Positions 1-64,000 of a stretch of 64,000 bases of DNA are shown here, piece by piece; position 1 is the stretch's first letter, and each line of letters starts with the position of its first letter. Origin of the DNA: Clostridia bacterium (GTDB lineage Bacteria > Bacillota > Clostridia > Oscillospirales > CAG-272); NCBI GenBank assembly GCA_017483305.1, contig JAFULC010000061.1, positions 200 to 64,199 on the forward strand, given 5' to 3'. The notes below the pieces were generated by a model. It was not told the DNA's origin and did not search any database. It worked only from the letters and a program-made list of their open reading frames with translations. The position numbers and the translations under genes are program-made.

Positions 1-519
1 CGAGGTCTCCTTGATGACCGTGATAAACTCGTTTCCGAGCGCGGGAAGAATGTTCTTGACCGCCTGAGGAAGAACGATCTGTATCATCGTGGTCGTGCCG
101 TTAAGTCCAAGGCTTCTTGCCGCCTCGGTCTGTCCCTTGTCGACCGCCTCGATTCCCGAGCGGATGATCTCGGACACGTACGCCGCGCTATTGAGTATAA
201 GGGTCATCGATATGCAGATGAGCTTCTTATTTTCAAGCTCGTTCATCGCGGGGATGATCACGGGGATAAGGAAGGTGCTTATATAAAGCTGAAGCAGCAT
301 AGGCGTGCCGCGGACAACCTCAACTATGGCGTTGACAATCCATTTGAGCGGCTTTATTTTGCTTATCTTGACCAACGCAAGCAGAGAGCCCAGGATCGTG
401 CCGAAAAACACGGTCATAAGCGAGAGAAGTATGGTTGCAGTCAAACCCTTGATCAAAAACAGATCCCAGTATTTGACAAAGATCTTGCCCATATCCTCGA
501 ACATTGTGATTAAATACAT
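1..519 (-). CDS. Polar amino-acid ABC transporter permease (HisM/GlnP type), runs off the window edge
   Basis: Manual minus-strand translation MYLITMFEDMGKIFVKYWDLFLIKGLTATILLS... ending ...EAARSLGLNGTTTMIQIVLPQAVKNILPALGNEFITVIKETS (EAA loop). GGAG RBS upstream. Follows the substrate-binding gene. Confidence 0.9.
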   Translation of the reverse strand, partial: MYLITMFEDMGKIFVKYWDLFLIKGLTATILLSLMTVFFGTILGSLLALVKISKIKPLKWIVNAIVEVVRGTPMLLQLYISTFLIPVIIPAMNELENKKLICISMTLILNSAAYVSEIIRSGIEAVDKGQTEAARSLGLNGTTTMIQIVLPQAVKNILPALGNEFITVIKETS

Positions 520-618
520 CTTTTACTCCATTAATAAGTTTATTGAGTTGATTTCGCCGTTTCGCAAAATTCGAGCTGCCGTACCGAAACACAGCACGGC
601 AGCTCTATTTTAAGTAAA

Positions 619-1533
619 TTACTCGGTGATCTTGTTGCCCTCGTCATCGTAGCCGAGCTCGTCAAGGGTCTTGACCTCAGCGTAGATCTGGCAAGCCTCG
701 TACCAGGTGTCGTAAAGGTCTGCTGCCATTGCCTTTGCAAGTGCCGCGTTGACCTTTTCGAGAAGCTCTGCGTCATCCTTGTTGAGAAGGATTACGTTGT
801 TCTTGTACTTCTCTTCTACCTCGAAGTAGTAGTCGGAAAGAACGATGGTATCGTTTGCAAGCGCCTCGCCGTTACCGTATGCAACTGCAAGAGCGTCGAT
901 ATCGCCGGTGGAGAGTGCTACTGCCGCGTCGTTGATGTTAGCGAAGAGCTCGAGAGTTGCGCCCAGGGGTACGAGCTGCTCCTCAACGAGAAGCTGCTGG
1001 AGAGAGCCGCCCTGCGCACCGATCTTGAGACCTGTGAAATCGGTCTTGCCCTCGGTGAACTGATCTGCCTTTGCCTTGGTGGTGATGAGGATCTGCTCGG
1101 TCTCGTTCTCACCTGCTACGTAATAGTCGGAAATGAGGAAGGTTTCAGCGCGCTCTGCGGTCCAGGAGAAGCCCGAGATCGCGAGGTCTGCGTTGCCCGA
1201 AGCAACTGCTGCCATGCAAGCGTCGAAGGACATGGGGTCGAGCTTAAGCTTCATTCCGAGCTCCTTAGCAACGAAGGTAGCGAGAATAACGTCGAAGCCA
1301 ACTATCGCATCGTCGCCGGACTTTGCGGTGTCGTAGAATTCCATGGGAGCGAAGTCGGGGGAGATCGCAACCACGAGGGTGTCGGTGTATTCGGATGCAT
1401 CGTAGTCGATAGCCTCGATTGCCTTATCGTAGGCTGCGGATAAGCTATCCTCTCCCTTGTCGCAGGATGCGAAGATTGCGATGCTGCTGAGTGCCATAAG
1501 TACTACAAGTGCGAGTGCGATAATTTTTTTCAT
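619..1533 (-). CDS. Amino-acid ABC transporter substrate-binding lipoprotein (SBP_bac_3)
   Basis: Signal peptide with lipobox FASC. Motifs SPDFAPMEF, GFDV, AISGFSWTAER. Start placed at MKKII after a GAGG RBS. Confidence 0.92.
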   Translation of the reverse strand: MKKIIALALVVLMALSSIAIFASCDKGEDSLSAAYDKAIEAIDYDASEYTDTLVVAISPDFAPMEFYDTAKSGDDAIVGFDVILATFVAKELGMKLKLDPMSFDACMAAVASGNADLAISGFSWTAERAETFLISDYYVAGENETEQILITTKAKADQFTEGKTDFTGLKIGAQGGSLQQLLVEEQLVPLGATLELFANINDAAVALSTGDIDALAVAYGNGEALANDTIVLSDYYFEVEEKYKNNVILLNKDDAELLEKVNAALAKAMAADLYDTWYEACQIYAEVKTLDELGYDDEGNKITE

Positions 1534-1605
1534 GATTTTGTCCTCTTTTCTGTGTGGTGTGTTTTTATTCGCGTTTTCGAATACCGTAACGCTGATTACT
1601 GTATC

Positions 1606-1634
1606 ATTATACACCCGACAAATGCGTTTGTCAA
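1606..1634 (-). promoter_or_regulatory. Sigma-A promoter of the ABC transporter operon
   Basis: TTGACA-17 bp-TATAAT on the minus strand. Confidence 0.8.
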
Positions 1635-1700
1635 CCCCTATTTTTCACTTTCTACGAATTATATCCTTTTGTGCAAAAGGGTTTTCGCGTTTTTGTGCAT

Positions 1701-1761
1701 CTTTTATAAATTTGCATAAATAATCGTATTTTTATGCAAATATTCTGCATATTTTTTCATT
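1701..1761. promoter_or_regulatory. Tandem ARG-box-like (ArgR/AhrC) operators
   Basis: Cores CGTATTTTTATGCA (1725-1738) and TGCATATTTTTTCA (1746-1759) are 7 bp apart, as in tandem ARG boxes. A third weaker core lies at 1703-1716. Confidence 0.55.
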
Positions 1762-1839
1762 TTCAGAATAAAAGACCGCTTATTTTGCTCGACGGCGGGA
1801 CATATAATAATTATTTTCGAAAATTTTTTCAAAAAACTA

Positions 1840-1868
1840 TTGACAGATCGAAAAAAAGGTGTTATAAT
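1840..1868 (+). promoter_or_regulatory. Sigma-A promoter of ylxM-ffh
   Basis: TTGACA-17 bp-TATAAT. Confidence 0.8.
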
Positions 1869-1926
1869 CTGTAAAGCGTTTTGCTTTACACCCGTGAAAA
1901 CGGAAAAATTCGGTTGGAGGCGCGAA

Positions 1927-2259
1927 ATGTTTGAGAAAGATCTGAACGTCGGATTTCTGCTTGACTTTTACGGCGATGTGCTGACCGAAAGGCGCAGAGA
2001 TGCACTTGACTTCTATTATAATAACGATATGTCGCTTTCAGAGATCGCCGAGGAAATGGGCATTTCCCGTCAGGGCGTGCGCGACCTTATCAAGAAAGCC
2101 GAGGAGGAGCTTCTCTTCTACGAGGAAAAGCTTGGCTTGGCAAGGAAGTTCAAAAGCGCACAGCATCACGCGGAGCGCGCTCTTGCAATGTGTGAGGAGG
2201 GCGCAGATCCCCAAACGATCGAGGATGAGATCCGTCTTTTGCTCGAAAGCGTGGGATAA
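1927..2259 (+). CDS. ylxM: YlxM-family (UPF0122) DNA-binding/SRP-associated protein
   Basis: LLDFYGDVLTERRRDALDFYYNNDMSLSEIAEEMGISRQGVRD. Directly upstream of ffh. Confidence 0.92.
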   Translation: MFEKDLNVGFLLDFYGDVLTERRRDALDFYYNNDMSLSEIAEEMGISRQGVRDLIKKAEEELLFYEEKLGLARKFKSAQHHAERALAMCEEGADPQTIEDEIRLLLESVG

Positions 2260-2315
2260 CGGGCGTGCGGCACGCCGCACCGCTCAACGTTTATATTTAA
2301 GGAGGTATTTGTGAC

Positions 2316-3665
2316 GTGAGTATGTTTTCAAATCTCAGCGAAAAGCTGGAAAATGCCTTCAAAAAATTCAAAAACAAGGGTAAGCTTACCGAGGCCGATA
2401 TAAAAGCGGGTATGAGAGAGATCAAGCTCGCTCTGCTTGAGGCCGACGTTAACTTCAAGGTCGTTCGCGACTTTATAAAAACAGTTTCCGAGCGTGCGGT
2501 CGGCACAGACGTGCTCGAATCGCTCAATCCCGGACAGCAGGTCATCAAGATAGTAAATGAGGAGCTCGCCGCTCTTATGGGCTCGACTCACTCAAAGCTT
2601 ACGGTCTCGTCCAAGCCGCCTACGGTCATTATGATGGTCGGTCTTCAGGGTGCAGGTAAAACCACGCACGCAGGCAAGCTTGCAGGTATGCTCAAAAAGC
2701 AGGGCAAGAATCCCCTGCTCGTAGCCTGCGATATCTACCGCCCTGCCGCTATCAAGCAGCTTCAGGTGGTCGGTGAAAAGCTCGGTATTCCCGTTTTTGA
2801 AATGGGCGATAAGACAGATCCCGTCAAAATCGCTACCGAAGGAATTAAATTGGCTAATCAGAAGGGCTATGACACGGTGTTTATCGATACCGCGGGTCGA
2901 CTCCAGATCGACGAAGTCCTGATGAAAGAGCTTCAGGATATCAAGGCAGCGGTACAGCCTACCGAGATACTCCTTACTATCGACGCGATGATCGGTCAGG
3001 AATCGGTCAACGTGGCGGAAACCTTTAACGATCTGCTCGACATCACGGGCGTTATCCTCACCAAGCTTGACGGTGATACCCGAGGCGGTGCGGCGCTTTC
3101 AGTCCGTTACATCACGGGCAAGCCGATAAAGTTCATCGGTGTCGGAGAAAAGCTTGACCAGATCGAGCCCTTCCACCCCGACAGAATGGCAAGAAGAATT
3201 CTCGGAATGGGCGACGTGCTTACGCTTATCGACAAGGCGCAGGCGCAGTTCGACGAGAAAAAGGCGGCAGAGATGGAGGAAAGACTCCGTCAGTCGATCT
3301 TCACTCTCGACGATTATCTCGTTCAGATGCAGCAGCTCAAGAATATGGGCGGTCTCGATCAGCTCGCGGGTATGATCCCCGGAATGAAGCCCGGCGCGCT
3401 CAAGGACGCGAAGGTAGACGAAAAGATGCTCGTGCATCAGGAGGCTATCATCAAGTCGATGACCAAAAAGGAGCGTGAGCGCCCCGAAATGCTGAACGCC
3501 TCGCGCAAGCAGAGAGTTGCCAAGGGCAGCGGAACGAGCGTTGAGGAGGTCAACAAGCTTCTTAAGCAGTACGATCAGATCAAAAAGATGATGAAGCAGT
3601 TCCAGGATATGGGCAAGACCAAGCAGGGACGCAGACAGATGGGAAAAATGAAGCTTCCCTTCTGA
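2316..3665 (+). CDS. ffh: Signal recognition particle protein Ffh
   Basis: ALLEADV, GLQGAGKTT, DTAGR and TKLDGDTRGG motifs. Met-rich M domain. Confidence 0.98.
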   Translation: MSMFSNLSEKLENAFKKFKNKGKLTEADIKAGMREIKLALLEADVNFKVVRDFIKTVSERAVGTDVLESLNPGQQVIKIVNEELAALMGSTHSKLTVSSKPPTVIMMVGLQGAGKTTHAGKLAGMLKKQGKNPLLVACDIYRPAAIKQLQVVGEKLGIPVFEMGDKTDPVKIATEGIKLANQKGYDTVFIDTAGRLQIDEVLMKELQDIKAAVQPTEILLTIDAMIGQESVNVAETFNDLLDITGVILTKLDGDTRGGAALSVRYITGKPIKFIGVGEKLDQIEPFHPDRMARRILGMGDVLTLIDKAQAQFDEKKAAEMEERLRQSIFTLDDYLVQMQQLKNMGGLDQLAGMIPGMKPGALKDAKVDEKMLVHQEAIIKSMTKKERERPEMLNASRKQRVAKGSGTSVEEVNKLLKQYDQIKKMMKQFQDMGKTKQGRRQMGKMKLPF

Positions 3666-3776
3666 CCAACTTCGCCCAAAATGAATTGCACCGAGGTGCA
3701 TTAAAGTGTTTTTAAAGCCGAAGGGCTTAAAATAGAAAATAAAAAATTATTATATCAAATTTTGGAGGACAAAAAA

Positions 3777-4019
3777 ATGGTAAAAATGAGACTCAGAAGA
3801 ATGGGCGCAAAGAAGGCTCCCTTCTACCGTGTAGTTGTTGCTGACAGCCGTTACCCCAGAGACGGTCGTTTCATCGAGGAGATCGGTTACTACAACCCCG
3901 GCACCAATCCCGCAGAGGTTCAGATCGACGCTGAGAAGGCTAAGGCTTGGCTTGGAAAGGGCGCACAGCCTACCGAAACCGTAAAGTCTCTTCTCAAGAA
4001 GTCCGGTATCGTTGACTGA
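3777..4019 (+). CDS. rpsP: 30S ribosomal protein S16
   Basis: [41 protein letters not shown]. Confidence 0.98.
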
Positions 4020-4069
4020 TTCTTATACAAGAGCAGTACACAGTATCTGATTTAAGATTGGAGAATTTC

Positions 4070-4306
4070 ATGGTAGATCTCAAGGAAACACTGCGTAATA
4101 TCGCAGTCGCTATCGTTGATAACCCCGACGAGGTTGTGGTAGTTTGCAACGAGACCGAGCACAGTATCACTCTTACTTTGAGCGTTGCCCCCGACGATAT
4201 GGGAATGGTCATAGGCAAGGGCGGACGTATCGCAAAGGCGATCCGTATGGTAATAAAGGCCGCTGCCGCAGGCTGCAACAAAAAGGTAACAGTTGATATC
4301 AGATGA
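4070..4306 (+). CDS. khpA: KH-domain RNA-binding protein KhpA (YlqC)
   Basis: DMGMVIGKGGRIAKAIR motif. Follows rpsP. Confidence 0.93.
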   Translation: MVDLKETLRNIAVAIVDNPDEVVVVCNETEHSITLTLSVAPDDMGMVIGKGGRIAKAIRMVIKAAAAGCNKKVTVDIR

Positions 4307-4310
4307 TTAG

Positions 4311-4386
4311 AGAAAAGCACCGAGCAATTCGGTGCTTTTCCTTTATATTCAAAAAAGCGTTGTGCCGCAAAGCACAACGCTTTTTC
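4311..4386. terminator. Two back-to-back intrinsic terminator hairpins between convergent genes
   Basis: GAAAAGCACCGA-GCAAT-TCGGTGCTTTTC and AAAAAGCGTTGTGC-CGCAAA-GCACAACGCTTTTT. Confidence 0.8.
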
Positions 4387-5463
4387 TTATGCTTTTTTGA
4401 GCTCAAACACGCGCAAAAGAATAGTAATCATCATATCGCGCTTTTCCTTGTCGAGTCCGCCGTAGCTCTTTATGATCGCGGTGATCTTGGGCAAGCCGCC
4501 GCGCATAAGCTCGGTCAGAGTTCTCGCGCCCGACGAATCAATAACGTCAAACAGGGTCTCAACGACCTCGCGCTTTTCGTCGAGAGTCATCTTCTCCATT
4601 CGCTTGCGGAACTGCTCCTCGTTCTTCTGTCCCGTCTTTGAAAGCTCCTTGAGCTTGACGAACCGAGGTCCGTCGAGTGTCCAGGAGTACGGATCGTGCT
4701 GCAAAAGACCCGTGTTCGTGCTTTTTACGACCGTGCACTTCTCTACTCTTTCAAACATCGTGCCAAACACCGAAGATTGAGGCATTATCACCTTCAACCG
4801 CTCTCTCACCTTCTCGTAGTCCTCGGACTCGATAAGCGAGTGAGAAAATCCCGGCCCGTCCAGCGAATACGCGCGCAAAATTCTTTCCTTAACGCTATCC
4901 GAGCACTTGATCGCCGAATAGATCGCGAGATTTCCGCCCTTTGAGTGCCCCACCGTGTATATTTTTTCGTCGGGGTATTTCGCGGCAACTCTCTCGAGGT
5001 ATTCCACCGCCATTCTCTGCGCAGGGATCTCGTCAAGGAATGCAAGCCTGCAATCCTCGTGCCAACCCGCGATAGAATCGTCGGTTCCTCTGAATACGAC
5101 GATCATTCGGTTGCAATCGATGTGGTAGGTCACCGCACCGAACTGATAGCCCTCCTCGTGACTCGTCTGAGCCTCGAAATCGGTTATAAGCGCACCGCCG
5201 TAGCGTCTCGTTCTCGCCGCCTCGCAGAATGTCCTGTTGATCTGCTTCGACGGGAAAATAATACCGAAGCTGACCTTTTCATACTTGCCGTCGGCACAGT
5301 AGTCCTTCGCCGCCTCACTCAGCGTACAGGGCTCGCCGTGACAGAGCTTTTCGTAGTCAACGTAAGCCATCATAGATAGCACCGCGCTGTCGACCTCGCC
5401 GAACTTCGATTCGATAAACGAAAGGTCTCCGCGCCATTTCAAATAGTCAAATATAGTAGCCAT
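4387..5463 (-). CDS. DUF2974/Mbeg1-like alpha/beta hydrolase (lipase-like)
   Basis: DYLKWRGDLSF, FRGTDD, nucleophile elbow GHSKGG, DGPGF, QHDPYSW. Confidence 0.88.
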   Translation of the reverse strand: MATIFDYLKWRGDLSFIESKFGEVDSAVLSMMAYVDYEKLCHGEPCTLSEAAKDYCADGKYEKVSFGIIFPSKQINRTFCEAARTRRYGGALITDFEAQTSHEEGYQFGAVTYHIDCNRMIVVFRGTDDSIAGWHEDCRLAFLDEIPAQRMAVEYLERVAAKYPDEKIYTVGHSKGGNLAIYSAIKCSDSVKERILRAYSLDGPGFSHSLIESEDYEKVRERLKVIMPQSSVFGTMFERVEKCTVVKSTNTGLLQHDPYSWTLDGPRFVKLKELSKTGQKNEEQFRKRMEKMTLDEKREVVETLFDVIDSSGARTLTELMRGGLPKITAIIKSYGGLDKEKRDMMITILLRVFELKKA

Positions 5464-5529
5464 ACTCTGCCCTCCTTGCTTTATTCGGTTACATTATATC
5501 ACTACATTATTAAGCAAGCTTTAACTTAA

Positions 5530-7200
5530 TTATTCCTTTATTTCGGTCACCGATCCGATCAGTCTGATATTATCGACGTCGGTTGCCGAATACTCGATAT
5601 GAAGCTTGTCGCCGATCTCGAAGAATATCATCTGCTCGAGGTCGCGAAGCATTCCCTTGTAGTAAACCCCGCTCTCATCAACGAAATAAATGACCGTATT
5701 GCCGTCCACGGTATAGGTCTTGATGTCCGTGACCGTGATATCTGCCGCAAGCAGCTGATTTTCGGGAAGCTTGTCGCCGTCAATGAGCTCATTCTCGACC
5801 AAAAGCTCCTTATAAGCCTTCATCAGATCGATCTGATTGGGCGCGGTGGCAACCACGCTGGGATGCTCGACGTTAACGAGCGCGTAAAGTCTTACGTAGC
5901 CGCTCGCATCCTTGAGCACCATAATATAGGTTGCCTGACCCGACACGTTGACGAGCGACGGGAAGGATGCCTTATATCCCTTCTCCTGAACTATGCCCTC
6001 CGCAGCATGCATAGCGCCGTATTCCTCCGCGCCAACGACGGGATAATACTTGTATTCGCCGGTTCTTGCGTTACTGATGATAAATCCGATGTTGGATTCG
6101 TCGCTTGTGACCGAGGTAACGCCCGTGAAGTACCACACGTCGTCGCCGATAACGATGTATCCGTAGTTGTCGGTGGTCTGCTTGCAGTCCTTGTTGCCGA
6201 TGATGCTATTGATGAAACCGCCCTTGAGAGTACCGAACCAGTTGTACTTCTGCTCGGCAAGGTCACCCGAATAAACGGCATCCACCCAAGCAGGCACGTC
6301 CTCGACCGCATAAAGCGTGCTTTCGCCCGTGCAGGGATCGAAAATGACCGCCTCGCAGACGTCCATAGCGCCAAACGGGAAGATCTTGGGCTTCAGGCAG
6401 GTGATTATGTAGTAGGGATTACCCTCGTCGTCGACCTCAAAGCTGATAAAATCGTCGAATATCTTTGTGGGATAGTCGAAACGGAGCTTTCTCATAAGAT
6501 CGTCGCCGAAAAACGCGCTCTGAACGTACTTGAGCGGCTTTTTGAGCTCCATATACTCGGCGCTGTTGTTCACGGGGTCGACCATAACGTATCCGGGAAC
6601 GCCCTTGTCCATATTGGCAAACCACTTGAAGAAATCGGCGTGCTCGAGGTTTGCGACCTTCTTGGGCGTGTACTTATAGTTGATCTGCGTGTAGTTGTCC
6701 GAGACCACGTACTGCGAGACCATGTGTGACACCTTACCCAAGGTCTTATTACCGAGGTAACGCGCCGAATCGCTGTCCATAAGCGCTATATTGGTGACCT
6801 CGTCCGACTCCTTCATGTCATCGGCAAACACCGCCTCCTCGACCTCGATCACACTCGCGTATTTTCTCGCGTTGAATACCTCGGAGGAGATTACGCTTCC
6901 GAGAATGAGAACGATAATAGGCGCGACTGTGATAAGCAGGGTGAGCTTATTGAGTCTGCGGCCGTTGAATTCAAATCTTGAATTTTGACGAATTTTTTTC
7001 GGATGGCTGTCCTCAGCCGACTTAAAAAGGAAGGGATAGGAAAAGGACAGTATCACAAACATAAGATACGACCAAAATTCAGGTGCCATCGGGTTTATCG
7101 GGGGCAACGCGATATAAAACGAGATCGCGGTGAACAATATTCCCGATACGACCGACAGAATTATTTTACCCTTTTTTGACATTGAACCAAGCTTTTTCAT
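5530..7200 (-). CDS. Conserved membrane-anchored hypothetical protein (3 N-terminal TM segments, large soluble domain)
   Basis: 556-aa ORF with GGAGG RBS and its own promoter (TTGACA 7267-7272, TATAAT 7244-7249, minus strand). Confidence 0.8.
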   Translation of the reverse strand: MKKLGSMSKKGKIILSVVSGILFTAISFYIALPPINPMAPEFWSYLMFVILSFSYPFLFKSAEDSHPKKIRQNSRFEFNGRRLNKLTLLITVAPIIVLILGSVISSEVFNARKYASVIEVEEAVFADDMKESDEVTNIALMDSDSARYLGNKTLGKVSHMVSQYVVSDNYTQINYKYTPKKVANLEHADFFKWFANMDKGVPGYVMVDPVNNSAEYMELKKPLKYVQSAFFGDDLMRKLRFDYPTKIFDDFISFEVDDEGNPYYIITCLKPKIFPFGAMDVCEAVIFDPCTGESTLYAVEDVPAWVDAVYSGDLAEQKYNWFGTLKGGFINSIIGNKDCKQTTDNYGYIVIGDDVWYFTGVTSVTSDESNIGFIISNARTGEYKYYPVVGAEEYGAMHAAEGIVQEKGYKASFPSLVNVSGQATYIMVLKDASGYVRLYALVNVEHPSVVATAPNQIDLMKAYKELLVENELIDGDKLPENQLLAADITVTDIKTYTVDGNTVIYFVDESGVYYKGMLRDLEQMIFFEIGDKLHIEYSATDVDNIRLIGSVTEIKE

Positions 7201-7278
7201 AAAAACCTCCTCGTTATGAATAAAACGATTCTTTTACAAGTAAATTATACCACTTCGCCGCCGAGATGTCAATAACTT

Positions 7279-7320
7279 AAGCCGCAAAAGCATCGGTTTT
7301 CCGATTGCTCTGCGGCTTTT
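7279..7320 (-). terminator. Hairpin closing the capsid operon
   Basis: AAGCCGCA-AAAGCATCGG-TTTT-CCGATTGCTC-TGCGGCTT imperfect stem-loop directly after the last phage-like gene. The U-tract is weak. Confidence 0.55.
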
Positions 7321-7328
7321 ATCTATAC

Positions 7329-7697
7329 TCAATTCGCTTCGGTGAAGCGCTTTTGCTCTCTTTCGATGAACTCGGCGGTCTTCATATCCTGAATCTCGGA
7401 CGCGTCGAGCACGAGCGCGAATTTGCGCTTGATCTTTACCCACTCGCCGCGCTTGATGATGCAGTTCTGACCGTTCACAGCGACGTAGACGTCATCTCTG
7501 TATCGGTCGTTGTCCTTGAAAAGCTTGACCGAAATGTATTCGTTGAGATATCTCTCATATTCCTTCGCCGCTTCCCTTGCGCGCTCGTCCGCGCTCCGCT
7601 TCTCGCCGCGAAGACGGGCGTTCTCCGCCTCCTTTTCGGCGAGCTTGAGCTCGTATTCCTCCTTGAGCGCAGCTATTGCCTCGTTGAATTTTGTCAT
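7329..7697 (-). CDS. Phage-like protein of the type that follows N4-gp56 capsid genes
   Basis: Coiled-coil N-terminus, then KLFKDNDRYRDDVYVAVNGQNCIIKRGEWVKI, a motif I recognise from clostridial phage post-capsid genes. Confidence 0.7.
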   Translation of the reverse strand: MTKFNEAIAALKEEYELKLAEKEAENARLRGEKRSADERAREAAKEYERYLNEYISVKLFKDNDRYRDDVYVAVNGQNCIIKRGEWVKIKRKFALVLDASEIQDMKTAEFIEREQKRFTEAN

Positions 7698-7778
7698 ATC
7701 AATGATCCTTTCTTGCAAAAAATTGTCGGGAGGAGCGAGCCCTCCGAGGAGTGCTCGCCCCAAAATCAGATCCTATGA

Positions 7779-9065
7779 TCAGACCGAAGCCGCGGTCTCG
7801 ATACGGATCATAAACGCCTCGACAAGACGGACGGTGACCTTGGTCGCCTTCCAGCCCACAGTTGCTCTCTGATTGAGAGGGTCGGAGCTGCCCGCACTGC
7901 CAAGCTGCTTGACGATATGCTCGAGTCCGCCGTCCGCAAGAGTGGTGGTGCCGTAAGCGTTCTCGCCAAATACGAGGGTCGCGTAAACGTCAACGCCGTT
8001 AGCACCCGCCTCACCGGGATAGATGATCGCATTTGCCGCGCAGGTCACGGAGGCGGCGGTCGCCTTGGTGCTGTCGGTGCAAAGCGTCATTGCGGAGGAG
8101 GTGTTTGCGGAAACGTAGTACTTCTTGCCCTCGATGAGCACTTCTCTGCCCACGAGCGCGCCATCAGCAACGCTCGCGTCGGTCTTGAAGCTGACCGTAG
8201 CCGAGCCGTTAGCCGCCGCGCTTACGGTGAGCGTTCTTGCGCCCTCGGCAAGATCCTCAGCGTGGAAGATCTTTGCCTCGGTGCTCTCGATGAAGCGAAC
8301 TCCCTCGATGCGACCGATCTCGCCCTCAAAGATAGCCGAGGGGTCGGCATACTGGTGGGGATACTTCCAGTTGGGATCGCTCATAAGGTCGTAGGCGCAG
8401 TCGGGGTGAATGATCGCAACGTAAGCGCCATCGATCTTCTCGGCGTTCTGATTCTTGAGGAATCTGACCGCCTTGCGAACCGCGTCAACGGTGAGGTAGT
8501 GGTTGTCCTCGGCGTTAGCGCTGCCGCCGACAAGCTGGCTACGGGAGCTGACGTCTCCCTCGGCATACTGCACGTTAGTACCGCCGACAAGCACCTCACG
8601 GGAGATGGTGTCGAGGGTTCTGCCTGCCTGAGAGCCGAGAAGCTTGGTCGCCATGCAGAGATTGTTGTCAATGGCGGTCATAAGAAGCAGGTCGGTGAGC
8701 TCAACGTAGCCGCCGTACTGTGCAACGGTCGCGTTGACGATACCCATATTGATGGTCTGTCCCGTGGGGGTGATTCCCTCGGCGATAGGATCCGTCAGCT
8801 TGGGCAGCGGATCGTATTTGCGGAACTGAACCGACTTTCCGTTGCCTGCGGGGATCGCATGCTTCTGCGCGAAGCGATCGTGAACGAGAGCAGGCTCGGC
8901 GTTGTCGATAAGATAGTCCGAATAGTAGGTTTTCATCTCGGGAGAAAGTCCCTCTCCCTCGGCGTATGCGGTGACCTCACCGCTCTTTGCGTTGATCTCG
9001 CCCTCGGTGCCAAGCACCTTGTCGCCTGCTCCGAAAAGCTGAAGATCTGCGTTGAAAATAGTCAT
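7779..9065 (-). CDS. Major capsid protein, N4-gp56 family
   Basis: LSPEMKTYY, AEPALVHDRFAQK, QYGGY, TAIDNNL, IHPDCAYDL, GEIGRIEGVRFIES, DPLNQRATVGWKA. Confidence 0.92.
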   Translation of the reverse strand: MTIFNADLQLFGAGDKVLGTEGEINAKSGEVTAYAEGEGLSPEMKTYYSDYLIDNAEPALVHDRFAQKHAIPAGNGKSVQFRKYDPLPKLTDPIAEGITPTGQTINMGIVNATVAQYGGYVELTDLLLMTAIDNNLCMATKLLGSQAGRTLDTISREVLVGGTNVQYAEGDVSSRSQLVGGSANAEDNHYLTVDAVRKAVRFLKNQNAEKIDGAYVAIIHPDCAYDLMSDPNWKYPHQYADPSAIFEGEIGRIEGVRFIESTEAKIFHAEDLAEGARTLTVSAAANGSATVSFKTDASVADGALVGREVLIEGKKYYVSANTSSAMTLCTDSTKATAASVTCAANAIIYPGEAGANGVDVYATLVFGENAYGTTTLADGGLEHIVKQLGSAGSSDPLNQRATVGWKATKVTVRLVEAFMIRIETAASV

Positions 9066-9110
9066 ATTTTTATTCCTTTCTGTTGTTGAATGTTTAATGA
9101 TCCGATCGGC

Positions 9111-9797
9111 TTAAAGCTTGATCTTCTCTCCCCCTGCCGCGCGCTTGGCAAGCCTTGCACGCTCGGCTCGGGTAAGCTTTGAGACGTCGAAGGGGCTTGC
9201 GGCGGTGCGGTGAGCAAGTCCGTTTTCGTTCGGCCTCGCTCTTTTGCTTCTGATCTCGCCAAGCACTCTTTCCTCGGTCTCTCTCGCCACGTCCTCGGCG
9301 GTCCGTTCGACTATTTCGTCGAAATGTGAGAGCTTATAGGCATCGGCAAGTCCGAACCTGCCGTCCTCGAGCAGAGCCGTCGCAATTTCGATAAATTTTT
9401 CGGAATTTAAGGCAAGCTCCTCGGAAAAACCGCAAAACTCCTTTTTCAGCGCCTCGGAGGACTCACGGATCATTGCCACAAGCTCGTCGCGCGTTAATTT
9501 TTTCGACTTCTCGGCAATCTCTGCGCGTCCCTCCTCCATCGACTGACGAAGCTTCTCCTCCTGCTCCTTGAATTTACGGAAACGGCGGTTTATCATCCTC
9601 TGCGTGTCCTCGGTGTAAAACTCCTTGAACCGCGATCTGATAAGTCTGTCGTATTCGGCGCGCTCGGCGCGTCTTGTCTCCTCGGCGGATAAGATCTCGC
9701 CGTCAGAAAAAAGCCGACTCTCCTCTGCGCTCTCGTCCTCGGGTAACGCCCCGATAGCGTCTTCGTCCACGAAGATATCCGTTTTGTTTTCTTCCAT
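9111..9797 (-). CDS. Putative capsid scaffolding protein
   Basis: Acidic, helical 228-aa protein between Prp and the capsid gene. C-terminus RPNENG...DVSKLTRAERARLAKRAAGGEKIKL resembles such scaffolds. Confidence 0.7.
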   Translation of the reverse strand: MEENKTDIFVDEDAIGALPEDESAEESRLFSDGEILSAEETRRAERAEYDRLIRSRFKEFYTEDTQRMINRRFRKFKEQEEKLRQSMEEGRAEIAEKSKKLTRDELVAMIRESSEALKKEFCGFSEELALNSEKFIEIATALLEDGRFGLADAYKLSHFDEIVERTAEDVARETEERVLGEIRSKRARPNENGLAHRTAASPFDVSKLTRAERARLAKRAAGGEKIKL

Positions 9798-9835
9798 AAG
9801 TAAAAACGTAATCCTTTCCCACCGTTATCGGTGAT

Positions 9836-10171
9836 CTACGCGCGGCAGGGGTTCATTTTCCAGCTCCACGCGTTGTTTTCGACCTCTACGTACCCGGGAT
9901 AAGTGAGTGAGATCTGCCAGATTCCGATGCAGGCAAGCTTCATCGCCTCCTCACCGTCCTGCCCGCAGCTCACGTCAGCACATCCCGAGCTGAGCCGATC
10001 AAGGCTCGTTCCCTCGGAGCAAAAGTTTGAAAGATAGCCGCAGAGCGAATAGAATATGCCCGACACGGCGGCGCAAACGATATCGTTGCCCTCGCCACTA
10101 AAGCCTGCGTGGCCTTCTATTTGCAGTCTGAGGCGACCGTCCTCGCGCCTTGAAAACTCCGCCTTAATCAT
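9836..10171 (-). CDS. Prp-family cysteine protease (phage-related ribosomal-protein L27-processing type, DUF464)
   Basis: Catalytic His/Cys motif IEGHAGF...GNDIVCAAVS. Start overlaps the portal stop codon. Confidence 0.85.
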   Translation of the reverse strand: MIKAEFSRREDGRLRLQIEGHAGFSGEGNDIVCAAVSGIFYSLCGYLSNFCSEGTSLDRLSSGCADVSCGQDGEEAMKLACIGIWQISLTYPGYVEVENNAWSWKMNPCRA

Positions 10172-11720
10172 TGTCCTCTTCCTTTCCGTCTCCGTAGAGC
10201 GAGCGGATCGATGCCTTGAGCATCCCGACTCCCTCGAAATCCATCATTTCGAGCATAAGCAGGGTCTGTGCGGCGTTTTCGGGTCTGAACGCGCCCGAGT
10301 CGTAAAGCTCCTTTGCGAACTTGTTTTTCTTCTCGGACTCGCTCGGCGCCTTCTTGACCGCGCTGATCTCGATGTCGAAGTGAGGTCGGTATCCGTCCTC
10401 GCCAGCCCTGATGCTCTTGCCGCAAAAGCCGAGGTATTCTCTCGCGCCGTCGTCACCGACTATGCGGAAAACTCTCGTCTCGTCGTAAAACTGACGTATC
10501 AGCTCGACCACGAGCGCGATTATTCTGATGTAGGCACGGTAGGTCTCCTCTATGCCGTCGCGCGACGCCTTCGCTCCCGCCTCGCGCAAAATGCTTATTG
10601 CCGAAGCCGCGGTGATGCCGCCGCTGATGCCTCCCTGAGAAACATCGAGCGAGCCCGTGACGGTCTTGAGCTCCTCTATCTTGAGCAGCTTCGCATCCAT
10701 CACAGAGTCGTTCATCGGGGATATCTCGATCTGACGGAGCTTTTCCTCGTCAATGTCTCCCTCTACCTCCACGATGCTTCGATCAAGGTCAAGGAACTCC
10801 TTTTCGTTGACTCCGAGGCTTCGCTTCGCCCAGAAGCGCACACGCGACGCCCAATCCGTGTATTCGAGAATGTTCGCATCGATACGGTTGATGTATCTCT
10901 GCGCCTCTGCCGAGGTAGCGATGACTCCAAAGCCATGCGCCTGTCCCGTCGGGTACATTCTGTCGAAAACTATCGGGTACTGACCGTGCTCATACCAGCC
11001 GCAAGGGCAGCTCGGGTCGCTCTCCGAGCTGTAAAGCACGCATTCACCGATGAATTTGCACAGATGGAGCTGAGAGATGCCGTCGGGAAGATACTTTTTA
11101 TAGTACCAATCGACGACGAGGCACTTGCCGTCCGCCGTACTCATTCCGAGTGACGAGGCAAGAGAGCTATCCTGCTCGCGAAGCTGACCGTAGTCAACTC
11201 CGAAGGCTGCCTCAAGCGCGTCGATATCGCTATGCGAGACGATGAAAAGGTTTTGCGAGTCCTGAATATCCCCGACGCCTATCTCCCAGAAAATGTCCTC
11301 CAGAGCAAGCGCGCGGATATCGATATCGCCAAGTCCGTCCTCAAGCGCATTGTTCCAGAAAACTCCGTAAGCGGCGGTGCCGTGCTTGAGCTTCTCCCAG
11401 CAGTTGTCCGAGTAGGTCTGCTCAAAGCCGCACCTTTGCGTTATCACGGGAATAATCTTGGATAAGGTCTCGGCGTATTTTTCATCGCGCTTCTCTCTCG
11501 GGAGACAAACGCAGGACGGAATACTGTCGATCACGTCGGCGTGCTTATTGACTATACTGTTGAATATCCAGGACGACGATTCGCCGCCGGTATAGACCGC
11601 GCGCCATATATCGCCCTCCGACGCTATTCTGCTCTCAAGCTCTGCCTTTTCCCTTTTGTAGCGGATAAGCGTTTTGATGGCAAGAGAGAGGTCGGGGGCT
11701 GCCGTTTTATTTTCGTTCAT
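10164..11720 (-). CDS. Phage portal protein
   Basis: WIFNSIVNKHAD, LPREKRD, KLKHGTAAYGVFW, VVDWYYK, GWYEHGQYP, SGGITAASAI, ELIRQFYD. Sits directly after TerL. Confidence 0.85.
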   Translation of the reverse strand: MNENKTAAPDLSLAIKTLIRYKREKAELESRIASEGDIWRAVYTGGESSSWIFNSIVNKHADVIDSIPSCVCLPREKRDEKYAETLSKIIPVITQRCGFEQTYSDNCWEKLKHGTAAYGVFWNNALEDGLGDIDIRALALEDIFWEIGVGDIQDSQNLFIVSHSDIDALEAAFGVDYGQLREQDSSLASSLGMSTADGKCLVVDWYYKKYLPDGISQLHLCKFIGECVLYSSESDPSCPCGWYEHGQYPIVFDRMYPTGQAHGFGVIATSAEAQRYINRIDANILEYTDWASRVRFWAKRSLGVNEKEFLDLDRSIVEVEGDIDEEKLRQIEISPMNDSVMDAKLLKIEELKTVTGSLDVSQGGISGGITAASAISILREAGAKASRDGIEETYRAYIRIIALVVELIRQFYDETRVFRIVGDDGAREYLGFCGKSIRAGEDGYRPHFDIEISAVKKAPSESEKKNKFAKELYDSGAFRPENAAQTLLMLEMMDFEGVGMLKASIRSLYGDGKEEDND

Positions 11721-11739
11721 TGGGTATGTGTCCTTTCTT

Positions 11740-13218
11740 TTATTTAAATCTTGCCCTTACCGTATAGCTGTCGGAGGCTTGACGGTAAAGGTCGAGCGGG
11801 TCTGCCGAGATAATCAGGCTCTGCCCCGTCTTTTTTAATGCAGGCACGGGGCATTCCATACATACGTAGCGAAGCTCGTCGTATATGTGATCCTCGCCCG
11901 AGGTGTCCACGTCCTCCACGTCGGAGGAATCGTAAACAAGACAAGGAAAGGTCCTGATAAACTGCCGACAGGTCGAGAAAACGTAAAGCCTCGGCTTGCC
12001 GTTCTCGTCAAAGGCAAGACGGTTGTGGACCTGCTGCTTGCCCGCGATCCGCGAGTTGTCGGCGCGGTCCCAATATATTCCCTGCTTTTCCATAATGCCG
12101 CCGATGCTCTCGCCGCCGTTTTTCTGATAGATCGCGGGGTCGGCGACTCCGTGGATAGTCCTGCCCGAGAGGTTTTCGTCCTCGCGCTCGATGCGCTTGA
12201 TCTCGGTCGCGACCTTCTCCGCCTCCCAGCGCACGCCCTCGTTCGGCGTGCCCGTGCAGCCGTAAAGCTCGCGGATGCGGTAAAGCACGCCATCGGTGTC
12301 CTCGGCATACCAGCCTACCGAAAAGGGCCGCGAATATCCCCAGTCGAAGCCGCGGTAGATCCGCCAATGCTTCGGTATTCTGAAGGGCGAGATCACGTGA
12401 GTCGCCGTGCGGTCAAGGTATCGGTCGGGATCGTTCTTCCACTCGGTAAAGACCTGTCCCGAAAAGCCGTTCCAATCGCCGTAAAGCAGTGCCGCACGCT
12501 CGGCTTCGGGGAGCGACGCCAGACGCGTAAGGTAGTCGGGATCGTTCCTTAGCAATATTTCGTTATCAAAGACCGTGGACGGCACAAAGATCCTTGATTT
12601 CCGTCTTTCCTCCTCGTGACCGTCGGGAAATCGGATCTTCACCGTCTCCCAGATCGTAGTCATAGGCGGCGCGGGGGTGATAAATCTTTCCTTGACCCAT
12701 CCGTGACCGATGCCGCCGGGATTCGCCTGCGCTCTCATATAGCACCTCGTGCCCGGGCCGCTCGGTCGGTTTCGCGAGAAAAGATAGCTGTATTCGTCGA
12801 ACGTGAACTGCGTCAGCTCGTCGAAATCGATAAAATCGTAGCGCTTTCCCTGATAATTGTATCGGTCAGAGGCGTGGGCAAGCGAGCCGAAGTATATCTT
12901 CGCACCCGACGGAAAGCGCCAGAAATGTCTTGATTCTTTGTAGACCGCCGCGGGACAAAAGTCCGAATATATCGAATAGGATCGGTCTATAAGCTCGGAG
13001 AGCTGTGGATAGGTCTTGCGGAGTATCAGACCGCGATAATGCGGTATATTGATCTGCCGCAACGCCTCGGCAAGCGCGCAATCCGACTTTCCGCCGCCCG
13101 CCGCGCCGCCGTAAAGAGCCTCGTCCTCAAGTCTTCGCATAAACGCCGCCTGTCTCGGTTGAGGTCTCCAGACTACCCTTTTTTCTCGGGCGTTGCCGCC
13201 CTTTACGTTACCTGACAT
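11740..13218 (-). CDS. Terminase large subunit
   Basis: Q-motif PQPRQ, Walker A YGGAAGGGKS, Walker B FDELTQF, NPGGIGHGWVKERF, nuclease motifs GFDWGYSRPF and EDHIYDELRY. Confidence 0.95.
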   Translation of the reverse strand: MSGNVKGGNAREKRVVWRPQPRQAAFMRRLEDEALYGGAAGGGKSDCALAEALRQINIPHYRGLILRKTYPQLSELIDRSYSIYSDFCPAAVYKESRHFWRFPSGAKIYFGSLAHASDRYNYQGKRYDFIDFDELTQFTFDEYSYLFSRNRPSGPGTRCYMRAQANPGGIGHGWVKERFITPAPPMTTIWETVKIRFPDGHEEERRKSRIFVPSTVFDNEILLRNDPDYLTRLASLPEAERAALLYGDWNGFSGQVFTEWKNDPDRYLDRTATHVISPFRIPKHWRIYRGFDWGYSRPFSVGWYAEDTDGVLYRIRELYGCTGTPNEGVRWEAEKVATEIKRIEREDENLSGRTIHGVADPAIYQKNGGESIGGIMEKQGIYWDRADNSRIAGKQQVHNRLAFDENGKPRLYVFSTCRQFIRTFPCLVYDSSDVEDVDTSGEDHIYDELRYVCMECPVPALKKTGQSLIISADPLDLYRQASDSYTVRARFK

Positions 13219-13232
13219 CGACTCTGCCCTCC

Positions 13233-13724
13233 TCAGCCTTCCTCGTCGATCGTGTCCGCCTCGGGTATCTCGACGACTCCGCCGCCCTCACCCTCGGCAT
13301 CCCTTTCGGGTCGCTCGCTCCATCGCTCGGGCTGACGGTTCTTGAGCCAGAAGATCTCGGCTCGCAGGTCGGCGGGCACGTGGGCGGTGTCAACTCCCGT
13401 CGCAAGCTCCTCGTACTCGCGTATCTTTTTGCCCGTCTGGGGGTCAAACTCGACTCTTTTGAGCTTGTACGTCTTGTCCACCGCCACGTTGTAGCCCGTA
13501 GCCTTCTTATAAAGCGCCCTGACTATATCGTAGTCGGCGTTTTCCTTACCAAGACCGAGCGCCTCGGCAAAATCGGGATACTTGCGCTTCCAGAGTCGGA
13601 ACGTGGGCATCTCAATGCCGCACCCGATCGCGATCTCCTCGTCCGACAAGCCCTCGTCGGCAAGTCGGCGGACTCGCTCAAGTCCGCAGGACTCGAGCCA
13701 GCGCTCGTATTTAGTTCTCGCCAT
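13233..13724 (-). CDS. Terminase small subunit-like HTH protein
   Basis: GLSDEEIA...TFRLWKRKYPDFAEAL, ALYKKATGY, IFWLKNRQPERW. Immediately upstream of TerL. Confidence 0.85.
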   Translation of the reverse strand: MARTKYERWLESCGLERVRRLADEGLSDEEIAIGCGIEMPTFRLWKRKYPDFAEALGLGKENADYDIVRALYKKATGYNVAVDKTYKLKRVEFDPQTGKKIREYEELATGVDTAHVPADLRAEIFWLKNRQPERWSERPERDAEGEGGGVVEIPEADTIDEEG

Positions 13725-14088
13725 CTGTGCTGTGCGCCTTCGCGCTTACTTCGTCATTCGCTTCAGCGGCTTCGCTGTTAGCGAATTTCACAGACACCTC
13801 GTCGTTCGCTTTTGCGTAACCGCCGCATCGCTCAACGGTTATAACGTAATCGTCGCCCACCGTACCGACTATCGCGCGGTAGCTTCCGATGGCATCGCGT
13901 ATCAGCTCCTTGGGCACGCGGACACCGTCGTGCTTTTCGACGAGAAGCGCAAGGTATGCCGAGAGGATGTCGTTGGTCTCTTTATAGCCCCTGCTTCGCT
14001 CTCGCTCGAGCTTTATTTGCTTGTTTTTCAGGGCGATGATGCCTCTGTATATTCTGCTTGTCAGTTTCACTCGCGTACTTCCTTTCAT
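13711..14088 (-). CDS. Hypothetical protein in the capsid operon (true start may be an internal GTG near 14070)
   Basis: 125-aa ORF whose stop overlaps the TerS start. Confidence 0.55.
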   Translation of the reverse strand: MKGSTRVKLTSRIYRGIIALKNKQIKLERERSRGYKETNDILSAYLALLVEKHDGVRVPKELIRDAIGSYRAIVGTVGDDYVITVERCGGYAKANDEVSVKFANSEAAEANDEVSAKAHSTDGEN

Positions 14089-14272
14089 AGTAATATCTAT
14101 CCATTGCCTGATAAAACGGGCAATTCTTATACGCCGTCGGGTGTGCGCAATAGCCGTACACGATCTCGCGGCGCGCTATCCTGTCGGGAAATTTGAATCC
14201 TGCGCATTCGCATCGGATCTTGTCCTTTTCCTTCAGGCTTTGCAAATATGGGCATGTTCCTTGTATCGCCAA
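13982..14272 (-). CDS. Small Cys-rich hypothetical protein, first gene of the capsid operon
   Basis: CPY...IRCEC...YC...YKNCPFY cysteine pattern. TTG start after a GAAAGG RBS. Confidence 0.65.
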   Translation of the reverse strand: MAIQGTCPYLQSLKEKDKIRCECAGFKFPDRIARREIVYGYCAHPTAYKNCPFYQAMDRYYYERKYASETDKQNIQRHHRPEKQANKARARAKQGL

Positions 14273-14336
14273 AATCTTAACCTTTCCGCGCCTGCTCGCT
14301 CGGCAGAATAGAACGAAAGGCAGACGCTATACACTC

Positions 14337-14352
14337 GTTAAGTTTGCTTAAC
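14337..14352. promoter_or_regulatory. Palindromic putative repressor operator GTTAAG-TTTG-CTTAAC
   Basis: Perfect 6-4-6 inverted repeat. Related sites lie at 14773-14788, 14806-14821 and 14836-14851. Confidence 0.55.
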
Positions 14353-14549
14353 TCGGTGCTCAAAAAAATAACCGTCGGATAACGGCTGAAGCTTGAAAAG
14401 ATCCGTGTATCCTTCGATATTCGTTGTGGCATAAGGCTTTTTGACATCGGAGACTGTAATATCAGCGCCCTTGCACACTCAAGCAAGTCATCGCAGGTTC
14501 TGCCCAAAAGCTCTCTGCTTTTGCCTGCTCTGCAACCTTAACTGTGCCA

Positions 14550-14578
14550 ATTATAGCACATTTGTTCTATTTTGTCAA
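14550..14578 (-). promoter_or_regulatory. Sigma-A promoter of the capsid operon, with an SOS-box-like site in the spacer
   Basis: Minus strand TTGACA-aaatagaacaaatgtgc-TATAAT (17-bp spacer, extended TG). GAAC-AAAT-GTGC is one mismatch from GAAC-N4-GTTC. Confidence 0.75.
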
Positions 14579-14805
14579 CCCCCTATAGCGCATTTACAGG
14601 CAAATTTTTCCACAAGGCGAAAATCCTTACGGCATAAAGCTTTTGGAGGTTGATGGGGATGTCGTGGTGAAATTTTTTCTGCAATTTTTTATCATCAGGG
14701 CTCGATTCTCGTTCGCTTGTTTCCCTACCCCTAAGCAAAACTGCGAAAAAGAGCAAAAAACATCAAATTTTAATTAATATTGTTTAACTTTTTTCGAAAA
14801 ACCTA

Positions 14806-14834
14806 TTGACATTTGCTTAACTTTGCGGTATAAT
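14806..14834 (+). promoter_or_regulatory. Sigma-A promoter of the repressor gene
   Basis: TTGACA (14806-14811)-17 bp-TATAAT (14829-14834), overlapped by CTTAAC half-sites. Confidence 0.8.
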
Positions 14835-14899
14835 ATTACAGTAAGCTTAACTAATCACGAAACGTCCTTCGACGTTTGGGAGTTCTAACGAGGTTCCGT

Positions 14900-15520
14900 A
14901 TGACAGATTTTAAAAATCGCCTGGCAGCCGCCATGGCCGAAAAAAATATGAGAGCCGCCGAGCTCTCAAGACGAACGGGGATTTCAAAGCCCCGCTTAAG
15001 TCAATATCTCAGCGGCGTTTACGTTCCGAAGGCAGACGCTATCTGCGCGATGGCTCAGGCTCTGAACGTAAGCGAGACCTACCTCCTCGGCAGCTCCGAC
15101 ACTCCCTCGGTCGCAGAGATAAAGAACGTTAATTTCAAATTTCTTCCCGTCATCGGCGAGATCGCTTGCGGAGCGCCCATTTTCGCCAACGAGGAGGACG
15201 GAGATATGGTCGTTACCGATGCGGAGACCGATGCGGATTTCTGTCTCATCGCCAAGGGCGACAGCATGAAGGACGCACGAATCTGCAACGGAGACACCGT
15301 GTTTATCAAGAAATCCGACACGGTCAACAACGGCGAGATCGCCGCGGTCATCATCAACGACGAGGCTACTCTCAAGCGCGTTTACTACTACCCCGAAAGC
15401 GAAAAGCTTATGCTCATTCCCGAAAACAGCAGCTACGAGCCGCTCGTGTTCGTGGGTCGAGACCTTGAAAAGATACACATCATCGGCAGAGCCGTCGCGT
15501 TTAAATCTGATATAAGATAA
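14900..15520 (+). CDS. CI/LexA-like repressor: XRE HTH plus S24 autopeptidase
   Basis: AAELSRRTGISKPRLSQYLSG HTH, cleavage loop GEIACGAP, catalytic GDSM and TLKR. Divergent from the capsid operon. Confidence 0.92.
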   Translation: MTDFKNRLAAAMAEKNMRAAELSRRTGISKPRLSQYLSGVYVPKADAICAMAQALNVSETYLLGSSDTPSVAEIKNVNFKFLPVIGEIACGAPIFANEEDGDMVVTDAETDADFCLIAKGDSMKDARICNGDTVFIKKSDTVNNGEIAAVIINDEATLKRVYYYPESEKLMLIPENSSYEPLVFVGRDLEKIHIIGRAVAFKSDIR

Positions 15521-15537
15521 GGCATCCGGGAGTCCGA

Positions 15538-15741
15538 TCACCCGAGAAAGTCCTCAATGATCTCGGCTATATGCAGTCGGCTCACTTCCCCGTCGTTTAT
15601 CAGTCGGACAAGCCGCTCGACGCGCTCGCGCTCGAGACTAAGGCTTCGATAATATGAAACTTCGCCGTCAACCTCGGCGACGATGCCAAAGCTCCCGTCC
15701 TCACAGACTATGAGCTTTGCGCTTACAGATAATACAGTCAT
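15538..15741 (-). CDS. Small hypothetical protein (DUF6514-like)
   Basis: SLSLERERVERLVRLINDGEVSRLHIAEIIEDFL. GAAGGA RBS upstream. Confidence 0.6.
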   Translation of the reverse strand: MTVLSVSAKLIVCEDGSFGIVAEVDGEVSYYRSLSLERERVERLVRLINDGEVSRLHIAEIIEDFLG

Positions 15742-16048
15742 TTTTTAATCACGTCCTTCGTGCAGATACTGTGCTTATTATACCACACCCTGCCGCACGG
15801 ATGGATATTCAGATCGGATATTCACGTCTGTCGGATCGTCCGAAAAATGCGATTTCCCTTTTGTTTCAAAGAAAATGCGAAGGTTTGCAAAGCGTCGCGC
15901 ACCATCCGAAGCTTAATATTTATTCATCATTGTTCAAGCAGGCGCTTGTGATTGATTTCTTTTGTGTAAACGGCTTTTGGTGCGAGAAGAAAATATTTGC
16001 ATTCCAATTTCGCATACAAGATAAAATTTGCACTATTTCGAGGACCCT

Positions 16049-16798
16049 ATGTCACAACCCCAAGCAACTCACAGTGGGCATCGCGCCCGAATGAAAAACA
16101 AATTCGCGGAGCACTCAGACAGTGTTTTCTCGGATCACGAGCTTCTGGAGCTTTTGCTCTTTTACGTTATACCGAGAGTAAACGTCAACGAGATCGCGCA
16201 CAGGCTTATCGACGAGCTTGGCTCACTTGAAGCGGTTCTTACCGCAGAGCCCGAGCGACTTTGCAGAGTCGCAGGTGTCGGCAAGGCGACCGCGGAATAC
16301 ATTTCCTTGATAGGCAAGGTAATGAGCCGCGCAAAGCGCGAGACACCCGACCTCAAGCAGACCTTTTCGTCTCTTTCGATGATCGGCGAATTTCTCGTCC
16401 AGTATTATCGCGGATACAACAAGGAAAAGCTTTGCGTGCTTTTCTTCGACTCGAGAATGAAGCTTATCAAGCTCGTAGAGCTCGAGTGCGGAGGACCGAC
16501 CGAGATCGCGGTATCTCCCCAGCAGATCGCAAGAGATGCGGTCATTTACAACGCGTCAAGCGTTCTGATCTCGCACAACCACCCAAGCGGAAGTCTCGAG
16601 CCGAGCTCCGCAGACCACAATCTTTCTCACCTGCTCGACATCACGCTTCGCTCGGTCGGTGTTCCGCTTATCGATCATCTGATCGTCAGCGGCAGCTCCT
16701 TCGTCACAACGATGAGCTCGTCGACAAGCTCGGTGAGATACAACGCCTATTCGGGTACCTACGGAGAGACCTTTGCCAAGGAATTCTTCAACAGCTGA
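16049..16798 (+). CDS. radC: RadC family JAB/MPN protein
   Basis: HSGHRARMK, DHELLELLL, HhH VAGVGKA, JAMM motif SHNHPSG...S..D, IDHLIV. Confidence 0.93.
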   Translation: MSQPQATHSGHRARMKNKFAEHSDSVFSDHELLELLLFYVIPRVNVNEIAHRLIDELGSLEAVLTAEPERLCRVAGVGKATAEYISLIGKVMSRAKRETPDLKQTFSSLSMIGEFLVQYYRGYNKEKLCVLFFDSRMKLIKLVELECGGPTEIAVSPQQIARDAVIYNASSVLISHNHPSGSLEPSSADHNLSHLLDITLRSVGVPLIDHLIVSGSSFVTTMSSSTSSVRYNAYSGTYGETFAKEFFNS

Positions 16799-16951
16799 CC
16801 GAGGGCCGCAGGTAAAAATTTCATAGCGGCGAAAAAAGCAAAAGCTATTGATTTTTCCCTGCATATATATTATCATAAGGTTATATTACACCGCTTGGTG
16901 TGATCTGATAAAATAAAATTTTAGGAATACATAAATCGGAGGATTACAGAA

Positions 16952-17968
16952 ATGGGATTATTTGAACACGACGAAACAATCGACGTTGGCGCTAACATAA
17001 AGGTAGTAGGCGTCGGCGGAGGCGGAAACAACGCTGTTAACAGAATGATCTTCTCCAATCTTCGCGGAGTAGAATTCATTACCGTCAACACAGACCGCAT
17101 GGCACTCAATCGCTCCAACGCTCCCTCTCAGCTCGTTATCGGCGAAAAGCTGACCGGCGGCAGAGGCGCAGGCGCTCGCCCCGAGATCGGTAAGCGCGCT
17201 GCTGAGGAATCTCTCGACGACATCAAGGCTCTCCTCGGCGAGACCGATATGGTCTTCGTTACCGCAGGTATGGGCGGCGGTACGGGTACGGGCGCAGCTC
17301 CCGTAGTTGCTCGCATCGCAAAGGAAATGGGTATTCTTACCATCGGTATCGTTACCCGTCCCTTCTCCTTTGAGGGTAAGGTAAGAGCAAAGAACGCAGA
17401 GGACGGTATTGCCGAGCTCTCCAAGTTCGTCGACTCTCTCATCATCATCCCCAACGACAAGCTCAAGGAAGCAAGCGATCAGAGAATTACGCTCAGAAAC
17501 GCTTTTGAGGTTGCCGACAGCGTGCTCTACACCGGTGTTAAGAGCATTTCCGACCTCGTAAACGGCGAGTCCTTCATCGGTCTCGACTTCGCAGACGTAT
17601 CCACCATTATGAGAGACGCAGGCTACGCTCACATGGGTACAGGCGCGGCTACGGGTAAGGACAAGGCAGAGATCGCTGCAAAGGCTGCTATTTCCAGCCC
17701 CCTTCTCGAATCCTCCATCAAGGGCTCTCACGGTATTCTTATCAGATTCGTTGTTTCTCCCGACGTTGGTCTCGAGGACGCAGAGCTTGCAGCTACCCTC
17801 ATTCAGAACGAGGCTCATCCCGATGCGAACATCATCTGGGGTGTCGGCTTTGACGACGAGCTTGAGGACGAGATGCAGATCACTATCATCGCTACCGGCT
17901 TCGACAAGAAGGCAGAGGAAGCAGACGACCGTTGGGGCGACCTTATCGGCGGCATCAAGTCTAAGTAA
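16952..17968 (+). CDS. ftsZ: Cell division protein FtsZ
   Basis: [17 protein letters not shown], tubulin motif [15 protein letters not shown]. Confidence 0.98.
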
Positions 17969-17983
17969 TTTCACTTATAATTT

Positions 17984-18019
17984 AAAAGGGTCCGACTCCA
18001 ATAGGGGTCGGATCCTTTT
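17984..18019. terminator. Bidirectional terminator between ftsZ and sigG
   Basis: AAAAGGGTCCGACTCC-AATA-GGGGTCGGATCCTTTT. Confidence 0.8.
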
Positions 18020-18048
18020 GTTTTTGGGGAGTGACGTATCAGAACGAC

Positions 18049-18828
18049 TCACACCATCTGCTTTCGCATTTTTTCAAGAGCGCACTTTTCAAGTCTTGAG
18101 ACCTGTGCTTGCGAGATGCCGATCCTCTCGGCGATCTCGGTCTGTGTTTTGTTGCCGTAATAGCGCATACCGATTATAGTTTTTTCGCGCTCGCTGAGGT
18201 TGTTGAGCGCCTCCCTCAAGGCGATTTTTTCAAGCCAGAGCTCGTCGCCCGAGCTGTTGTCACTGAGCTGATCGATGACGTAGAGCGAGTCGCCGCCCTC
18301 ACTGTAGACAGGCTCGTAGATCGACATCGGCTCGACTATCGCTTCAAGTGCACGAGTGACCGATTCCCTTTCCACGCCAAGCCTTTGCGCGATCTCGTCC
18401 GCGCTCGCCTCGCCCTCCTTTTCGCTCTGCAGCTCCTCCTTGACCTGCAACGCCTTGTACGCCAGATCCCTTGTCGATCGGCTGACTCGGATACTGTTGC
18501 TATCCCGAAGATAGCGCCTCAGCTCACCGATTATCATCGGCACGGCATAGGTCGAAAACTTGACGTCCATATCAATATTGAAGCGGTCGACCGCCTTGAC
18601 CAAGCCCACGCAGCCGACCTGAAAGAGATCGTCTGCGCTCTCCTTTTTGCCTGAAAATCGGTGTATGACCGACAAGACCAGGCGCAAATTTCCGTATATC
18701 AGCTCCTCGCGTGCCTTGAGGTCGCCCGCGCGCGCCCTGATCAAAAGCTCGCGCTTCGCCTCGTCGTCAAGGACGCAAAGCTCCGAGGTGTTGACACCGC
18801 ATATCTCAACTTTATTATAATAATACAT
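18049..18828 (-). CDS. sigG: Sporulation sigma factor SigG
   Basis: NKVEICGVNTS, GNLRLVLS, DDLFQVGCVGL, FSTYAVPMIIGE, GISQAQVSRLEK. Confidence 0.95.
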   Translation of the reverse strand: MYYYNKVEICGVNTSELCVLDDEAKRELLIRARAGDLKAREELIYGNLRLVLSVIHRFSGKKESADDLFQVGCVGLVKAVDRFNIDMDVKFSTYAVPMIIGELRRYLRDSNSIRVSRSTRDLAYKALQVKEELQSEKEGEASADEIAQRLGVERESVTRALEAIVEPMSIYEPVYSEGGDSLYVIDQLSDNSSGDELWLEKIALREALNNLSEREKTIIGMRYYGNKTQTEIAERIGISQAQVSRLEKCALEKMRKQMV

Positions 18829-18866
18829 TGTTATCATCTCCGCTTTTTATTTGGAACGATAACAAA

Positions 18867-18895
18867 ATTATTCCCTGCCTTTCGTGTTTGGATAC
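18867..18895 (-). promoter_or_regulatory. Sigma-F-type promoter of sigG
   Basis: Minus strand GTATC-15 bp-GGGAATAAT, close to the SigF consensus GYATA-N15-GGnnAnAnT. Confidence 0.6.
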
Positions 18896-18948
18896 ACTTT
18901 TAAAGGCAGGGATTTTTTTCTTATGTAATTTTCGGGATGCTTTCGCGA

Positions 18949-19848
18949 TCAGTCGATAAATTCGTCAAAATCGATGGTTGGATCGGGGCGCGCGATTGCG
19001 GCAGAGGGGTTGGAAAGGTCGATCTCGACCTTGTCGGCGTACTGTGTCGAGCCCTCCTCGAGTATTCCGAACAGAACTCGAAGCTTCGCATCAAGATTTG
19101 CAATGCTGCCGAATCTGACCTTATATTTATTGGCGTAGATCAAGGTAACGTCGTATTTTTCGTCGAGCAAAAGCGCATTTGCCTGCTCCAAAAATCCGCT
19201 TTCCTCAAGCGTTTCAAGGAAATCGCTGACGTAGGCGTAATATTTTTCGTCGACGACCTCGTAAAGAAGCTCACCCTCGGTATCGGTCTCCTCAACCGTG
19301 TCGTAAAAGACTATCCTCTCGCCTATCTCTAACGGTCTGACCTCGGGGATCCTGACCGAGACCGCGCCGTATGCCGAATATTTCGTACCCGACTCGCTTG
19401 ATGCGAGCACGCGCAGATCTTTGTCGATGGCGTAATATTTGCCGTCGATCTTGGTGTAATATTTGACCTCGTTGAAGGTGATATTTATTTTTACAGTACC
19501 CGAAAGGGTTTTTGTGACCTTAATGCTGTCGGCAAGCGGCAGATTTTCACGGATCGAGCGCTTGATGTCGCGTGCGGAGCGAAGAAAGATGCTATCTCCC
19601 TCTTTTATCTCCGCCGCCTCGATGATCTCGCCCTCGTTGAACATCGTGACCTCCCCGCTGACCGAGATTTCTCTCACGGGGTACAAAAAGATGACTATAA
19701 GCAGAGCGACAAGCGCGACTATACCAACCGCCGACAATACTACAACGCGGCGCGCGCCTTTCTCGCCGTACTTGGCGTAAAGGCTGTTTCTTATGCCCTC
19801 AAGCTTCTCTCGAGTGGCTTTTACGGCATCGTTTTCATTATTTGGCAC
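18949..19848 (-). CDS. ftsQ: FtsQ/DivIB-like cell division protein
   Basis: Single TM helix followed by a POTRA-like segment (ISVSG...EIIEAAEI..GDSIF). Sits after murG. Confidence 0.75.
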   Translation of the reverse strand: MPNNENDAVKATREKLEGIRNSLYAKYGEKGARRVVVLSAVGIVALVALLIVIFLYPVREISVSGEVTMFNEGEIIEAAEIKEGDSIFLRSARDIKRSIRENLPLADSIKVTKTLSGTVKINITFNEVKYYTKIDGKYYAIDKDLRVLASSESGTKYSAYGAVSVRIPEVRPLEIGERIVFYDTVEETDTEGELLYEVVDEKYYAYVSDFLETLEESGFLEQANALLLDEKYDVTLIYANKYKVRFGSIANLDAKLRVLFGILEEGSTQYADKVEIDLSNPSAAIARPDPTIDFDEFID

Positions 19849-19901
19849 GAGCTTGTCCTCCTTTTTCTCAATTTATGGTTTATAATTCTACAATAAGTTG
19901 T

Positions 19902-21014
19902 TTATTTTGACTTATTTTGAATGGTTTTTACAATTTCTTCGTAGATAATTCGGTTTGCATCGGGCTTTGCGAAGGCTTTGATTCGCTGGCACATATTCAT
20001 TCTTGCCTTAGCATCAAGGAGCAATCCTTCACTAATGCGTGTGAGCTTGCCGCTCTCAAACTCCGACTCCTCAACCAGCTCGCACGCCTTCTCGTCATAG
20101 AGCGCCTTGGCATTCTTGAACTGATGGTTTGCGGCTACGTAGGGTGACGGCACAAGTATTGCCGCCTTGCCAAGCAAGGAAAGCTCGGAGACCGTCATTG
20201 CGCCCGCGCGGCAGATAACGAGGTCGGCTCTGCTCATTCTCGCGTCCATATCGTAGATATAGTCGACGAGCTTTACGTTATTTTTCGCCGCAAGTCCGCG
20301 AGCTCTGTATATTTCACCGAGTGCCTCGAAGTCGCGCTTACCTGCGGCGTGATAAAATTCGGTGTCGGGGTATTTGTCAGCTATACCTTCAAGCATATCT
20401 ACAACCGCGCGGTTGAGTGTCTCCGCGCCGAGCGATCCGCCGAAAATAAGCACGCTTTTGCTAAATCCCTTGGCTATATCCGCGCTCTCGGTCTTTTTCT
20501 GACCGATCACATTGGGATTTCCAACGTGCATGACCTTTTTCGCGCCGCTTATCATCTTCGCCGACGACTCGAAGTTTGTCATTACGCAATCGACCTTGCG
20601 AGCCAGCTTTTTAACCGCCTTACCGGGTATCGCATTCGACTCGTGGACGATCGTCGGAATGCCCATATCCGCGCCCGCGTTGAGCACGGGATAGCAGGCA
20701 AAGCCGCCCGTGCCGATGATGACGTCGGGCTTGAACTCTTCGATGATCCTCCTTGCCTGACGCTTTGATTTTATCATAAGGTATGCGGTCTTGAGGTTTT
20801 TGGGATTCCAAATTGGGTAGCTTCCGCAGATATCCACGCGGTATAAGCTCTCATATCCCGCGCGCGGCACAAGGTCCTGCGCCTTGTCTCTTGCAAGTCT
20901 TGAGCAGACGAATGCTATCTCGCTCTCGGGCTCATATTCCTTTATTGTGTTGGCGATCGCGATCGCGGGGTTGACGTGTCCCGCTGTGCCGCCGCCTGTC
21001 ATTAATACTCGCAT
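19902..21014 (-). CDS. murG: MurG glycosyltransferase
   Basis: TGGGTAGHVNPA, HESNAIPG, GNP, GGSLGA, RAGAMTVSE, NHQFKNA. Confidence 0.97.
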   Translation of the reverse strand: MRVLMTGGGTAGHVNPAIAIANTIKEYEPESEIAFVCSRLARDKAQDLVPRAGYESLYRVDICGSYPIWNPKNLKTAYLMIKSKRQARRIIEEFKPDVIIGTGGFACYPVLNAGADMGIPTIVHESNAIPGKAVKKLARKVDCVMTNFESSAKMISGAKKVMHVGNPNVIGQKKTESADIAKGFSKSVLIFGGSLGAETLNRAVVDMLEGIADKYPDTEFYHAAGKRDFEALGEIYRARGLAAKNNVKLVDYIYDMDARMSRADLVICRAGAMTVSELSLLGKAAILVPSPYVAANHQFKNAKALYDEKACELVEESEFESGKLTRISEGLLLDAKARMNMCQRIKAFAKPDANRIIYEEIVKTIQNKSK

Positions 21015-21041
21015 TACTTTTCCTTTCTATGTGGGGGATAT

Positions 21042-21227
21042 ATGGGGCGCTGCCCCAAGCCCCGCAAGAAACTTTTTGGAAAAAAGCTTCTTGACTTCAA
21101 AAACTTTCAATAAAATACGGTTGATTTCTTCGACGTAAGGGTTTTATTTCGGTTGTGTTCAGAAGTTTATAAGCTTCAAAACCTCAAATGCTTTCAAAAA
21201 ATACTGTTGATTTCTTCGACGTAAGAC
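21042..21227. repeat. Intergenic palindromic MITE/REP-like element with an internal direct repeat
   Basis: TGGGGCGCTGCCCCA hairpin, AAGAAACTTTTTGGAAAAAAGCTTCTT, and two copies of AAAATAC(G/T)GTTGATTTCTTCGACGTAAG. Confidence 0.55.
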
Positions 21228-21239
21228 GTAGCGAAGATT

Positions 21240-22526
21240 TTATTTTTTTACGTAAGAATATCTAGACATCGACAGAATGATTCCCATTTCGAATATCTGA
21301 AGCATCAAGGCAGTTCCTCCCGACGAGAAGAACGGCAGAGATATTCCCGTATTGGGCATCGAATTAGTTACAACGGCGATGTTCATTGCCGTTTGAAGCG
21401 CGACCTTTGTGGTCAGTCCGTAGACCACGAGCGACGAGAATTTGTCGGGGCACTTCGATGCGATCTTATATCCGCGCCAAAGAAGAAGCACGAACAGAGC
21501 TATAACAAGCGTTGCGCCAAAAAATCCGAGCTCCTCACAGACTATCGTGAAGATAAAGTCGTTTTGCGGCTCGGAGACGTATCCGTACTTCTGGGTACTG
21601 TTTCCAAGTCCGACTCCGAACAAGCCGCCCGAGCCTATCGCGTAAAGTCCCTGCCAGGTCTGCCAAGCCGAGCCGAGTGGGTCTGCCTTCTCGATAAACA
21701 GCCAGGTCATAACTCGCTCCTGCGCGTAATCCGACACCAAAAGCACCGCGCCGACTCCAATTATGCCCGCAACTACGATCAGCGCCATCCATTTGCCGTC
21801 CGTGCCGCCGATGAACATAATGATCAAGCCCAAAAGACCGATTATTATAAGTCCCGAAAGGTGTCGCTCGAGCATTACGAGCCCGCAAATGAGTACTATA
21901 AGTATTCCCGGATAGAGCACGCCGTAGCGAAAATGACCGCCAAAGCGCTGGGATAGCTCAATTTTCTTTTCATATTTTGACATCACGAGCGCGAGCACCA
22001 TTACGATCGCCATTTTCGCGATCTCGGAGGGCTGGATCGTCAACGGACCGATCGCGATCCATCTTTGCGCGCCGCCGCCCGCCGTTCCGATCACAAGCAC
22101 GGCAAGCAGAAGCACCGCCGCCACTCCGTAGATGACGAGTCCGAAAACTCGCCAGAACCACGGCCGCGCGTAGATCACGAAGATCGCGGTGAAGATCGTC
22201 GCAACGATAAGGAAGATCATGTGTCGCTTGAAATAATATAGACTGTCGCCCATAAATCTTTCCGCCTCGTACGCGCTTGCGCTGTACGCCATGACCGCGC
22301 CGAAAAGCGCCAAGGCTATTACGATTATAAGGAAATAGACGTCGATACCGCCGCGAACCAGGACTCGTTCGCCGTCGGCGTCGGAGTTCTTAGGCTTATG
22401 TATCGGCTCGAGGTATATCGGGTCGTTTTTCTCAAGGCTTTTTTCGTAGGAGTCGTTCAGCTTGTCAGCTATACGGCGAACGAAAAAGCCTTTATTCTTT
22501 TTTTCGTTTTGATCCTTGCGGCTCAC
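21240..22526 (-). CDS. ftsW: SEDS protein FtsW/SpoVE
   Basis: GAQRWI, QPSEIAK, EPQNDFIF, PNTGISLPFFSSGG. Located in the dcw cluster. Confidence 0.92.
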   Translation of the reverse strand: MSRKDQNEKKNKGFFVRRIADKLNDSYEKSLEKNDPIYLEPIHKPKNSDADGERVLVRGGIDVYFLIIVIALALFGAVMAYSASAYEAERFMGDSLYYFKRHMIFLIVATIFTAIFVIYARPWFWRVFGLVIYGVAAVLLLAVLVIGTAGGGAQRWIAIGPLTIQPSEIAKMAIVMVLALVMSKYEKKIELSQRFGGHFRYGVLYPGILIVLICGLVMLERHLSGLIIIGLLGLIIMFIGGTDGKWMALIVVAGIIGVGAVLLVSDYAQERVMTWLFIEKADPLGSAWQTWQGLYAIGSGGLFGVGLGNSTQKYGYVSEPQNDFIFTIVCEELGFFGATLVIALFVLLLWRGYKIASKCPDKFSSLVVYGLTTKVALQTAMNIAVVTNSMPNTGISLPFFSSGGTALMLQIFEMGIILSMSRYSYVKK

Positions 22527-22569
22527 TGAATACTCCTTTCCGTAAAGCTACGTTTACTTTTTGATTTTG

Positions 22570-23619
22570 TCAGATCACTACTCCGAGCACACCGACGGCG
22601 CAAAGAGCGAGTGAAATGAGGAAGAATACGGTCACGATCTTGATCTCCGACCAATCCATAAGCTGAAAATGGTGATGCACGGGCGCTTTTTTGAAAAGGC
22701 GCTTGCCGTGGGTCAGCTTGAAATAGACTCTCTGCATAAGGCTTGAGAGCATTTCGAATATAAATACGAAGGACATTATGATGACCGCGATCAGCTCACC
22801 CTCACTTATCGCACAGCCCATAATTATGCCGCCGATAAAGAGCGATCCCGTGTCGCCCATAAATATTTTCGCGGGATAATGATTGAAAACGAGGAAGCCG
22901 AGCAGTGCGCCGACGAGCATTCCCGATGCAACGCCCGTATATCTTGAGCCGAGCAGCACCGAGGTGACGATCAGCGCCATACCGACCGATATGCCTATCG
23001 AGGAGGCAAGTCCGTCGAGTCCGTCTGTGATATTCGTGCTATTGACAAAGCCAATGATAACGACGAGATAAAGCGCGTAGGCAAACCAGCCGAGCTCAAG
23101 CGAGAGATCGGTAAAGGGGATCTTCAGCGCGGTGGGGAGATTGTCGGTCATACCCATCATTGCAAGATAAGCCGCCGCAACGACGGTCTGAAGGATGAGC
23201 TTCTGTGCTTCGTTAAGTCCCTCATTCTCTTTCTTGACAAGCTTTTTGTAGTCGTCGATAAAGCCGATCAGACCGTTGGCAACACCGAGGCAGAGCGTGA
23301 GTGCGAGGGGGATAAGGTCTATATTTTGACTGTTTCCCAAAACGCCGCACTTTTCAAGTATTATCCAGATAAGCATCGCAACGAGCGACGAAATAATAAA
23401 GCAAATGCCGCCCATCGTGGGAGTGCCCGCCTTACCCGCGTGCTCTGCGACGTACATATTTATCGGTTGGTTGAGCTTTTTCGCGCGAAGCACGGGCAAG
23501 ATCAGTCTCGTTGAAAGGACGGTGAGCAAAAACACTACCGCCGCAACGACCAACGCCTCGATTCCGATCAAACGGTTTATTCCTATATTAGTCAGATTCT
23601 GTAAATTTTCGTAAAGCAT
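22570..23619 (-). CDS. mraY: Phospho-N-acetylmuramoyl-pentapeptide transferase
   Basis: KAGTPTMGG, GFIDDY, NITDGLDGL, IFMGDTGS, APVHHHF. Confidence 0.97.
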   Translation of the reverse strand: MLYENLQNLTNIGINRLIGIEALVVAAVVFLLTVLSTRLILPVLRAKKLNQPINMYVAEHAGKAGTPTMGGICFIISSLVAMLIWIILEKCGVLGNSQNIDLIPLALTLCLGVANGLIGFIDDYKKLVKKENEGLNEAQKLILQTVVAAAYLAMMGMTDNLPTALKIPFTDLSLELGWFAYALYLVVIIGFVNSTNITDGLDGLASSIGISVGMALIVTSVLLGSRYTGVASGMLVGALLGFLVFNHYPAKIFMGDTGSLFIGGIIMGCAISEGELIAVIIMSFVFIFEMLSSLMQRVYFKLTHGKRLFKKAPVHHHFQLMDWSEIKIVTVFFLISLALCAVGVLGVVI

Positions 23620-23650
23620 CGCTATCGGTTTTCCTTCCTTTACGGCGAGT

Positions 23651-25063
23651 TCAATCGTTGAAGATCGCCTTTATCAGTTCTTCAAATTTCATAGCGCGGC
23701 TTGCCTTGAAGAGTATCGCATCGCCTACCGCTATATTTTCTTTAATTTTTTCCGCGATCGCCACAGCTCCAAGCTCCTCGTCAAAAGCGGTGACGCTCTC
23801 CTTGCTCATACCTGCGCCGAGCGCCGCCTTTGCGATCAATTCTCCCGACCTTCCGACCGTGAAAAGTCTGTCAACGCCTTTTTCCGCAAGGTATTTGCCC
23901 ACGCTAGCGTGCAGATCGTCGGAAAGAGCGCCAAGCTCCTTCATATCTCCAAGCCCGGCGATCCTGTTGCCGCCCACCTTGATCGTGGTGAGCGTATCGA
24001 TCGCACCCTTCATCGATTCGGGCGCGGCGTTATAGCAATCCGCGATAAGCGTGACTCCGTCCTTATCGGTCACGTTCATTCTCATTCCGTCTGCGACGAA
24101 GGAAGCAAGTCCGTCTCTTATATTGCGCTCGTCGGCACCGAGCAGATATGCCGCCGCCGCCGCAAACGCCGCGTTGTAGGCAAAGTGCTCGCCGATAAGC
24201 GATATTCGCAGATCGTAGATCTCTTTTTGTGGGATATAAAGGTCAAAGCAGGTGCCCTTTTCGTCAACTCTGACGTTTGATATTCTGAAGGCGCACTTTT
24301 CGCTATAGCCGACGTAGACCGTTTCGTATCTGTCACAATAGTGGTCGTCAAGCAAGGGCTCGTCGCCGTTGAGCAACAAATAACCGCTGTCAACGAGACC
24401 CTCGCCGATCTCGAGCTTTGCCTTTGCAATATTTTCGCGTGTTTTCAGATATTCAAGGTGTGACGTGCCGATATTCGTGACCATCGCAACGAAGGGTGTC
24501 GCGGTGAGGCTCATGCTTCTGATCTCGCCAAACGAGCTCATGCCCATCTCGAAAACCGCTCTTTCGCTGCTTTCGTCCGCCTCCATAAGCGACATCGGCA
24601 TTCCGATCACGCTATTGAAGTTGCCTGCGGTGCAATAGGTCTTGAATTTTTTGCGAAGTATCGCCGCGGTGAGCTCCTTTGTGGTGGTCTTGCCCACGCT
24701 TCCCGTGATCGCAACGCTCAGAAGCGCGTTTTCGCTACGGTAGCCCTTGGCACAGTGTGCGAATGCGTCCATTGAGTTCTCAACCACGACGTATGCCGCC
24801 GCTCTGCCCGAAATATTCGTCGGGACGTACTCGCAGAGGATACAACGGCAGCCCTGCTCTATCGCCTTCAGTATATAATCGTGTCCGTCGACACGCTCGC
24901 CGCGTGTGGCGACGAACATCGTATCGGCATCCGCCTCTCTCGAGTCGGTGCAGACGTACTCAAAATGGTTGCCCGCATCACCCGTGAAATCGTAAAGCTC
25001 GCCGCCGCACCAATCGGCTATGCGCTCCATATTAGTTTTTCCAAGACCAAGCTTTATTTTCAT
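23651..25063 (-). CDS. murF: UDP-MurNAc-tripeptide:D-Ala-D-Ala ligase
   Basis: ITGSVGKTTTKE, GNFNSVIGMP, DCYNAAPESM, GDMKELG, KASRAM. Confidence 0.96.
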   Translation of the reverse strand: MKIKLGLGKTNMERIADWCGGELYDFTGDAGNHFEYVCTDSREADADTMFVATRGERVDGHDYILKAIEQGCRCILCEYVPTNISGRAAAYVVVENSMDAFAHCAKGYRSENALLSVAITGSVGKTTTKELTAAILRKKFKTYCTAGNFNSVIGMPMSLMEADESSERAVFEMGMSSFGEIRSMSLTATPFVAMVTNIGTSHLEYLKTRENIAKAKLEIGEGLVDSGYLLLNGDEPLLDDHYCDRYETVYVGYSEKCAFRISNVRVDEKGTCFDLYIPQKEIYDLRISLIGEHFAYNAAFAAAAAYLLGADERNIRDGLASFVADGMRMNVTDKDGVTLIADCYNAAPESMKGAIDTLTTIKVGGNRIAGLGDMKELGALSDDLHASVGKYLAEKGVDRLFTVGRSGELIAKAALGAGMSKESVTAFDEELGAVAIAEKIKENIAVGDAILFKASRAMKFEELIKAIFND

Positions 25064-25098
25064 TTTTCAGTCCTTCCTCTGCCGCTGCGGCAGTACCC

Positions 25099-26607
25099 TT
25101 ACGAAAGGTATCTCTCTATCGCTTCTTTTACAATTTGCTTTTCCGAGAAAGGCTTTTTGCCCTCTCTGTCTATTTCGTATTCCTCGTGTCCCTTGCCTGC
25201 GAGCAGGATTATATCTCCCCGTCTCGCGTTTTTGATCGCGTATTCTATCGCCTCGCGCCTGTCCTCGATCACGGTATAGGTCGCGTCGGCAACGACACCC
25301 GAAAGGATGTCGGCTATAATGTCTGCCGTGCTTTCACTGCGACTGTTGTCGCTCGTAATTATCGCAAGATCCGCCATACTCGTGGCGATATTGCCCATTA
25401 TCGCGCGCTTTTGCCTCTCGCGGTCGCCTCCGCAACCGAAAAGCAGGACTATTCTCTGTCCTCTCGCGGCGAACGAGCGCGCGGTGCGGATCAGATTTTC
25501 AAGCGCGTCGGGTGTGTGGGCGTAGTCGATATAGACCGAAAAATCGGTCTTATTTTCGGTCTTTACCCGCTCGAGTCTGCCCGTAACGCCCGAAAAGCCC
25601 GCAAGCGTTTCCTTGATGTCCGCGACCTTGACTCCAAGCAAGTGTGCCGTTACTGCCGCCTGCATCGTGTTCATCACGTTAAAGCTTCCCGAGAGGAGTG
25701 AGCGCACTCGCAGTCTCATCTCTCTTGAAACAAGCTTATATTCGATCCCGAAGCTCGAGCGGAGCTTGATATCCTCGGCGTAGCAATCGGTCGACCTGCC
25801 CTCCGCCGTGCATTTATAGGTCGGTATCTCTATCTTATCGGCAAGCTTTCTGCCGTATCTGTCGTCGTAATTTATCACCGCCGAGCGACATTTTTTGAAA
25901 AGCAAGCTCTTTGCGGCGAAGTATGATTCCATATTTTCGTGAAAATCGAGGTGGTCCTCGCTGAGATTGGTGAAAACACCGATCTCAAAATCTATCGGCT
26001 CGACCTTGCCAAGAGAAAGCGCGTGTGAGGTGACCTCCATCACGGCAAATTCTGCTCCGTCACGAACGAAGCGGTCGAGAATTTTATAAAGCTCCTCGGG
26101 GTCGGGAGTGGTCATATTCGCGTTTGGGTCTGACGGGCAAATATCAAGCCTTCCCGAAGGAGAAAAGCAGCCCGTAGTTCCGATCGAGCCGACTCGCTTA
26201 CCCGACAGAGTAAGCATCGCCGCGATAAGTCCTGCTACCGAGGTCTTTCCGTTCGTTCCCGTGACTCCGATCACGCGCAGCTTTCTTTGCGGCTCGCCGT
26301 AGAATGCCGAATAAAGTCTTGACGCGGCAATTCTCGTGTCATCGACCTCTATTATCGGCAGATCTATGACGTTTTTGTCTATTCTGTGCTCTTTTATCGC
26401 GTTTTTTGATACGACGAGCGCCGCCGCGCCCTTTTTTATCGCATCACCGACGTATTTGTGACCGTCCGTGTGCAAGCCCTCGACGGCTAAATAAAGCTCT
26501 CCCTTTTTTATCCGTCTTGAATCGGGACAGATCGCCGTGATCTCGGGGTCGGCGGCTGTATCAAGTCCGCCAAGCCCCAAGGCACGTATAAGCTGTGACA
26601 GAAGCAT
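25099..26607 (-). CDS. murE: UDP-MurNAc-dipeptide:mDAP ligase
   Basis: GVTGTNGKTS, TTPDP, DHLDFH, DYAHTPDAL, FGCGGDR, DNSR, AGKGHE. Confidence 0.96.
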   Translation of the reverse strand: MLLSQLIRALGLGGLDTAADPEITAICPDSRRIKKGELYLAVEGLHTDGHKYVGDAIKKGAAALVVSKNAIKEHRIDKNVIDLPIIEVDDTRIAASRLYSAFYGEPQRKLRVIGVTGTNGKTSVAGLIAAMLTLSGKRVGSIGTTGCFSPSGRLDICPSDPNANMTTPDPEELYKILDRFVRDGAEFAVMEVTSHALSLGKVEPIDFEIGVFTNLSEDHLDFHENMESYFAAKSLLFKKCRSAVINYDDRYGRKLADKIEIPTYKCTAEGRSTDCYAEDIKLRSSFGIEYKLVSREMRLRVRSLLSGSFNVMNTMQAAVTAHLLGVKVADIKETLAGFSGVTGRLERVKTENKTDFSVYIDYAHTPDALENLIRTARSFAARGQRIVLLFGCGGDRERQKRAIMGNIATSMADLAIITSDNSRSESTADIIADILSGVVADATYTVIEDRREAIEYAIKNARRGDIILLAGKGHEEYEIDREGKKPFSEKQIVKEAIERYLS

Positions 26608-26678
26608 TCCTTTTCCTCCAAAAAATATAATTGTCACAACATTATATTTTTCTTCGGCTCAAAAAATGCTTTTTTCGT

Positions 26679-29012
26679 TTACTGATCTATATCCGCATCG
26701 GGATCGTAATAGGTCTGGTCGTCTCCGCCGAGATAACGGAGAGTGACGGTAACTACCGTGCCCTCAAGGACCTCTGTGCCCGCCTCGATATCCTGTGAGA
26801 CTACCACGACGTCCGCGCCCGAGAAGTTGAGCGTGCCGTCGATCTTGATATTAAGTCCGAGGTTTGCGAGCGTTCCGTTTGCCGCGACCGCGGTCATTCC
26901 CGTCAGGTCGGGGACTCGTGCGGTCTTTTTGCCGCCGACCGCCTCGCTTGTGGTGTAAAGTATTATCTTCGCGTTACCCGGTGAGACCTCGGAGCCTGCC
27001 GCGGGTGACTGCGACATAACGTATTCGCCGTCGCCTATGACCTCTACCTCAAAGCCGAGCAGCTCGGAGAGGTATTTCGCGTATTCGGTTCTCGACTGAA
27101 TAAGCGCAGGTGCGGAGAGCGTTTGCTTTTTAAGCTCCTCGTCGCTGTACTTTGCCTCGACTCCGTAATAGGGCAAGACCTCCTCAAGCAGTGCGCCGAC
27201 GTAGGGTGCGGCGACAACGCTTCCGTAAAGTGTTCCCTTGGTCGGCTCGTCTACGAGAATTATCGTTGCTATCTCGGGGGCATCCGCAGGGGCGTACGCC
27301 ACGGTCGAGCAGACGTATTTGGTGTAATCGGTGCTGACCTCGTCCTTTTTCTCGGAGGTTCCCGTCTTTGCGGCTACTCTATAGCCTGCGACGTATGCAT
27401 TCTTCGCACCGCCGTCGCCCGAAACGCCGTCCTCGAGTATTTCGGCGATCGTCTTGCAGGTGTCCGAGCTTATGACCTGACGGCGCACGGTAGCCTCGTG
27501 CGAGTAGATCACGTTTCCGTCGTTATCGGTAACCTCTTTTATAATATGCGGACCGATAAGTCTGCCTCCGTTCGCGACCGCACTGATCGCGCCAAGGTGC
27601 GAGAGCGCGGAGATCTTGAAGTTCTGTCCGAAGGATGCGGTTGCAAGGTAGATATCTGCCGATTTGAAGGTCGATTCATCCCAGAAGGTCACGCCCTTTG
27701 TCGTGACGCTCTCACCCGGCAGGTCTATTCCCGTTTTCTCAAAGTAACCGAACGACGAGAAATATTCAAGGAATCTGTCCGCGCCCGTTCTCAATCCCAT
27801 TATCATCAAAAGGGGGTTGCAGGACTGCTGAATTCCCTCGGCGAAGGTCAGGCTTCCGTGACCCGTCGTTTTGTGGCAACGGATCTTCGTGCCGTTGACT
27901 ATGTGATAGCCCGGGCAGTTGAAGGTCTCGCTATCGATTACGAGGTCCTCCTCGTATGCCATCGCCGCGGTGATTATCTTGAAGGTCGAGCCCGGCATAT
28001 AGAGGTCGTTGACCGCCTTATTAGACCAGGTCTCAAGCAAAAGCTGCTGCTTTAAGGAGGTATATTCGTCGCTTCCCTCCTCAAGTCCGCTCGCCTCGAG
28101 CCGCTCTGCGCTCTGCCAGTTGAGCTCCCATGGGTCGTTGAGGTTGTAGCTTGGGTAGACTGCCATTGCAAGCACCGCGCCGGTCTCAACGTCGAGCACG
28201 ATTCCGCAGGCTCTGTTCTGTCCGCCCGACTCGATGTACGCCGTTTCAAGCTGATCCTCAAGCTCCGCCTGAATATAGACGTCTATCGTGGTGACGATAT
28301 TGTATCCGTCGGTTGCGGGGATGTAGCTTTCGTAATCGTAGACGAGCTCGTTGCCATAGGAATCCTTCGCGCCGATATATGAGCCGTCGATTCCCGCGAG
28401 TATCTCGTCGTACTGATATTCGAGTCCGTAAAGTCCGTTGCCGTCGCTTCCCGTAAAGCCGAGAACGTGACTTGCAAGCGTTTCGTAGGGGTAATATCTC
28501 ATGCTTGTCGCCTGAAGGAATACGAGCGCGAGGTCGTCGATCTCGCTTTCCTTGAGAAATGCTCTGACGGCATCCGCAGACTCCTCGGAGATGTTGCGCG
28601 CAAGCGTTCTGTCGCGGTAGCGCGTATATCCTGCCGCCTTGATAACGTCGTCGTAGCTGATGCCGAGCGACGAGATCGCCGACAGTCCCTTTGCGATCTT
28701 ATCGGCGTAGTCGACACCCTTCTTTTCGCTCGTGCTTTTGATCACGGCAGGGTCTATGAAAAGTCGGTAGGTCGTGACATTCGTCGCAAGCACGACTCCG
28801 TTTGTGTCGCAGATATTTCCTCGGTCTGCCGTGACCGTGGACTTTTGGGTTATCTGATCGATGACCTTCTGATCAAATTTCTTGAACTGAACCGTCTGAT
28901 AAATGAAGATACGCGCTGAAAGCAGCACGAACAGCAGACTCATTACTATACACAGTATGCTTGCGCGACGACGCACCTTTGTGCTCGGTGTTCCACCCTC
29001 CATTTTGCGCAC
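26679..29012 (-). CDS. Class B penicillin-binding protein (SpoVD/FtsI type) with PASTA domains
   Basis: PGSTFK (SxxK), SCN (SxN) and KTGT motifs. C-terminal PASTA repeats. Confidence 0.93.
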   Translation of the reverse strand: MRKMEGGTPSTKVRRRASILCIVMSLLFVLLSARIFIYQTVQFKKFDQKVIDQITQKSTVTADRGNICDTNGVVLATNVTTYRLFIDPAVIKSTSEKKGVDYADKIAKGLSAISSLGISYDDVIKAAGYTRYRDRTLARNISEESADAVRAFLKESEIDDLALVFLQATSMRYYPYETLASHVLGFTGSDGNGLYGLEYQYDEILAGIDGSYIGAKDSYGNELVYDYESYIPATDGYNIVTTIDVYIQAELEDQLETAYIESGGQNRACGIVLDVETGAVLAMAVYPSYNLNDPWELNWQSAERLEASGLEEGSDEYTSLKQQLLLETWSNKAVNDLYMPGSTFKIITAAMAYEEDLVIDSETFNCPGYHIVNGTKIRCHKTTGHGSLTFAEGIQQSCNPLLMIMGLRTGADRFLEYFSSFGYFEKTGIDLPGESVTTKGVTFWDESTFKSADIYLATASFGQNFKISALSHLGAISAVANGGRLIGPHIIKEVTDNDGNVIYSHEATVRRQVISSDTCKTIAEILEDGVSGDGGAKNAYVAGYRVAAKTGTSEKKDEVSTDYTKYVCSTVAYAPADAPEIATIILVDEPTKGTLYGSVVAAPYVGALLEEVLPYYGVEAKYSDEELKKQTLSAPALIQSRTEYAKYLSELLGFEVEVIGDGEYVMSQSPAAGSEVSPGNAKIILYTTSEAVGGKKTARVPDLTGMTAVAANGTLANLGLNIKIDGTLNFSGADVVVVSQDIEAGTEVLEGTVVTVTLRYLGGDDQTYYDPDADIDQ

Positions 29013-29163
29013 CTTCCTTTCTCAAATTTAAAATTCTGATCTGTGTATTTTCAAATCAATATATGTTCTTGTCCCCAAAAATTATGACAAGAAAACAGAA
29101 CGCGCCCCAACCCGTCGAGATAAAATTCTTTCAGACGGGTTTGGGGCGCATTTTCATTCAAAA

Positions 29164-30048
29164 TCAATCCTCCACCAGACCTATCGCTTTGAGCAGTCGC
29201 GTCAACAACGAGTCGCTTTTTTCGGGACTGTCGTATATTTCGATCCTCTCGTCCTCGGCAATATCGAGATAGCGCGAGGTCGCATAGTCCGAGCTTATCA
29301 TTCCGTATTGATTGACCGCTATGTCCTTGATATTCAGCATATCGTTCTTGACTACGAGATCTGCCTCGAGGTCGCTTCTTTCGTCCCTCAGCTCCTCGAT
29401 CTCGTCCTCAAGATTTCCAACGTCTGCTGTGGCGCGGCTTACCATAACCGAGCTGCACACCACCATCAGAAGTGACAAGGTCACAACCGCGATAGTGGGA
29501 AGAACGCCTCGGGGGATCCTTTTCTTCTTCCCCTCGACCATCTCCTCCTCGGACTGCTTGCGGATCTCCTCGAGCACGAAGACCGAGAAAAAGTCGCGCA
29601 AAAAATCCTTAATGCGTCGCTTTATGGCAAGCCACACGGCTTTTTTTGGCGGTTTACCGTCCTGCACTTCCCCGGAATCCGCCTCTGCCTCTTTATACTC
29701 ATTTTCCGCGCGAGTATAGAATTTCGGCAGCTTATAGCCTCTGAGATCTTTATAATAGGCAGCGAAATCGTCACTGCTCATATATGACTGACCGTTTATT
29801 TTCAACGTATGATATTTTTCGTCGTCTCCCGACACGCCGTCCATATCGATGCCGAGCATCACGGCGTTTTTGCGGATCTCGGCGCTCTTCGCCTCGGACA
29901 GACCCGTTTTTATGCCGCGATTTTTAAATCGCTCGCAAAGCATATCTATATAGAGCGCGCTGACGTCGATTCCGCTGACGCACACCGTGGGGCTTCCCAC
30001 AGCCACCTCTGGCGCCGCGGCGACGACTCTCGCCTTGGTCTTTTTCAT
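29164..30048 (-). CDS. FtsL-position membrane protein with a long N-terminal extension
   Basis: Lies between rsmH and the PBP gene. TM helix plus coiled coil plus IKDIAVNQYGM resembles the FtsL C-terminal motif. Confidence 0.65.
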   Translation of the reverse strand: MKKTKARVVAAAPEVAVGSPTVCVSGIDVSALYIDMLCERFKNRGIKTGLSEAKSAEIRKNAVMLGIDMDGVSGDDEKYHTLKINGQSYMSSDDFAAYYKDLRGYKLPKFYTRAENEYKEAEADSGEVQDGKPPKKAVWLAIKRRIKDFLRDFFSVFVLEEIRKQSEEEMVEGKKKRIPRGVLPTIAVVTLSLLMVVCSSVMVSRATADVGNLEDEIEELRDERSDLEADLVVKNDMLNIKDIAVNQYGMISSDYATSRYLDIAEDERIEIYDSPEKSDSLLTRLLKAIGLVED

Positions 30049-30088
30049 CAAATTCCTCCGTTTTAATGCTTTGAAGCCGCTTTTTGAT

Positions 30089-30169
30089 TTCAACAGTTGG
30101 GCTTCAGTTCTCCGCTTGTGCGGTAACTAACCTTCAACAGTTGGGCTTCAATTGTCCGCTTGTGCGGTA
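30089..30169. repeat. 37-bp direct repeat pair (44-bp period)
   Basis: TTCAACAGTTGGGCTTCA(G/A)TT(C/G)TCCGCTTGTGCGGTA at 30089-30125 and 30133-30169. Confidence 0.85.
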
Positions 30170-30173
30170 TGCA

Positions 30174-31121
30174 CTATATTTTTTCCGCTACGCGAAGCTT
30201 TGCGCTTCTCGATCGCGGGTTTTCCTCAAGCTCCCGCTCACTCGGGAGGATCGGCTTTCTTGTCAGCACGTTGACTCTGGGCTTTCGTCCGCAGACACAC
30301 ACGGGCAGATCGCGCGGGCAGTTGCAGCCGCTTGCGAGATCGGCGTAGGTCTGCTTGACTATTCTGTCCTCGAGCGAGTGGAAGGTGATTATCGCGATTC
30401 TTCCCTCGGGGGCGAGAATGTCGGTCGCATTTCGGATCGTCGGCTCGATCGCGTCGAGCTCTCCGTTGACCTCGATACGAATCGCCTGGAACGTTCTTTT
30501 TGCGGGGTGGTGCCCTCCCTCACGCGCTGACGGGGGAATGGCGCTTTTTATAATATCCACGAGCTGTCCCGTGGTTGTTATCGCTTCTTTTTCACGGTAT
30601 CGGACGATCGCCGCCGCGATCTTGGGTGCGAATCTCTCCTCACCGTAGTTATAAATGACCTTTTTTAGCTGATCGGCGCTATACGTATTGACCACCGTAT
30701 AGGCGTCGAGGTCGTTTCGTCTGTCCATTCTCATATCGAGCGGAGCATCCGAATTGTGTGTAAATCCGCGCTCCACGGTGTCGAGCTGATATGACGACAC
30801 GCCAAGATCGAGCAAAACTCCGTCGATCCTCTCGATTCCGAGATCAAGGCAGCTCTCCTTGATCGACGAGAAATTATTGCGGACGAAGGTGACTCGCTCG
30901 GAGTAGTCCTTCAGTCGCTCGGTTGCCGCCGCGATAGCCGCGTCGTCGCGGTCGATCGCGATGAGCCTGCCGCCTGCGGTCAATTTCTTTGCTATTTCAA
31001 GCGAATGGCCGCCGCCACCCGCGGTTCCGTCTACGTAAATTCCGTCGGGCTTGATATTGAGCGCCTCGATGCACTCGTCAAGCAAAACCGAGCGGTGCGA
31101 AAAATTTATCTTCTTATCCAT
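30174..31121 (-). CDS. rsmH: 16S rRNA m4C1402 methyltransferase
   Basis: [55 protein letters not shown]. Confidence 0.98.
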
Positions 31122-31126
31122 GCCGC

Positions 31127-31549
31127 TTAAAGTCCCAATCTTTCAAGCTTTTCGCGGATATCCTCGGGATCCTCGCTCAAAACATCGGCTCTGTACTTTT
31201 CTGCCGACCAGATCTCACAATAATCGCTGCATCCGACGAATATTGCCTCTCTCTCGATCTCTGCATATCCGAGAAGGCTTGTCGGGATAAGGATTCTACC
31301 CTGTGAATCGGGCGAGACCTGCGACGCGTTACGATGCAGATATCTGAGTGCTTCCTCGGCTATTTTTCTTTCCTGCGCTTTGATCGGGGCGAGATAATTT
31401 TCCCATTCGACCAGCGAACAGACCTTAAGGATGGGCTTACGAATGTCGCGAGCAACTATAAAAGTCTCTCCAAGCTCTTCCCTGAATTTCACGGGCACAA
31501 ATATTCGATTTTTTGAGTCTACGATGTGCTCGTATTCACCGGTAAACAT
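31127..31549 (-). CDS. mraZ: Transcriptional regulator MraZ
   Basis: [32 protein letters not shown]. Confidence 0.95.
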
Positions 31550-31617
31550 TCGTCACACCTCCTTATGGTCGTTTCGCTAAGTTATCGCTTCGGTTTTAGC
31601 GGTTCATGGGGTGATTT

Positions 31618-31658
31618 CTCACCACATCGCAACACCAATCCACCACTTTCAACCACTG
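31618..31658 (-). promoter_or_regulatory. MraZ-binding GTGG-type direct repeats
   Basis: CCAC/CACC motifs at roughly 10-bp spacing upstream of mraZ. Confidence 0.6.
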
Positions 31659-31896
31659 CGATGTAAATATTATAATATATAAACCGGAATTAATCAAGGG
31701 GGGCTTGCCCAATTTAAGAAAAAATCGTTCAGTTTTTTAAAGATTTTTATTCTTTTTGTGTGTATTTCTGCCCTCATCAAACCAAAAAATGAGGCATTTG
31801 AGGTGTTTTTACAATTCTTTTCAAGTTCTTACATTTATTTCCATTTGTGGTGAGAGTGGTTAAACGAACGGGACGTATGAAAATTGTATAGGATAA

Positions 31897-32290
31897 GGGT
31901 TCCTTGTGTAAAGGGAGCTCCCGCGGTAGCGGGTGAGGGATTGTGTTAGAGGCGATATCTTTTGCAAAGGTAGCCAGTGGCGACGAGATATGTTCATTTT
32001 CTGCCCGCGTCGGCATTTCAACAAGGCTACTTTGTATAAAGGGGCGCAGAACGAAAAGGCTCCCTTGTGTAAAGGGAGCTCCCGCGGTAGCGGGTGAGGG
32101 ATTGTTATAATGATAATGTTCTCAAAAGTGACCAGTGCGACGAAGGGTGTTCATTTTCTGCCCACAGCGGCAGAAAACGAACCAAAAGAACGCTGCTCAA
32201 GGGGGACAGGGCTGATGATTCGGTAACAAATCGCTTCGGTTTGGAAGATTAAAGCCCGAATCATTGCGCCATTCCCCCCTTAAGAAACCC
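31897..32290. repeat. Tandem REP-like units (about 161-bp period)
   Basis: Identical 43-mer CCTTGTGTAAAGGGAGCTCCCGCGGTAGCGGGTGAGGGATTGT at 31902-31944 and 32063-32105. Each is followed by a similar CCAGTG..CGACGA..TGTTCATTTTCTGCCC block. Confidence 0.8.
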
Positions 32291-32511
32291 CCTATCCGCC
32301 TTCGGCACACTGTGTTTCCGAATTTAGAGCCGTGTGGTTGAACTTCCTGATGGGGCTCTTTTGTCCACCTAAATCGAGCGTAATGCTTATTGCTCGCACA
32401 CGCTTGTGCTTCGCAAGGTTACGTAATCGTGTTTACTGTTAACCACGCGCGAGCATCGATTATTCCATCAAAAAATCCTCGGCGCACAGGCTTGCGTCGA
32501 GGATTTTTTGA

Positions 32512-33969
32512 TTAATCGTATTTTTTGACCCGGAAGAACAATGATCTGAATGCCTTGTAATTAAACGGGATCAGCGGATAGAGGTAGTTTCTCTTTCCGT
32601 TGACGGTCTCGTTGGTCGCGATAAGAACGACGGTCAGGATCGTGCCTCCGATAAAGCCCCAAAGACCAAAGATAGCGGTCAGGATTATCAGCATGATCCG
32701 CATAAACTTAAAGGCATATCCAAGCTCGTAGCTGCGCTGGGTGAAGTTCGCGATCGCGACGAACGCCATATAAAGAATGACCTCGGGGATAAGCCAACCG
32801 ATATTGACCGCAAAGTCGCCAAGTATCAGTCCTCCGACCACAGACAGCGAATTCGAGAGCATATTCGGCGTATTCAGCGACGCCATTCGCAAGCCGTCGA
32901 TCACAAATTCGGTGATCAGGATCTGTGCGATCAAGGGTATCCTTCCCTGCTCCATCGGGATGATAAACTCAAGCCAGGGCGGCACAAGACTCTGATGTGT
33001 CACGAGCAGATACCAAAGCGGCGCAAGGTAAAGTGTCAGCCAGAAAACTAAATGACGGACCACTCGGATATAATTTCCCGTCAGTGGCGGAAAATAGAAA
33101 TCGTTGGTCTCCTGCATAAAGTCGAAAATGCTTGTCGGCATCACCATTGCCTGCGGTGAATTGTCGCAAAGGATGAGAACGCTTCCCTCAAGCAGCTGTG
33201 CCGCCGCGGAATCGGGGCGCTCGGTGTATCTGATCTTCGGGAAGGGATTGTACCACTTCTTTTTGATAAGCGCCTCGGCGAGCGACTCGCAGCCGAGTGT
33301 CAGCGACTCGGTCTTGATATTTTTCAGCTTGCTTTTTAGGTCGTTGACGTACTCAAGGTCGGCGCGATCCTTCATATAGCAGATCACGATGTCGGTCTTT
33401 GATGAGCTGCCGACCGAAAGATAGCTCATTATCAGCTCGGGATTGCGGATCCTTCGTCTTATCAGGGCGGTGTTGAAGATGAGAGTTTCGACGAATCCGT
33501 CGCGCGCTCCGCGCATGACCTTATCTCCCTCGGGCTCGGCGGTTTCCCTTGCGGGATAAGTCCTTGCATCGATTATTATTGCATTCTGCCCGAAGGTAGA
33601 GCCAAGCATCAACGTCGCACCCGAGAGCACGAATTTGATCATATCCGAGAGGTTGTCGGAAAGCTCTGCCTCGACGTACGGAACGTGCGCGTTCAAAAAC
33701 CTCTCTGTCCTCTGTCGCGCCGATGCAACCTCCCCCGATTCTGTGCCGTCACTCGCATCACCCAGACCCTTCAGCGAAAGCAGATAGATCATATACTTCG
33801 ACATTACCACATCCTTGACGAAGCCGTCGATATAATACATCGTCAGCTCGTCGGCGCCGACACTCAGGGTTTTCTTTATAAGGTCAAAGGACTCGGAGGT
33901 GTGCAAGAGTCCGTCGACAAGCTCAACATTTTGCTTATAATCGGCTCCGAGCCGCCGTCTTTCTTCCAT
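32512..33969 (-). CDS. GerA/SpoVAF-family spore germination protein
   Basis: ARTYPAR..EPEGDKVMRGARDGFVETL..NTALIRRRIR, PFPKIRYTERPD, hydrophobic C-terminal half. Confidence 0.9.
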   Translation of the reverse strand: MEERRRLGADYKQNVELVDGLLHTSESFDLIKKTLSVGADELTMYYIDGFVKDVVMSKYMIYLLSLKGLGDASDGTESGEVASARQRTERFLNAHVPYVEAELSDNLSDMIKFVLSGATLMLGSTFGQNAIIIDARTYPARETAEPEGDKVMRGARDGFVETLIFNTALIRRRIRNPELIMSYLSVGSSSKTDIVICYMKDRADLEYVNDLKSKLKNIKTESLTLGCESLAEALIKKKWYNPFPKIRYTERPDSAAAQLLEGSVLILCDNSPQAMVMPTSIFDFMQETNDFYFPPLTGNYIRVVRHLVFWLTLYLAPLWYLLVTHQSLVPPWLEFIIPMEQGRIPLIAQILITEFVIDGLRMASLNTPNMLSNSLSVVGGLILGDFAVNIGWLIPEVILYMAFVAIANFTQRSYELGYAFKFMRIMLIILTAIFGLWGFIGGTILTVVLIATNETVNGKRNYLYPLIPFNYKAFRSLFFRVKKYD

Positions 33970-34189
33970 AATATATAACCACCTTTTTTCTCGCCTCCGT
34001 TAAGTATCCCGAAGGCGATTTTTCTCGGCGCATGGGCATATTTGTATGCGCCGACATTTTGTGATTATTATTCTACCGAGAAAAAAGAAAAATACGCCCC
34101 GAGAAGTATTCTCGAGGCCGTAATTTTTGCTATATCGGGATATTTAATGCAAATTCAACAAACGGTTTATTTTTCGACAAATTGTTTTG

Positions 34190-34657
34190 TTATTCGCCCT
34201 TTTTCTCGCCCTTCTTGCCATTTATAAGGTCCATAAGCTCGTGAAGGAAGTGCTCCGCATCGTTAAACTCGCGGTAAACCGAGGCAAAGCGCACGTAGGC
34301 AACCTGATCTCTCTTTTTGAGCTTCTCCATTACCATCTCGCCTATCTCGGCGGTCGTTACCTCCTTGGTCAGCGAATTATGAAGCTCGTTTTCTATCTCG
34401 GTGACTATCTCGTCGGCATCGACGGGGCGCTTCTGCGTTGCCTTAAGTATGCCCGCAAGCAGCTTGGTGCGGTCGAAAAGCTCGGTCTCGCCGCTTTTCT
34501 TGGTGACGAATATCTGCACCGACTCAAGCACCTCAAATGTGGTAAAGCGCTTCTGACATTCGAGGCATTCACGTCTTCGTCTTATACTATTGCCCTCGGA
34601 CACGGGTCTGGAGTCGAGCACCTTACTTTCGGCGCAGTTACAATATGGGCATCTCAT
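34190..34657 (-). CDS. nrdR: Transcriptional repressor NrdR
   Basis: MRCPYC, VLDSR, IRRRRECLEC..RFTTFE, ATP cone, VAYVRFASVYREF. Confidence 0.97.
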   Translation of the reverse strand: MRCPYCNCAESKVLDSRPVSEGNSIRRRRECLECQKRFTTFEVLESVQIFVTKKSGETELFDRTKLLAGILKATQKRPVDADEIVTEIENELHNSLTKEVTTAEIGEMVMEKLKKRDQVAYVRFASVYREFNDAEHFLHELMDLINGKKGEKKGE

Positions 34658-34815
34658 AGGAAATCCTCCCTGCTCTTTTCATTTTACTTATTGTACCACA
34701 TTTTGCCGCTTTTGTAAATAGTTTTTGTAGCAATAGACAAAATTTCGTTTTAGCTCTTGACTTTTCCGTGTCGCGAGAGTATAATCGTGATATATTCTTT
34801 TATGAGGTATTATTA

Positions 34816-35631
34816 ATGAAAAGGATTTTAACTATACAGGACATCTCCTGCGTTGGCAAGTGCTCGCTGACCGTTGCTCTGCCGATCATTTCGGCTTACG
34901 GCATTGAGGCGGCGATCCTGCCCACCGCAGTTCTCTCAACGCATACCGCGTTCAATAAATTCACCTTCCGCGATCTGACCGACGACATCTCTCCCATCTG
35001 TCAGGTCTGGCGTGACGAGGGCATCGAGTTCGACGGCATCTACACGGGCTATCTCGGCTCGAAGCATCAGATCGATCTCGTGCTTGACATTTTCCGTGAT
35101 TTTGGCGACGGCAAATTGAAGTTCGTTGATCCCGCGATGGGTGACAATGGCGTGCTCTACAAGGGCTTCGACGAGGAGTTTGCCAAGGAGATGGCGCGTC
35201 TTTGCGCGGCGGCTGATATTATTGTGCCCAATCTCACCGAGGCGTGCTATATGCTCGGAAAGCCTTATATATCAAGCGGTTACAGCGAGGAGTACGTCAA
35301 GGACATTCTTGTATCTCTGACAGCGCTCGGCTGCAAAAAGGCGGTGCTTACCGGCATCGGCTTTGCTCCCGATCAGCTCGGCTGCTATGGCTACGACTCA
35401 GAGAGCGGCGAATTTTTCTTCGACTACAACGAAAAGAAGCCGCAGAGCTTTCACGGCACGGGCGACGTCTTCGCGTCGGTCTGCTTCTCTAATCTGATGG
35501 GCGGAAGCTCGCTTTGCGAGGCGAGTGCGCTTGCCGCGGACTTCGTTTGCGACAGCATCGACGCGACGGTCAACGATGAAAAGCCGATCTGGTACGGAGT
35601 TAATTTTGAAAAGGTATTGAAGGACAGATAA
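34816..35631 (+). CDS. pdxK: Pyridoxal/pyridoxamine kinase
   Basis: IQDISCVGKCSLT, PTAVLSTHT, TGYLGS, VDPAMGDNG, PNLTEA, HGTGDVFAS. Confidence 0.9.
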   Translation: MKRILTIQDISCVGKCSLTVALPIISAYGIEAAILPTAVLSTHTAFNKFTFRDLTDDISPICQVWRDEGIEFDGIYTGYLGSKHQIDLVLDIFRDFGDGKLKFVDPAMGDNGVLYKGFDEEFAKEMARLCAAADIIVPNLTEACYMLGKPYISSGYSEEYVKDILVSLTALGCKKAVLTGIGFAPDQLGCYGYDSESGEFFFDYNEKKPQSFHGTGDVFASVCFSNLMGGSSLCEASALAADFVCDSIDATVNDEKPIWYGVNFEKVLKDR

Positions 35632-35750
35632 ACAAAACGACGTCCGCAAATACAGGTTTAACTGAACAGCAAAAAAAGCACTTATGATGAACGGTGAAAA
35701 CCGTCTGTCATAAGTGCTTTTGCGTTAATTATGTTATCTCGCACCATTCG

Positions 35751-36149
35751 TTATTTCATCAATTCATCGGTCAGGCGCAATATCTCGGGCGCGATCCTCT
35801 GTCTTTCGCTCTTTAGCACGCGTGTATATATCGGGTGAGCGAGCGCGATCAATGCGCCGCCGACGAATCCGACCGCGATACCGACTATCATTGCAAGGCT
35901 CTCGGCAAGTCCGATCGCTACGCCTATATCAGTCATAGCAAGGCTCATACCCATTCCGAGAATGAGTGCACCGATGATACCCACCGTTATAGCGACACCT
36001 TGCGCCTTATTTGAGGCGCTTTTGTCAAGTCGGCGGAGTCTGTCGAGCTTGGTCTCCTCCTTCGCCGTGTATTTTTCTCTGATCCTTCGGAGCTCCTCCT
36101 GCTCCTTGACCGAGTAGGTGTACTGAAATTTATTTTCGTTGTTATCCAT
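35751..36149 (-). CDS. Small membrane protein (2 TM)
   Basis: FQYTYS...IREKY, two hydrophobic helices, C-terminal APEILRLTDELMK. Coupled to the upstream gene. Confidence 0.75.
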   Translation of the reverse strand: MDNNENKFQYTYSVKEQEELRRIREKYTAKEETKLDRLRRLDKSASNKAQGVAITVGIIGALILGMGMSLAMTDIGVAIGLAESLAMIVGIAVGFVGGALIALAHPIYTRVLKSERQRIAPEILRLTDELMK

Positions 36150-37032
36150 TTTTATCCTCATTCAAAAGCTTTAATTTCTTCGTGCTCTGCACGATCATAT
36201 TTATTGCCATTACCACAATCACGACCGAGACCGCAAAGCCTACTCCGCCAAGCATAAGCTTTTGCGAAAAAGCGTCCATCGTGCCGTCGCTGAAGGTCGT
36301 CAGCATCGTTGAGGTCAGCGTGAGCATAGAAACGCAGGCCGCCGCGAGACTGATCGCCTTGGACGCCGAATAGATCGGACTGTTATATTTGCGATATTTT
36401 ACAATATTTACGATCGCGACCGCAAACGCCGTAAAGGTGTATGCCGCCATGGCGATCGCCGTTATCATTCCGTGCTCAAAGGTCCTGTTCCAATAGACCA
36501 TAAAGAACACGATCAGCGAAAGCGAAAGATTCATCACCAGGAATATCCAACCGCAAGCGCGGTATTTTATCAGCTCCTCGCGCATCCTCTCTCCCGGCTT
36601 GTGCACCACGTTGTGCCGCACCAGAAAAAATCTCATAACGGCGAGGAAAATATAGTAGACCGCGAAGGAGTAAAACCAGAAGCTCCTGTGCAAAAAGCCA
36701 AGCCAGAGCTGAAGCGCCGCATAGGCTACGTTCCAGATAAGCGAGCCGAAGAGCGACACGTTCACGCGGAGTCGGTCGTCCTCAAGCCAGCGCCGAGCGT
36801 ATTTGTTTCCGTTCTTAAAATCCTTGCAAAGCCTGACAAGATAAGGGATCTTGAAGCACCAGACCGTTAGTGTGTACGCCGACAGGACGTACGATATTAT
36901 CGCGATTGGAGATTCGGTTCCCAAAAACACCATCGAATAAACCAAAAAGACGGTTGCTATTGGAACGAGAATTATCATTATCGCGATGTGCGGAAAGAGC
37001 AAGCTCTTACCGAGCTTTTTCCAGAATTCCAT
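36142..37032 (-). CDS. Polytopic membrane protein of unknown function
   Basis: Multiple TM segments. Overlaps the histidine kinase stop codon. Confidence 0.8.
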   Translation of the reverse strand: MEFWKKLGKSLLFPHIAIMIILVPIATVFLVYSMVFLGTESPIAIISYVLSAYTLTVWCFKIPYLVRLCKDFKNGNKYARRWLEDDRLRVNVSLFGSLIWNVAYAALQLWLGFLHRSFWFYSFAVYYIFLAVMRFFLVRHNVVHKPGERMREELIKYRACGWIFLVMNLSLSLIVFFMVYWNRTFEHGMITAIAMAAYTFTAFAVAIVNIVKYRKYNSPIYSASKAISLAAACVSMLTLTSTMLTTFSDGTMDAFSQKLMLGGVGFAVSVVIVVMAINMIVQSTKKLKLLNEDKNG

Positions 37033-38119
37033 TTGCAAATCTCCTTATTTTGACGGTAAACAGACTTCCTTCGCCAACCGCACTCTCAACGCTGATCTCG
37101 CCGCCGACGATGTCTACGACACGCTTGACGAGTGCAAGTCCAAGTCCGTTGCCCTGAGTCGCGCGCGAGCTATCTCCCTGATAGAACTTTTCAAAGACGT
37201 GCGCTCCGACCTCGGCACTCATTCCGCATCCCGTATCGCGAACCGAGACCGTCGCGTATTTTTCGTCGGCACGGAGTGTGATTGCGACCTTGCCGCCGTC
37301 GTCGGTGAATTTAAAGGCGTTGGAGAAAAGATTGCTCCAGACAAGATAGAGAAGCTCGGAGTCGCCCGTGACGCTCACGCCGTCCTCGATTTCGGTCTCG
37401 ATCTCGATATTTCGGCTCTCCCAAACGCTCTCGTACTGCAAAAAGCACTCGCAGAGCTGCTCGGAGAGGTCAAATTTCTCATTTTTAGGGTAAATCTGTT
37501 GATTTTCAAGCCGATTGAGCTTGAGAATATTCGTCATCATATCGGACAAGCGGCGACAGGACTCACTCACAGCCGCGGCGTATTCAAGCCTTTTTTCGTC
37601 GGTCAGATCGCTCTCTTGGAGCAATTTCCCGTAATTCTGCATTACTGCAAGCGGAGTTTTCATCTCGTGAGACACGTTTGCAATGAAATCCGAGCGCAAG
37701 GTCTCAACTCCCTCAAGCTCCTCTGCCATTTTGTTTATACTCGCTATCATCTCGTTGAAGCTCTCATCGGTCGTGATACCCGAAACTCTCGGTATCCGCA
37801 CGCTGAAGTCGCCGAGCATCATCTGCTCTGCCGCCTTGGCGATCTGCTTCAGCGGACGCTCGAACATATACCGTCTCCTTACCGTTTCAACGACCATTAT
37901 AAGAAGGCTGATGAACAAGACGTTCCAGAACGTGACCTTTGCCGCAAAGGATATATTTTCGCCCGTCAGCTCGATTCCCAGCTCCCGTTCAAGCAGAGTG
38001 ACAAAAAGCATAACGCTACAGGTTATAACGAAGGCGACGAACAAAAAATAGGTGAAATAGCGGTATAGCACGCGAAGTATCCGCGCGACTATCCTTTTGG
38101 CTTTCGTCTCCTTACTCAT
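37007..38119 (-). CDS. Sensor histidine kinase (HAMP, HisKA, HATPase)
   Basis: NVSHEMKTPL, NLFSNAFKFT, DTGCGM, GNGLGL. Confidence 0.95.
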   Translation of the reverse strand: MSKETKAKRIVARILRVLYRYFTYFLFVAFVITCSVMLFVTLLERELGIELTGENISFAAKVTFWNVLFISLLIMVVETVRRRYMFERPLKQIAKAAEQMMLGDFSVRIPRVSGITTDESFNEMIASINKMAEELEGVETLRSDFIANVSHEMKTPLAVMQNYGKLLQESDLTDEKRLEYAAAVSESCRRLSDMMTNILKLNRLENQQIYPKNEKFDLSEQLCECFLQYESVWESRNIEIETEIEDGVSVTGDSELLYLVWSNLFSNAFKFTDDGGKVAITLRADEKYATVSVRDTGCGMSAEVGAHVFEKFYQGDSSRATQGNGLGLALVKRVVDIVGGEISVESAVGEGSLFTVKIRRFANGILEKAR

Positions 38120-38787
38120 TTGAGCACCGCCTTATAGCCCAGCCCGTGCACAGTCACTATCTCAAAGGAATCGCAATCCGAAAGCTTTGCGCGGAGCTTG
38201 GTCATATAGACATCGACCGTGCGAGTGCCCGACTGCGTATCCACGTCCCAGAATTCGTCCATGAGCTGTGTTCGGGTAAAGGTCTTTTTCGGGTAGGACA
38301 ATAGCTTATAGAGAATGTCAAATTCTCTTGTGGTCAGCGCGATCTCCTCGCCGCCGAGCGTTGCCGTTCTCTCGTCGGCATCCATAACAAAGCTACCGAT
38401 CTCAAGTCGGCGGCTCGATGCGATCTTCGCGCGGCGCAAAAGCGCGCCTATACGCAAAAACATCTCGTCAAGGTCGATCGGCTTGACCATATAATCGTCC
38501 GCGCCGACTCTGAATCCTCTTTGCTTGGAAGCAAAATCGTCGCGCGCCGTGACGAAAAGGATCGGGATCTCGCTATTGAGCGAGCGGACGGTCCTTGCAA
38601 ACTCAAAGCCGTCTATATTGGGCATCATAATATCCGAAATAATGAGGTCAAAGGTAGTCTTGTACATCTCGTCGTAGGCATCCTCGGCGCACAGACTGCC
38701 GACCGCCTCATAGCCGTTATTATTTAAAAATGAACAAACCGAGCGATTGAGGTCTCTGTCATCCTCAACTACAAGTATTTTGAACAT
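38116..38787 (-). CDS. OmpR-family response regulator
   Basis: ILVVEDD, DIMMP..DG, GADDYMVKP, LTTREFDIL, TVHGLGY. Confidence 0.95.
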   Translation of the reverse strand: MFKILVVEDDRDLNRSVCSFLNNNGYEAVGSLCAEDAYDEMYKTTFDLIISDIMMPNIDGFEFARTVRSLNSEIPILFVTARDDFASKQRGFRVGADDYMVKPIDLDEMFLRIGALLRRAKIASSRRLEIGSFVMDADERTATLGGEEIALTTREFDILYKLLSYPKKTFTRTQLMDEFWDVDTQSGTRTVDVYMTKLRAKLSDCDSFEIVTVHGLGYKAVLK

Positions 38788-38957
38788 AATTTACCTCCGA
38801 CTGTCAACTTTACTTATATTATAACACCCAAATGTTAAGATTTTGTTTGCGTTTTGACTTTTTTTACACTGAACTCGTCTTTTTGAGCACCAAATTACTG
38901 AATGTGCGACGGGACGAGGTAAAGGGTGAAAAATATTAAAATTTTTTCAAAAACCTA

Positions 38958-38986
38958 TTGCAAAAGAAAACAAAGTGTGGTATAAT
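38958..38986 (+). promoter_or_regulatory. Sigma-A promoter of tRNA-Thr
   Basis: TTGCAA-17 bp-TATAAT with extended TG. Confidence 0.7.
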
Positions 38987-39075
38987 ATTGGGGTCGCTGG
39001 TGTAGCACAGTTGCGCAGTCTTACCACCTTCGGTGGTGTCGCGCTACCTCCTTGTGCCACACGCGCTCATTCTTC

Positions 39076-39151
39076 GCTGGTGTAGCACAGTCGGTAGTGC
39101 AGCTGATTCGTAATCAGCAGGTCGTGTGTTCAAGTCACATCACCAGCTCCA
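39076..39151 (+). tRNA. tRNA-Thr(CGT)
   Basis: GCTGGTG/CACCAGC acceptor stem, anticodon loop TT-CGT-AA, GTTCAA T-loop, CCA end. Confidence 0.95.
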
Positions 39152-39424
39152 AAAAAGGAACATATCGGTTTTTCCGATGTGTTCCTTTTTTAGTGTTTGT
39201 AATCGACGAAGAACACCGCAAACGCGGAGCGTTTGCTCGTTTTGCGCGCAAGTGGGCTTGGATTCAGATACATTTGCCGCGCAAAACAATGTTCTGAGTC
39301 ACATCACCAGCGTGGGAAAAGACACAATGGGATTTCCCCATTGTGTCTTTTTTAGTGTTTGTAATCGACGAAGAACACCGTAAACGCGTCCTTAAAAATT
39401 TTTTCAAAACCCCTTGACAAATCT

Positions 39425-39468
39425 GTCTATTCGTGATAGACTATACATAGAGTCTATCAGCGATAGAC
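39425..39468. promoter_or_regulatory. Two BlaI-type palindromic operators over the blaI promoter
   Basis: GTCTAT-TCGTG-ATAGAC (39425-39441) and GTCTAT-CAGCG-ATAGAC (39452-39468). TTGACA at 39414-39419. Confidence 0.75.
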
Positions 39469-39494
39469 AACTTCGTTGATTAAGGAGGTTCACT

Positions 39495-39857
39495 ATGGAA
39501 GAAATGAAGCTCGGAGCGGTAGAGTCTCGATTTGCAGACATAATCTGGGCAAATCAGCCGCTTACCACCAAGGAATTGGTACAAATATGCGAAAAAGAGC
39601 TGAATTGGAAGCGCACAACAACCTACACTGTACTCAAAAAGCTCTGTGACCGCGGAATTTTCGCCACCGAGAACAGCACAGTCACCGCCTTACTCACCAA
39701 GGATGAGTTTCAGGCGATACAAAGCGAAAAGTTCGTCGGCGAGACCTTTGACGGATCTCTTCCCGCCTTTATCGCGGCGTTCACCTCAAGAAAGAAGCTA
39801 AGCGACAGTGAGATCGCCGAGATCCGCAAAATGATCGAGTCTTACGGGGAGGTTTGA
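39495..39857 (+). CDS. BlaI/MecI/CopY-family repressor
   Basis: ESRFADIIW, NWKRTTTYTVLKKLCDRG, FDGSLPAFIAAF. Confidence 0.93.
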   Translation: MEEMKLGAVESRFADIIWANQPLTTKELVQICEKELNWKRTTTYTVLKKLCDRGIFATENSTVTALLTKDEFQAIQSEKFVGETFDGSLPAFIAAFTSRKKLSDSEIAEIRKMIESYGEV

Positions 39858-39858
39858 T

Positions 39859-41574
39859 ATGGAAAATATCTTTTTACATCTTTTTAATCTCTCGGTCACC
39901 GCAAGCTACATGATTTTGGCGGTGATAGTACTCCGTTTTGTGCTCGCGAAGGCACCGAAATGGGTCAACTGTCTGCTTTGGGCGATCGTTGGCTTGCGGC
40001 TTCTCGTTCCCTTTTCGATCGAGAGCATTTTCAGTCTCGTGCCATCGCCCGAGCCAATACCGAGCGACATTATGATCTCGCCCGAGCCGCAGATAAACAC
40101 AGGAATACCTGCGATCAACAACACCTTTAATCCTATTATTGCAGATACCCTCACACCCGACCCAACCTCAAGCGCAAACCCTTTACAGATATTGCTTTTC
40201 GTCGTGTCGATAATCTGGATAGCAGGAGTCGCAACCATTCTTTTATGGGGACTTATCTCATATCTCAGACTCAAAAAAAGAGTCGCTCCGTCGATACATT
40301 TTAAGGACAATATTTACTACTGCGACGATATTGACACCCCGTTCGTGCTTGGAATCTTCCGTCCTCGCATTTATTTGCCGTCGAATATTGACGGCGAGGT
40401 AGCACACCAGGTGATCGCCCACGAGAAAGCGCACGTCGCACGTCTTGACCATATATTCAAGCCGCTCGGATACCTTCTGCTTTCGGTCTATTGGTTTTCG
40501 CCGCTTGTTTGGATCGCATACATTCTCTTCTGCCGCGACGTTGAAGGCGCTTGCGATGAGCGAGTGATCCGCGATATGTGTACCGACGAGCGACAGAAAT
40601 ATTCCGCCGCGCTCCTTTCATGCAGTGTTTCACGCGCAGGTATCAACGCCTGCCCACTTGCCTTTGGCGAGGTGGGAGTCAAAAGCCGTGTCAAGTCGAT
40701 TCTGAGCTACAAAAAGCCTGCATTCTGGCTTATTGTTGCGGCGGTGGTCGCTTCGGTCGCCATCGCAGTCGGATTTCTGACCAATCCCATTGACAAGCCA
40801 ACGATGACGGTCTACGGTGAGACCGACCCCGACAAGCTCAACGCCGCGCAAATAGCGCTGATGGAAAGATACCCCGAGCTTTTCGGACTTAACGCTACGA
40901 ATGGACTGGACGTTTACGTCTGTCAATATGGGGAAAATAGCTACAGCTTCACATTGCTCGAGCATTCAGAAACACCGCATATAGCTATAAATGATACAAC
41001 TCTTCACCGTAAGAGCTTCGTAACAATATCCGCTATGCGTGTTATTCTGGAATCCTACGACATTCCCGAGGATCAGATCAACATAATTCCCTGGCAAGAT
41101 CCGCTTTCAAGCTATATTGGACCTTATTGGATAATATTCAAAGGTGAATCGCCTGAGGAGAAGCAGGCAAATTACAAAAAAATGATACGCGAGATGCTTT
41201 TTAGCGATGAGCCGTTCGTGCGCCCTACCTACATGTCCATGCAATTTGATATAGATAGTGATGGCAATACCGAATTTTGCATTCTCGGCTTCGGCATGAC
41301 GACCGACAGATTCTCATTTACTCTCTCAGCCGCCGAGATCACACCAAATACGGTAAGCTCCTGGAGACAGGAATATGACTATATCATCTATTCCGACGTG
41401 TACACGCTCTCGTTTGTCAAGGGTGAGGACGGAGTGGTGCGCATTCAGGGCATTGATCTTGACGATAAAACGCATCTTTTCGACATTTCATTTGTTGACG
41501 GAAATCTGAGTATCTCCGAAAACGGAGTTTCCATCGGAGAGATCATTTCCTGCAAAACATACCCTGCACAGTAA
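39859..41574 (+). CDS. BlaR1/M56-family membrane metallopeptidase with a non-PBP C-terminal domain
   Basis: TPFVLGIFRPRIYLP, zinc motif HEKAH, EGACDE, AFGE. Confidence 0.9.
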   Translation: MENIFLHLFNLSVTASYMILAVIVLRFVLAKAPKWVNCLLWAIVGLRLLVPFSIESIFSLVPSPEPIPSDIMISPEPQINTGIPAINNTFNPIIADTLTPDPTSSANPLQILLFVVSIIWIAGVATILLWGLISYLRLKKRVAPSIHFKDNIYYCDDIDTPFVLGIFRPRIYLPSNIDGEVAHQVIAHEKAHVARLDHIFKPLGYLLLSVYWFSPLVWIAYILFCRDVEGACDERVIRDMCTDERQKYSAALLSCSVSRAGINACPLAFGEVGVKSRVKSILSYKKPAFWLIVAAVVASVAIAVGFLTNPIDKPTMTVYGETDPDKLNAAQIALMERYPELFGLNATNGLDVYVCQYGENSYSFTLLEHSETPHIAINDTTLHRKSFVTISAMRVILESYDIPEDQINIIPWQDPLSSYIGPYWIIFKGESPEEKQANYKKMIREMLFSDEPFVRPTYMSMQFDIDSDGNTEFCILGFGMTTDRFSFTLSAAEITPNTVSSWRQEYDYIIYSDVYTLSFVKGEDGVVRIQGIDLDDKTHLFDISFVDGNLSISENGVSIGEIISCKTYPAQ

Positions 41575-41611
41575 CCTAAAAACCACCTGACAGCTGTCAG
41601 GTGGTTTTCTT

Positions 41612-42778
41612 TTACTCCTCCACGTAAAGCTTCGGGCATTCCCCGCCCGACTTATACGCGGCAATATATTGCTTTAGCCACTGATAATAGAGGTCTCCGT
41701 GACCGCCCTCCATAGGCTCGATATCGCGGCTGTATTCCTGCGTGTAGTTGTCGACGAAGGCCGTTTCGCCGTCCACTATAAATCTTTGAGCCGCCCACTC
41801 GTTCCACCAGGTTACCGTCACTACCTTGGGATGCACGGCAAAGGCATTCTTCCACTGCTTATAGAAAAATCTTCCGCCATCGCGTCCGTGCGCGGTCGGT
41901 GCCGACATATAGGTCTCCTGCGTTGCAACGGCAACGCTGATCTGCTCATACTCGCCATCCTGGACGTAATAGCCCTGAGATCTGTTGTTTACGCTCAAAA
42001 ATTTCCAGCAACGATCGCTCGTCAAACCCCACATTTTGCGGATCGTGAAAAGATCGGGGCGTGGGAAAAGCTCGGTGTCCGCCGCGGTGATCATAAACGG
42101 CTTTTCGTCCCAATAGACGAAGCAATCCGCCCACTCCTCCACGGTGTAAAATTTCTCGTAAAACGCGTCTATCAGAGGTCCGTCAGACCTGCCGCACCAG
42201 AGCACTATATAGGGCGTTTTCTTGCCCTCGGCTCTCATCTCGGTGATGACCTCGCAAAGCGTTCGCAGAGGCGCAAACGCCCATCGCTCACCCATTTTTT
42301 CGTTTTCAACGTAGCCGTCGTTGGCGTTGGTGTAGTCGAGTATGATGAAATCAACCCCCGCCTCGCCAAGCAGAGTCATATTATTGCGCGCGGCAGTCTT
42401 ATCGGTGCTGCGATAGTATCCCTGCGCGGGCTTTGACCAATAGTGAAACTGTCCCTCAGCGCCCCATTCCTGTCTGCCTGCAAGCACCTCGGAGATATTA
42501 TAAAAATCGGTTATCGGACCGTCGCCCGAGCCGTGTATTCCGTCAAACCAGACCGAGTAGCAAATGCTCACAAGGTCGGTCTTGTTCGTGATATCAAGTC
42601 CCACTTCTCTCTCCTCGGTTTCTTGCTCTGCGGTGGTTTCGTCGCTTTCATCGGTCGATTCCACCGTTGTTTCAACCATCGTTTCGTAGGTGTTATTTGC
42701 GCCGTCACAGCCAAACAAAGCCAGCAACGACAAAGCCGCCGTGACAAGCGCCACCGCTCTCGCGGTCCGAAGACTCAT
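41612..42778 (-). CDS. Lipoprotein with a glycoside-hydrolase-like domain (GH99/GH71-like)
   Basis: Lipobox LFGC, acidic linker, FHYWSKPAQGYYRS, GVDFIILDYTN, TWWNEW, EYSRDIEP. Confidence 0.7.
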   Translation of the reverse strand: MSLRTARAVALVTAALSLLALFGCDGANNTYETMVETTVESTDESDETTAEQETEEREVGLDITNKTDLVSICYSVWFDGIHGSGDGPITDFYNISEVLAGRQEWGAEGQFHYWSKPAQGYYRSTDKTAARNNMTLLGEAGVDFIILDYTNANDGYVENEKMGERWAFAPLRTLCEVITEMRAEGKKTPYIVLWCGRSDGPLIDAFYEKFYTVEEWADCFVYWDEKPFMITAADTELFPRPDLFTIRKMWGLTSDRCWKFLSVNNRSQGYYVQDGEYEQISVAVATQETYMSAPTAHGRDGGRFFYKQWKNAFAVHPKVVTVTWWNEWAAQRFIVDGETAFVDNYTQEYSRDIEPMEGGHGDLYYQWLKQYIAAYKSGGECPKLYVEE

Positions 42779-42781
42779 AAA

Positions 42782-44062
42782 TTATATCTCCTCAAGCTTT
42801 GCCATCTCGTCGGGGAAACGGATATCGACAAATTTAGCGTATCCGTCCGCCTCGAGCTTCTGCTTCTGGAAGCCGACGTTCTTGTTCATCTTCTGCACAA
42901 GGACGATCCTTCCGCTCTCTCGCGCTGCCATCGCCTTTTTCTGCATCAGTGCGATATCAGCCGCGCCCATTCTCTTATCGTAAAGGATCGCGATCTTCTC
43001 TGCCGCGCCCTCGGGCTTGAAGCTCTTTTCAACAAGCGCCGCAACTATTCTCTCAAATCCGATCGAAAATCCGCACGCCGCCGTGCTCTGACCCGTGAAA
43101 TTGCCGATCATCTTGTCGTAGCGACCGCCACCGCCGATGCTCGCTCCCTTGAAATCCTCGCTCTTGATTTCGAAGATCGTGCCCGTATAGTATCCCATAC
43201 CGCGCACAAGCGTTACGTCGAAGTCGAGCTTGAATCTGCCGTCCGAAATGATCGCCACGCTCTCGCAGATCTCCTTGAGATTTGCAATTACGCCGCTCTC
43301 GATATCGTCGCCGAGCGCGCTCTCGAGATAGCTGAAGCGATCCTCTGCCGCCATAGCACCGCGGAAGATCTCCATATATTTCGCAACGCACTCTGCATCA
43401 TATCCCGACTCAAGCAGCTCCTTCTCGATTCCTGCCTCGCCGATCTTGTCGTATTTGTCGAGGATGATGAATACGGTCGAAAACTGCTCCTCGGCAAAGC
43501 CGCTTGCCTTTGCCATTGCCGACAGGATCCTGCGGTCGTTGATCACGATAGTCACGCCACCAACGCCCACGCTCTCAAGGTAGGTCGAGGTCGCTGTGAT
43601 CAGCTCGATCTCCGCAGAGTTCGAGTTGTCGCCGAGGATGTCTATGTCGCACTGCACGAACTGACGGAATCTTCCCTTCTGCGGTCTGTCCGCTCTCCAT
43701 ACGGGTCCGATCTGCATCGCCTTGAAGGGCAGAGTCAGATTTGCCGCGTTATTCGAGTAATATCTCGCAAGCGGCACGGTCAGGTCGTAGCGAAGGCCCG
43801 AGTCGACAAGCGCGTCTACGTCAAGTCCCTCTGCCGCCTCGTTCAGCTTCTCTCCTCTCTTGAGTATCTTGAAGATCAGCTTCTCGTTGTCGCCGCCCTG
43901 CTTGCTCGTCAGATTCTCTATGTGCTCAACGCACGGCGTCTCGATCTGCGAAAATCCGAACGACGCGTACGTCTTTTTCATCTTCGTCAGTAAATATTCT
44001 CTTATCTCTGCCTCGCGCGGCAGGATGTCTCTCATTCCTTTTGTTGTCTCTTTTACAAACAT
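42782..44062 (-). CDS. hisS: Histidine--tRNA ligase
   Basis: KGMRDILP, LRYDLTVPLARY, RADRPQKGRFRQFVQCDID, LVRGMGYYTG, GGGGRYD, GFERI. Confidence 0.97.
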   Translation of the reverse strand: MFVKETTKGMRDILPREAEIREYLLTKMKKTYASFGFSQIETPCVEHIENLTSKQGGDNEKLIFKILKRGEKLNEAAEGLDVDALVDSGLRYDLTVPLARYYSNNAANLTLPFKAMQIGPVWRADRPQKGRFRQFVQCDIDILGDNSNSAEIELITATSTYLESVGVGGVTIVINDRRILSAMAKASGFAEEQFSTVFIILDKYDKIGEAGIEKELLESGYDAECVAKYMEIFRGAMAAEDRFSYLESALGDDIESGVIANLKEICESVAIISDGRFKLDFDVTLVRGMGYYTGTIFEIKSEDFKGASIGGGGRYDKMIGNFTGQSTAACGFSIGFERIVAALVEKSFKPEGAAEKIAILYDKRMGAADIALMQKKAMAARESGRIVLVQKMNKNVGFQKQKLEADGYAKFVDIRFPDEMAKLEEI

Positions 44063-44092
44063 TGTTAGTTTTCCTTTCTTTGTCTCCGACGG

Positions 44093-44300
44093 GTCGCTTT
44101 TTTAAAAAAAAGCGACGCAAAAAACTTTCAATTAGGCTAGTTGAATTTGTCTACATTTTAAAATTGAAAATGGGTGAGTTTTTTTTGCTCTACCGTTTTA
44201 AAACCTAATCCGTCTTTTCTATTTCTATCCTTGGGGAAGTTTTTTGCGCAACTTTTTTTCAAAAAAGTTGCAAATCGCATCCCCTCGCATCCCCGCATCC
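44093..44300. repeat. Intergenic palindromic MITE/REP-like element
   Basis: GTCGCTTTTTTTAAAAAAAAGCGAC-GCAAAAAACTTTC at one end and GAAGTTTTTTGC-GCAACTTTTTTTCAAAAAAGTTGC at the other. Confidence 0.55.
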
Positions 44301-44645
44301 TTATCTATAATAAACGTAGTGAACTATAACCGTTCTGATTTTCCCGCCATTTTCAAGGTCGGGGGCGGTGATAACGACGCCGTCCTTACTGAGCAGTTCC
44401 CACGCCTGCATCTCCTCGACCTTACAGCGCATAAGAACGTCTGCGGAGGCAAAAACGAGGAGCTCGTCGTCGCGGATATTGAGCGCACCCGAGCGACCGA
44501 TGACCTCGTGGGTGCCGTTTATCTCCTCGGTGACGTATTTTACGTGGTGACCGCAGATCTGCTTTGCCATATCCCACTTAAAGCGTTTACTGTCGGGGTT
44601 TTTGCTTTTAGTTGCCTTTTCAAATATCTTTTTGAACAGTCCCAT
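44301..44645 (-). CDS. Conserved hypothetical protein
   Basis: 114-aa ORF within the operon with an RBS. Ends WELLSKDGVVITAPD...HYVYYR. Confidence 0.75.
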   Translation of the reverse strand: MGLFKKIFEKATKSKNPDSKRFKWDMAKQICGHHVKYVTEEINGTHEVIGRSGALNIRDDELLVFASADVLMRCKVEEMQAWELLSKDGVVITAPDLENGGKIRTVIVHYVYYR

Positions 44646-44668
44646 ATTTTTTCTTTCTTAAATAGAGA

Positions 44669-45865
44669 TTATTTTGACTCTCCGAGCAAAAAGCTATATA
44701 TCTCATTGTATTCTGCCATAAGCCTTTGCGCCCTCTCGCCGTTTCTGTCAAAGAAAGGCTTACGGATGCCTCGGAGCATAATATTTTTGGGTGTTTCCTC
44801 GGGATCGATGAGCTCAAGCGCCGCGGTCTCGTAGCCGTTTGCCTCAAGAAGCTTGAGTCGCAATGCATCGGTCGCCGCATCGCAAAGCTTCTGGCGAAGC
44901 ATTGAGTAGTCGGCGATAAACGAGAGCTGCTCACAGTTAAGTCGGCGGTTGAGATCGTGGTGACAGCAGGGTGTGGACAAAAGCACGTCCGCCTGCCATT
45001 CGATCGCCTTACCGATGACGATATCGGTCGCCGTGTCGCAGGCGTGGAGCGAAATGACCATATTCACGCGGTCGATGGTATCGTAAAGATTCACGTCGCC
45101 GCACAAAAATTCAAGTCCGTCAAAGCCGAGCGCTTTCGCGACCGACGAGCAGTACTCGATGACGTCAGCCTTGAGATCAACACCCGTCATCTTGACCTGT
45201 CTTCCCTTTATCACGGCAAAATAATGATAGACCGCAAAGGAAAGATAGCTCTTGCCGCAGCAGAGGTCGCAGATGCGAAGCGGATCGGTGGCGGGGAGAG
45301 CGTGCTCAACGTCGCGTATCAGCTCCAAAAACCTGTTGATCTGACGGAATTTCGCCTGCTTTTTGTCGTAAACGCGACCGTTTTTGTCACTAACCTCAAG
45401 CAGCTTGAGAAAGGGCTCATCGCCTTTGAGTATATAGTTTTTATTTTTGTTGTTTGAGCCGACGGTGACCTTCGCGAAGGTCTTTACGGTCTCGCTGTTT
45501 TCAGAAAACAAGAGCTTTTCGAGCTTTGCGCCGCCCAGCAGGACGGTATTGCCCGATTTCGAGCGCTTGAATTCGCAATCTCCCGCCGTTGTGATGAGAT
45601 TTATCTGCGAAAAGCTCTCGATCGTCTCGGCAAGCAGGTCAAGCTCCTCGAATTTTATGTTTTTGTGCTTCGCCTTGTTGTCGGAGCAGAAGGACTCAAG
45701 CTGAAGGACTTTCTCGTTGCCGATCGCCTTGAGCGTGAGCGTAGCCTTGTTGACAGTCGCAGCAAGCGACTTGGAAAAGACTGCCTTTTTGAGCGTTTCG
45801 ATCTGCGCCGCCTTGCCGATCAGTCTTAGCAAAAGCTCGGCATTTTTATCGGTTAAATTTGTCAT
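44669..45865 (-). CDS. Class I SAM-dependent methyltransferase (Methyltransf_32-like)
   Basis: KFRQINRFLE, DLCCGKSYLSF, SLHACDTATD, PCCHH, TPKNIM. Confidence 0.88.
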   Translation of the reverse strand: MTNLTDKNAELLLRLIGKAAQIETLKKAVFSKSLAATVNKATLTLKAIGNEKVLQLESFCSDNKAKHKNIKFEELDLLAETIESFSQINLITTAGDCEFKRSKSGNTVLLGGAKLEKLLFSENSETVKTFAKVTVGSNNKNKNYILKGDEPFLKLLEVSDKNGRVYDKKQAKFRQINRFLELIRDVEHALPATDPLRICDLCCGKSYLSFAVYHYFAVIKGRQVKMTGVDLKADVIEYCSSVAKALGFDGLEFLCGDVNLYDTIDRVNMVISLHACDTATDIVIGKAIEWQADVLLSTPCCHHDLNRRLNCEQLSFIADYSMLRQKLCDAATDALRLKLLEANGYETAALELIDPEETPKNIMLRGIRKPFFDRNGERAQRLMAEYNEIYSFLLGESK

Positions 45866-46797
45866 TTTGATCTTTTCCCTCTTCCCTTTTTCTCGTCCTC
45901 ACGGGGCACGTAGAGGGGATTTTTCTCGCCGCAATAGACACATACCGCGCGCGATTTCGGAATAATTCTGCCGCAGGCGCATTTTACGAAATCATCGTCG
46001 GAATACTGCTTTTCCTTGCGCGGTTCGACCTTCTCCTCGGACGTATCCTCCGCCGAGGCGTCGCCGACCTTGTGCTTGTCGGTCTTTTTGAAGGAGAATT
46101 TCGATTCCTTGCCCTCCAGCAGTCTCTTTATGTTCTCTCTGTGCATAAATACGACGAGCGCGCCGATGAAAAATGCCGACAGAGTCGTGCCGCCCTTCAA
46201 GGGGTAGAACACGTAGCTGAGGAACGGAAAGAGCATCGCGCAGATGATCGACGCGAGCGAAACGAACCTCGTTAAGAGAGCAATGACGAGAAATACTGCC
46301 AAAATTATCGGGAATGTCGCAGGGGCGAGGATCACAATACAGATCGCCGTACAGGCTACTCCCTTGCCGCCCTTGAACTTATAATATATCGGGAACATGT
46401 GACCGAACACGACGAAGAACGCCGCGATCGCGCCGCCGATCTCTCTTGTCAGCAAAAACGTGCCGAAAACGACCGCCAGAGCCGCCTTGATCATATCAAG
46501 CGCAAGAATGAGCACTGCCATCTTCTTGCCGTAGGTGCGAAGCGTGTTGGTCGCGCCCGCGTTTCCGCTTCCGTACGAGCGGATATCCTCTTTATATATC
46601 TTTCTCGATATGATGATCGAGGGGTTTATGCTACCGATGAGGTAAGGCACGATGATACAGAGCAGAGCCGCGCCGACAAAGAGCAGCGAGCTTTGGTTCT
46701 CTCCCAAATTAAAGATCTGACAGAGGTAGGCATAAAGATTCCACGCCACTCTCTGTGTCGCTTCTTCCGTTGTGGCAGTAAGCATTAAAATGTTCAT
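45862..46797 (-). CDS. plsY: Glycerol-3-phosphate acyltransferase PlsY with a C-terminal Cys-rich extension
   Basis: YLIGSI, DIRSYGSGNAGATN, GHMFP..FKGGKGVA, HRENIKRL. Confidence 0.92.
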   Translation of the reverse strand: MNILMLTATTEEATQRVAWNLYAYLCQIFNLGENQSSLLFVGAALLCIIVPYLIGSINPSIIISRKIYKEDIRSYGSGNAGATNTLRTYGKKMAVLILALDMIKAALAVVFGTFLLTREIGGAIAAFFVVFGHMFPIYYKFKGGKGVACTAICIVILAPATFPIILAVFLVIALLTRFVSLASIICAMLFPFLSYVFYPLKGGTTLSAFFIGALVVFMHRENIKRLLEGKESKFSFKKTDKHKVGDASAEDTSEEKVEPRKEKQYSDDDFVKCACGRIIPKSRAVCVYCGEKNPLYVPREDEKKGRGKRSK

Positions 46798-46821
46798 ATT
46801 AAGGTATCCCTTTCGGACGTT

Positions 46822-47067
46822 TCAGGATTTTTTGGAGCGCTCGAGAAGTCTTTGGAGTCTTGCGCGGTTTGCTTCAAGTCTGCGGTCTCTCTCCTCGGGC
46901 ATCGGGGTGATCTCGGTCAGCTTACCGTCAGAAAGCTCTGCGCTGAACACGTCGCGCACCTGCATACCGCAAAGCAGCTCTCTTTTAACGTTGACCGTCT
47001 CGTCGTCATCCGAGATGCAGACGAAAATATCCCCCTCGGCGCGATCTATTGAAAATATCTTCTTCAT
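46822..47067 (-). CDS. DUF3006-like small protein
   Basis: SIDRAEGDIFVC motif and a C-terminal helix. Operonic. Confidence 0.65.
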   Translation of the reverse strand: MKKIFSIDRAEGDIFVCISDDDETVNVKRELLCGMQVRDVFSAELSDGKLTEITPMPEERDRRLEANRARLQRLLERSKKS

Positions 47068-47068
47068 A

Positions 47069-48163
47069 TCAGAAAAGCTCTATGAGCTCCTTGGGGCTGT
47101 GGGTGAAGTCGTAGGTCGAGCCGTCGGGCATGATAGCGACCATATCCTCGATACGACAACCGTAAAGTCCCTCGATATAAATGCCGGGCTCGTCGGTAAC
47201 AACGTGACCGCGTGCGAGCACGAGATCCTCGGGCGCTCTCGACGAAAGTCCGGGAGCTTCGTGGATATACATACCTACACCGTGACCGAGGCTATGTCCG
47301 AATCTGCCCTTATATCCCGCGTTGTCGATTATGTCTCTTGCGATCTTATCGCAGTCGCGGCAGAGGTTGCCCTCCTTGATATGCTCAAGCGCCGCAAGCT
47401 GTGCGGTCAACACCGTGTTATAGAGCTTCTTCATTTCGGCATCAGCCTTGCCGAGCACGACGGTTCTGGTCATATCCGAGCAATAGCCGTCGACCCTTGC
47501 GCCGTAGTCCATCGTGAAAAATCCCTTTTCGAGCTTGACGTTTCTCGGTACGCCGTGAGGGAGTGCCGATGCAGATCCCGAGACCGCGATGGTCTCAAAC
47601 GCAACGCCCTCGCTTCCCATTCTTCTCATGAAGAATTCAAGCTCGAGAGCCGCGTCGATCTCGGTCATATTGGGGGTCAGGGTCTTGAGAATATGAGTGA
47701 AGGCCGCATCGGTGATAGCCTGCGCCTTCTTCATTTTCTCGATCTCGTCGGCATCCTTGTAAAGACGCAGACCGTCCGCAATCTTAGATGCGCCGGGGAC
47801 AAGCTCCTTGCCCACGAGCACCTTTTTGAAGTTTTCGCAAGCCGCGACCGAGAGGGTCGCGTCCTCAAACGCGACTGTCCTGCACTCGTTTTCGTCGAGC
47901 AGACCGCACATGCAAATGCCCATCGAGGTGTCGGGCATTACGATCTCAAACTCCTCGGCGTTCACTGCCGCACGAGCCGCCTCGATGTAGCGGAAGTCGG
48001 TGATGACGTAGGATTTGTTCTTGGTTACGAGGACGTAGCCGTCCTGATAGTCGAATCCTGTGATGTATCTGATATTAACGTATGACGAGATAATAGCGGC
48101 GTCGATGCCCTGATCTGCCATTTTTGCCTTAAATTTTGTAAGCTTGCTCATAATATTCTCCAT
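47069..48163 (-). CDS. Xaa-Pro aminopeptidase (M24B)
   Basis: TDFRY, DYGARVDGYCSDMTRT, HSLGHGVG..IHE, EPGIY, RIED. Confidence 0.93.
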   Translation of the reverse strand: MENIMSKLTKFKAKMADQGIDAAIISSYVNIRYITGFDYQDGYVLVTKNKSYVITDFRYIEAARAAVNAEEFEIVMPDTSMGICMCGLLDENECRTVAFEDATLSVAACENFKKVLVGKELVPGASKIADGLRLYKDADEIEKMKKAQAITDAAFTHILKTLTPNMTEIDAALELEFFMRRMGSEGVAFETIAVSGSASALPHGVPRNVKLEKGFFTMDYGARVDGYCSDMTRTVVLGKADAEMKKLYNTVLTAQLAALEHIKEGNLCRDCDKIARDIIDNAGYKGRFGHSLGHGVGMYIHEAPGLSSRAPEDLVLARGHVVTDEPGIYIEGLYGCRIEDMVAIMPDGSTYDFTHSPKELIELF

Positions 48164-48189
48164 TCTATCGGTAAAACTCGATTGTTTGA

Positions 48190-49044
48190 TTATTTTTGCG
48201 CTAAGAACGCCTCGTAGCTTGTTTTCATCGCCAGTGCGTCCTCTGCCTGCGTGCCGTCTGACTCACAGATGATCGTCGGCGTGAGTCCGTCCTTCGCGAT
48301 CGCCTCCATCAAGGGATCGAAATCGGGTCCGTAGACCTCGTCGGCAAAGGTCAGATGCTTTTTCTCGCCTGCGCCCGTGTACTCGATCTTTGAGAAGTGA
48401 CAGTGCAGATTTTTCGCGACCTCGGGCGAGCATCCCTCGGCGATCTTGTCGAATATCCGTCTGTAATCGTCGACGGTGCGGAAAAGTCCCTGCTCGCGCG
48501 AGTTCATGTGTCCGAAATCGACGACGGGAACGTAGTGCCTGTCAACTCTGCACTGCTCTATTACCTCGTCGAGCGTGCCGAGCTGGTTGACCTTGCCCAT
48601 AGTCTCGATGCCGAGCTTGATCTCGGTATCTCCCACCGCCTCGATGACCTTTTCGAGCGTGTCGCAGGAGAGTTTCATCGCTTCCTCACGGCTGATCTTC
48701 GCCGCGCTTCCGCTATGGATAACTATCGTTTTCGCACCGAGCAGCTCTGCCGCCCACAGCGATTTTTGTATATAGTCGATGCTTTTGAGGCGTTTTTCGG
48801 GGTCAACTCCCGAAAGCGAGATGAAATAAGGCGTATGGAGCGACATCGAAATGCCGTGCGCTCTTGCCTCCTCACCGATCTTGCGAAGCGTTGCCTCGCC
48901 TGCCGTCAGACCGTTGCCTGCCTCGAATTCGTAGGCGTCGAGTCCGTAATTTTTAACCCAAGCGGGTGCTTGGACAGTCCCCTTTCCGCCTTGCGCGTAA
49001 AAGAGATCGCCGTTTCCACCGGGACCGAATTTTGCTTTTGACAT
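48190..49044 (-). CDS. nfo: Endonuclease IV-like TIM-barrel AP endonuclease
   Basis: SLHTPYFISL, IHSG, ETMGK..QLG, DFGH, HCHFSKIE, GEKKH, ICES. Confidence 0.82.
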   Translation of the reverse strand: MSKAKFGPGGNGDLFYAQGGKGTVQAPAWVKNYGLDAYEFEAGNGLTAGEATLRKIGEEARAHGISMSLHTPYFISLSGVDPEKRLKSIDYIQKSLWAAELLGAKTIVIHSGSAAKISREEAMKLSCDTLEKVIEAVGDTEIKLGIETMGKVNQLGTLDEVIEQCRVDRHYVPVVDFGHMNSREQGLFRTVDDYRRIFDKIAEGCSPEVAKNLHCHFSKIEYTGAGEKKHLTFADEVYGPDFDPLMEAIAKDGLTPTIICESDGTQAEDALAMKTSYEAFLAQK

Positions 49045-49047
49045 TTT

Positions 49048-49611
49048 TTATTCCCTGTTCTTTTTCTTGTATTTTTTCTCAAGCCAGAACGAGCAGACCG
49101 CGCGAGCGTCCTCTCCGTGAAGCTTGACGTATTTTTTGATGTGTCCGACCTCAAGCGCGCGCTTCGTTCTGAAAAACGCGTTATTTTTGTCGTTGATCGG
49201 GGGCACGATGATCGTTTTAAGACCGATGTGCTTGCCTGCCGCCGCGTCGGTCAGGAGCTGATCGCCGAGCATTGCGGTGTTTGTGCGGTCGGTGCCCATA
49301 TCGCGCATCGCACGCTTCAGATTTTTGGCGAACGGCTTTGCACTGTTGCAATAGAAGGGCAGTCCGATCTCCTCGTTGAAGATCTCAACGCGCTCGCGGC
49401 CGTTGTTTGATATGAAGGTCGCCTGAATTCCGCTCTGCCTGAGCGCCGCAAACCACGCTTTGATATGCTCGTCGGGCAGGGGCTGCTCGTAGGGAGCAAG
49501 CGTATTGTCTATATCGATAAGAAGCGCCTTGATTCCGATGCTTGTCAGAAACTCGGGAGTCACTTCCCTATATGTCGCGAAAATGTAGTCGGGCAACAGC
49601 CAGCTTGACAC
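49048..49611 (-). CDS. yqeG: YqeG-family HAD IIIA phosphatase
   Basis: DIDNTL, SNN, AKP, GDQLLTD. GTG start after an AGGAGG RBS. Confidence 0.88.
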   Translation of the reverse strand: MSSWLLPDYIFATYREVTPEFLTSIGIKALLIDIDNTLAPYEQPLPDEHIKAWFAALRQSGIQATFISNNGRERVEIFNEEIGLPFYCNSAKPFAKNLKRAMRDMGTDRTNTAMLGDQLLTDAAAGKHIGLKTIIVPPINDKNNAFFRTKRALEVGHIKKYVKLHGEDARAVCSFWLEKKYKKKNRE

Positions 49612-49872
49612 GGCACTACTCCTCCTATTATAATTTATCTTATATATTATACTATAATTAAAGTCAAGTATCAAGGGGTTTTTTCTAAATTTTTATTAAA
49701 ATTCGCTCATTTTTGTGCTTTTAAGTCAAAATGTCGGCGGCAGGGGTATAAGTGCTAACCTATTAAACCTTTCCCTTTCGTAATATAAAAAACAGAGGCG
49801 CGTTGGCGTACTCTTGACTTTACAGTGGATTTATGATATAATAAATATATAGATGAGGAGGTGACAAAGAAT

Positions 49873-50316
49873 ATGGAATATCGAGGATTCCTGAAATTAT
49901 CCGCGCTCGGTGATCTTATAGCTGTGCCTATTGTTATTACACATAAAGAGTTGAATGTTGGTGCAGAAGTTGTTATAAAAATAGAATACAAAGAAAATAC
50001 ATATTTAGGAACAGGAAAAAGTCTCGAATGGACGGATGCTTTTGCAAATCTTCAAAAGGCTTTGCCAGATGGTGTAGATATCCAATGCTGTATGACATGC
50101 AAACATGGAACACTATGCCCGTACGGAAACATTCCTGACTATATTCTTTGTTCGAAAAATGTCGTAATCAATGACAAGGACGATGTCATTGATTGGCTTG
50201 ACAAAGCAGACGTAGAGGATATTAAAAAATCTTCTTTGGGTTTGTGTGAACAATATGCCGCTTCAAATGAAAATGACTATACCTATAACGACTACTTATA
50301 CTATCTTAATCATTGA
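49873..50316 (+). CDS. AT-rich hypothetical protein (DUF6304-like, Cys motifs)
   Basis: FANLQKALP...QCCMTCKHG..CPYG. Own promoter-like TTGACT...TATAAT and an RBS. Confidence 0.7.
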   Translation: MEYRGFLKLSALGDLIAVPIVITHKELNVGAEVVIKIEYKENTYLGTGKSLEWTDAFANLQKALPDGVDIQCCMTCKHGTLCPYGNIPDYILCSKNVVINDKDDVIDWLDKADVEDIKKSSLGLCEQYAASNENDYTYNDYLYYLNH

Positions 50317-50401
50317 AAGGGGTAAATGGAGATTAGCTTTTGTGTCCACAAAAGCAGTGCTTGTCAGGAAAAGTAGATGGACTTTCGGTGCGCACAAAAT
50401 A

Positions 50402-50518
50402 AGCCTTCCCCAGTGGGGGGAAGGTGGCAGCCGAAGGCTGACGGATGAGGTGTCATAAGTTCAAATCAACTCCTCATCCACCGCTATCGCGGTCCCCCTT
50501 CTCCCACAGGAGAAGGCT
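50402..50518. repeat. REP-like palindromic doublet
   Basis: AGCCTTCCCCAGTGGGGGGAAGG...GGATGAGG paired with CCTCATCC...CCTTCTCCCACAGGAGAAGGCT. Confidence 0.65.
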
Positions 50519-50621
50519 ATTTTATCTCCCGACAGTACACCTATAAGGTGTAACACACTACACCTTGCCTGCAAGACGTGTAAAAAAAGGACAGAGAAAT
50601 TTCACATTCTCTGTCCTTTTC

Positions 50622-50671
50622 CGTAGGGGCGAACTGCGTTCGCCCGCGGACGTTCACAGAACGCCCCTACG
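50622..50671. repeat. GTAG-type REP doublet (REPIN-like)
   Basis: CGTAGGGGCG-AACTGCGTTCGCCC...GAACGCCCCTACG. Confidence 0.7.
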
Positions 50672-50852
50672 AAGATGATTTTCTATTGGTAGGCAAACCT
50701 GCTTTATGGGAAGCACCCGTTGCCCCTGTTTTTTTGGGGGAGAATTGGCAAGTTTACAATAGCTCATATAAGCCTGCGGCTTACTTGGCGAGTTTTGCCT
50801 TGCGGCAAAACATCGCACGGCTGCTCGCTTGCGCTCGCGCCTTTGCGATGTT

Positions 50853-50920
50853 ATCCCATTACTCACCCCAGAATGCAAAAAAAAGACACCCATAGGTGTC
50901 TTTTGCATTCTGGGGTGAGT
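50853..50920. repeat. Long hairpin built from the tRNA-His 3' end
   Basis: ACTCACCCCAGAATGCAAAA (50861-50880) pairs with TTTTGCATTCTGGGGTGAGT (50901-50920). 50853-50870 matches the last 18 nt of tRNA-His in inverted orientation. Confidence 0.8.
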
Positions 50921-51052
50921 GGCGAAGTTTGCGATAGCAAACTCGGGAAGCAACACGCAGTGTTGCGTAAGATTCTGAACACACGCCGTGGGCGAGCACC
51001 CTTGCTCGCCCACAAAAAAAGAACAGAGGCGCCTGCCTCTGCTCTTTTTTTC

Positions 51053-51130
51053 TGGGGTGAGTAATGGGATTCGAACCCACGGCCTTCAGGGCCACAACCT
51101 GACGCTCTAACCAACTGAGCCATACCCACC
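51053..51130 (-). tRNA. tRNA-His(GTG), including G-1
   Basis: GGTGGGTATGGCTCAGTTGGTTAGAGCGTCAGGTT-GTG-GCCCTGAAGGCCGTGGGTTCGAATCCCATTACTCACCCCA. Confidence 0.96.
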
Positions 51131-51134
51131 GTAG

Positions 51135-51211
51135 TGGCGTGCCTTGAGGGACTCGAACCCCCGACCTACTGCTTAGAAGGCAGTTGCTCTATCCAGCTGA
51201 GCTAAAGGCAC
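51135..51211 (-). tRNA. tRNA-Arg(TCT)
   Basis: GTGCCTTTAGCTCAGCTGGATAGAGCAACTGCCT-TCT-AAGCAGTAGGTCGGGGGTTCGAGTCCCTCAAGGCACGCCA. Confidence 0.96.
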
Positions 51212-51258
51212 AAAGTTTATGCCACGTAAGGCGCTTGCCATACACGGCATAAAAGAAA

Positions 51259-51332
51259 TGGAGCGAGTGATGGGAATCGAACCCACGCGACCAGCTTGGA
51301 AGGCTGGGATTCTACCATTGAACTACACTCGC
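51259..51332 (-). tRNA. tRNA-Gly(TCC)
   Basis: GCGAGTGTAGTTCAATGGTAGAATCCCAGCCT-TCC-AAGCTGGTCGCGTGGGTTCGATTCCCATCACTCGCTCCA. Confidence 0.96.
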
Positions 51333-51543
51333 ACGTATTCAATTTTAACGGTCATTTTTCAACCGCCTATATATCATACCACAAACAGAGGAGTTTGTCA
51401 ATACTTTTTTTCAATTTTTTTCAATTTTTTTTCGAGCCCCCAAAACCGCAAAATTCGCTTAATTTCAATACAAAATCATCGACAAAGCCTCCGCGCAAGC
51501 TTGCGCGGAGGCTCGTTTATATTGGGTTCGATTACAAAGCGTA

Positions 51544-54210
51544 TCAGCCGAGATTGATCTCAACGTTCATAACGATCGCGAGGTTCTCAAGCTTTTCTGC
51601 AAGCTCCTCACCGCCGCCGTTTTCAGCGTAGTAGGTCTCGAGCGCGCTTGCTACGGTCTGCGCCTCCTCCTCGTTGGAGTAGTTGATTCCGTAGGGGTTG
51701 CCGCCCTGCTCCTCGCTCTCAACGGTCTGTGCAACGGTCTGCATAACGACGTCAGAGCTGATGATCGTGTCGATGAACTCCTCAGGGGTGGTGTCGACCG
51801 TACCCTGCGAGGTCTCGGTATTGAAGATCGCGCCCGACTCCGCGCCTGTCATCGCAAGCGTGAGCACCTGGCTGACCGCATCCGCCTCGGCGGAAACCGC
51901 CTCGTCGGTGGGTGCGCTCTCCTTGAACTGTGCCATATTATTGATAAGGCTGCTGAGCGAATCTGCGATCTTATCGGAGTTTTCAATACCCGAGGTATTG
52001 AAGCTGCCAACCACGTTGCCTGTGATGATATTTGTGAGCATCTCGGCGTTTTCGGTGTTGACGTTCTGGATCATAGTCTCAACTGCCTGGATCTTCTCTT
52101 CCTTGGTCGCATCGGTCTTGGTGTTGACCTTTACCGCCTCAACAGTGCTTCCAACCGCACCGGTGGCGTTTGTAAATCCGCCATCCTTGCCGCCTGCGTG
52201 AGAGTTGATGGTGTTCGCGATCTCGGTCAGGTCTGCACGGGAAAGTCCAAGACCGTCAACCAGTGCATCCGACTGCATGATAGCGGTCAGGAGCTTCTGC
52301 GCTACCTCGGGACCGAAGACCTCGGAGCCCTGCATCTCATCGAGAATGCCGCCGAGCTTTTCAAATATCGCGGTTGTGTCGTTCATGTCGATGCCGCCCT
52401 CGGATACCATCGAAAGGAATTCACCAAAGATCTCGCCAAGCTTCTCCGCCTCTGCCGCAATGTCGGTGGAATCACTGTAATTGCCGAGCAGATTAAGTAT
52501 ATCCTCAAAGGTGACAAGCGAGGACTTCATGCTTGCCGCGGAATAAAGCGTGCCTGCGTCGTCGAAGCTGACTCCTGTCTTGCCTGCAAGGAAAGCATAG
52601 GATTTGCTGTAATTTTCCGCAGTATATTTGTTAAGAGTTACGCCGTTTACACTGATCGTGCCGTCGCCGTTATCGACAACGCCGCCTGCAGTGCTCGAGT
52701 CGGAAAGATCAACAAGTCCGTCCTTAACGGCTGCCGAGGAATCGGTTGCGCTTGCCGCCGCGTAAAGAATGAAGAATTCCTTAACGTCATCTGCGGTAAT
52801 ATCACTTTCACCGTCGAAGTCAACGATCAGGCCCTCCGCCACAGACTGAAGCGCCTCTCCGCCGACCTCTACGCCGTAGTTACCGAACGCAGTCTGGAGT
52901 CTGCCCGATACCGAGCCGTACTTATCTGCCTCGGAGAAGGATGCGGTCTCGTTGAGAATAGTTGCGATCTCGCCCATAAGCGCGTTGTATCTCTCGTCGT
53001 TACCCTCGGGGATTCCGAGTGTAGTTGCAAGGGTTCTAAGACCGAGACGTGTGATCTCATCCGCAAGGGGATGCATACGCTCGTTCTCGCCGACTACCGC
53101 CAAAAGCTCGCCGATGATCGCGCCGTCGCTGAGCTTGTCGAGAATGTCACCGCTCTCCTCGCCCTCAGTCGAGAGCACGCCGTGCTTTACAAGCACCTGG
53201 AACATATCAACCACCGTGCGAAGATCGGGAACGACCGTGTCCTTATCGGTGGTCGCAAGAATACCGAGCGCACTGTCTATAAGCGGCTGATAAAGCTCGC
53301 CTGCCTCTATCTTTTCCATTCCGAGGAATGCCTCGCCGTCAAGCCAGCTCTGCGAAGCCTCGGAGAGCACGCCCGCAAGCACGCCGCGGAGCATCGCCGA
53401 GCCCTCAAGCTCGTCGAGAGCCGAGTTGATCTCGGCAGCCTTCTCCTCGTCTATCGAGCCGAGGTCTGTGCCGACGTTACCGAGCTTATCGATAAGAGCA
53501 ACGACGATCTGAACGTCCTCTCTCAAATACACCTTTTCGCCGTAGTAGTCTGCGCTTGCAAGTGCATCGTAAAGGAAGCCGTAGCCGAGGTAATCAAAGC
53601 CCTCGTAAGCCTCCTTGACAGAGGGGACCTCCTCGGCAGGTGCCTCGGGGTCGGTCTCCTCCGCGAGCAGACCCGTGGAGTCGATCACATCTGCCGCAAC
53701 GCCGATCGTACCGATAAACGGAACGAAAAGGAAGAGCGAAACGAGCAGACCGCATACAAGTCCGACACCTGCGCCGCCAAGACGGTTTGCAACTGCGGAA
53801 AGCTTATTGAACAAGGGAATGAACTTGGAAACGATCGACATAACGATGCCGAGAATGAGCGAAAGCAAAGCATAGATCGCAGTGAATACGAAGGGCTTTG
53901 CTACCATCGTTACGTAGAACAAAATAGCCTCGCCAACGCTTCCGGGCTCTACGCCAACGGTGATTCCAAGCTCGGCTTGTGTAAGTAATTCGTTTATTTT
54001 CTCCGTAGCCATAGTCATGACGGGAGACGTGGGGCTGCACAGTATGGTCGTTACTATCGCGGCGACAATAGCCGAGATGACGATAGCGACGAGTGCCGCC
54101 AGGCGCTTCTTAAGTCCGCCGAATACACCCATAATAATATTTACTGCGACAACTACCGCAATAATTATCATCAGGACTGCCGGCACGATCATAGTGAAGA
54201 TCTGAAGCAT
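51544..54210 (-). CDS. Large membrane-anchored acidic protein with a CvpA-like N-terminal TM domain
   Basis: About four TM segments including NRLGGAGVGLVCG, followed by roughly 700 aa of acidic helical sequence. Confidence 0.8.
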   Translation of the reverse strand: MLQIFTMIVPAVLMIIIAVVVAVNIIMGVFGGLKKRLAALVAIVISAIVAAIVTTILCSPTSPVMTMATEKINELLTQAELGITVGVEPGSVGEAILFYVTMVAKPFVFTAIYALLSLILGIVMSIVSKFIPLFNKLSAVANRLGGAGVGLVCGLLVSLFLFVPFIGTIGVAADVIDSTGLLAEETDPEAPAEEVPSVKEAYEGFDYLGYGFLYDALASADYYGEKVYLREDVQIVVALIDKLGNVGTDLGSIDEEKAAEINSALDELEGSAMLRGVLAGVLSEASQSWLDGEAFLGMEKIEAGELYQPLIDSALGILATTDKDTVVPDLRTVVDMFQVLVKHGVLSTEGEESGDILDKLSDGAIIGELLAVVGENERMHPLADEITRLGLRTLATTLGIPEGNDERYNALMGEIATILNETASFSEADKYGSVSGRLQTAFGNYGVEVGGEALQSVAEGLIVDFDGESDITADDVKEFFILYAAASATDSSAAVKDGLVDLSDSSTAGGVVDNGDGTISVNGVTLNKYTAENYSKSYAFLAGKTGVSFDDAGTLYSAASMKSSLVTFEDILNLLGNYSDSTDIAAEAEKLGEIFGEFLSMVSEGGIDMNDTTAIFEKLGGILDEMQGSEVFGPEVAQKLLTAIMQSDALVDGLGLSRADLTEIANTINSHAGGKDGGFTNATGAVGSTVEAVKVNTKTDATKEEKIQAVETMIQNVNTENAEMLTNIITGNVVGSFNTSGIENSDKIADSLSSLINNMAQFKESAPTDEAVSAEADAVSQVLTLAMTGAESGAIFNTETSQGTVDTTPEEFIDTIISSDVVMQTVAQTVESEEQGGNPYGINYSNEEEAQTVASALETYYAENGGGEELAEKLENLAIVMNVEINLG

Positions 54211-54315
54211 AATGATTTACCAACCTTCCAAAAGTATTGTGAATGTATAACATTACATTATAATTATACCTCTGAAAGAAGATAATGTCAAGTCTTTTGC
54301 ACAATTTCGCCTAAA

Positions 54316-54645
54316 TTACGCTCTGTTTCTGATATAATGCTTCGCGTAGATCATAAAAGCCGCCTCCGCCTCTGCGCTGAGAGTGGTATATTCCTCGTAA
54401 TTCCCTGCCGTGAACGCTATCATCGCGGCGAGATAGAGCGAATAGAGTCTCGAATACGCGTCGGGCACGGTCAAGGTCGCCTTTTCGCTCTCGGGGAGCT
54501 TGATGCTCTCGGGCGACTGCTTGTGTATCTCGCAAAGCACCCTGCCCTCAACGTCACAAAGCCAACGGATCTTGACCTCCTCGCAGAGCTCGTTGGGCTT
54601 CATCGCGTCAACTGTCGCCAGCATATTTTCTACTGTCATTTTCAT
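54316..54645 (-). CDS. Orphan phage head-completion/adaptor-like protein
   Basis: MTVENMLATVDAMKPN...KIRWLCDVEGRV...LTVPDAYSRLYSLYLAAMI...Y pattern, which I recognise from genes normally downstream of N4-gp56 capsids. Strong AGGAGG RBS. Confidence 0.65.
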   Translation of the reverse strand: MKMTVENMLATVDAMKPNELCEEVKIRWLCDVEGRVLCEIHKQSPESIKLPESEKATLTVPDAYSRLYSLYLAAMIAFTAGNYEEYTTLSAEAEAAFMIYAKHYIRNRA

Positions 54646-54669
54646 TCCTCCTTTCTTTTTTTGTTTGTG

Positions 54670-54830
54670 GGGGAGCTTTTGAAAAAGCTCCCGAATCCCT
54701 CAAGGCTTGCCACTCTGATGGGAATACGGTGTTTTTCAAGCTTCACCATTTTAGAATCCAAACCGTCTGTCCTTTCTCTATCCCGGGGGAAGTTTTGAGG
54801 GTTCCAAGGGAAGTTTTTCAAAAGTTTGGC
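54670..54830. repeat. Intergenic palindromic MITE/REP-like element
   Basis: GGGAGCTTTTGAAAAAGCTCCC hairpin at the left and GAAGTTTTGAGGGTTCCAAGGGAAGTTTTTCAAAAGTT at the right. Confidence 0.5.
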
Positions 54831-54952
54831 GCGCCTCCCTCGCCTCCCCCACGCATCTATTGTACCATAAAAAAGGAAATAAAAAGAGCCCCCCGAGGCA
54901 AAAATTCGGAGGGCTTTAAAGTCCTTATATTAAAAGGGAAACTTGGGGGTTA

Positions 54953-56194
54953 TCAAATGGTGGTGAAAACAGGGAGACCGTCCTTGTACTCGGGGTAGCA
55001 CTCGCCCTTGACGAGAGGGAGGATATAGGCAAGGCAATCGTCGGTGACGTGGTTACCGCGCTCATTGATAAAGTGCTTGGGCACGAATTTGGTCTTGTTT
55101 GCGATCAGGTCGATGTCCATGTGACCGTAGACCGACGAATAGGGCTCACCCGGCTCGTTGTCGCGGAGAATGACCATCATCTCGCGGCTTACTCCCTGCA
55201 CCGCCGCGCTGACTGCGGCAGAGCCTACGCCGAACGACTCCTCGATATCGCACTTGGAGGCGATATGAGCCGCGCATCTCTGGGGGAGGTTAAGCTCGAT
55301 CGAGCGCACCTTGCAGCCGAGTCGGTCCTTGATAGCGAGCTCGAGCGCCTTGCCCGTGCCCGAAAGATATTTATGACCGAACGCGTCGACCGCGCCGCTC
55401 TGTGTTGACTCACCGACAAAGGTGCCGTCCGCCAGACGAAGTCCCTCGGATACCGCAACTACGATATTAGGCTTTTTCTCAAGCGCGGCGGAGAGATCCT
55501 CGAAAAACTCCTCCATATCGAAGATTCTTTCGGGAAGGTAAACGAGATCGGGCGAGGGCATACCGAGAATTCGTCCAAGCTCACTCGAGGCGGTGAGCCA
55601 GCCCGCGTCACGTCCCATGATCTCAACCACCGTGACCGCCTTGACGGTGTATACGGCGGTGTCGCGCATAATTTCCTGCATCGTGACCGAAATATACTTT
55701 GCCGCAGAGCCGAAGCCGGGGGTGTGGTCGGTTCCGAGCAGGTCGTTGTCGATGGTCTTGGGCACGCCGATGACTCTGACATCGTAGCCGCACTCGGTGG
55801 TGTACTTCGAGAGCTTTGCTACGGTGTCCATCGAATCGTTGCCGCCTATATAGAAGAAATATCTGATGTCGTACTTTTTGAATATCTCAATAATGCGCTC
55901 GAAGGTCGCCTTGTAGTCCTTGTCCTCTTCCTTGGGAAGCTTTTTGCGGCAAGAGCCGAGAGCCGCCGCAGGCGTGCGCTTCAATCGCTCGAAGTCTGCT
56001 CTTTCGGTGAAGAGCTCGTTGAGGAGAACTACTCTGTCGGCAAGCAGACCGTCGATTCCGTTTCTCATTCCGTAGACCTTATCGATACAATCCGCATTCA
56101 TCGCGCCGCTGATAACTCCCGCGAGCGTGGCGTTGATTGCCGTCGTCGGTCCGCCCGACTGACCTACTATCGCATTTCCGTGTAAAATTTCCAT
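54953..56194 (-). CDS. pfkA: 6-phosphofructokinase (long, PPi/ATP-type PfkA family)
   Basis: GQSGGPT..IN, IGGNDSMDT, PKTIDNDL, EIMGRDAGWL, DAFGH, QRCAAH. Confidence 0.9.
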   Translation of the reverse strand: MEILHGNAIVGQSGGPTTAINATLAGVISGAMNADCIDKVYGMRNGIDGLLADRVVLLNELFTERADFERLKRTPAAALGSCRKKLPKEEDKDYKATFERIIEIFKKYDIRYFFYIGGNDSMDTVAKLSKYTTECGYDVRVIGVPKTIDNDLLGTDHTPGFGSAAKYISVTMQEIMRDTAVYTVKAVTVVEIMGRDAGWLTASSELGRILGMPSPDLVYLPERIFDMEEFFEDLSAALEKKPNIVVAVSEGLRLADGTFVGESTQSGAVDAFGHKYLSGTGKALELAIKDRLGCKVRSIELNLPQRCAAHIASKCDIEESFGVGSAAVSAAVQGVSREMMVILRDNEPGEPYSSVYGHMDIDLIANKTKFVPKHFINERGNHVTDDCLAYILPLVKGECYPEYKDGLPVFTTI

Positions 56195-56212
56195 AATTTG
56201 AACTCCTATATC

Positions 56213-56689
56213 TTAAGTTTTGTTTTTATTATCTCTCAAAATTCTGTTGAGCATCGCGTTTATCGGTCTTGATATCGCAGTCACGGCGATTATGCCGAGC
56301 GCAAGTCCCGATGCCACGAGCAACGCCTCCTTGCCGTGCTTCGCGAACATCTCCATATCCGAGCTGACCGCTCCAAGCATCGTATAATAAAGCTTTCCTC
56401 CCGGAACGAGAATAATAATTCCCGGGATTATCATAACCGTAACCGGCGTTTTGATCACGCGCGCCATAACGTACGAATACAGCGTGGTGACGCTCGATCC
56501 GAGGATCGATGCGACGAACAGACCGCCGCCAAGCGCCATAGCCGTGTCATAGGTCACACAGCACAAAAACGACGCGAGCATTACCCATCCGATCGACCTT
56601 TTCTCAACGCCAAAGGTAAAAGCAACTCCAAGCGTACCGATCATCGCCGCGGTCATCATCAGAATTCCGTTTAAAATCTGTTCGTTCAT
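56213..56689 (-). CDS. Threonine/serine exporter family, small subunit (ThrE_2)
   Basis: KTPVTVMIIPGIIILVPGGKLY and a hydrophobic profile. Confidence 0.85.
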   Translation of the reverse strand: MNEQILNGILMMTAAMIGTLGVAFTFGVEKRSIGWVMLASFLCCVTYDTAMALGGGLFVASILGSSVTTLYSYVMARVIKTPVTVMIIPGIIILVPGGKLYYTMLGAVSSDMEMFAKHGKEALLVASGLALGIIAVTAISRPINAMLNRILRDNKNKT

Positions 56690-57513
56690 ACCGCGCCTCC
56701 GAATATAAGTATTGCAACCGCATATCCGCAGGCGATCGCGACCGCATCAAGCAGTGCGGTGCAGAGTCGGAAAAGTCCCGACATTATGTCTCCGCCGAAA
56801 AGGTCGCGCAGAGAGTTGGTCAGCACCACGCCGGGCACGACGTTCATTATGTCGCCTATAATTATCATATTTACATTGCAGACAATGCCTGTCCGACCGA
56901 TCAGAAGCGCACCGACTCCGCCCATGAAGCAGACGATGAACTTAGCCACGATGGCGTTCATATTTGACCGACTCAGAAGCTTGAGCACCAGCCACATTGG
57001 GATCGCTATCAGTGCCGAAAGTGCGCCGTCAAGCAGACTGCCGCCGAAATACCAGGCAAAGCCGAATGAGATCAGAGCCGCACCGAGAAGCTTCATGATA
57101 ACGCTTATGCTGCTGCTTTTCTCCGCCTCGTCAAGCAGAGCGAGAAATTCTTCCTTGATCGGCTTCGTCGCGCAGATGCGCCTTGAGAGCGCGTTGAGCT
57201 TGGCAAGTCTGCCGAGATTGTTACCGCCGACGTCGGAAACGCGGCGGAACGAGGTCAGATCTCCGTTTCCGAAGTCTGCCGTAAGTATTATCATCGAAAG
57301 TATCGCGTCGACGTCGACGGTATGCGCGCCGTATGCCGTGCAGATTCGTCTGATGGTCTCCTCTGCTCTGTGCACCTCGCCGCCGCAGGTCAAAATGCGC
57401 TTTCCCATCTCCATCGCGATGAACACCGCGTCCTCGCTTGAGATCGCCGCGGGCACTCCTTCGCTTTCTGTCTCGGGCTCTGTAACAGGCTCGAGAGTAA
57501 CGTTATTTTCCAT
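56686..57513 (-). CDS. Threonine/serine exporter family (ThrE)
   Basis: GGEVHRAEETIRR, LNALSRRI, VPGVVLTNSLRDL..GD..SG. Confidence 0.88.
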   Translation of the reverse strand: MENNVTLEPVTEPETESEGVPAAISSEDAVFIAMEMGKRILTCGGEVHRAEETIRRICTAYGAHTVDVDAILSMIILTADFGNGDLTSFRRVSDVGGNNLGRLAKLNALSRRICATKPIKEEFLALLDEAEKSSSISVIMKLLGAALISFGFAWYFGGSLLDGALSALIAIPMWLVLKLLSRSNMNAIVAKFIVCFMGGVGALLIGRTGIVCNVNMIIIGDIMNVVPGVVLTNSLRDLFGGDIMSGLFRLCTALLDAVAIACGYAVAILIFGGAV

Positions 57514-57529
57514 AGCTTAAGCTCTTTTG

Positions 57530-58399
57530 TCAGTTATTTTCTTCGGTCTCGGGTCTTTCGCAGCGCACGGTATAGGTTGAAACGTCGGTATATACCTCGC
57601 CGTCTATCTGAAGGTCGCGCGGCTCGTCGAACTCGACTGTAACCTCATAGCCCTCAAAAATATCGACCATCTCGGTGTGCTTGACGTGATTTCCCTTGAA
57701 TACCTTGAGGAAGACCGCAAGAGTCTTGGGCTTCGAGCCGCCGTGCATAGCCATTACGCTGACCCTGCCGCTCTCTCTGTCCTGACCCGGCGCGATCATC
57801 ATGCCGCCGCCGAAATATCTTCCCTTCATGGTTGAGATCGCCCAAAGATCCTTGTATTCGTGAGTTACGCCGTCCACGGTCACTCTGCCCGTGGGGCGCT
57901 TGTACTTGCGAAGCAGCTGATCGAGCGCGATCGTGGTGTAATTCGCCTTCTTTTTGTTGGTCTTTGCCTTGAATTCCTCAACTCCGCGACAGACCGAGCC
58001 GTCGACTCCAAGTCCGACGCCGTTGAGACAGCGTCTCTTATCGCCCTTGATCTCGACCTCGGGCAGATTTTGGAGATATTTGCGGATGTCGGTGAGGTTT
58101 TCGTTGCCCTGCTGACCGATGTCGGTCAAAAAATCGTTGCCCGTGCCCGAGCGGAGCGCGCAGACCGTGCAAGGAAATTCAAGTCCGTAGGCGTTGTTGG
58201 CAAAGTGATGGAGCGTGCCGTCGCCGCCGCAGAGCAGAACTCTGTCGCTTGACGACAGACTCGCGCAGAACTCGGGCACGTCAAGTCCGATAAGGCTGAC
58301 CTTCTTCACGCCTCTTTTCTCAAGCTCCTCTGCACCGGGGATTATATTGAGATCGTTATTTTCGTTGTTTGCTTTGGGATTGTACAAAATGTAATTCAT
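57530..58399 (-). CDS. Diacylglycerol/lipid kinase family protein
   Basis: YNPKA, GGDGTL, GTGNDF, G.GVDG, YFGGGM, QIDGE. Confidence 0.88.
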   Translation of the reverse strand: MNYILYNPKANNENNDLNIIPGAEELEKRGVKKVSLIGLDVPEFCASLSSSDRVLLCGGDGTLHHFANNAYGLEFPCTVCALRSGTGNDFLTDIGQQGNENLTDIRKYLQNLPEVEIKGDKRRCLNGVGLGVDGSVCRGVEEFKAKTNKKKANYTTIALDQLLRKYKRPTGRVTVDGVTHEYKDLWAISTMKGRYFGGGMMIAPGQDRESGRVSVMAMHGGSKPKTLAVFLKVFKGNHVKHTEMVDIFEGYEVTVEFDEPRDLQIDGEVYTDVSTYTVRCERPETEENN

Positions 58400-58424
58400 C
58401 GCGCACCTTTTATTATGTTTCGTT

Positions 58425-59156
58425 TTATTTTTCCTGCTTTGGCTTTGTTCTTCTGCTCTTTGCCGCCTTCAGCTCGTCGAGTGATCTTGAAAGCGCCTCG
58501 AGCTTCTCCTCAAGCCTCGCTATCTCCTGCGAGACGGGGTCGGGGATGTGTATCTGGTCGAGATCGTCCACCCGTCTGCCTGCCTGTCTTACGACCTTGG
58601 CGGGAATTCCGACTGCGGTGCTGTTGCTTGAAATGTCCTTCAGTACTACGGCGTTTGCCGCGACCTTACTGTTGTCCTCGATCCTTATCGGTCCGAGCAC
58701 CTTCGCGCCCGCGCCGACGAGAACGTTGTTTCCGAGTGTGGGATGTCGCTTGCCGAGGTCCTTACCCGTACCGCCAAGCGTAACGCCCTGATAGAGCGTG
58801 CAGTTATCGCCGATCTCGGCTGTCTCGCCGATGACGACGCCCATGCCGTGATCTATCACAAGCCCCTTTCCGATAGTCGCGCCCGGATGGATCTCTATGC
58901 CCGTAAAGAACTTTGCCGTCTGACTCAGCGCGCGCGCCGAGAAGGTGTGACCGCTCAGATAAAGCTTGTGCGAGACTCGGTACGCAAGAAGCGCGTGAAG
59001 TCCCGAATAAAGCAGGACTATCTCTACGTCACTCTTCGCTGCGGGGTCTCTTTGTCTGATCGCGGCAACGTCGCTTTTTATCTCCTTTTTTACGGCGAGC
59101 AGGGCTTTACCGACTCGGGTGCTTGCCGCCGCCTTCAAAAATTCGTTGTAGGTCAT
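58425..59156 (-). CDS. cysE: Serine O-acetyltransferase
   Basis: RDPAA, TGIEIHPGATIG, IDHGMGVVIGET, KRHPTLG, hexapeptide repeats. Confidence 0.95.
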   Translation of the reverse strand: MTYNEFLKAAASTRVGKALLAVKKEIKSDVAAIRQRDPAAKSDVEIVLLYSGLHALLAYRVSHKLYLSGHTFSARALSQTAKFFTGIEIHPGATIGKGLVIDHGMGVVIGETAEIGDNCTLYQGVTLGGTGKDLGKRHPTLGNNVLVGAGAKVLGPIRIEDNSKVAANAVVLKDISSNSTAVGIPAKVVRQAGRRVDDLDQIHIPDPVSQEIARLEEKLEALSRSLDELKAAKSRRTKPKQEK

Positions 59157-59431
59157 TGGATACCTCCGTGACTACCAAACAATAATTCATTATAATTATA
59201 TCACACCCCCGCCCTTCCGTCAACAGAATTTTTCAAAATCATAGTGACTTTTTTCGGTTTATTCGTGCCTCACAGGGTTTTGCTGATATGAAAATCCCCG
59301 ACAGGATCTCTGTCGGGGATGCTTTGTTATTTGAAATGGTTTGTGCTAGCACAGGCTTGCTTTTCAAAGGCTCCCTTTACACAAGGGAGGCTTTCTGCTT
59401 TCAAATCGCTCTTTTCAAATCGCTCGTCCTA

Positions 59432-60754
59432 TCAATAATCAAAATTAATGCCAATATCTCTGATCGATCTTGCCTTGGCGAGATTTTCCTCGTTGACGGT
59501 CATTCCCTCCATGATCTCCGCGATCCTCAGATCAAAGAGATCTCCGATGATATGCGCGTCGAGAGAGGCAAACCAGCTCTTATAATCCTTGTCGGTGTAC
59601 TTGCCCGTCTCAAGACCGTACTTCATTATAACGTGATAGCCCGCGTCGCTCTCGTAGTATCCGATCTCACCGACCTCCATCTCCTCAAGCATCTCAAGAA
59701 TATCCGAAAGATACCCGACGTCGCCCGTGTATCCCGCGCTTTCGATCTCGCTCAGATAATATCCGTCGGCAAACTCGTTGACCTCGCCAACAACCAGCTT
59801 ATTTTCCTCTATCTTCGCCTCAAACGCCGCGAAATTGCCCTCCGCCGCGCTCTCGGCAAGCTCCTTGGCGAGCTGCTTTTGTGCCTCTATCTCCTCGGCG
59901 GTGTATTCGTACTGGATCGGGTTGCCCCTGTCGTCTAGCTCCACCGACGGCATTCCCTTTTCGGTATCGTAGAGCACGTTGCCCTCGGCGTCGAAATAGA
60001 TCGGCTGGCCAAAGGAATCCTTGATGCGCGATCCGCTTTCATCGTAAGCGAAGCTGCCGTTTTCGGTGTCGTAGATCGGGTAGCCCGTCTCCTTGTCGAA
60101 ATAGATCATATTTCCGTAGTCGTCGTGCTGATACTTGTAGTAGAACTTCGCAAAGAGCACCTGCTTGAAGCAATAGTAATTTTTCTGGAAATATTCCTCT
60201 CTTACCGAGTCGGCTATAAGCTCACCGCCGCCGTAAAGAGCGTTGATAAGATACTCGTACTTCTTCTCGATGATATAGCACTGCTTCAGGGCATCGGCGT
60301 TGACTCCGTAAGCCTCGATCAGCTCGTTGAAGGCGTTTTTCTCTCCGTCGCCGTCGTAATCGATATAGAACGCGATCTCCTCGTCGATCGATGCAAGCAC
60401 CGACTTCGGCAGAGTGTATCCGAGCTCGTCAAAGAGCACGGCAGCGGCAAAATACTTCTTGCAGCTCTCAAAGATCGACTTATTATAGTATTCCTCGTAG
60501 GTCTCGCCGCTCTCCTCGACCTTGGTAGACCAGAACGAGCTTTCCTTTACGGGATATTTATTTCTTGCAAGCTCACCCTTCATTCTCGAGAGCATAAACT
60601 CATAGAAATACAGGGGCATTTTTTCTTCACCGCACTCGAGTATGGGGTCTGGCACGGGCGGCTCCTTGGCGCAGGACGCGCAGAGCGCGAGCAGTGCGCA
60701 GAGCGCAACGGTAAGCGCAAGAGCCTTTTTCAGAAGCTTAAAATTTATCTTCAT
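59432..60754 (-). CDS. Lipoprotein, PrsA/SurA-like foldase candidate (paralog 2)
   Basis: Lipobox CASC, YEFMLSRMKG, C-terminal parvulin-like ESDAGYHVI. Confidence 0.7.
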   Translation of the reverse strand: MKINFKLLKKALALTVALCALLALCASCAKEPPVPDPILECGEEKMPLYFYEFMLSRMKGELARNKYPVKESSFWSTKVEESGETYEEYYNKSIFESCKKYFAAAVLFDELGYTLPKSVLASIDEEIAFYIDYDGDGEKNAFNELIEAYGVNADALKQCYIIEKKYEYLINALYGGGELIADSVREEYFQKNYYCFKQVLFAKFYYKYQHDDYGNMIYFDKETGYPIYDTENGSFAYDESGSRIKDSFGQPIYFDAEGNVLYDTEKGMPSVELDDRGNPIQYEYTAEEIEAQKQLAKELAESAAEGNFAAFEAKIEENKLVVGEVNEFADGYYLSEIESAGYTGDVGYLSDILEMLEEMEVGEIGYYESDAGYHVIMKYGLETGKYTDKDYKSWFASLDAHIIGDLFDLRIAEIMEGMTVNEENLAKARSIRDIGINFDY

Positions 60755-60781
60755 CGGTTTTTCCTTTGCAGTTAGTAGTTA

Positions 60782-62074
60782 TCAGTAGCGGGTGTTCGTG
60801 CCGATCTCGGACATCTTGCGAGCCGACTCAAAGACCTCGGTCACAAGCGTGACCTGCGACTCGTATTTCGCGCACTCGGCATCGAAAAGATCTGCGATCA
60901 GCTCCTCCATAAAGCCCTCGAAGACCTCCTTCTGATCCTCGTCCTCGTAGGCGCGCTCGGGCATTTCGTACTTACAGATCACGTGGTAGCCGTAGTCGGA
61001 TTCGATGACTCTGCACTCTCCGACCTCCATCTTGCCAAGCGCCTCTGTAACCTCGTCAAGATAAGCGTACGCCTCGCTCTGAAGTCCGTAGTAGTTGGGC
61101 TGAGAGTAGAGATACAACGCCTCTCCCTTGCCGCTCATCTCGTCGTAGATGCTCGCGTGCTCAAGGAAGCTGTCGATGTCTCCGTCACACGCCTCGGCGT
61201 ATGCGTGAGCCTTATCGTAAAGCTCGCCAAGCGTCTTGTCGTCGTAATTTTCGGTGACGTAATTGCCCTTGTCGTCGTAGAGGTAGCCGAGCTTTCCGTT
61301 CTTTTTGTCGTAAGCGATCCTGCCGTCCTCGGTGAAATACTCGTCGTTGCCGAAGATATCCTTGATCGTAAGCCCGTACTCGTCGGTCTGTGTTTTGCCG
61401 ACCGATTTATCGTACGCGATCTCCTTGTGCTTATCGTCGGTGTAATAGACGTGATCGCCAAAGCGGTCGGTATCTATGAGATAGTAGTAGGACGCGAGGT
61501 AGATCTGACCGAATGCGACGTAGTTCTCCTCGAGATGCTTCTGCCTCTCCGCTTCGCTGATAAGCTCGCCCTTCTCGCCGTAAAGATGATCCTTGAGCAT
61601 ATCGATCTTGGTCTCAAGCAGGTAAAGCTCGCGTAAAATATCGTAGTTCGCGCCGTAGCCGCGAAGCTCGGAGTTGAGGGCGGTCTTTGATCCCGCGCGC
61701 TCGACCATAAGGTCCATAAGATCGTCTACAAGCTTTTCTCGCTCGTCGGTCAGAACCAGACCGAGACGGTCGAAAAGATAGTCTGCGATGATGTATCGGC
61801 TCGCCTGCTCCATCACGCTGGTGCGGAAATAATCGTCGTAGGTCGTGCCGTCGGGCGAGATGACCGTCTTCCAGAAATTCTCCGAGCCGACCTCGTATCC
61901 GTAGCCCGCAAGCGTGCCCTTCATTCGTGAGAGCATCAGCTCGTAGGTGTTGACCGTCAGGCTCTTGTCGGCGAAGGTCATCATTGTCTCGCCTCTGCCC
62001 GCGCAGGAGCAAAGCAGAGCTCCAATCATACAAAAGCAGAGCAAGAGGGCGATAAATTTAATCGTTTTTTTCAT
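60782..62074 (-). CDS. Lipoprotein, PrsA/SurA-like foldase candidate (paralog 1)
   Basis: Lipobox LCSC, YELMLSRMKG, C-terminal ESDYGYHVI. Confidence 0.7.
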   Translation of the reverse strand: MKKTIKFIALLLCFCMIGALLCSCAGRGETMMTFADKSLTVNTYELMLSRMKGTLAGYGYEVGSENFWKTVISPDGTTYDDYFRTSVMEQASRYIIADYLFDRLGLVLTDEREKLVDDLMDLMVERAGSKTALNSELRGYGANYDILRELYLLETKIDMLKDHLYGEKGELISEAERQKHLEENYVAFGQIYLASYYYLIDTDRFGDHVYYTDDKHKEIAYDKSVGKTQTDEYGLTIKDIFGNDEYFTEDGRIAYDKKNGKLGYLYDDKGNYVTENYDDKTLGELYDKAHAYAEACDGDIDSFLEHASIYDEMSGKGEALYLYSQPNYYGLQSEAYAYLDEVTEALGKMEVGECRVIESDYGYHVICKYEMPERAYEDEDQKEVFEGFMEELIADLFDAECAKYESQVTLVTEVFESARKMSEIGTNTRY

Positions 62075-62173
62075 TAATTTTGTCCTTTTTGAGAAATTTC
62101 AAGCAAAAATGAGTTTTTCGGGGGGATATTTCGGCGTTTTTTCGCCAAATATCCGTATCTTAACAATTATACA

Positions 62174-64000
62174 TCATAATTGTTCGGAATTTTTATCCTC
62201 ATTTTGTACAGTTTCAAGATATTTTTCAAACATTTTGTTAACTATGGTGAGCGAATTCTCGCCGTTCTTGAGGCGGAGTGTGACGAAGCTCTCGCCAACC
62301 GAGCCCATCATCACGCGTATCCTGCCGCCCATAATGAACGACATCTCCTGCCACAAGGGGATATCAAGCTCGCCCTGATAGAAGCGGACCTCGCCCTGAA
62401 GCTCGGTGACCTGACGGATGCCAAGCTCACTCGCCTGCGCACGCAGCAGTGCGACCTGCAAGAGATTTTCAACCGGGCGCGGCAGCTCTCCGAAGCGGTC
62501 GAGCAGCTCGTCGGCTATATCGTCGGCGTCGTACTGATTGCGTATGAGCGCTATGCGCTTATAAAGAGTCATTCTCTGCCCCGGGTAGCGAACGTAGGTA
62601 TCGGGAATGAACGCATCGTGCTCGATGCTGACCGTACAGTCCTCTCGCTCCTTTGGCTTTTCTCCCTTTTCCTCAAGCACCGCGTCGTTGAGGAGCTTGA
62701 TATAAAGGTCGTATCCGATCGCCTCAAGGTGACCGTGCTGCTCCGCTCCGAGAATGTTACCCGCTCCGCGAATCTCCATATCGCGCAAGGCAATTCTGAA
62801 GCCTGCGCCAAACTCGGCATACTCCTTTATCGCCTCGAGTCGCTTCTGCGCGATCTCACTGAGCCCCTTGTTTTTCGGGTAGGTGAAGTAGGCGTAGGCG
62901 CGGCGCGACGAGCGTCCGACACGGCCTCTGAGCTGATGGAGCTGGGAGAGTCCGAGTCGGTCGGCACGGTCGGCTATGAGCGTATTCGCGTTCGGGATAT
63001 CGATTCCCGTTTCGATTATCGTGGTGCTGACCAGCACGTCGATCTCGCCTGCGAGCATTCGGCTCCAGATATCCTCAAGCTCGTCCTTGTCCATCTTTCC
63101 GTGCGCCACCGTGACTCTCGCCTCGGGGATCTCCTTTGAGATATGCGCGGCTATATTATCGATCGACTCGACGAAATTATGGATATAAAAGACCTGTCCG
63201 CCGCGGCGAAGCTCACGCCTGATCGCCTCGAAGATTATAAGGTCGTCGTATTCAAGAACGTAGGTCTGCACGGGGAGTCGGTCGTCGGGTGCTTCGTCGA
63301 GAAGTGAGATATCGCGGATTCCTCCCATCGCCATATTGAGCGTTCTCGGGATCGGCGTTGCCGAGAGCGTCAGCACGTCGACGTTGCCGCCGAGCTGCTT
63401 GAGCTTCTCCTTTTGCGCCACGCCAAATCTCTGCTCCTCGTCGACGATCAGCAGACCAAGATCGTGGAATTTTACGTCCTTTCCGAGCAGCTTATGAGTT
63501 CCTATTATTATATCGGTATCTCCGCGCTCAAGTCGGCGAAGCGATTGCTCGATCTGCTTGGGTGTACGGAAGCGCGAGATCATATCTATATTGACCGCGA
63601 AATTTCTCATTCGGCTCTGCGCGGTCTGAAAATGCTGGAGCGCGAGAATCGTGGTGGGCACAAGTATCGCGACCTGCTTGCCCGAGAGCACAGCCTTATA
63701 CGCCGCGCGGAACGCGACCTCGGTCTTGCCAAATCCTACGTCGCCGCAAAGGAGTCGGTCCATCGGTGTGCTCCTCATCATATCCTGCTTGACCTCGGCG
63801 ATCGCATCGAGCTGGCAGTCGGTCTCGTCGTAGTCAAACGACTCCTCAAAGCTTCTTTGCATATCGTCGTCGGGGTCGAAGGCGTAGCCCGGGCGTCTCA
63901 TTCGCTCGGCGTAGAGCTTGATGAGATCCTTCGCCATCTCCTGCACCGCGCTCTTGGCTCTGCTCTTGGTCTTTTTCCATTGCTCGCCGCCCATTTTCGA
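62174..64000 (-). CDS. mfd: Transcription-repair coupling factor Mfd (N-terminus outside the window)
   Basis: DRLLCGDVGFGKTEVA, DEEQRFG, SATPIPRT, QLRGRVGR, RGAGNILG, TRCF domain. Confidence 0.97.
   Translation of the reverse strand, partial: SKMGGEQWKKTKSRAKSAVQEMAKDLIKLYAERMRRPGYAFDPDDDMQRSFEESFDYDETDCQLDAIAEVKQDMMRSTPMDRLLCGDVGFGKTEVAFRAAYKAVLSGKQVAILVPTTILALQHFQTAQSRMRNFAVNIDMISRFRTPKQIEQSLRRLERGDTDIIIGTHKLLGKDVKFHDLGLLIVDEEQRFGVAQKEKLKQLGGNVDVLTLSATPIPRTLNMAMGGIRDISLLDEAPDDRLPVQTYVLEYDDLIIFEAIRRELRRGGQVFYIHNFVESIDNIAAHISKEIPEARVTVAHGKMDKDELEDIWSRMLAGEIDVLVSTTIIETGIDIPNANTLIADRADRLGLSQLHQLRGRVGRSSRRAYAYFTYPKNKGLSEIAQKRLEAIKEYAEFGAGFRIALRDMEIRGAGNILGAEQHGHLEAIGYDLYIKLLNDAVLEEKGEKPKEREDCTVSIEHDAFIPDTYVRYPGQRMTLYKRIALIRNQYDADDIADELLDRFGELPRPVENLLQVALLRAQASELGIRQVTELQGEVRFYQGELDIPLWQEMSFIMGGRIRVMMGSVGESFVTLRLKNGENSLTIVNKMFEKYLETVQNEDKNSEQL

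Follow-up and report, generated by a model that had tools for sequence, protein, structure and literature searches.

In an uncultured animal-gut Clostridia bacterium (genome of 2.01 Mb), a chromosomal gene module for phage heads and DNA packaging is, with a probability that we place at about one half, a podophage-derived system domesticated in the manner of a gene transfer agent (GTA) and not a prophage. The packaging, head and neck genes in the chromosome go back to an ancestral podophage relative; the module genes have since been handed down with the host at one site, and purifying selection has kept them intact. In this genus the pair of neck genes has relocated to a second locus (pfk-o109-p511-o888). 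The subclade of this genome lost the larger one, phrog_511, and constraint persisted on capsid, portal, terminase, Prp and the small neck gene. The initial annotation had proposed a vertically inherited, domesticated capsid system, which synteny, gene trees, dS and dN/dS support; the locus is neither absent from close relatives nor under relaxed selection, and no near-identical capsid was found in the complete phages of the databases searched.

Module organisation

The module is an uninterrupted minus-strand operon at 7329-14578 that runs from a Cys-rich ORF through a hypothetical ORF, TerS, TerL, P22-type portal, Prp, scaffold and N4-gp56-type capsid to a small post-capsid gene, matching the tight, co-directional gene set first described. 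Coordinates are positions in the window, the whole 64,000-nt stretch of DNA analysed, and families were assigned by Pfam (PF) and PHROG (phrog) matches.

7281-7320, no strand assigned: inverted repeat (hairpin) directly after the last gene
7329-7763, minus strand: post-capsid gene (phrog_15239, E 1e-23)
7779-9065, minus strand: major capsid protein, N4-gp56 type (PF13252, E 2e-13; phrog_1357, E 2e-80)
9111-9797, minus strand: scaffold protein (phrog_13908, E 2e-22)
9836-10171, minus strand: Prp-family cysteine protease (PF04327, E 4e-14)
10164-11720, minus strand: portal, P22 type (PF16510 P22_portal, E 6e-25; phrog_156, E 5e-67)
11740-13218, minus strand: TerL, large terminase subunit (PF03237; phrog_979, E 4e-58)
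13233-13724, minus strand: TerS, small terminase subunit (phrog_309, E 5e-38)
13711-14088, minus strand: hypothetical ORF, 125 aa, start uncertain, overlapping the Cys-rich ORF
13982-14272, minus strand: first gene, Cys-rich protein of 96 aa, pattern CPY...CEC...YCxHP...C
14337-14352, no strand assigned: palindrome GTTAAGCAAACTTAAC, candidate operator, 3′ of the leader hairpin, present in 8/13 genus leaders
14370-14387, minus strand: terminator-like hairpin and T7 run in the 277-nt leader, by terminator scan
14550-14578, minus strand: operon sigma-A promoter, TTGACA-17-TATAAT, 12/12 match, TG before the -10
14806-14834, plus strand: repressor promoter, TTGACA-17-TATAAT, 12/12 match
14876-15520, plus strand: divergent CI-like repressor, HTH_3 and Peptidase_S24 (PF00717, E 7e-25; PF01381, E 4e-10; phrog_4, E 7e-42)
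15538-15741, minus strand: small DUF6514 gene adjoining the repressor (PF20124, E 4e-6)
54316-54645, minus strand: orphan neck gene o109, 109 aa (phrog_12105, E 5.5e-19), about 40 kb from the module

Pfam and PHROG searches give no family for the Cys-rich protein. Its gene is kept in 20/20 loci; every aligned row has Cys7, Cys21 and Cys42, and most rows also have Cys23 and Cys51. The gene also lies 5′ of the terminase genes in related phage contigs of ~40 kb. The 125-aa hypothetical ORF has no match in the family searches, and homologues were found only in the close subclade and one sister locus. By eye, the N terminus of TerS reads as a helix-turn-helix; packaging could thus be directed to specific sites instead of taking DNA at random, a point against the GTA reading. 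The catalytic motifs reported as intact are so on alignment: among 34 TerL sequences, conservation is at least 95% for Walker A (GGAAGGGKS), the acidic residues of Walker B and the Asp residues of the nuclease domain, and the catalytic His and Cys of Prp occupy their columns in 20/20 aligned rows, including the host Prp (contig C11). The module Prp is probably the prohead protease. The capsid protein carries an L27-like N-terminal Prp site, DLQLF/GAG (slash, cut), whose motif recurs in 19/20 orthologues and resembles the N terminus of host L27 (MVRLSLQFF/AHKKG). The scaffold gene lies between the Prp and capsid genes in 18/20 tabulated loci of the genus and sister genera. Translation of the post-capsid gene probably starts at the ATG at 7697, giving 122 aa; the protein has a coiled-coil N terminus, a highly conserved C-terminal domain and 13 invariant columns across 20 sequences, and a profile search for PDB relatives gives none.

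The divergent repressor and the consensus promoter of the initial annotation are both in place. The repressor is distinct from host LexA (contig C20) and adjoins the module in 12/12 genus loci examined, and GTTAAGC motifs lie within and beside its promoter. The same operon promoter is found in all 13 genus loci having both repressor and first gene; its spacer reads GAAC-N4-GTGC, with conserved half-sites and a variable N4. Within the leader, the scan calls a hairpin and T-run in 5/13 genus sequences and alignment adds T7 runs in three more, while the palindrome occurs at only one further place in the genome. By tblastn, matches to the DUF6514 gene were found only in the close subclade, at four loci (the window and L023-L025). 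The operon does end at an inverted repeat, which a terminator scan of the minus strand does not call. The first claim of a host-like codon style stands only in part, as module G+C differs from that of the flanks (0.53-0.59 at 8-14 kb versus mostly about 0.45-0.55 over the rest of the window).

Phage relatives and the second locus

No capsid protein of at least 60% identity occurs in 50,697 GenBank phage records, and IMG/VR capsids of at least 73% identity sit only on fragments of 4-18 kb. The complete relatives are 13 uncultured IMG/VR podophage contigs of 39.8-43.1 kb (capsid identity 50-65%), ordered TerL-portal-Prp-scaffold-capsid-post-capsid-(several genes)-phrog_12105-phrog_511. They share the head order and families of the module, together with Prp, the post-capsid gene after capsid, and both neck families. 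The two contigs read, L205 and L208, also have genes that separate the neck genes or lie outside them, and these extra genes are missing from the module. Bacillus phage Page (Pagevirus, NC_022764) shares the order and families of TerS, TerL, podovirus-type portal, scaffold and capsid, but its capsid identity is only 35%, and it has annotated tail, lysis and replication genes that the module is without.

The module had been described as head-and-packaging-only. Its head set is confirmed, but the orphan neck gene o109 also belongs to the system. This gene sits between pfk and the gene for an 888-aa membrane protein, and its own profile (E 3e-20) matches it alone among 10,082 genome ORFs. It is genus-wide (22/24 genomes), syntenic in 8/8 loci and constrained (dN/dS 0.08-0.14 in seven pairs with dS under 1.3), and is new here. 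In related phages the phrog_12105 gene lies 3′ of capsid and directly before phrog_511. The latter is kept in sister genera and in 9/24 species; we did not find it in this genome or in the other 14 species of its subclade (15/24 species), so the particle may be incomplete, which counts against the GTA reading.

Other phage functions were sought on several scales. As initially noted, ORFs scanned on both flanks (619-30093) gave no integrase, replication, tail or lysis family, and the module has no att-like direct repeats around it. Neither a tail fibre nor a lysis cassette was found nearby, no integrase was found on the contig, and recombinases occur only on other contigs. A tblastn of all ORFs from seven related phage or prophage loci against the genome found no tail or neck gene beyond o109, matching only the module, o109 and generic genes (SSB, HTH regulators, GH25 hydrolase). 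When 29 profiles built from 20 related loci were run against the 10,082 ORFs, the phage-structural ones matched only TerL, portal, Prp (and host Prp), scaffold, capsid, post-capsid and o109, and the remaining matches were host-type (Ffh, YlxM, SSB, GH25 hydrolase, ABC-transporter-like proteins). PF05065 and PF10145 were absent from the genome search, and neither genome-wide approach found a tail fibre, receptor-binding protein or holin. The sole endolysin-like match is a 514-aa GH25 protein adjoining housekeeping rRNA-methyltransferase genes. The suggested search for orphan genes elsewhere yields one neck gene and no tail gene.

Inheritance and selection

All compared genomes are MAGs. The capsid gene is present in 23/24 other species genomes of the genus; the exception, a genome of 79% completeness, retains the neck-gene locus. 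Gene order is identical in 12/12 genus loci (Prp unmatched in one, scaffold in another) and in 6/6 loci from three sister genera, with ffh/rpsP on one side and ftsZ/sigma/dcw on the other. One of ftsZ, sigma, dcw or ffh adjoins the module in 9/12 genus loci, and the sigma gene adjoins the repressor in 4/6 sister-genus loci, the rest being short contigs or having other neighbours; a module of ~42% identity adjoins rpsP-ffh in one further genus. The capsid and ffh trees agree in terminal clades, and capsid dS is similar to ffh dS in 8/9 close species pairs, the ninth being G000-G016. Together these results support the vertical inheritance first claimed.

Across the genus dS is saturated, and median dN/dS is 0.08 for TerL, 0.15 for capsid, 0.19 for portal, 0.20 for TerS, 0.24 each for scaffold, post-capsid and Cys-rich genes, and 0.32 for Prp, compared with 0.09 for FtsZ and 0.065 for Ffh. 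These values bear on whether the module is a slowly decaying cryptic prophage remnant without present function, an already disfavoured reading that we consider very improbable. In its favour, the genes for tail, lysis, replication and lysogeny have disappeared, 15/24 species have lost phrog_511, G002 lacks the module Prp and the o109 copy of G009 has an internal TAA. Decay nevertheless fits poorly with dN/dS of 0.08-0.32, with a conserved promoter, Prp site and catalytic motifs, with a single site in 23/24 species, and with TerS, TerL, portal, capsid and post-capsid ORFs that are open in all 20 tabulated genus and sister loci (Prp and scaffold were each missed in two). The G002 and G009 losses, and a module G+C above that of the flanks, also count against the GTA reading.

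Exchange between two species

Between G000 and G016, the tract at window positions 7313-15745 is 97.8% identical versus about 80% in the flanks, and its dS is 0.007-0.17 versus 0.29-1.4 for flanking genes. The exchanged block of 8,434 nt is the whole 8.4-kb module and includes the DUF6514 gene: its edges are sharp, one at the final codon of the post-capsid gene and the other where the DUF6514 gene starts (boundary 15745). This shows a recent horizontal exchange of exactly the module, with the proviso that these are MAG contigs in which chimeras are possible. Since one species pair swapped exactly this block, the DNA carried by particles may include the module itself; such transfer is foreign to classical GTAs and counts against the GTA reading.

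A sharp-ended block, and the listing of the module as viral fragments in IMG/VR, would also suit a mobile PICI-like satellite that inserts repeatedly at one hot spot with a recombinase encoded elsewhere. We regard this as the least probable of the readings considered: integrase, att repeat and replication gene were not found in the searches above, capsid and ffh agree in dS (8/9 pairs) and in their trees, and none of the contigs from four metagenome runs skips the module.

Possible modes of DNA packaging and delivery

The module could instead be a resident, immobile 'tail-stealing' or phage-interfering element that forms and fills its own heads and takes neck and tail from an infecting related podophage. 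This predicts transducing particles and lowered phage yield, as for capsid-forming PICIs (cf-PICIs) but without mobility genes, and cf-PICIs that take only tails are described in the portion of that literature available to us. The absence of tail genes from the genome searches, the complete podophages with homologous portal and neck genes, and a second, distant phage-like head-and-neck cluster on another contig in one genome of the same genus (G014:C6, 34-40% identity) all favour it, and strong constraint on the small neck protein in a subclade without phrog_511 fits the docking of phage-supplied parts. Against this, the S24 repressor suggests that the trigger is the SOS response and not a phage protein, podophage tails build stepwise on the portal and may not fit across portal identities of 34-40%, and the Pfam and PHROG searches of the module brought no recognisable defence-type gene. 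We judge it unlikely, though to be taken seriously.

A head-only gene set under selection without delivery or lysis genes might also serve a non-transfer use, such as DNA export or sequestration in the SOS response, or a DNA-filled decoy. To our knowledge such capsid use has no precedent, and the constraint on terminase, portal and neck protein alike speaks for DNA that is packaged and kept inside, as it is in a virion. There is a small chance that this reading is correct.

Under the GTA reading, the S24 repressor would keep the operon silent at its perfect sigma-A promoter, probably by acting at GTTAAGC-type sites and at the conserved spacer, until DNA damage (by RecA-stimulated self-cleavage) or another signal derepresses it, with the leader hairpin and T-run as a possible second checkpoint. 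Portal, scaffold and capsid protein would then form a prohead in which the module Prp trims the capsid protein after LQLF. TerS and TerL would load the head with cellular DNA, and the small neck protein would be placed on the portal.

Comparison with known systems

Classical GTAs are siphovirus- or myovirus-like, have tails and lysis genes, are controlled by host regulators and are not known to move their own genes preferentially. Unlike these, the module is podovirus-derived, lacks tail and lysis genes, has a phage-type repressor and was once exchanged between species; control by such a repressor, not by known host regulators, counts against the GTA reading. The module shares with RcGTA, CcGTA, BaGTA and VSH-1 (summarised in PMC12946183) a phage origin, a chromosomal location, vertical inheritance and purifying selection, as well as genes spread across more than one locus and a lack of replication or integration functions. 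As described in the sources available, cf-PICIs encode TerS, TerL, portal, protease and capsid themselves and lack tail genes, but they carry integrase, replication genes and att sites and move between hosts; none of these was found in the module, which co-diverges with its host.

By gene content and description, the nearest published counterpart is the FpGTA found in Faecalibacterium prausnitzii (Borodovich et al., Nat Commun 2026, PMC12946183). There, operon I encodes TerS, TerL, portal, scaffold and capsid, and 125 kb separate it from a second operon; the 40 nm capsids without visible tails carry 8.4-8.9 kb of DNA, and GTA-like packaging is called common in Ruminococcaceae and Oscillospiraceae (PMC12946183). 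FpGTA is backed by particle, proteome and DNA-size data, whereas the present module is known from genes. Its second operon supplies baseplate, fibre, receptor-binding protein, holin and endolysin, whereas here there is one small neck gene (two in 9/24 species); the lack of any tail fibre, receptor-binding protein or holin among the genome search matches counts against the GTA reading. The words 'repressor' and 'protease' have 0 occurrences in the available text (PMC12946183), and the module has a divergent S24 repressor and its own Prp. Both systems are podovirus-type TerS-TerL-portal-scaffold-capsid operons, about 10 kb long and carried on the chromosome of a gut Clostridia bacterium, without replication or integration genes, with extra parts at a second locus and near-ubiquitous in their own genus. 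The longer sister-genus module, which includes neck genes and has 9-10 ORFs in about 9.5 kb, fits the FpGTA description of '10 ORFs, 10.5 kb, some tail components' in that text.

Results

Anatomy of the module

Nine ORFs run without interruption along the minus strand, from 14272 to 7329 of the window, which covers bases 200-64199 of contig C57 in the 2.01-Mb, 97% complete MAG G000. Pfam and PHROG searches assigned families to seven of the nine, confirming the head and packaging operon described in the initial annotation.

Features of the module and its flanks
Minus strand, first ORF: Cys-rich protein, 96 aa, without a family
Minus strand, second ORF: hypothetical protein, 125 aa, without a family
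Minus strand: TerS (phrog_309)
Minus strand: TerL (PF03237, phrog_979)
Minus strand: P22-type portal (PF16510, 88.3 bits against a curated cut-off of 26.1)
Minus strand: Prp cysteine protease (PF04327)
Minus strand: scaffold (phrog_13908)
Minus strand: N4-gp56-type capsid protein (PF13252, 50.9 bits against a curated cut-off of 23; phrog_1357)
Minus strand: small post-capsid protein (phrog_15239)
14876-15520, divergent from the operon: repressor (HTH_3 and Peptidase_S24)
ffh-side flank, host genes: solute-binding protein, ylxM, ffh, rpsP, Mbeg1-like hydrolase, 556-aa membrane protein
ftsZ-side flank, host genes: DUF6514 gene, radC, ftsZ, sigma factor, ftsQ, murG, ftsW, mraY, murF, murE, PBP

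The catalytic motifs of TerL and Prp, read as intact from the single sequence, are conserved among relatives. Walker A, the Walker B acidic residues and the nuclease-domain Asp of TerL are at least 95% conserved across 34 sequences, and the Prp His and Cys columns, aligned with the host Prp, hold His and Cys in all rows. The post-capsid protein had no match in a PDB profile search, and its matches in the protein atlas were unnamed clusters only, all under 0.9.

Family searches bore out the ordinary host character of both flanks. No att-like repeats bracket the module, and no integrase or replication genes were found in the module or its flanks, as had been described; the serine and tyrosine recombinases of G000 lie on other contigs only. 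The 556-aa membrane-protein gene beside the module (o556, 5530-7200) belongs to no family and adjoins the module in 9/12 genus loci. We rejected it as a tail or neck gene: it encodes three N-terminal membrane segments, matches no PHROG, has its own perfect promoter (TTGACA-17-TATAAT at 7244-7272), is missing from three genus loci, and in G016, the genome of another species, is split off from the module by an LRR gene. That gene (L025:12032-17080) encodes a 1682-aa BspA-type LRR protein (PF13306, 13 stretches) and is an insertion that parts the post-capsid gene from the o556 homologue; the corresponding place in the window, at about 7300, lacks it.

Maturation and regulation

Prp is known from work in Staphylococcus to cleave after an LQLF-type motif. 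A putative site of this kind, (D/N)LQLF / GAG-like, lies at the N terminus of 19 of 20 capsid proteins, and the host L27, whose gene adjoins that of the host Prp, begins MVRLSLQFF / AHKKG. At the G002 locus (L014), the portal-scaffold gap is only about 180 nt and no module-encoded Prp is present; here the host Prp may substitute.

The divergent CI-like repressor and the consensus sigma-A promoter of the initial annotation both stand: the repressor gene encodes HTH_3 and Peptidase_S24 domains, and the operon and repressor promoters are each a perfect TTGACA-17-TATAAT. The operon promoter is present in 13/13 genus loci with a conserved spacer, GAAC-N4-GTGC, in which N4 varies. After the -10, CAGTTAAG occurs in nine of the 13 loci; a GTTAAG-N4-CTTAAC palindrome is found in 8/13 leaders, and a hairpin with a T-run was called in five. 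Judged by sequence, the motifs make candidate operators, and the hairpin with its T-run a candidate terminator in the leader. An Rfam scan of window 6500-16500, at E up to 1, returned nothing. Since a canonical LexA is encoded elsewhere in G000, the module repressor is an extra S24 protein. The promoter spacer resembles the Firmicute SOS box; as a LexA box it was rejected, the upstream regions of host lexA and recA having no clear GAAC-N4-GTTC and the likeness to the lexA promoter being largely an extended -10. We retain the spacer as a candidate operator.

Near 25695 of G000 contig C50, a second copy of the promoter-spacer design (TTTACA-17-TATAAT with ACAGAACAGATGTGCTATAAT) is oriented towards an ABC-transporter-like gene and would read into its 3′ end. 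The sole other GTTAAG-N4-CTTAAC palindrome of the genome, on contig C63 at about 4367-4460, is followed by two similar sites, all upstream of a 434-aa gene. Only in G018 (locus L021) does a leader insert of about 2 kb, rich in ~19-nt tandem repeats (GGATGCGGACTGAAAGCAG-like), separate the operon promoter from the first gene.

Distribution and synteny

Among the 24 other species genomes of the genus, 23 carry the capsid gene (65-99% identity, one full-length copy each); the exception is 79% complete and retains the second locus described below. Extra matches within the genus are fragments on short contigs and one distant copy (38%) in the species genome G014. Across the family, capsid matches occur in 45/201 genomes and 26/97 genera, and in only 2/16 genomes from other families of the order.

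The order repressor / Cys-rich-TerS-TerL-portal-Prp-scaffold-capsid-post-capsid is kept in 12/12 genus loci, with Prp unmatched in one and scaffold in another, and in 6/6 loci of three sister genera. The module adjoins ftsZ, sigma, dcw genes or ffh/rpsP in nine of the 12 genus loci, the other three being short contigs or having different neighbours. The same sigma gene lies beside the repressor in four sister-genus loci, and in the other two the contig begins only with the first gene. One more genus has a module of ~42% identity next to rpsP-ffh. The TerS, TerL, portal, capsid and post-capsid frames are open in all 20 loci tabulated, among which Prp is missing in G002 and one sister locus and scaffold was missed in two. 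Among the close relatives covered, the module is neither absent nor variable, the 79%-complete genome aside. None of the metagenome contigs examined skips it, and contigs from an independent study's metagenome (run X10) span both module-flank junctions. The listed sequencing runs that share over a twentieth of the sampled words consist of metagenome contigs, recorded or guessed to be DNA, and no RNA run is among those listed.

Of 600 genome-contig stretches examined, 578 encode a capsid relative; the best 80 of these 578 come from uncultured MAGs of sheep, goat, yak, deer, horse and human guts and include no Faecalibacterium record. Among the matches listed, the genome-contig scan and the protein search alike gave near relatives from uncultured MAGs and nothing else. 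One contig labelled Candidatus Heimdallarchaeota archaeon (L159, JABCTC010000034.1) carries a capsid gene at 57% identity; its label probably reflects wrong binning of bacterial or phage DNA.

Selection, co-divergence and one exchange

The eight module genes measured have median dN/dS well below 1 (0.08-0.32), as the initial annotation had anticipated for a retained system, and relaxed selection is not seen. Synonymous sites are saturated in most pairs, which in itself shows that the genes have long been retained.

Median pairwise dN/dS (Nei-Gojobori; only pairs with dS 0.05-1.5)
Gene; median dN/dS; usable pairs
TerL; 0.08; 7/91
Capsid; 0.15; 37/91
Portal; 0.19; 2/91
TerS; 0.20; 7/91
Scaffold; 0.24; 3/78
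Post-capsid; 0.24; 15/91
Cys-rich; 0.24 (maximum 0.68); 16/91
Prp; 0.32; 5/78
FtsZ (host); 0.09; 17/21
Ffh (host); 0.065; 8/10

In quick nucleotide tree searches, the terminal clades of the capsid tree (24 rows) match those of the ffh tree (25 rows), and capsid dS is close to ffh dS in 8/9 close species pairs (for example 0.30 vs 0.43, 0.81 vs 0.96 and 0.32 vs 0.31). One ffh match, G004:C19:72195-73538, contains an internal TAA, perhaps through an error of sequencing or assembly, or perhaps because the copy is broken.

One species pair departs from this pattern. Between G000 and G016, window 7313-15745 (8,434 nt) is 97.8% identical, with flanks at 80-81%; the block is bounded by the final codon of the post-capsid gene at one end and by the DUF6514 start codon at the other. 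Inside it dS is 0.007-0.09 (0.17 in the post-capsid gene); outside, it is 0.29 for ffh, 0.40 for ftsZ, 0.78 for o556 and 1.2-1.4 for sigma/radC/Mbeg1. Local nucleotide identity to G000 is reversed between genomes: 93.6% in the ffh stretch and 87% in the module stretch for G017, a third species, against 86.9% and 97.2% for G016. Together, the block identity and this reversal indicate that two lineages have recently exchanged the module in one piece. Chimerism of a MAG may also lie behind so close a match, but the block differs between G000 and G016. Just outside the module (window 16000-19000 and 4400-7300), the sigma, radC, Mbeg1-like and o556 genes have dS of 0.8-1.4 between these genomes, which gives the surroundings a mosaic look, suggestive of recombination with lineages further away.

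Missing functions and a second locus

Every ORF of seven related phage and prophage loci was used as a tblastn query against the whole G000 MAG; the only matches were head genes, one further small gene (o109) and generic genes such as SSB, HTH regulators and a GH25 hydrolase. We also ran 29 profiles from 20 related loci against 10,082 G000 ORFs. Phage-structural profiles matched TerL, portal, Prp (with the host Prp), scaffold, capsid, the post-capsid gene and o109, and the remaining matches were of host type, among them Ffh, YlxM, SSB, the GH25 hydrolase and ABC-transporter-like proteins. Neither the phrog_511 neck protein nor the ~340-aa protein that follows it in phages had a profile match among these ORFs. 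HK97-type capsid and tape-measure families are absent from the MAG, whose sole lysin-like match is a 514-aa GH25 protein adjoining housekeeping rRNA-methyltransferase genes. With related-phage ORFs and profiles, no tail, adsorption or lysis functions were found in the 97%-complete MAG, although divergent genes could escape such searches. The initial annotation saw no tail or lysis genes either. The system nevertheless extends a little past the module, since the search for orphan genes elsewhere turned up a single neck gene.

This gene, o109 (54316-54645), is a member of phrog_12105 (E 5.5e-19) and lies about 40 kb from the module, between pfk and a gene for an 888-aa membrane protein (o888). 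It is present in 22/24 genus genomes, one copy having a TAA, is syntenic in 8/8 loci and has dN/dS of 0.08-0.14 (seven pairs with dS under 1.3). A PDB profile search with o109 returned no match; from gene order, we propose that its product binds the portal. The product of the neighbouring o888 (51544-54210) has several membrane helices near its N terminus and ends in a long acidic stretch. This gene has no Pfam or PHROG match, evolves fast (28-42% identity) and is always downstream of the orphan neck gene or genes across the genus.

The second locus reads pfk-o109-o888 in G000 and pfk-o109-p511-o888, with a phrog_511 gene, in 5/8 genus loci examined. The phrog_511 product may be a nozzle or tail-tube protein; its PDB profile search gave only a weak propeller-like match (5m11, E 2e-4) and two Kelch-like chains above E 0.6. 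The gene occurs in 9/24 species of the genus, whereas neither G000 nor any of the 14 further species in its subclade yielded a match; where it would be expected in the window, ~100 nt separate o109 from the gene for the membrane protein. The sister genera carry phrog_511 immediately behind the post-capsid gene, except that phrog_12105 intervenes in one of them, and host genes come next, melibiase and an MFS transporter among them. The closed 1.78-Mb MAG chromosome CP091718.1 has both neck genes once each, immediately downstream of the capsid gene. Seven ORFs scanned beyond them, including a GDPD phosphodiesterase and a lectin-like protein, show no tail or lysis family, and five have no Pfam match.

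Related phages and prophages have the order TerL-portal-Prp-scaffold-capsid-(post-capsid gene)-...-phrog_12105-phrog_511-(~340-aa protein)-tail and lysis genes. Near-identical genes were not found in complete phages. No GenBank phage capsid reaches 60% identity, the best being 42-52% on unverified human-faecal contigs and 35% in Bacillus podophage Page; for TerL, identity reaches 62%. IMG/VR capsids at 73% or more occur only on contigs of 4.3-17.6 kb, which are the module itself, and 13 contigs of complete size (39.8-43.1 kb) carry capsids at 50-65%. L205 and L208, the two with cleanly readable sequence, have this order in full, additional genes lying between the post-capsid gene and the neck pair. 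These ~40-kb contigs share the Cys-rich gene and the capsid Prp site as well.

The most economical history would begin with a domesticated element in which two neck genes accompanied those for packaging and the head; the neck pair would then have relocated to the second locus in this genus, and the larger neck gene would have been lost in the subclade holding G000.

Discussion

Synteny, trees, dS and dN/dS all support the original reading of a vertically inherited, domesticated capsid system, and we consider it very probable (about 0.9) that the module is a phage capsid-and-packaging system kept by selection. For its working as a gene transfer agent we put the chances at even. As the chief alternative, the module would be a system of heads only, which either takes parts from podophages that infect the cell or hampers those phages.

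Gene transfer agent-like packaging is described in several Ruminococcaceae and Oscillospiraceae, which package their own DNA in large amounts and in small capsids in virome studies; only one encoding gene cluster, that of the Faecalibacterium agent FpGTA, is known to have been pinned down (PMC12946183). A mouse study describes similar packaging and unassigned clusters (bioRxiv 10.64898/2026.07.08.737213). On a broader and rather doubtful reading, an ancient domesticated podophage capsid system, found in 26/97 sampled genera of the family, would drive much of the gene transfer agent-like DNA packaging described for gut Oscillospirales, a pared-down, tail-less form still being selected. One clade's form would then be a tail-less head with one portal-binding neck protein, and tail-less, DNA-filled heads would be functional in themselves; they would be completed with infecting-phage parts, or ~8-kb DNA cargoes would be released and recombined in recipients. 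From the coincidence of block size and headful size (8.4-8.9 kb in FpGTA), we speculate that the 8,434-nt G000-G016 block could be the footprint of one transfer.

As a system carried by many uncultured animal-gut Clostridia, the module is a well-defined candidate for a second gene transfer agent lineage or a relative of FpGTA, and it supplies concrete genes and candidate operators for study. Its evolution can be followed clearly: the system became fixed at one site, was divided over two loci, lost neck genes step by step under continued selection and was caught once in an exchange between species. The genus therefore offers a natural series on which parts a capsid-based transfer system can lose.

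Comparison with known systems

FpGTA has a 10.5-kb, ten-ORF operon with TerS, TerL, portal (RCH50851.1), scaffold, capsid (RCH50849.1) and some tail parts, and a 5.5-kb operon 125 kb away with baseplate, fibre, RBP, holin and endolysin; its particles are described as 40-nm capsids without visible tails, holding about 9 kb of DNA (PMC12946183). Compared by description only, the module likewise pairs a podovirus-type TerS-TerL-portal-scaffold-capsid operon with a distant second locus, whereas that locus is different and smaller in content, without baseplate, fibre, RBP, holin or endolysin. Like gene transfer agents in general, the module consists of chromosomal genes of phage origin for structure and packaging, lacks replication and integration functions, and is vertically inherited under purifying selection, one species pair with an exchange aside; it differs in that related-phage searches found no tail, adsorption or lysis functions for it in the G000 genome. 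Gene transfer agents also make particles whose cargo is mostly random host DNA, in lengths short of the genes that encode them. The module resembles capsid-forming PICIs in having its own packaging and head genes and no tail genes, but no integrase, att sites or replication module were found with it. Pseudogenes, relaxed selection and patchy distribution, the marks of a cryptic prophage remnant, are not seen beyond minor losses: one subclade lacks phrog_511, G002 lacks Prp, and a single o109 copy carries a stop. The module belongs with podophage head modules that have an N4-gp56 capsid and a P22-type portal, both Pfam families scoring above their curated cut-offs.

What the first reader, a model, noticed from the sequence alone, without database searches (positions are those of the whole stretch)
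54316..54645. Orphan phage adaptor-like gene far from the capsid operon: evidence for a dispersed particle system
Seen: an intact 109-aa ORF with a strong RBS and an upstream extended -10 (TGgTACAAT near 54859-54867, minus strand), alone between pfk and a membrane protein gene with no other phage genes. Recognised from memory, not from a search: the pattern VDxxKPN...KxxWLxxxEG...LxVPxxYxxLYxxYLxAxI matches the head-completion/adaptor gene that normally follows the post-capsid gene in N4-gp56-type clostridial phages, which is exactly where the operon at 7329 stops. Inference: the next gene of the ancestral module was relocated and kept, as in multi-locus GTAs. Remaining tail or stabilisation genes may be scattered elsewhere.
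Basis: partly seen in the sequence, partly recalled or inferred. Interest (0 to 1): 0.78.

Follow-up and report, generated by a model that had tools for sequence, protein, structure and literature searches.

The report
Orphan adaptor gene of domesticated capsid
This small gene encodes the ring protein that normally joins a short-tailed phage head to its tail; the bacterium's whole genus has kept it at a site far from its domesticated phage-head operon, and this lineage kept it even after deleting the tail-nozzle gene that used to sit beside it.

Summary
The ORF is real, but it most likely starts at the second ATG (54639), giving 107 aa. It belongs to a large phage family (phrog_12105) that has no Pfam model. 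Its confident model (pLDDT 94) matches podovirus head-to-tail adaptors: the 25 best structural hits are all phage neck or tail entries, including P22 gp4 and Sf6 gp7.

In phages and in related chromosomal modules the gene sits directly after the capsid gene and a small post-capsid gene, and directly before a tail-nozzle gene. In this genus the head operon is fixed between ftsZ and ffh. It runs TerS-TerL-portal-Prp-scaffold-N4-gp56 capsid. The adaptor lies at a second fixed site next to pfk.

Basal species carry pfk-adaptor-nozzle there. The clade holding this genome lost the nozzle once and kept the adaptor intact (dN/dS about 0.1).

In two basal species the second locus carries the head operon's promoter-operator almost letter for letter.

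The closest known system is FpGTA, the two-locus podovirus-like gene transfer agent of Faecalibacterium (2026), whose adaptor was found in purified particles.

No other tail genes were found in this genome. Binding to the portal could not be tested. Earlier follow-ups in this scan reported similar scattered systems on other DNA.

The parts
54316..54639 (-). Adaptor-like gene (P0001), 107 aa from the second ATG; the frame also allows a start at 54645 (109 aa)
   Evidence: ORF; start by comparison with 19 orthologues; phrog_12105 E 5.5e-19; four-helix model, pLDDT 94.4; adaptor fold matches
54647..54651 (-). Ribosome-binding site GGAGG, 7 nt before the second ATG
   Evidence: Sequence; GGAG-type sites at the same spacing in 18 of 19 orthologues
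54859..54867 (-). Extended -10 promoter element TGGTACAAT, directly after the pfk terminator hairpin
   Evidence: Sequence only; no transcript data
54652..54858 (-). 5' leader of about 205 nt with a conserved 15-bp long-range stem and a hairpin just before the RBS (this clade only)
   Evidence: RNAalifold on 6 close relatives: 36 pairs, 3 with compensatory change; function unknown
54211..54315 (-). 105-bp spacer where basal species of the genus carry a tail-nozzle gene of 518-550 aa; it now holds a TTGACA-17-TATAAT promoter for the membrane-protein gene
   Evidence: pfk-adaptor-nozzle-mem888 in 11 of 11 basal loci, against adaptor-mem888 gaps of roughly 80-190 bp in the 17 crown-clade loci that show both genes; sequence
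7329..14088 (-). Head and packaging operon: orf125, TerS 13233-13724, TerL 11740-13218, portal 10164-11720, Prp 9836-10171, scaffold-like 9111-9797, N4-gp56 capsid 7779-9065, phrog_15239 gene 7329-7763
   Evidence: Pfam and PHROG hits; TIGR04387 at 293.9 bits; same order in 18 loci of the genus
14550..14578 (-). Head-operon promoter TTGACA-17-TATAAT with the box AGAACAAATGTGCT (14555-14568) in its spacer
   Evidence: Sequence; a promoter-like match to the same pattern in 18 of 18 upstream regions of the genus, with few changes in the spacer; 26 of 27 nt identical upstream of the adaptor-nozzle locus in two basal species
14876..15520 (+). Divergent HTH_3 + Peptidase_S24 repressor gene next to the head operon (not the canonical LexA)
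   Evidence: Pfam; 84 bits against the LexA cut-off of 111; canonical LexA at G000:C20:13300-13887; adjacent to the module in 17 of 18 loci of the genus

Best explanation
P0001 is the head-to-tail adaptor of a host-owned, phage-derived particle system of the FpGTA type. In a podovirus this small helical protein forms a ring on the outer end of the portal once DNA has been packaged. SHOWN: the protein has the adaptor fold. Its family sits between the capsid genes and the nozzle gene in phages and in related chromosomal modules. The genus keeps a head and packaging operon at one fixed site and the adaptor at a second fixed site about 47 kb away. Basal species have adaptor plus nozzle at that second site. 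The nozzle was lost once in the clade that holds this genome. The adaptor stayed intact under purifying selection afterwards. INFERRED: when the S24-type repressor is lifted, probably after DNA damage, the head operon makes DNA-filled capsids. P0001 is transcribed from its own extended -10 promoter and binds the portal as the head-completion ring. The ring would cap or stabilise the portal vertex, or offer a docking surface, without a nozzle of its own.
For: Fold: the model has pLDDT 94.4. In the fold search against about 48,000 PDB chains, ranks 1-25 are all phage tail, neck or portal-adaptor entries. They include KHP30 (Z 13.1, rmsd 2.3, 107 aligned), SU10 (11.1), P22 gp4 (9.4), the PhiM1 adaptor (8.5), Sf6 gp7 (8.2) and KP32 tail tubular protein A (6.0).

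Gene order: in phage MT835662.1 the order is TerL-portal-Prp-phrog_13908-capsid-phrog_15239-phrog_12105-phrog_511. A phrog_511 gene directly follows the homologue in 5 of 5 further contigs scanned. Of 66 related loci with at least 2.5 kb of flank, 22 have adaptor plus nozzle, 12 nozzle only, 25 neither and 7 adaptor only.

Conservation: orthologues were found in 32 of 36 other genomes of the genus, and all 19 fetched are intact. pfk lies within the flank in 15 of 19 and mem888 in 17 of 19. The capsid gene was found in 35 of 36. The two loci are 47-49 kb apart on one contig in G000, G027 and G034.

Second locus: adaptor-nozzle-mem888 in 11 of 11 basal loci, with pfk alongside in 9 of them. The nozzle-less adaptors form one clade (18 rows, support 89/95), which needs one change of state.

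Selection: dN/dS is 0.06-0.19 in nozzle-less pairs and 0.03-0.24 in pairs that have the nozzle.

Shared control: in G026 and G013, 26 of 27 nt of the head promoter-operator lie upstream of the adaptor-nozzle locus.

Precedent: FpGTA operon I encodes TerL, portal, Prp, an N4-gp56 capsid protein, an adaptor (PDB homologue 7sp4) and a nozzle. The adaptor was detected in purified particles with 2 peptides (PMC12946183: section 9; passages of supplement file 1).
Against: In this genome the P0001 promoter lacks the head-operon operator. The only other copy of that box in G000 is on contig C50, so co-regulation here is not shown.

No nozzle, fibre or other tail gene was found in G000. From general knowledge, in P22 the adaptor alone does not retain DNA, so a ring with no partner is functionally odd.

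No Pfam model matches, including adaptor models. Foldseek against the PDB gave no hit at E <= 0.001. The tool warns that Z below about 13 can be a generic arrangement for helical bundles.

The adaptor tree does not place this genus's orphans with those of sister genera. A single clade is neither shown nor rejected (AU p = 0.22).

Sequence homology to the FpGTA adaptor was not tested. No particles, packaged DNA or expression data exist for this organism.
Confidence: 0.6

Rival explanations
1. Tail piracy. The host-fixed head operon plus P0001 make adaptor-capped, DNA-filled heads. These heads are completed with the nozzle and fibres of a resident or infecting podophage of the same lineage. This would be a chromosomal, non-mobile counterpart of capsid-forming PICIs.
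For: The nozzle is lost while the adaptor, which is the docking surface for a nozzle, is kept under selection. Prophage-like contigs with their own adaptor and nozzle occur in the same genus: G027:C19, G032:C100, G014:C6, G031:C35, G209:C27. Capsid-forming PICIs that use helper tails are in print (seen only as a search listing and abstracts).
Against: The adaptors of those prophage-like contigs are only 25-29% identical to P0001, so nozzle compatibility is doubtful. G000 itself has no such prophage. In podoviruses the tail is built on the head piece by piece (general knowledge), so no ready-made tail exists to capture. There is no direct evidence.
Confidence: 0.13
2. Exaptation. After the nozzle was lost, the adaptor-fold protein took on a host function unrelated to capsids, for example with the neighbouring 888-aa membrane protein.
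For: P0001 has its own promoter and a lineage-specific structured leader without the head operator. It is always next to mem888. Selection is unchanged after the nozzle was lost.
Against: mem888 has its own TTGACA-17-TATAAT promoter, and it also follows the nozzle in basal species, so the pairing may be plain synteny. Every genome that has the orphan adaptor and was complete enough also keeps the head operon. No other function is known for this fold: the top 25 fold hits are all phage neck or tail entries.
Confidence: 0.15
3. Decoy defence. A free adaptor made by the host binds the portals of invading related podophages and blocks attachment of their tails.
For: The gene is expressed apart from the head operon. 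The protein evolves fast: 29-83% identity within the genus against 65-99% for the capsid protein. Related phages infect the genus.
Against: dN/dS is about 0.1, which is purifying selection and shows no sign of an arms race in pairwise measures. No defence genes were seen nearby in the Pfam scan. This idea is pure inference.
Confidence: 0.05
4. Functionless relic of a decayed prophage.
For: It stands alone, with no partner genes at the locus.
Against: It is intact in 30 of 30 loci read in the genus (19, 11). It has a strong RBS and dN/dS of 0.03-0.24, and it persists through at least 18 diverged species after the nozzle was lost.
Confidence: 0.04

Closest known systems
FpGTA of Faecalibacterium prausnitzii, adaptor RCH50847.1 in operon I (Nat Commun 2026;17:2046, PMC12946183; section 9 and passages of supplement file 1 read)
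   Same: It is a chromosomal, podovirus-derived particle system split over two loci. By accession order, operon I encodes TerL, portal, Prp, an N4-gp56-family capsid protein, an adaptor and a nozzle. Its adaptor was matched to Sf6 gp7 (7sp4), the same entry that appears among my Foldseek rows, and it was detected in purified particles. The window's capsid protein is in the same NCBIfam family, TIGR04387.
   Different: In FpGTA the adaptor and nozzle lie inside operon I, and the second locus holds fibres, baseplate and lysis genes. Here the adaptor itself is the second locus, the nozzle is deleted, and no fibre or lysis locus was found. The host family differs. Sequence homology between P0001 and RCH50847.1 was not tested because I had no access to that sequence. 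No particles are known for this organism.
Podovirus head-to-tail adaptors: P22 gp4 (4v4k), Sf6 gp7 (7sfs, 7sp4), SU10 adaptor (7z47), T7 gp11-type tail tubular protein A (5mu4)
   Same: The helical-bundle core aligns over 99-107 of 107 residues with Z 6.0-11.1 for these entries. The gene position between the capsid genes and the nozzle is the same.
   Different: P0001 is only the 107-aa core. The solved adaptors are 145-243 residues long, with extra domains or tails. Sequence identity is 5-14%, and no Pfam adaptor model matches.
RcGTA and other multi-locus gene transfer agents of Alphaproteobacteria (recalled; listings only)
   Same: They are host-fixed, vertically inherited phage-derived particle genes, with some structural genes encoded away from the main cluster.
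   Different: Those are siphovirus-like with HK97-type heads and full tails. Here the module is podovirus-type, and this lineage has no detectable tail beyond the adaptor.
Capsid-forming PICIs (search listing and abstracts only)
   Same: They encode a head, packaging and connector genes without tail genes.
   Different: cf-PICIs are mobile islands with integration and replication genes. This module is fixed between ftsZ and ffh across the genus, with host genes on both sides.

Membership tests
PHROG phrog_12105 (phage protein family, function unannotated) | Match to the family HMM over its full length | tested here: met
   E 5.5e-19, residues 3-107 against profile positions 1-112 of 123. The phage homologue in MT835662.1 scores E 3.9e-52.
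Podovirus head-to-tail adaptor class (P22 gp4 / Sf6 gp7 / T7 gp11 / SU10 adaptor) | Helical-bundle adaptor core fold | tested here: met
   Ranks 1-25 in the fold search of 48,161 PDB chains are phage neck, tail or adaptor entries with Z 13.1-6.0. Caveat: Foldseek gave no hit at E <= 0.001, and helical bundles score high generically.
Podovirus head-to-tail adaptor class (P22 gp4 / Sf6 gp7 / T7 gp11 / SU10 adaptor) | Gene lies between the capsid genes and the tail-nozzle gene | tested here: met
   Met for the family: one phage record, five contigs, 22 of 66 related loci and 11 of 11 basal loci of the genus where it directly precedes the nozzle. In this genome it is next to neither.
Podovirus head-to-tail adaptor class (P22 gp4 / Sf6 gp7 / T7 gp11 / SU10 adaptor) | Binds the portal clip as a 12-subunit ring | not tested
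   The portal (A2) plus adaptor (A1) job was never accepted by complex prediction because its queue was full.
Podovirus head-to-tail adaptor class (P22 gp4 / Sf6 gp7 / T7 gp11 / SU10 adaptor) | Present in particles | not testable with these tools
   Only the FpGTA counterpart has proteomic support (supplement file 1 of PMC12946183).
Pfam adaptor sequence families (for example PF24175 SU10_adaptor) | Score at or above the family threshold | tested here: not met
   P0001 has no Pfam family at E <= 0.1. None of the 31 alignment members matched an adaptor family at E <= 1. PF24175 appears only as a 25% share of the nearest named ESM-Atlas cluster, score 0.95.
FpGTA-like gene transfer agent | Operon with TerS, TerL, portal, Prp, scaffold and an N4-gp56 capsid protein | tested here: met
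   Gene order compared with the accession order in the FpGTA supplement.
FpGTA-like gene transfer agent | Fixed in the chromosome, inherited vertically, no integrase or replication genes | tested here: met
   Same flanks (ftsZ, radC, S24 repressor, ffh) in loci of the genus. The capsid gene is in 35 of 36 genomes. The flanking ORFs are host genes by Pfam.
FpGTA-like gene transfer agent | Structural genes at more than one locus | tested here: met
   The adaptor, with the nozzle in basal species, lies next to pfk, 47-49 kb from the head operon.
FpGTA-like gene transfer agent | Tail hub, fibre and lysis genes (nozzle; operon II) | tested here: not met
   G000 has no nozzle by two lineage HMMs at E <= 10, by phrog_511 (though that family's control search hit nothing in any of the 14 control genomes) or by tblastn. 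Fibre and lysis genes were not searched for systematically. The genome is 97% complete in 63 contigs.
FpGTA-like gene transfer agent | Particles that package random host DNA of a fixed short length | not testable with these tools
   The organism is uncultured, and no virus-like-particle data were examined.
Capsid-forming PICI (phage satellite) | Mobile island with integrase and replication genes and variable insertion sites | tested here: not met
   Synteny is conserved across the genus and both flanks are host genes.

The most novel reading that the evidence does not exclude
In this clade a host-fixed capsid system deliberately stops at the adaptor. It would make DNA-filled heads capped by P0001 that become infectious only by taking the nozzle and fibres of a co-resident or invading podophage. 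That would be a vertically inherited, non-mobile form of tail piracy, serving both as gene transfer and as interference with the phage.
Probability: 0.13. Interest if true: 0.75.

Novelty: new variant of a known kind. Interest (0 to 1): 0.55.

Why it matters
Podovirus-like gene transfer agents in gut Clostridia were described only in 2026, in one genus. This case shows that such systems are split in more ways than that example. It gives a natural series: adaptor and nozzle in the operon, both moved to a second site, then the nozzle lost and the adaptor alone kept. It also singles out one small protein whose continued selection without its usual partner needs explaining.

It offers a practical annotation rule. 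A 'tail-less' head island may have its tail-attachment gene elsewhere. That bears on an earlier finding in this scan of a similar island 'without any linked tail-attachment genes'.

Finally, phrog_12105 is a very large family (3815 cluster representatives) with no Pfam model, and it can now be read as an adaptor domain.

Tried and rejected
There is therefore no result on portal binding.

Expression: one search for sequencing runs and one laying of four runs on 53800-56300. The RNA-library contigs covered only parts of pfk and the first 43 bases of the stretch, inside mem888. A DNA-type run covered the whole stretch. These were contigs, not reads, so this says nothing about whether P0001 is transcribed.

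A profile of the family against PDB sequences gave only two chance-level rows at E 1.1. Foldseek against the PDB gave nothing at E <= 0.001.

I asked whether the 556-aa gene after the head operon (5530-7200) is a diverged nozzle. There was no similarity to phage or module nozzles by BLASTP and no PHROG hit. It is present next to the module in species with and without the nozzle, and absent from that position in others. I rejected the idea.

I asked whether the short C-terminus of the chromosomal adaptors, compared with one phage group, marks the loss of the nozzle. It does not: basal species that have the nozzle, and the module-linked adaptor of genus g99, are equally short.

I tried to reach Faecalibacterium with the search for related loci on the capsid alignment. 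The 80 loci kept of 378 relatives are all uncultured animal-gut Clostridia or Oscillospiraceae MAGs with 59-99% identity. Direct homology to FpGTA proteins therefore remains untested.

A hit of prophage ORFs to G000 contig C5 turned out to be the host ssb gene between rpsF and rpsR.

Rfam at gathering thresholds finds only four tRNAs in the window, and nothing in the P0001 leader.

Literature searches: 'gene transfer agent' + Oscillospiraceae; capsid-forming + PICI + tails; FpGTA, 1 paper; 'gene transfer agent', 'head-to-tail adaptor', podovirus, at least 2 of 3 terms. None of the listings describes an unlinked adaptor or a nozzle-less variant. Only PMC12946183 was read beyond its listing.

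Full report
OBSERVATION

The frame at 54316..54645 on the minus strand is open for 109 codons. GGAGG lies at 54647-54651 and TGGTACAAT at 54859-54867.

In the 19 orthologous loci, the start chosen nearest the match to P0001 gives a protein of 106-112 residues beginning MT or MK at the position of the second ATG. Eighteen of the 19 have a GGAG-type ribosome-binding site there. In this genome the second ATG lies 7 nt after GGAGG and the first only 1 nt after it. The likely product is therefore 107 aa (54316-54639).

The neighbours are pfk (54953-56194) and an 888-aa membrane protein (51544-54210). None of the 37 ORFs scanned across the window outside the head operon (619-5463 and 13711-63994) hit a phage Pfam family. 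The gene is single-copy in the 2.01-Mb, 63-contig genome.

THE HEAD OPERON

It encodes:
- a small ORF of unknown function (orf125);
- TerS;
- TerL;
- a P22-type portal;
- a Prp protease;
- a phrog_13908 scaffold-like protein;
- a capsid protein;
- a phrog_15239 gene that ends at 7329.

[quoted passage not shown] The flanks are host genes. On one side lie ffh, an Mbeg1-like hydrolase and a 556-aa unknown. On the other lie an HTH_3 + Peptidase_S24 repressor, radC, ftsZ and the dcw cluster.

WHAT THE PROTEIN IS

No Pfam family matches. PHROG phrog_12105, annotated 'unknown function', matches at E 5.5e-19.

An AlphaFold2 model built from a 31-sequence alignment has mean pLDDT 94.4 and four helices. 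Foldseek against the PDB gave nothing at E <= 0.001. Several of its weak rows are Sf6 gp7 and the SU10 tail.

The exhaustive structural search of 48,161 PDB chains is much clearer. Ranks 1 to 25 are all phage tail, neck or portal-adaptor entries:

| Entry | Z |
|---|---|
| KHP30 (rmsd 2.3 Å, 107 of 107 residues aligned) | 13.1 |
| Pa223 | 12.6 |
| GP4 | 11.9 |
| SU10 | 11.1 |
| P22 gp4 bound to portal | 9.4 |
| PhiM1 portal-adaptor | 8.5 |
| Sf6 gp7 | 8.2 |
| Pam1 portal-adaptor | 7.3 |
| KP32 tail tubular protein A | 6.0 |

The tool warns that helical bundles can reach such Z values generically. What persuades me is that the top of the list is exclusive to phage necks, together with the gene-order evidence below.

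Against predicted viral structures, five hits at E <= 0.001 place the fold at the N-terminus of viral proteins of 116-726 aa, some named tail fibre.

A profile search of 1.84 billion cluster representatives found 3815 relatives at E <= 0.001. Very often the domain is the first ~108 residues of proteins of 200-1000 aa. Seven of 18 long ones scanned carry collagen repeats. That fits an adaptor to which fibres are fused.

WHERE THE FAMILY NORMALLY SITS

In the gut phage record MT835662.1 the order is: TerL, portal, Prp, phrog_13908, capsid, phrog_15239, phrog_12105, phrog_511, a tail protein, holin, endolysin. The first seven match the window's operon gene for gene. The eighth, phrog_511, I call the nozzle. 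I use that name because the FpGTA paper's supplement labels the equivalent protein so. PHROGs itself labels the family 'internal virion protein'.

In three prophage-like contigs of the same order the homologue lies a few hundred bases after the capsid gene. In five of five further contigs scanned it is directly followed by a phrog_511 protein.

DISTRIBUTION IN THE GENUS

- P0001 has orthologues in 32 of the 36 other genomes sampled from the genus. The four without a match are 75-89% complete.
- In the 19 loci fetched, pfk lies within the 1.5-kb flank in 15 and the membrane protein in 17.
- The capsid gene is in 35 of 36, at 65-99% identity.
- In 18 head loci of the genus the gene order is the same. 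The S24 repressor is adjacent in 17, and ftsZ or ffh is on the flanks wherever they were reached.
- In G000, G027 and G034 both loci lie on one contig, 47-49 kb apart.
- Pairwise dN/dS of P0001 is 0.06-0.19 wherever dS could be estimated.

This is a vertically inherited gene under purifying selection, not debris.

THE KEY RESULT

A nozzle alignment searched over all 39 genomes of the genus hit 17 of them, but not G000. Five hits are in prophage-like contigs. The others lie right beside the adaptor orthologue.

In 11 of 11 loci fetched from the deeper-branching species the order is adaptor, an open nozzle frame of 518-550 aa, then the membrane protein. pfk is on the other side in 9 of them. In the clade that holds this genome the adaptor is followed by the membrane-protein gene after only about 80-190 bp. 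In the window that gap is 105 bp (54211-54315).

On an adaptor tree of 29 rows from the genus plus 7 outgroups, the 18 nozzle-less rows form one clade with support 89/95. Nozzle presence needs a single change. dN/dS in the species that have the nozzle is 0.03-0.24, which is no different from the nozzle-less species.

G000 has no nozzle homologue by any of these tests:
- two lineage-specific HMMs built from 10 and 44 sequences, none even at E <= 10;
- phrog_511 (that family's control search hit nothing in any of the 14 control genomes, so this test is weak);
- phrog_25468;
- tblastn with all ORFs of three phage records and nine prophage-like loci.

The genome is 97% complete, so absence is likely but not certain.

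WIDER FAMILY

The capsid alignment recovered 378 relatives in species-representative genomes. The 80 kept (59-99% identity) are all uncultured animal-gut Clostridia or Oscillospiraceae MAGs. Sixty-six have at least 2.5 kb after the capsid gene. They fall into four classes.

| What follows the capsid and post-capsid genes | Loci |
|---|---|
| Adaptor then nozzle | 22 |
| Nozzle only | 12 |
| Neither (this genus's type) | 25 |
| Adaptor only | 7 |

In G134 (another genus) the module runs from the S24 repressor through TerS to the capsid, post-capsid gene, adaptor, nozzle and a small XhlA-like gene, followed by host genes.

In G152 the adaptor is missing from between the post-capsid gene and the nozzle, and lies on another contig among host genes. 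In G159 and G064 two tandem adaptor paralogues lie next to a ZIP transporter gene.

So the adaptor has left the operon in more than one lineage. The adaptor tree puts this genus's orphans in one clade (88/87) and those of G152, G159 and G064 in another (98/95). A single clade of all chromosomal ones is neither shown nor rejected (AU p = 0.22).

Across 151 genomes of the family, 30 of the 32 with the capsid gene also have an adaptor, against 10 of 119 without it. Most of these are linked copies in one element and the genomes are related, so this co-occurrence is weak evidence.

REGULATION

The head operon's promoter region reads GGGGGTTGACAAAATAGAACAAATGTGCTATAAT. A promoter-like match to the same pattern is present in 18 of 18 upstream regions of the genus examined, and most keep the spacer almost unchanged. 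The spacer holds AGAACAAATGTGCT, which resembles a Gram-positive SOS box (my recollection of that consensus).

The adjacent repressor is not the canonical LexA. It scores 84 bits against a cut-off of 111, and the true LexA is on contig C20. Which protein binds the box is untested.

In two basal species, G026 and G013, 26 of 27 nt of this promoter-operator stand upstream of the adaptor-nozzle locus. This is the best evidence that the second locus belongs to the same regulon.

In G000 the P0001 promoter has no such box. It has an extended -10 element and a ~205-nt leader with a conserved long-range stem. Co-regulation in this genome is therefore open. RNA-library contigs gave no information on P0001.

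COMPARISON WITH WHAT IS KNOWN

The closest system is FpGTA of Faecalibacterium prausnitzii (PMC12946183). I read section 9, text passages and passages of supplement file 1.
- Operon I has ten ORFs over 10.5 kb. Operon II lies about 125 kb away and carries baseplate, fibre, receptor-binding and lysis genes.
- The particles are about 40 nm across, show no visible tails and hold ~8.5 kb of host DNA.
- The proteomics table lists, in accession order: TerL, portal, Prp, N4-gp56 capsid protein, 'Adaptor (PDB=7sp4)' with 2 peptides, and 'Tail nozzle (PDB=8eap)'.

This is the same architecture as the adaptor-plus-nozzle class here. The window's system differs in three ways. The adaptor itself is the unlinked part. 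The nozzle is gone. No fibre or lysis locus was found, although I did not search for those systematically. I could not test sequence homology to the FpGTA proteins.

Earlier follow-ups in this scan reported similar scattered or tail-less FpGTA-like islands in other gut Clostridia. One of them, e1-2132801, noted the lack of linked tail-attachment genes. The present result suggests looking for an unlinked adaptor there.

MECHANISM AND ODDS

That P0001 is a phage-derived adaptor homologue I hold at about 0.9. That it still works with the head operon's portal in this nozzle-less lineage I hold at about 0.6. This rests on the retention of both loci in the same genomes, unchanged selection after the nozzle was lost, the shared operator in basal relatives and the FpGTA precedent.

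Three points weigh against it:
- P0001 has a separate promoter here.
- It has no structural partner.
- From general knowledge, in P22 an adaptor alone does not hold DNA in the head.

The rivals are tail piracy (0.13), exaptation to a host role (0.15), decoy defence (0.05) and a relic (0.04). The portal-binding prediction could not be run because the tool's queue stayed full.

VERDICT

This is a new variant of a recently described kind. It is of moderate interest, mainly for the natural series from adaptor plus nozzle in the operon, to both moved, to adaptor alone, and for the unexplained retention of a lone adaptor.

Noticed in passing
window 14550-14578 (-); G000:C50:25690 (-): The head-operon promoter keeps its 17-bp spacer, with the box AGAACAAATGTGCT, nearly unchanged across the genus. 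The only other copy of the box in this genome (1 mismatch) lies on contig C50, in front of a hairpin and facing the 3' end of an ABC transporter gene, with no ORF behind it. It may drive a small RNA or be a chance match. A related sequence also lies just after the -10 element of the canonical lexA gene on C20.
   Followed up: partly
window 13233-13724 (-) and 13711-14088 (-): TerS matches its PHROG profile only over positions 133-278 of 319, so the N-terminal part, where phage TerS proteins usually bind DNA, is missing. This matches what the FpGTA paper reports for its TerS. A separate 125-aa ORF with no family overlaps the TerS start and is conserved in the closer species.
   Followed up: no
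window 7779-9065 (-) and 9836-10171 (-): In most species of the genus and its sister genera the capsid protein starts with an L27-like motif (LQLFGAG), and the operon carries its own Prp protease gene. An earlier finding in this scan described the same pairing elsewhere.
   Followed up: no
window 5530-7200 (-); L037:11032-16080: A 556-aa protein with an N-terminal membrane helix and no family follows the head operon in many species of the genus, both with and without the nozzle, but not in all. In two close relatives a 1682-aa repeat protein (phrog_35892 / phrog_18805 repeats) is inserted between it and the operon.
   Followed up: partly
L033 and L034 (G036:C22 and G036:C8): One species of the genus carries two full copies of the head module, each with its own S24 repressor gene.
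   Followed up: no
L065 (G159:C145) and L066 (G064:C187): In a sister genus the orphan adaptor is duplicated in tandem next to a ZIP transporter gene. One copy is fused to a C-terminal domain of about 100 aa of unknown fold.
   Followed up: no
window 54652-54858 (-): The P0001 leader in this clade folds into a 15-bp long-range stem (CCCTCAAAACTTCCC with GGGAAGTTTTGAGGG) plus a hairpin right before the RBS. In other species of the genus the leader instead holds a terminator-like hairpin followed by a run of T. No Rfam family matches.
   Followed up: partly
window 54230-54290 (-): A textbook TTGACA-17-TATAAT promoter for the 888-aa membrane-protein gene sits in the 105-bp spacer left where the nozzle gene used to be.
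   Followed up: no
protein family of P0001: phrog_12105 relatives number 3815 cluster representatives and have no Pfam model. Many are the N-terminal domain of long proteins with collagen repeats, that is, adaptors fused to fibres.
   Followed up: partly
L053:8390-8677, L054:10982-11323, L055:7534-7854: In sister genera the module ends with a small XhlA-like ('hemolysin', phrog_937) membrane-protein gene, a possible lysis function. I did not look for a counterpart in this genome.
   Followed up: no
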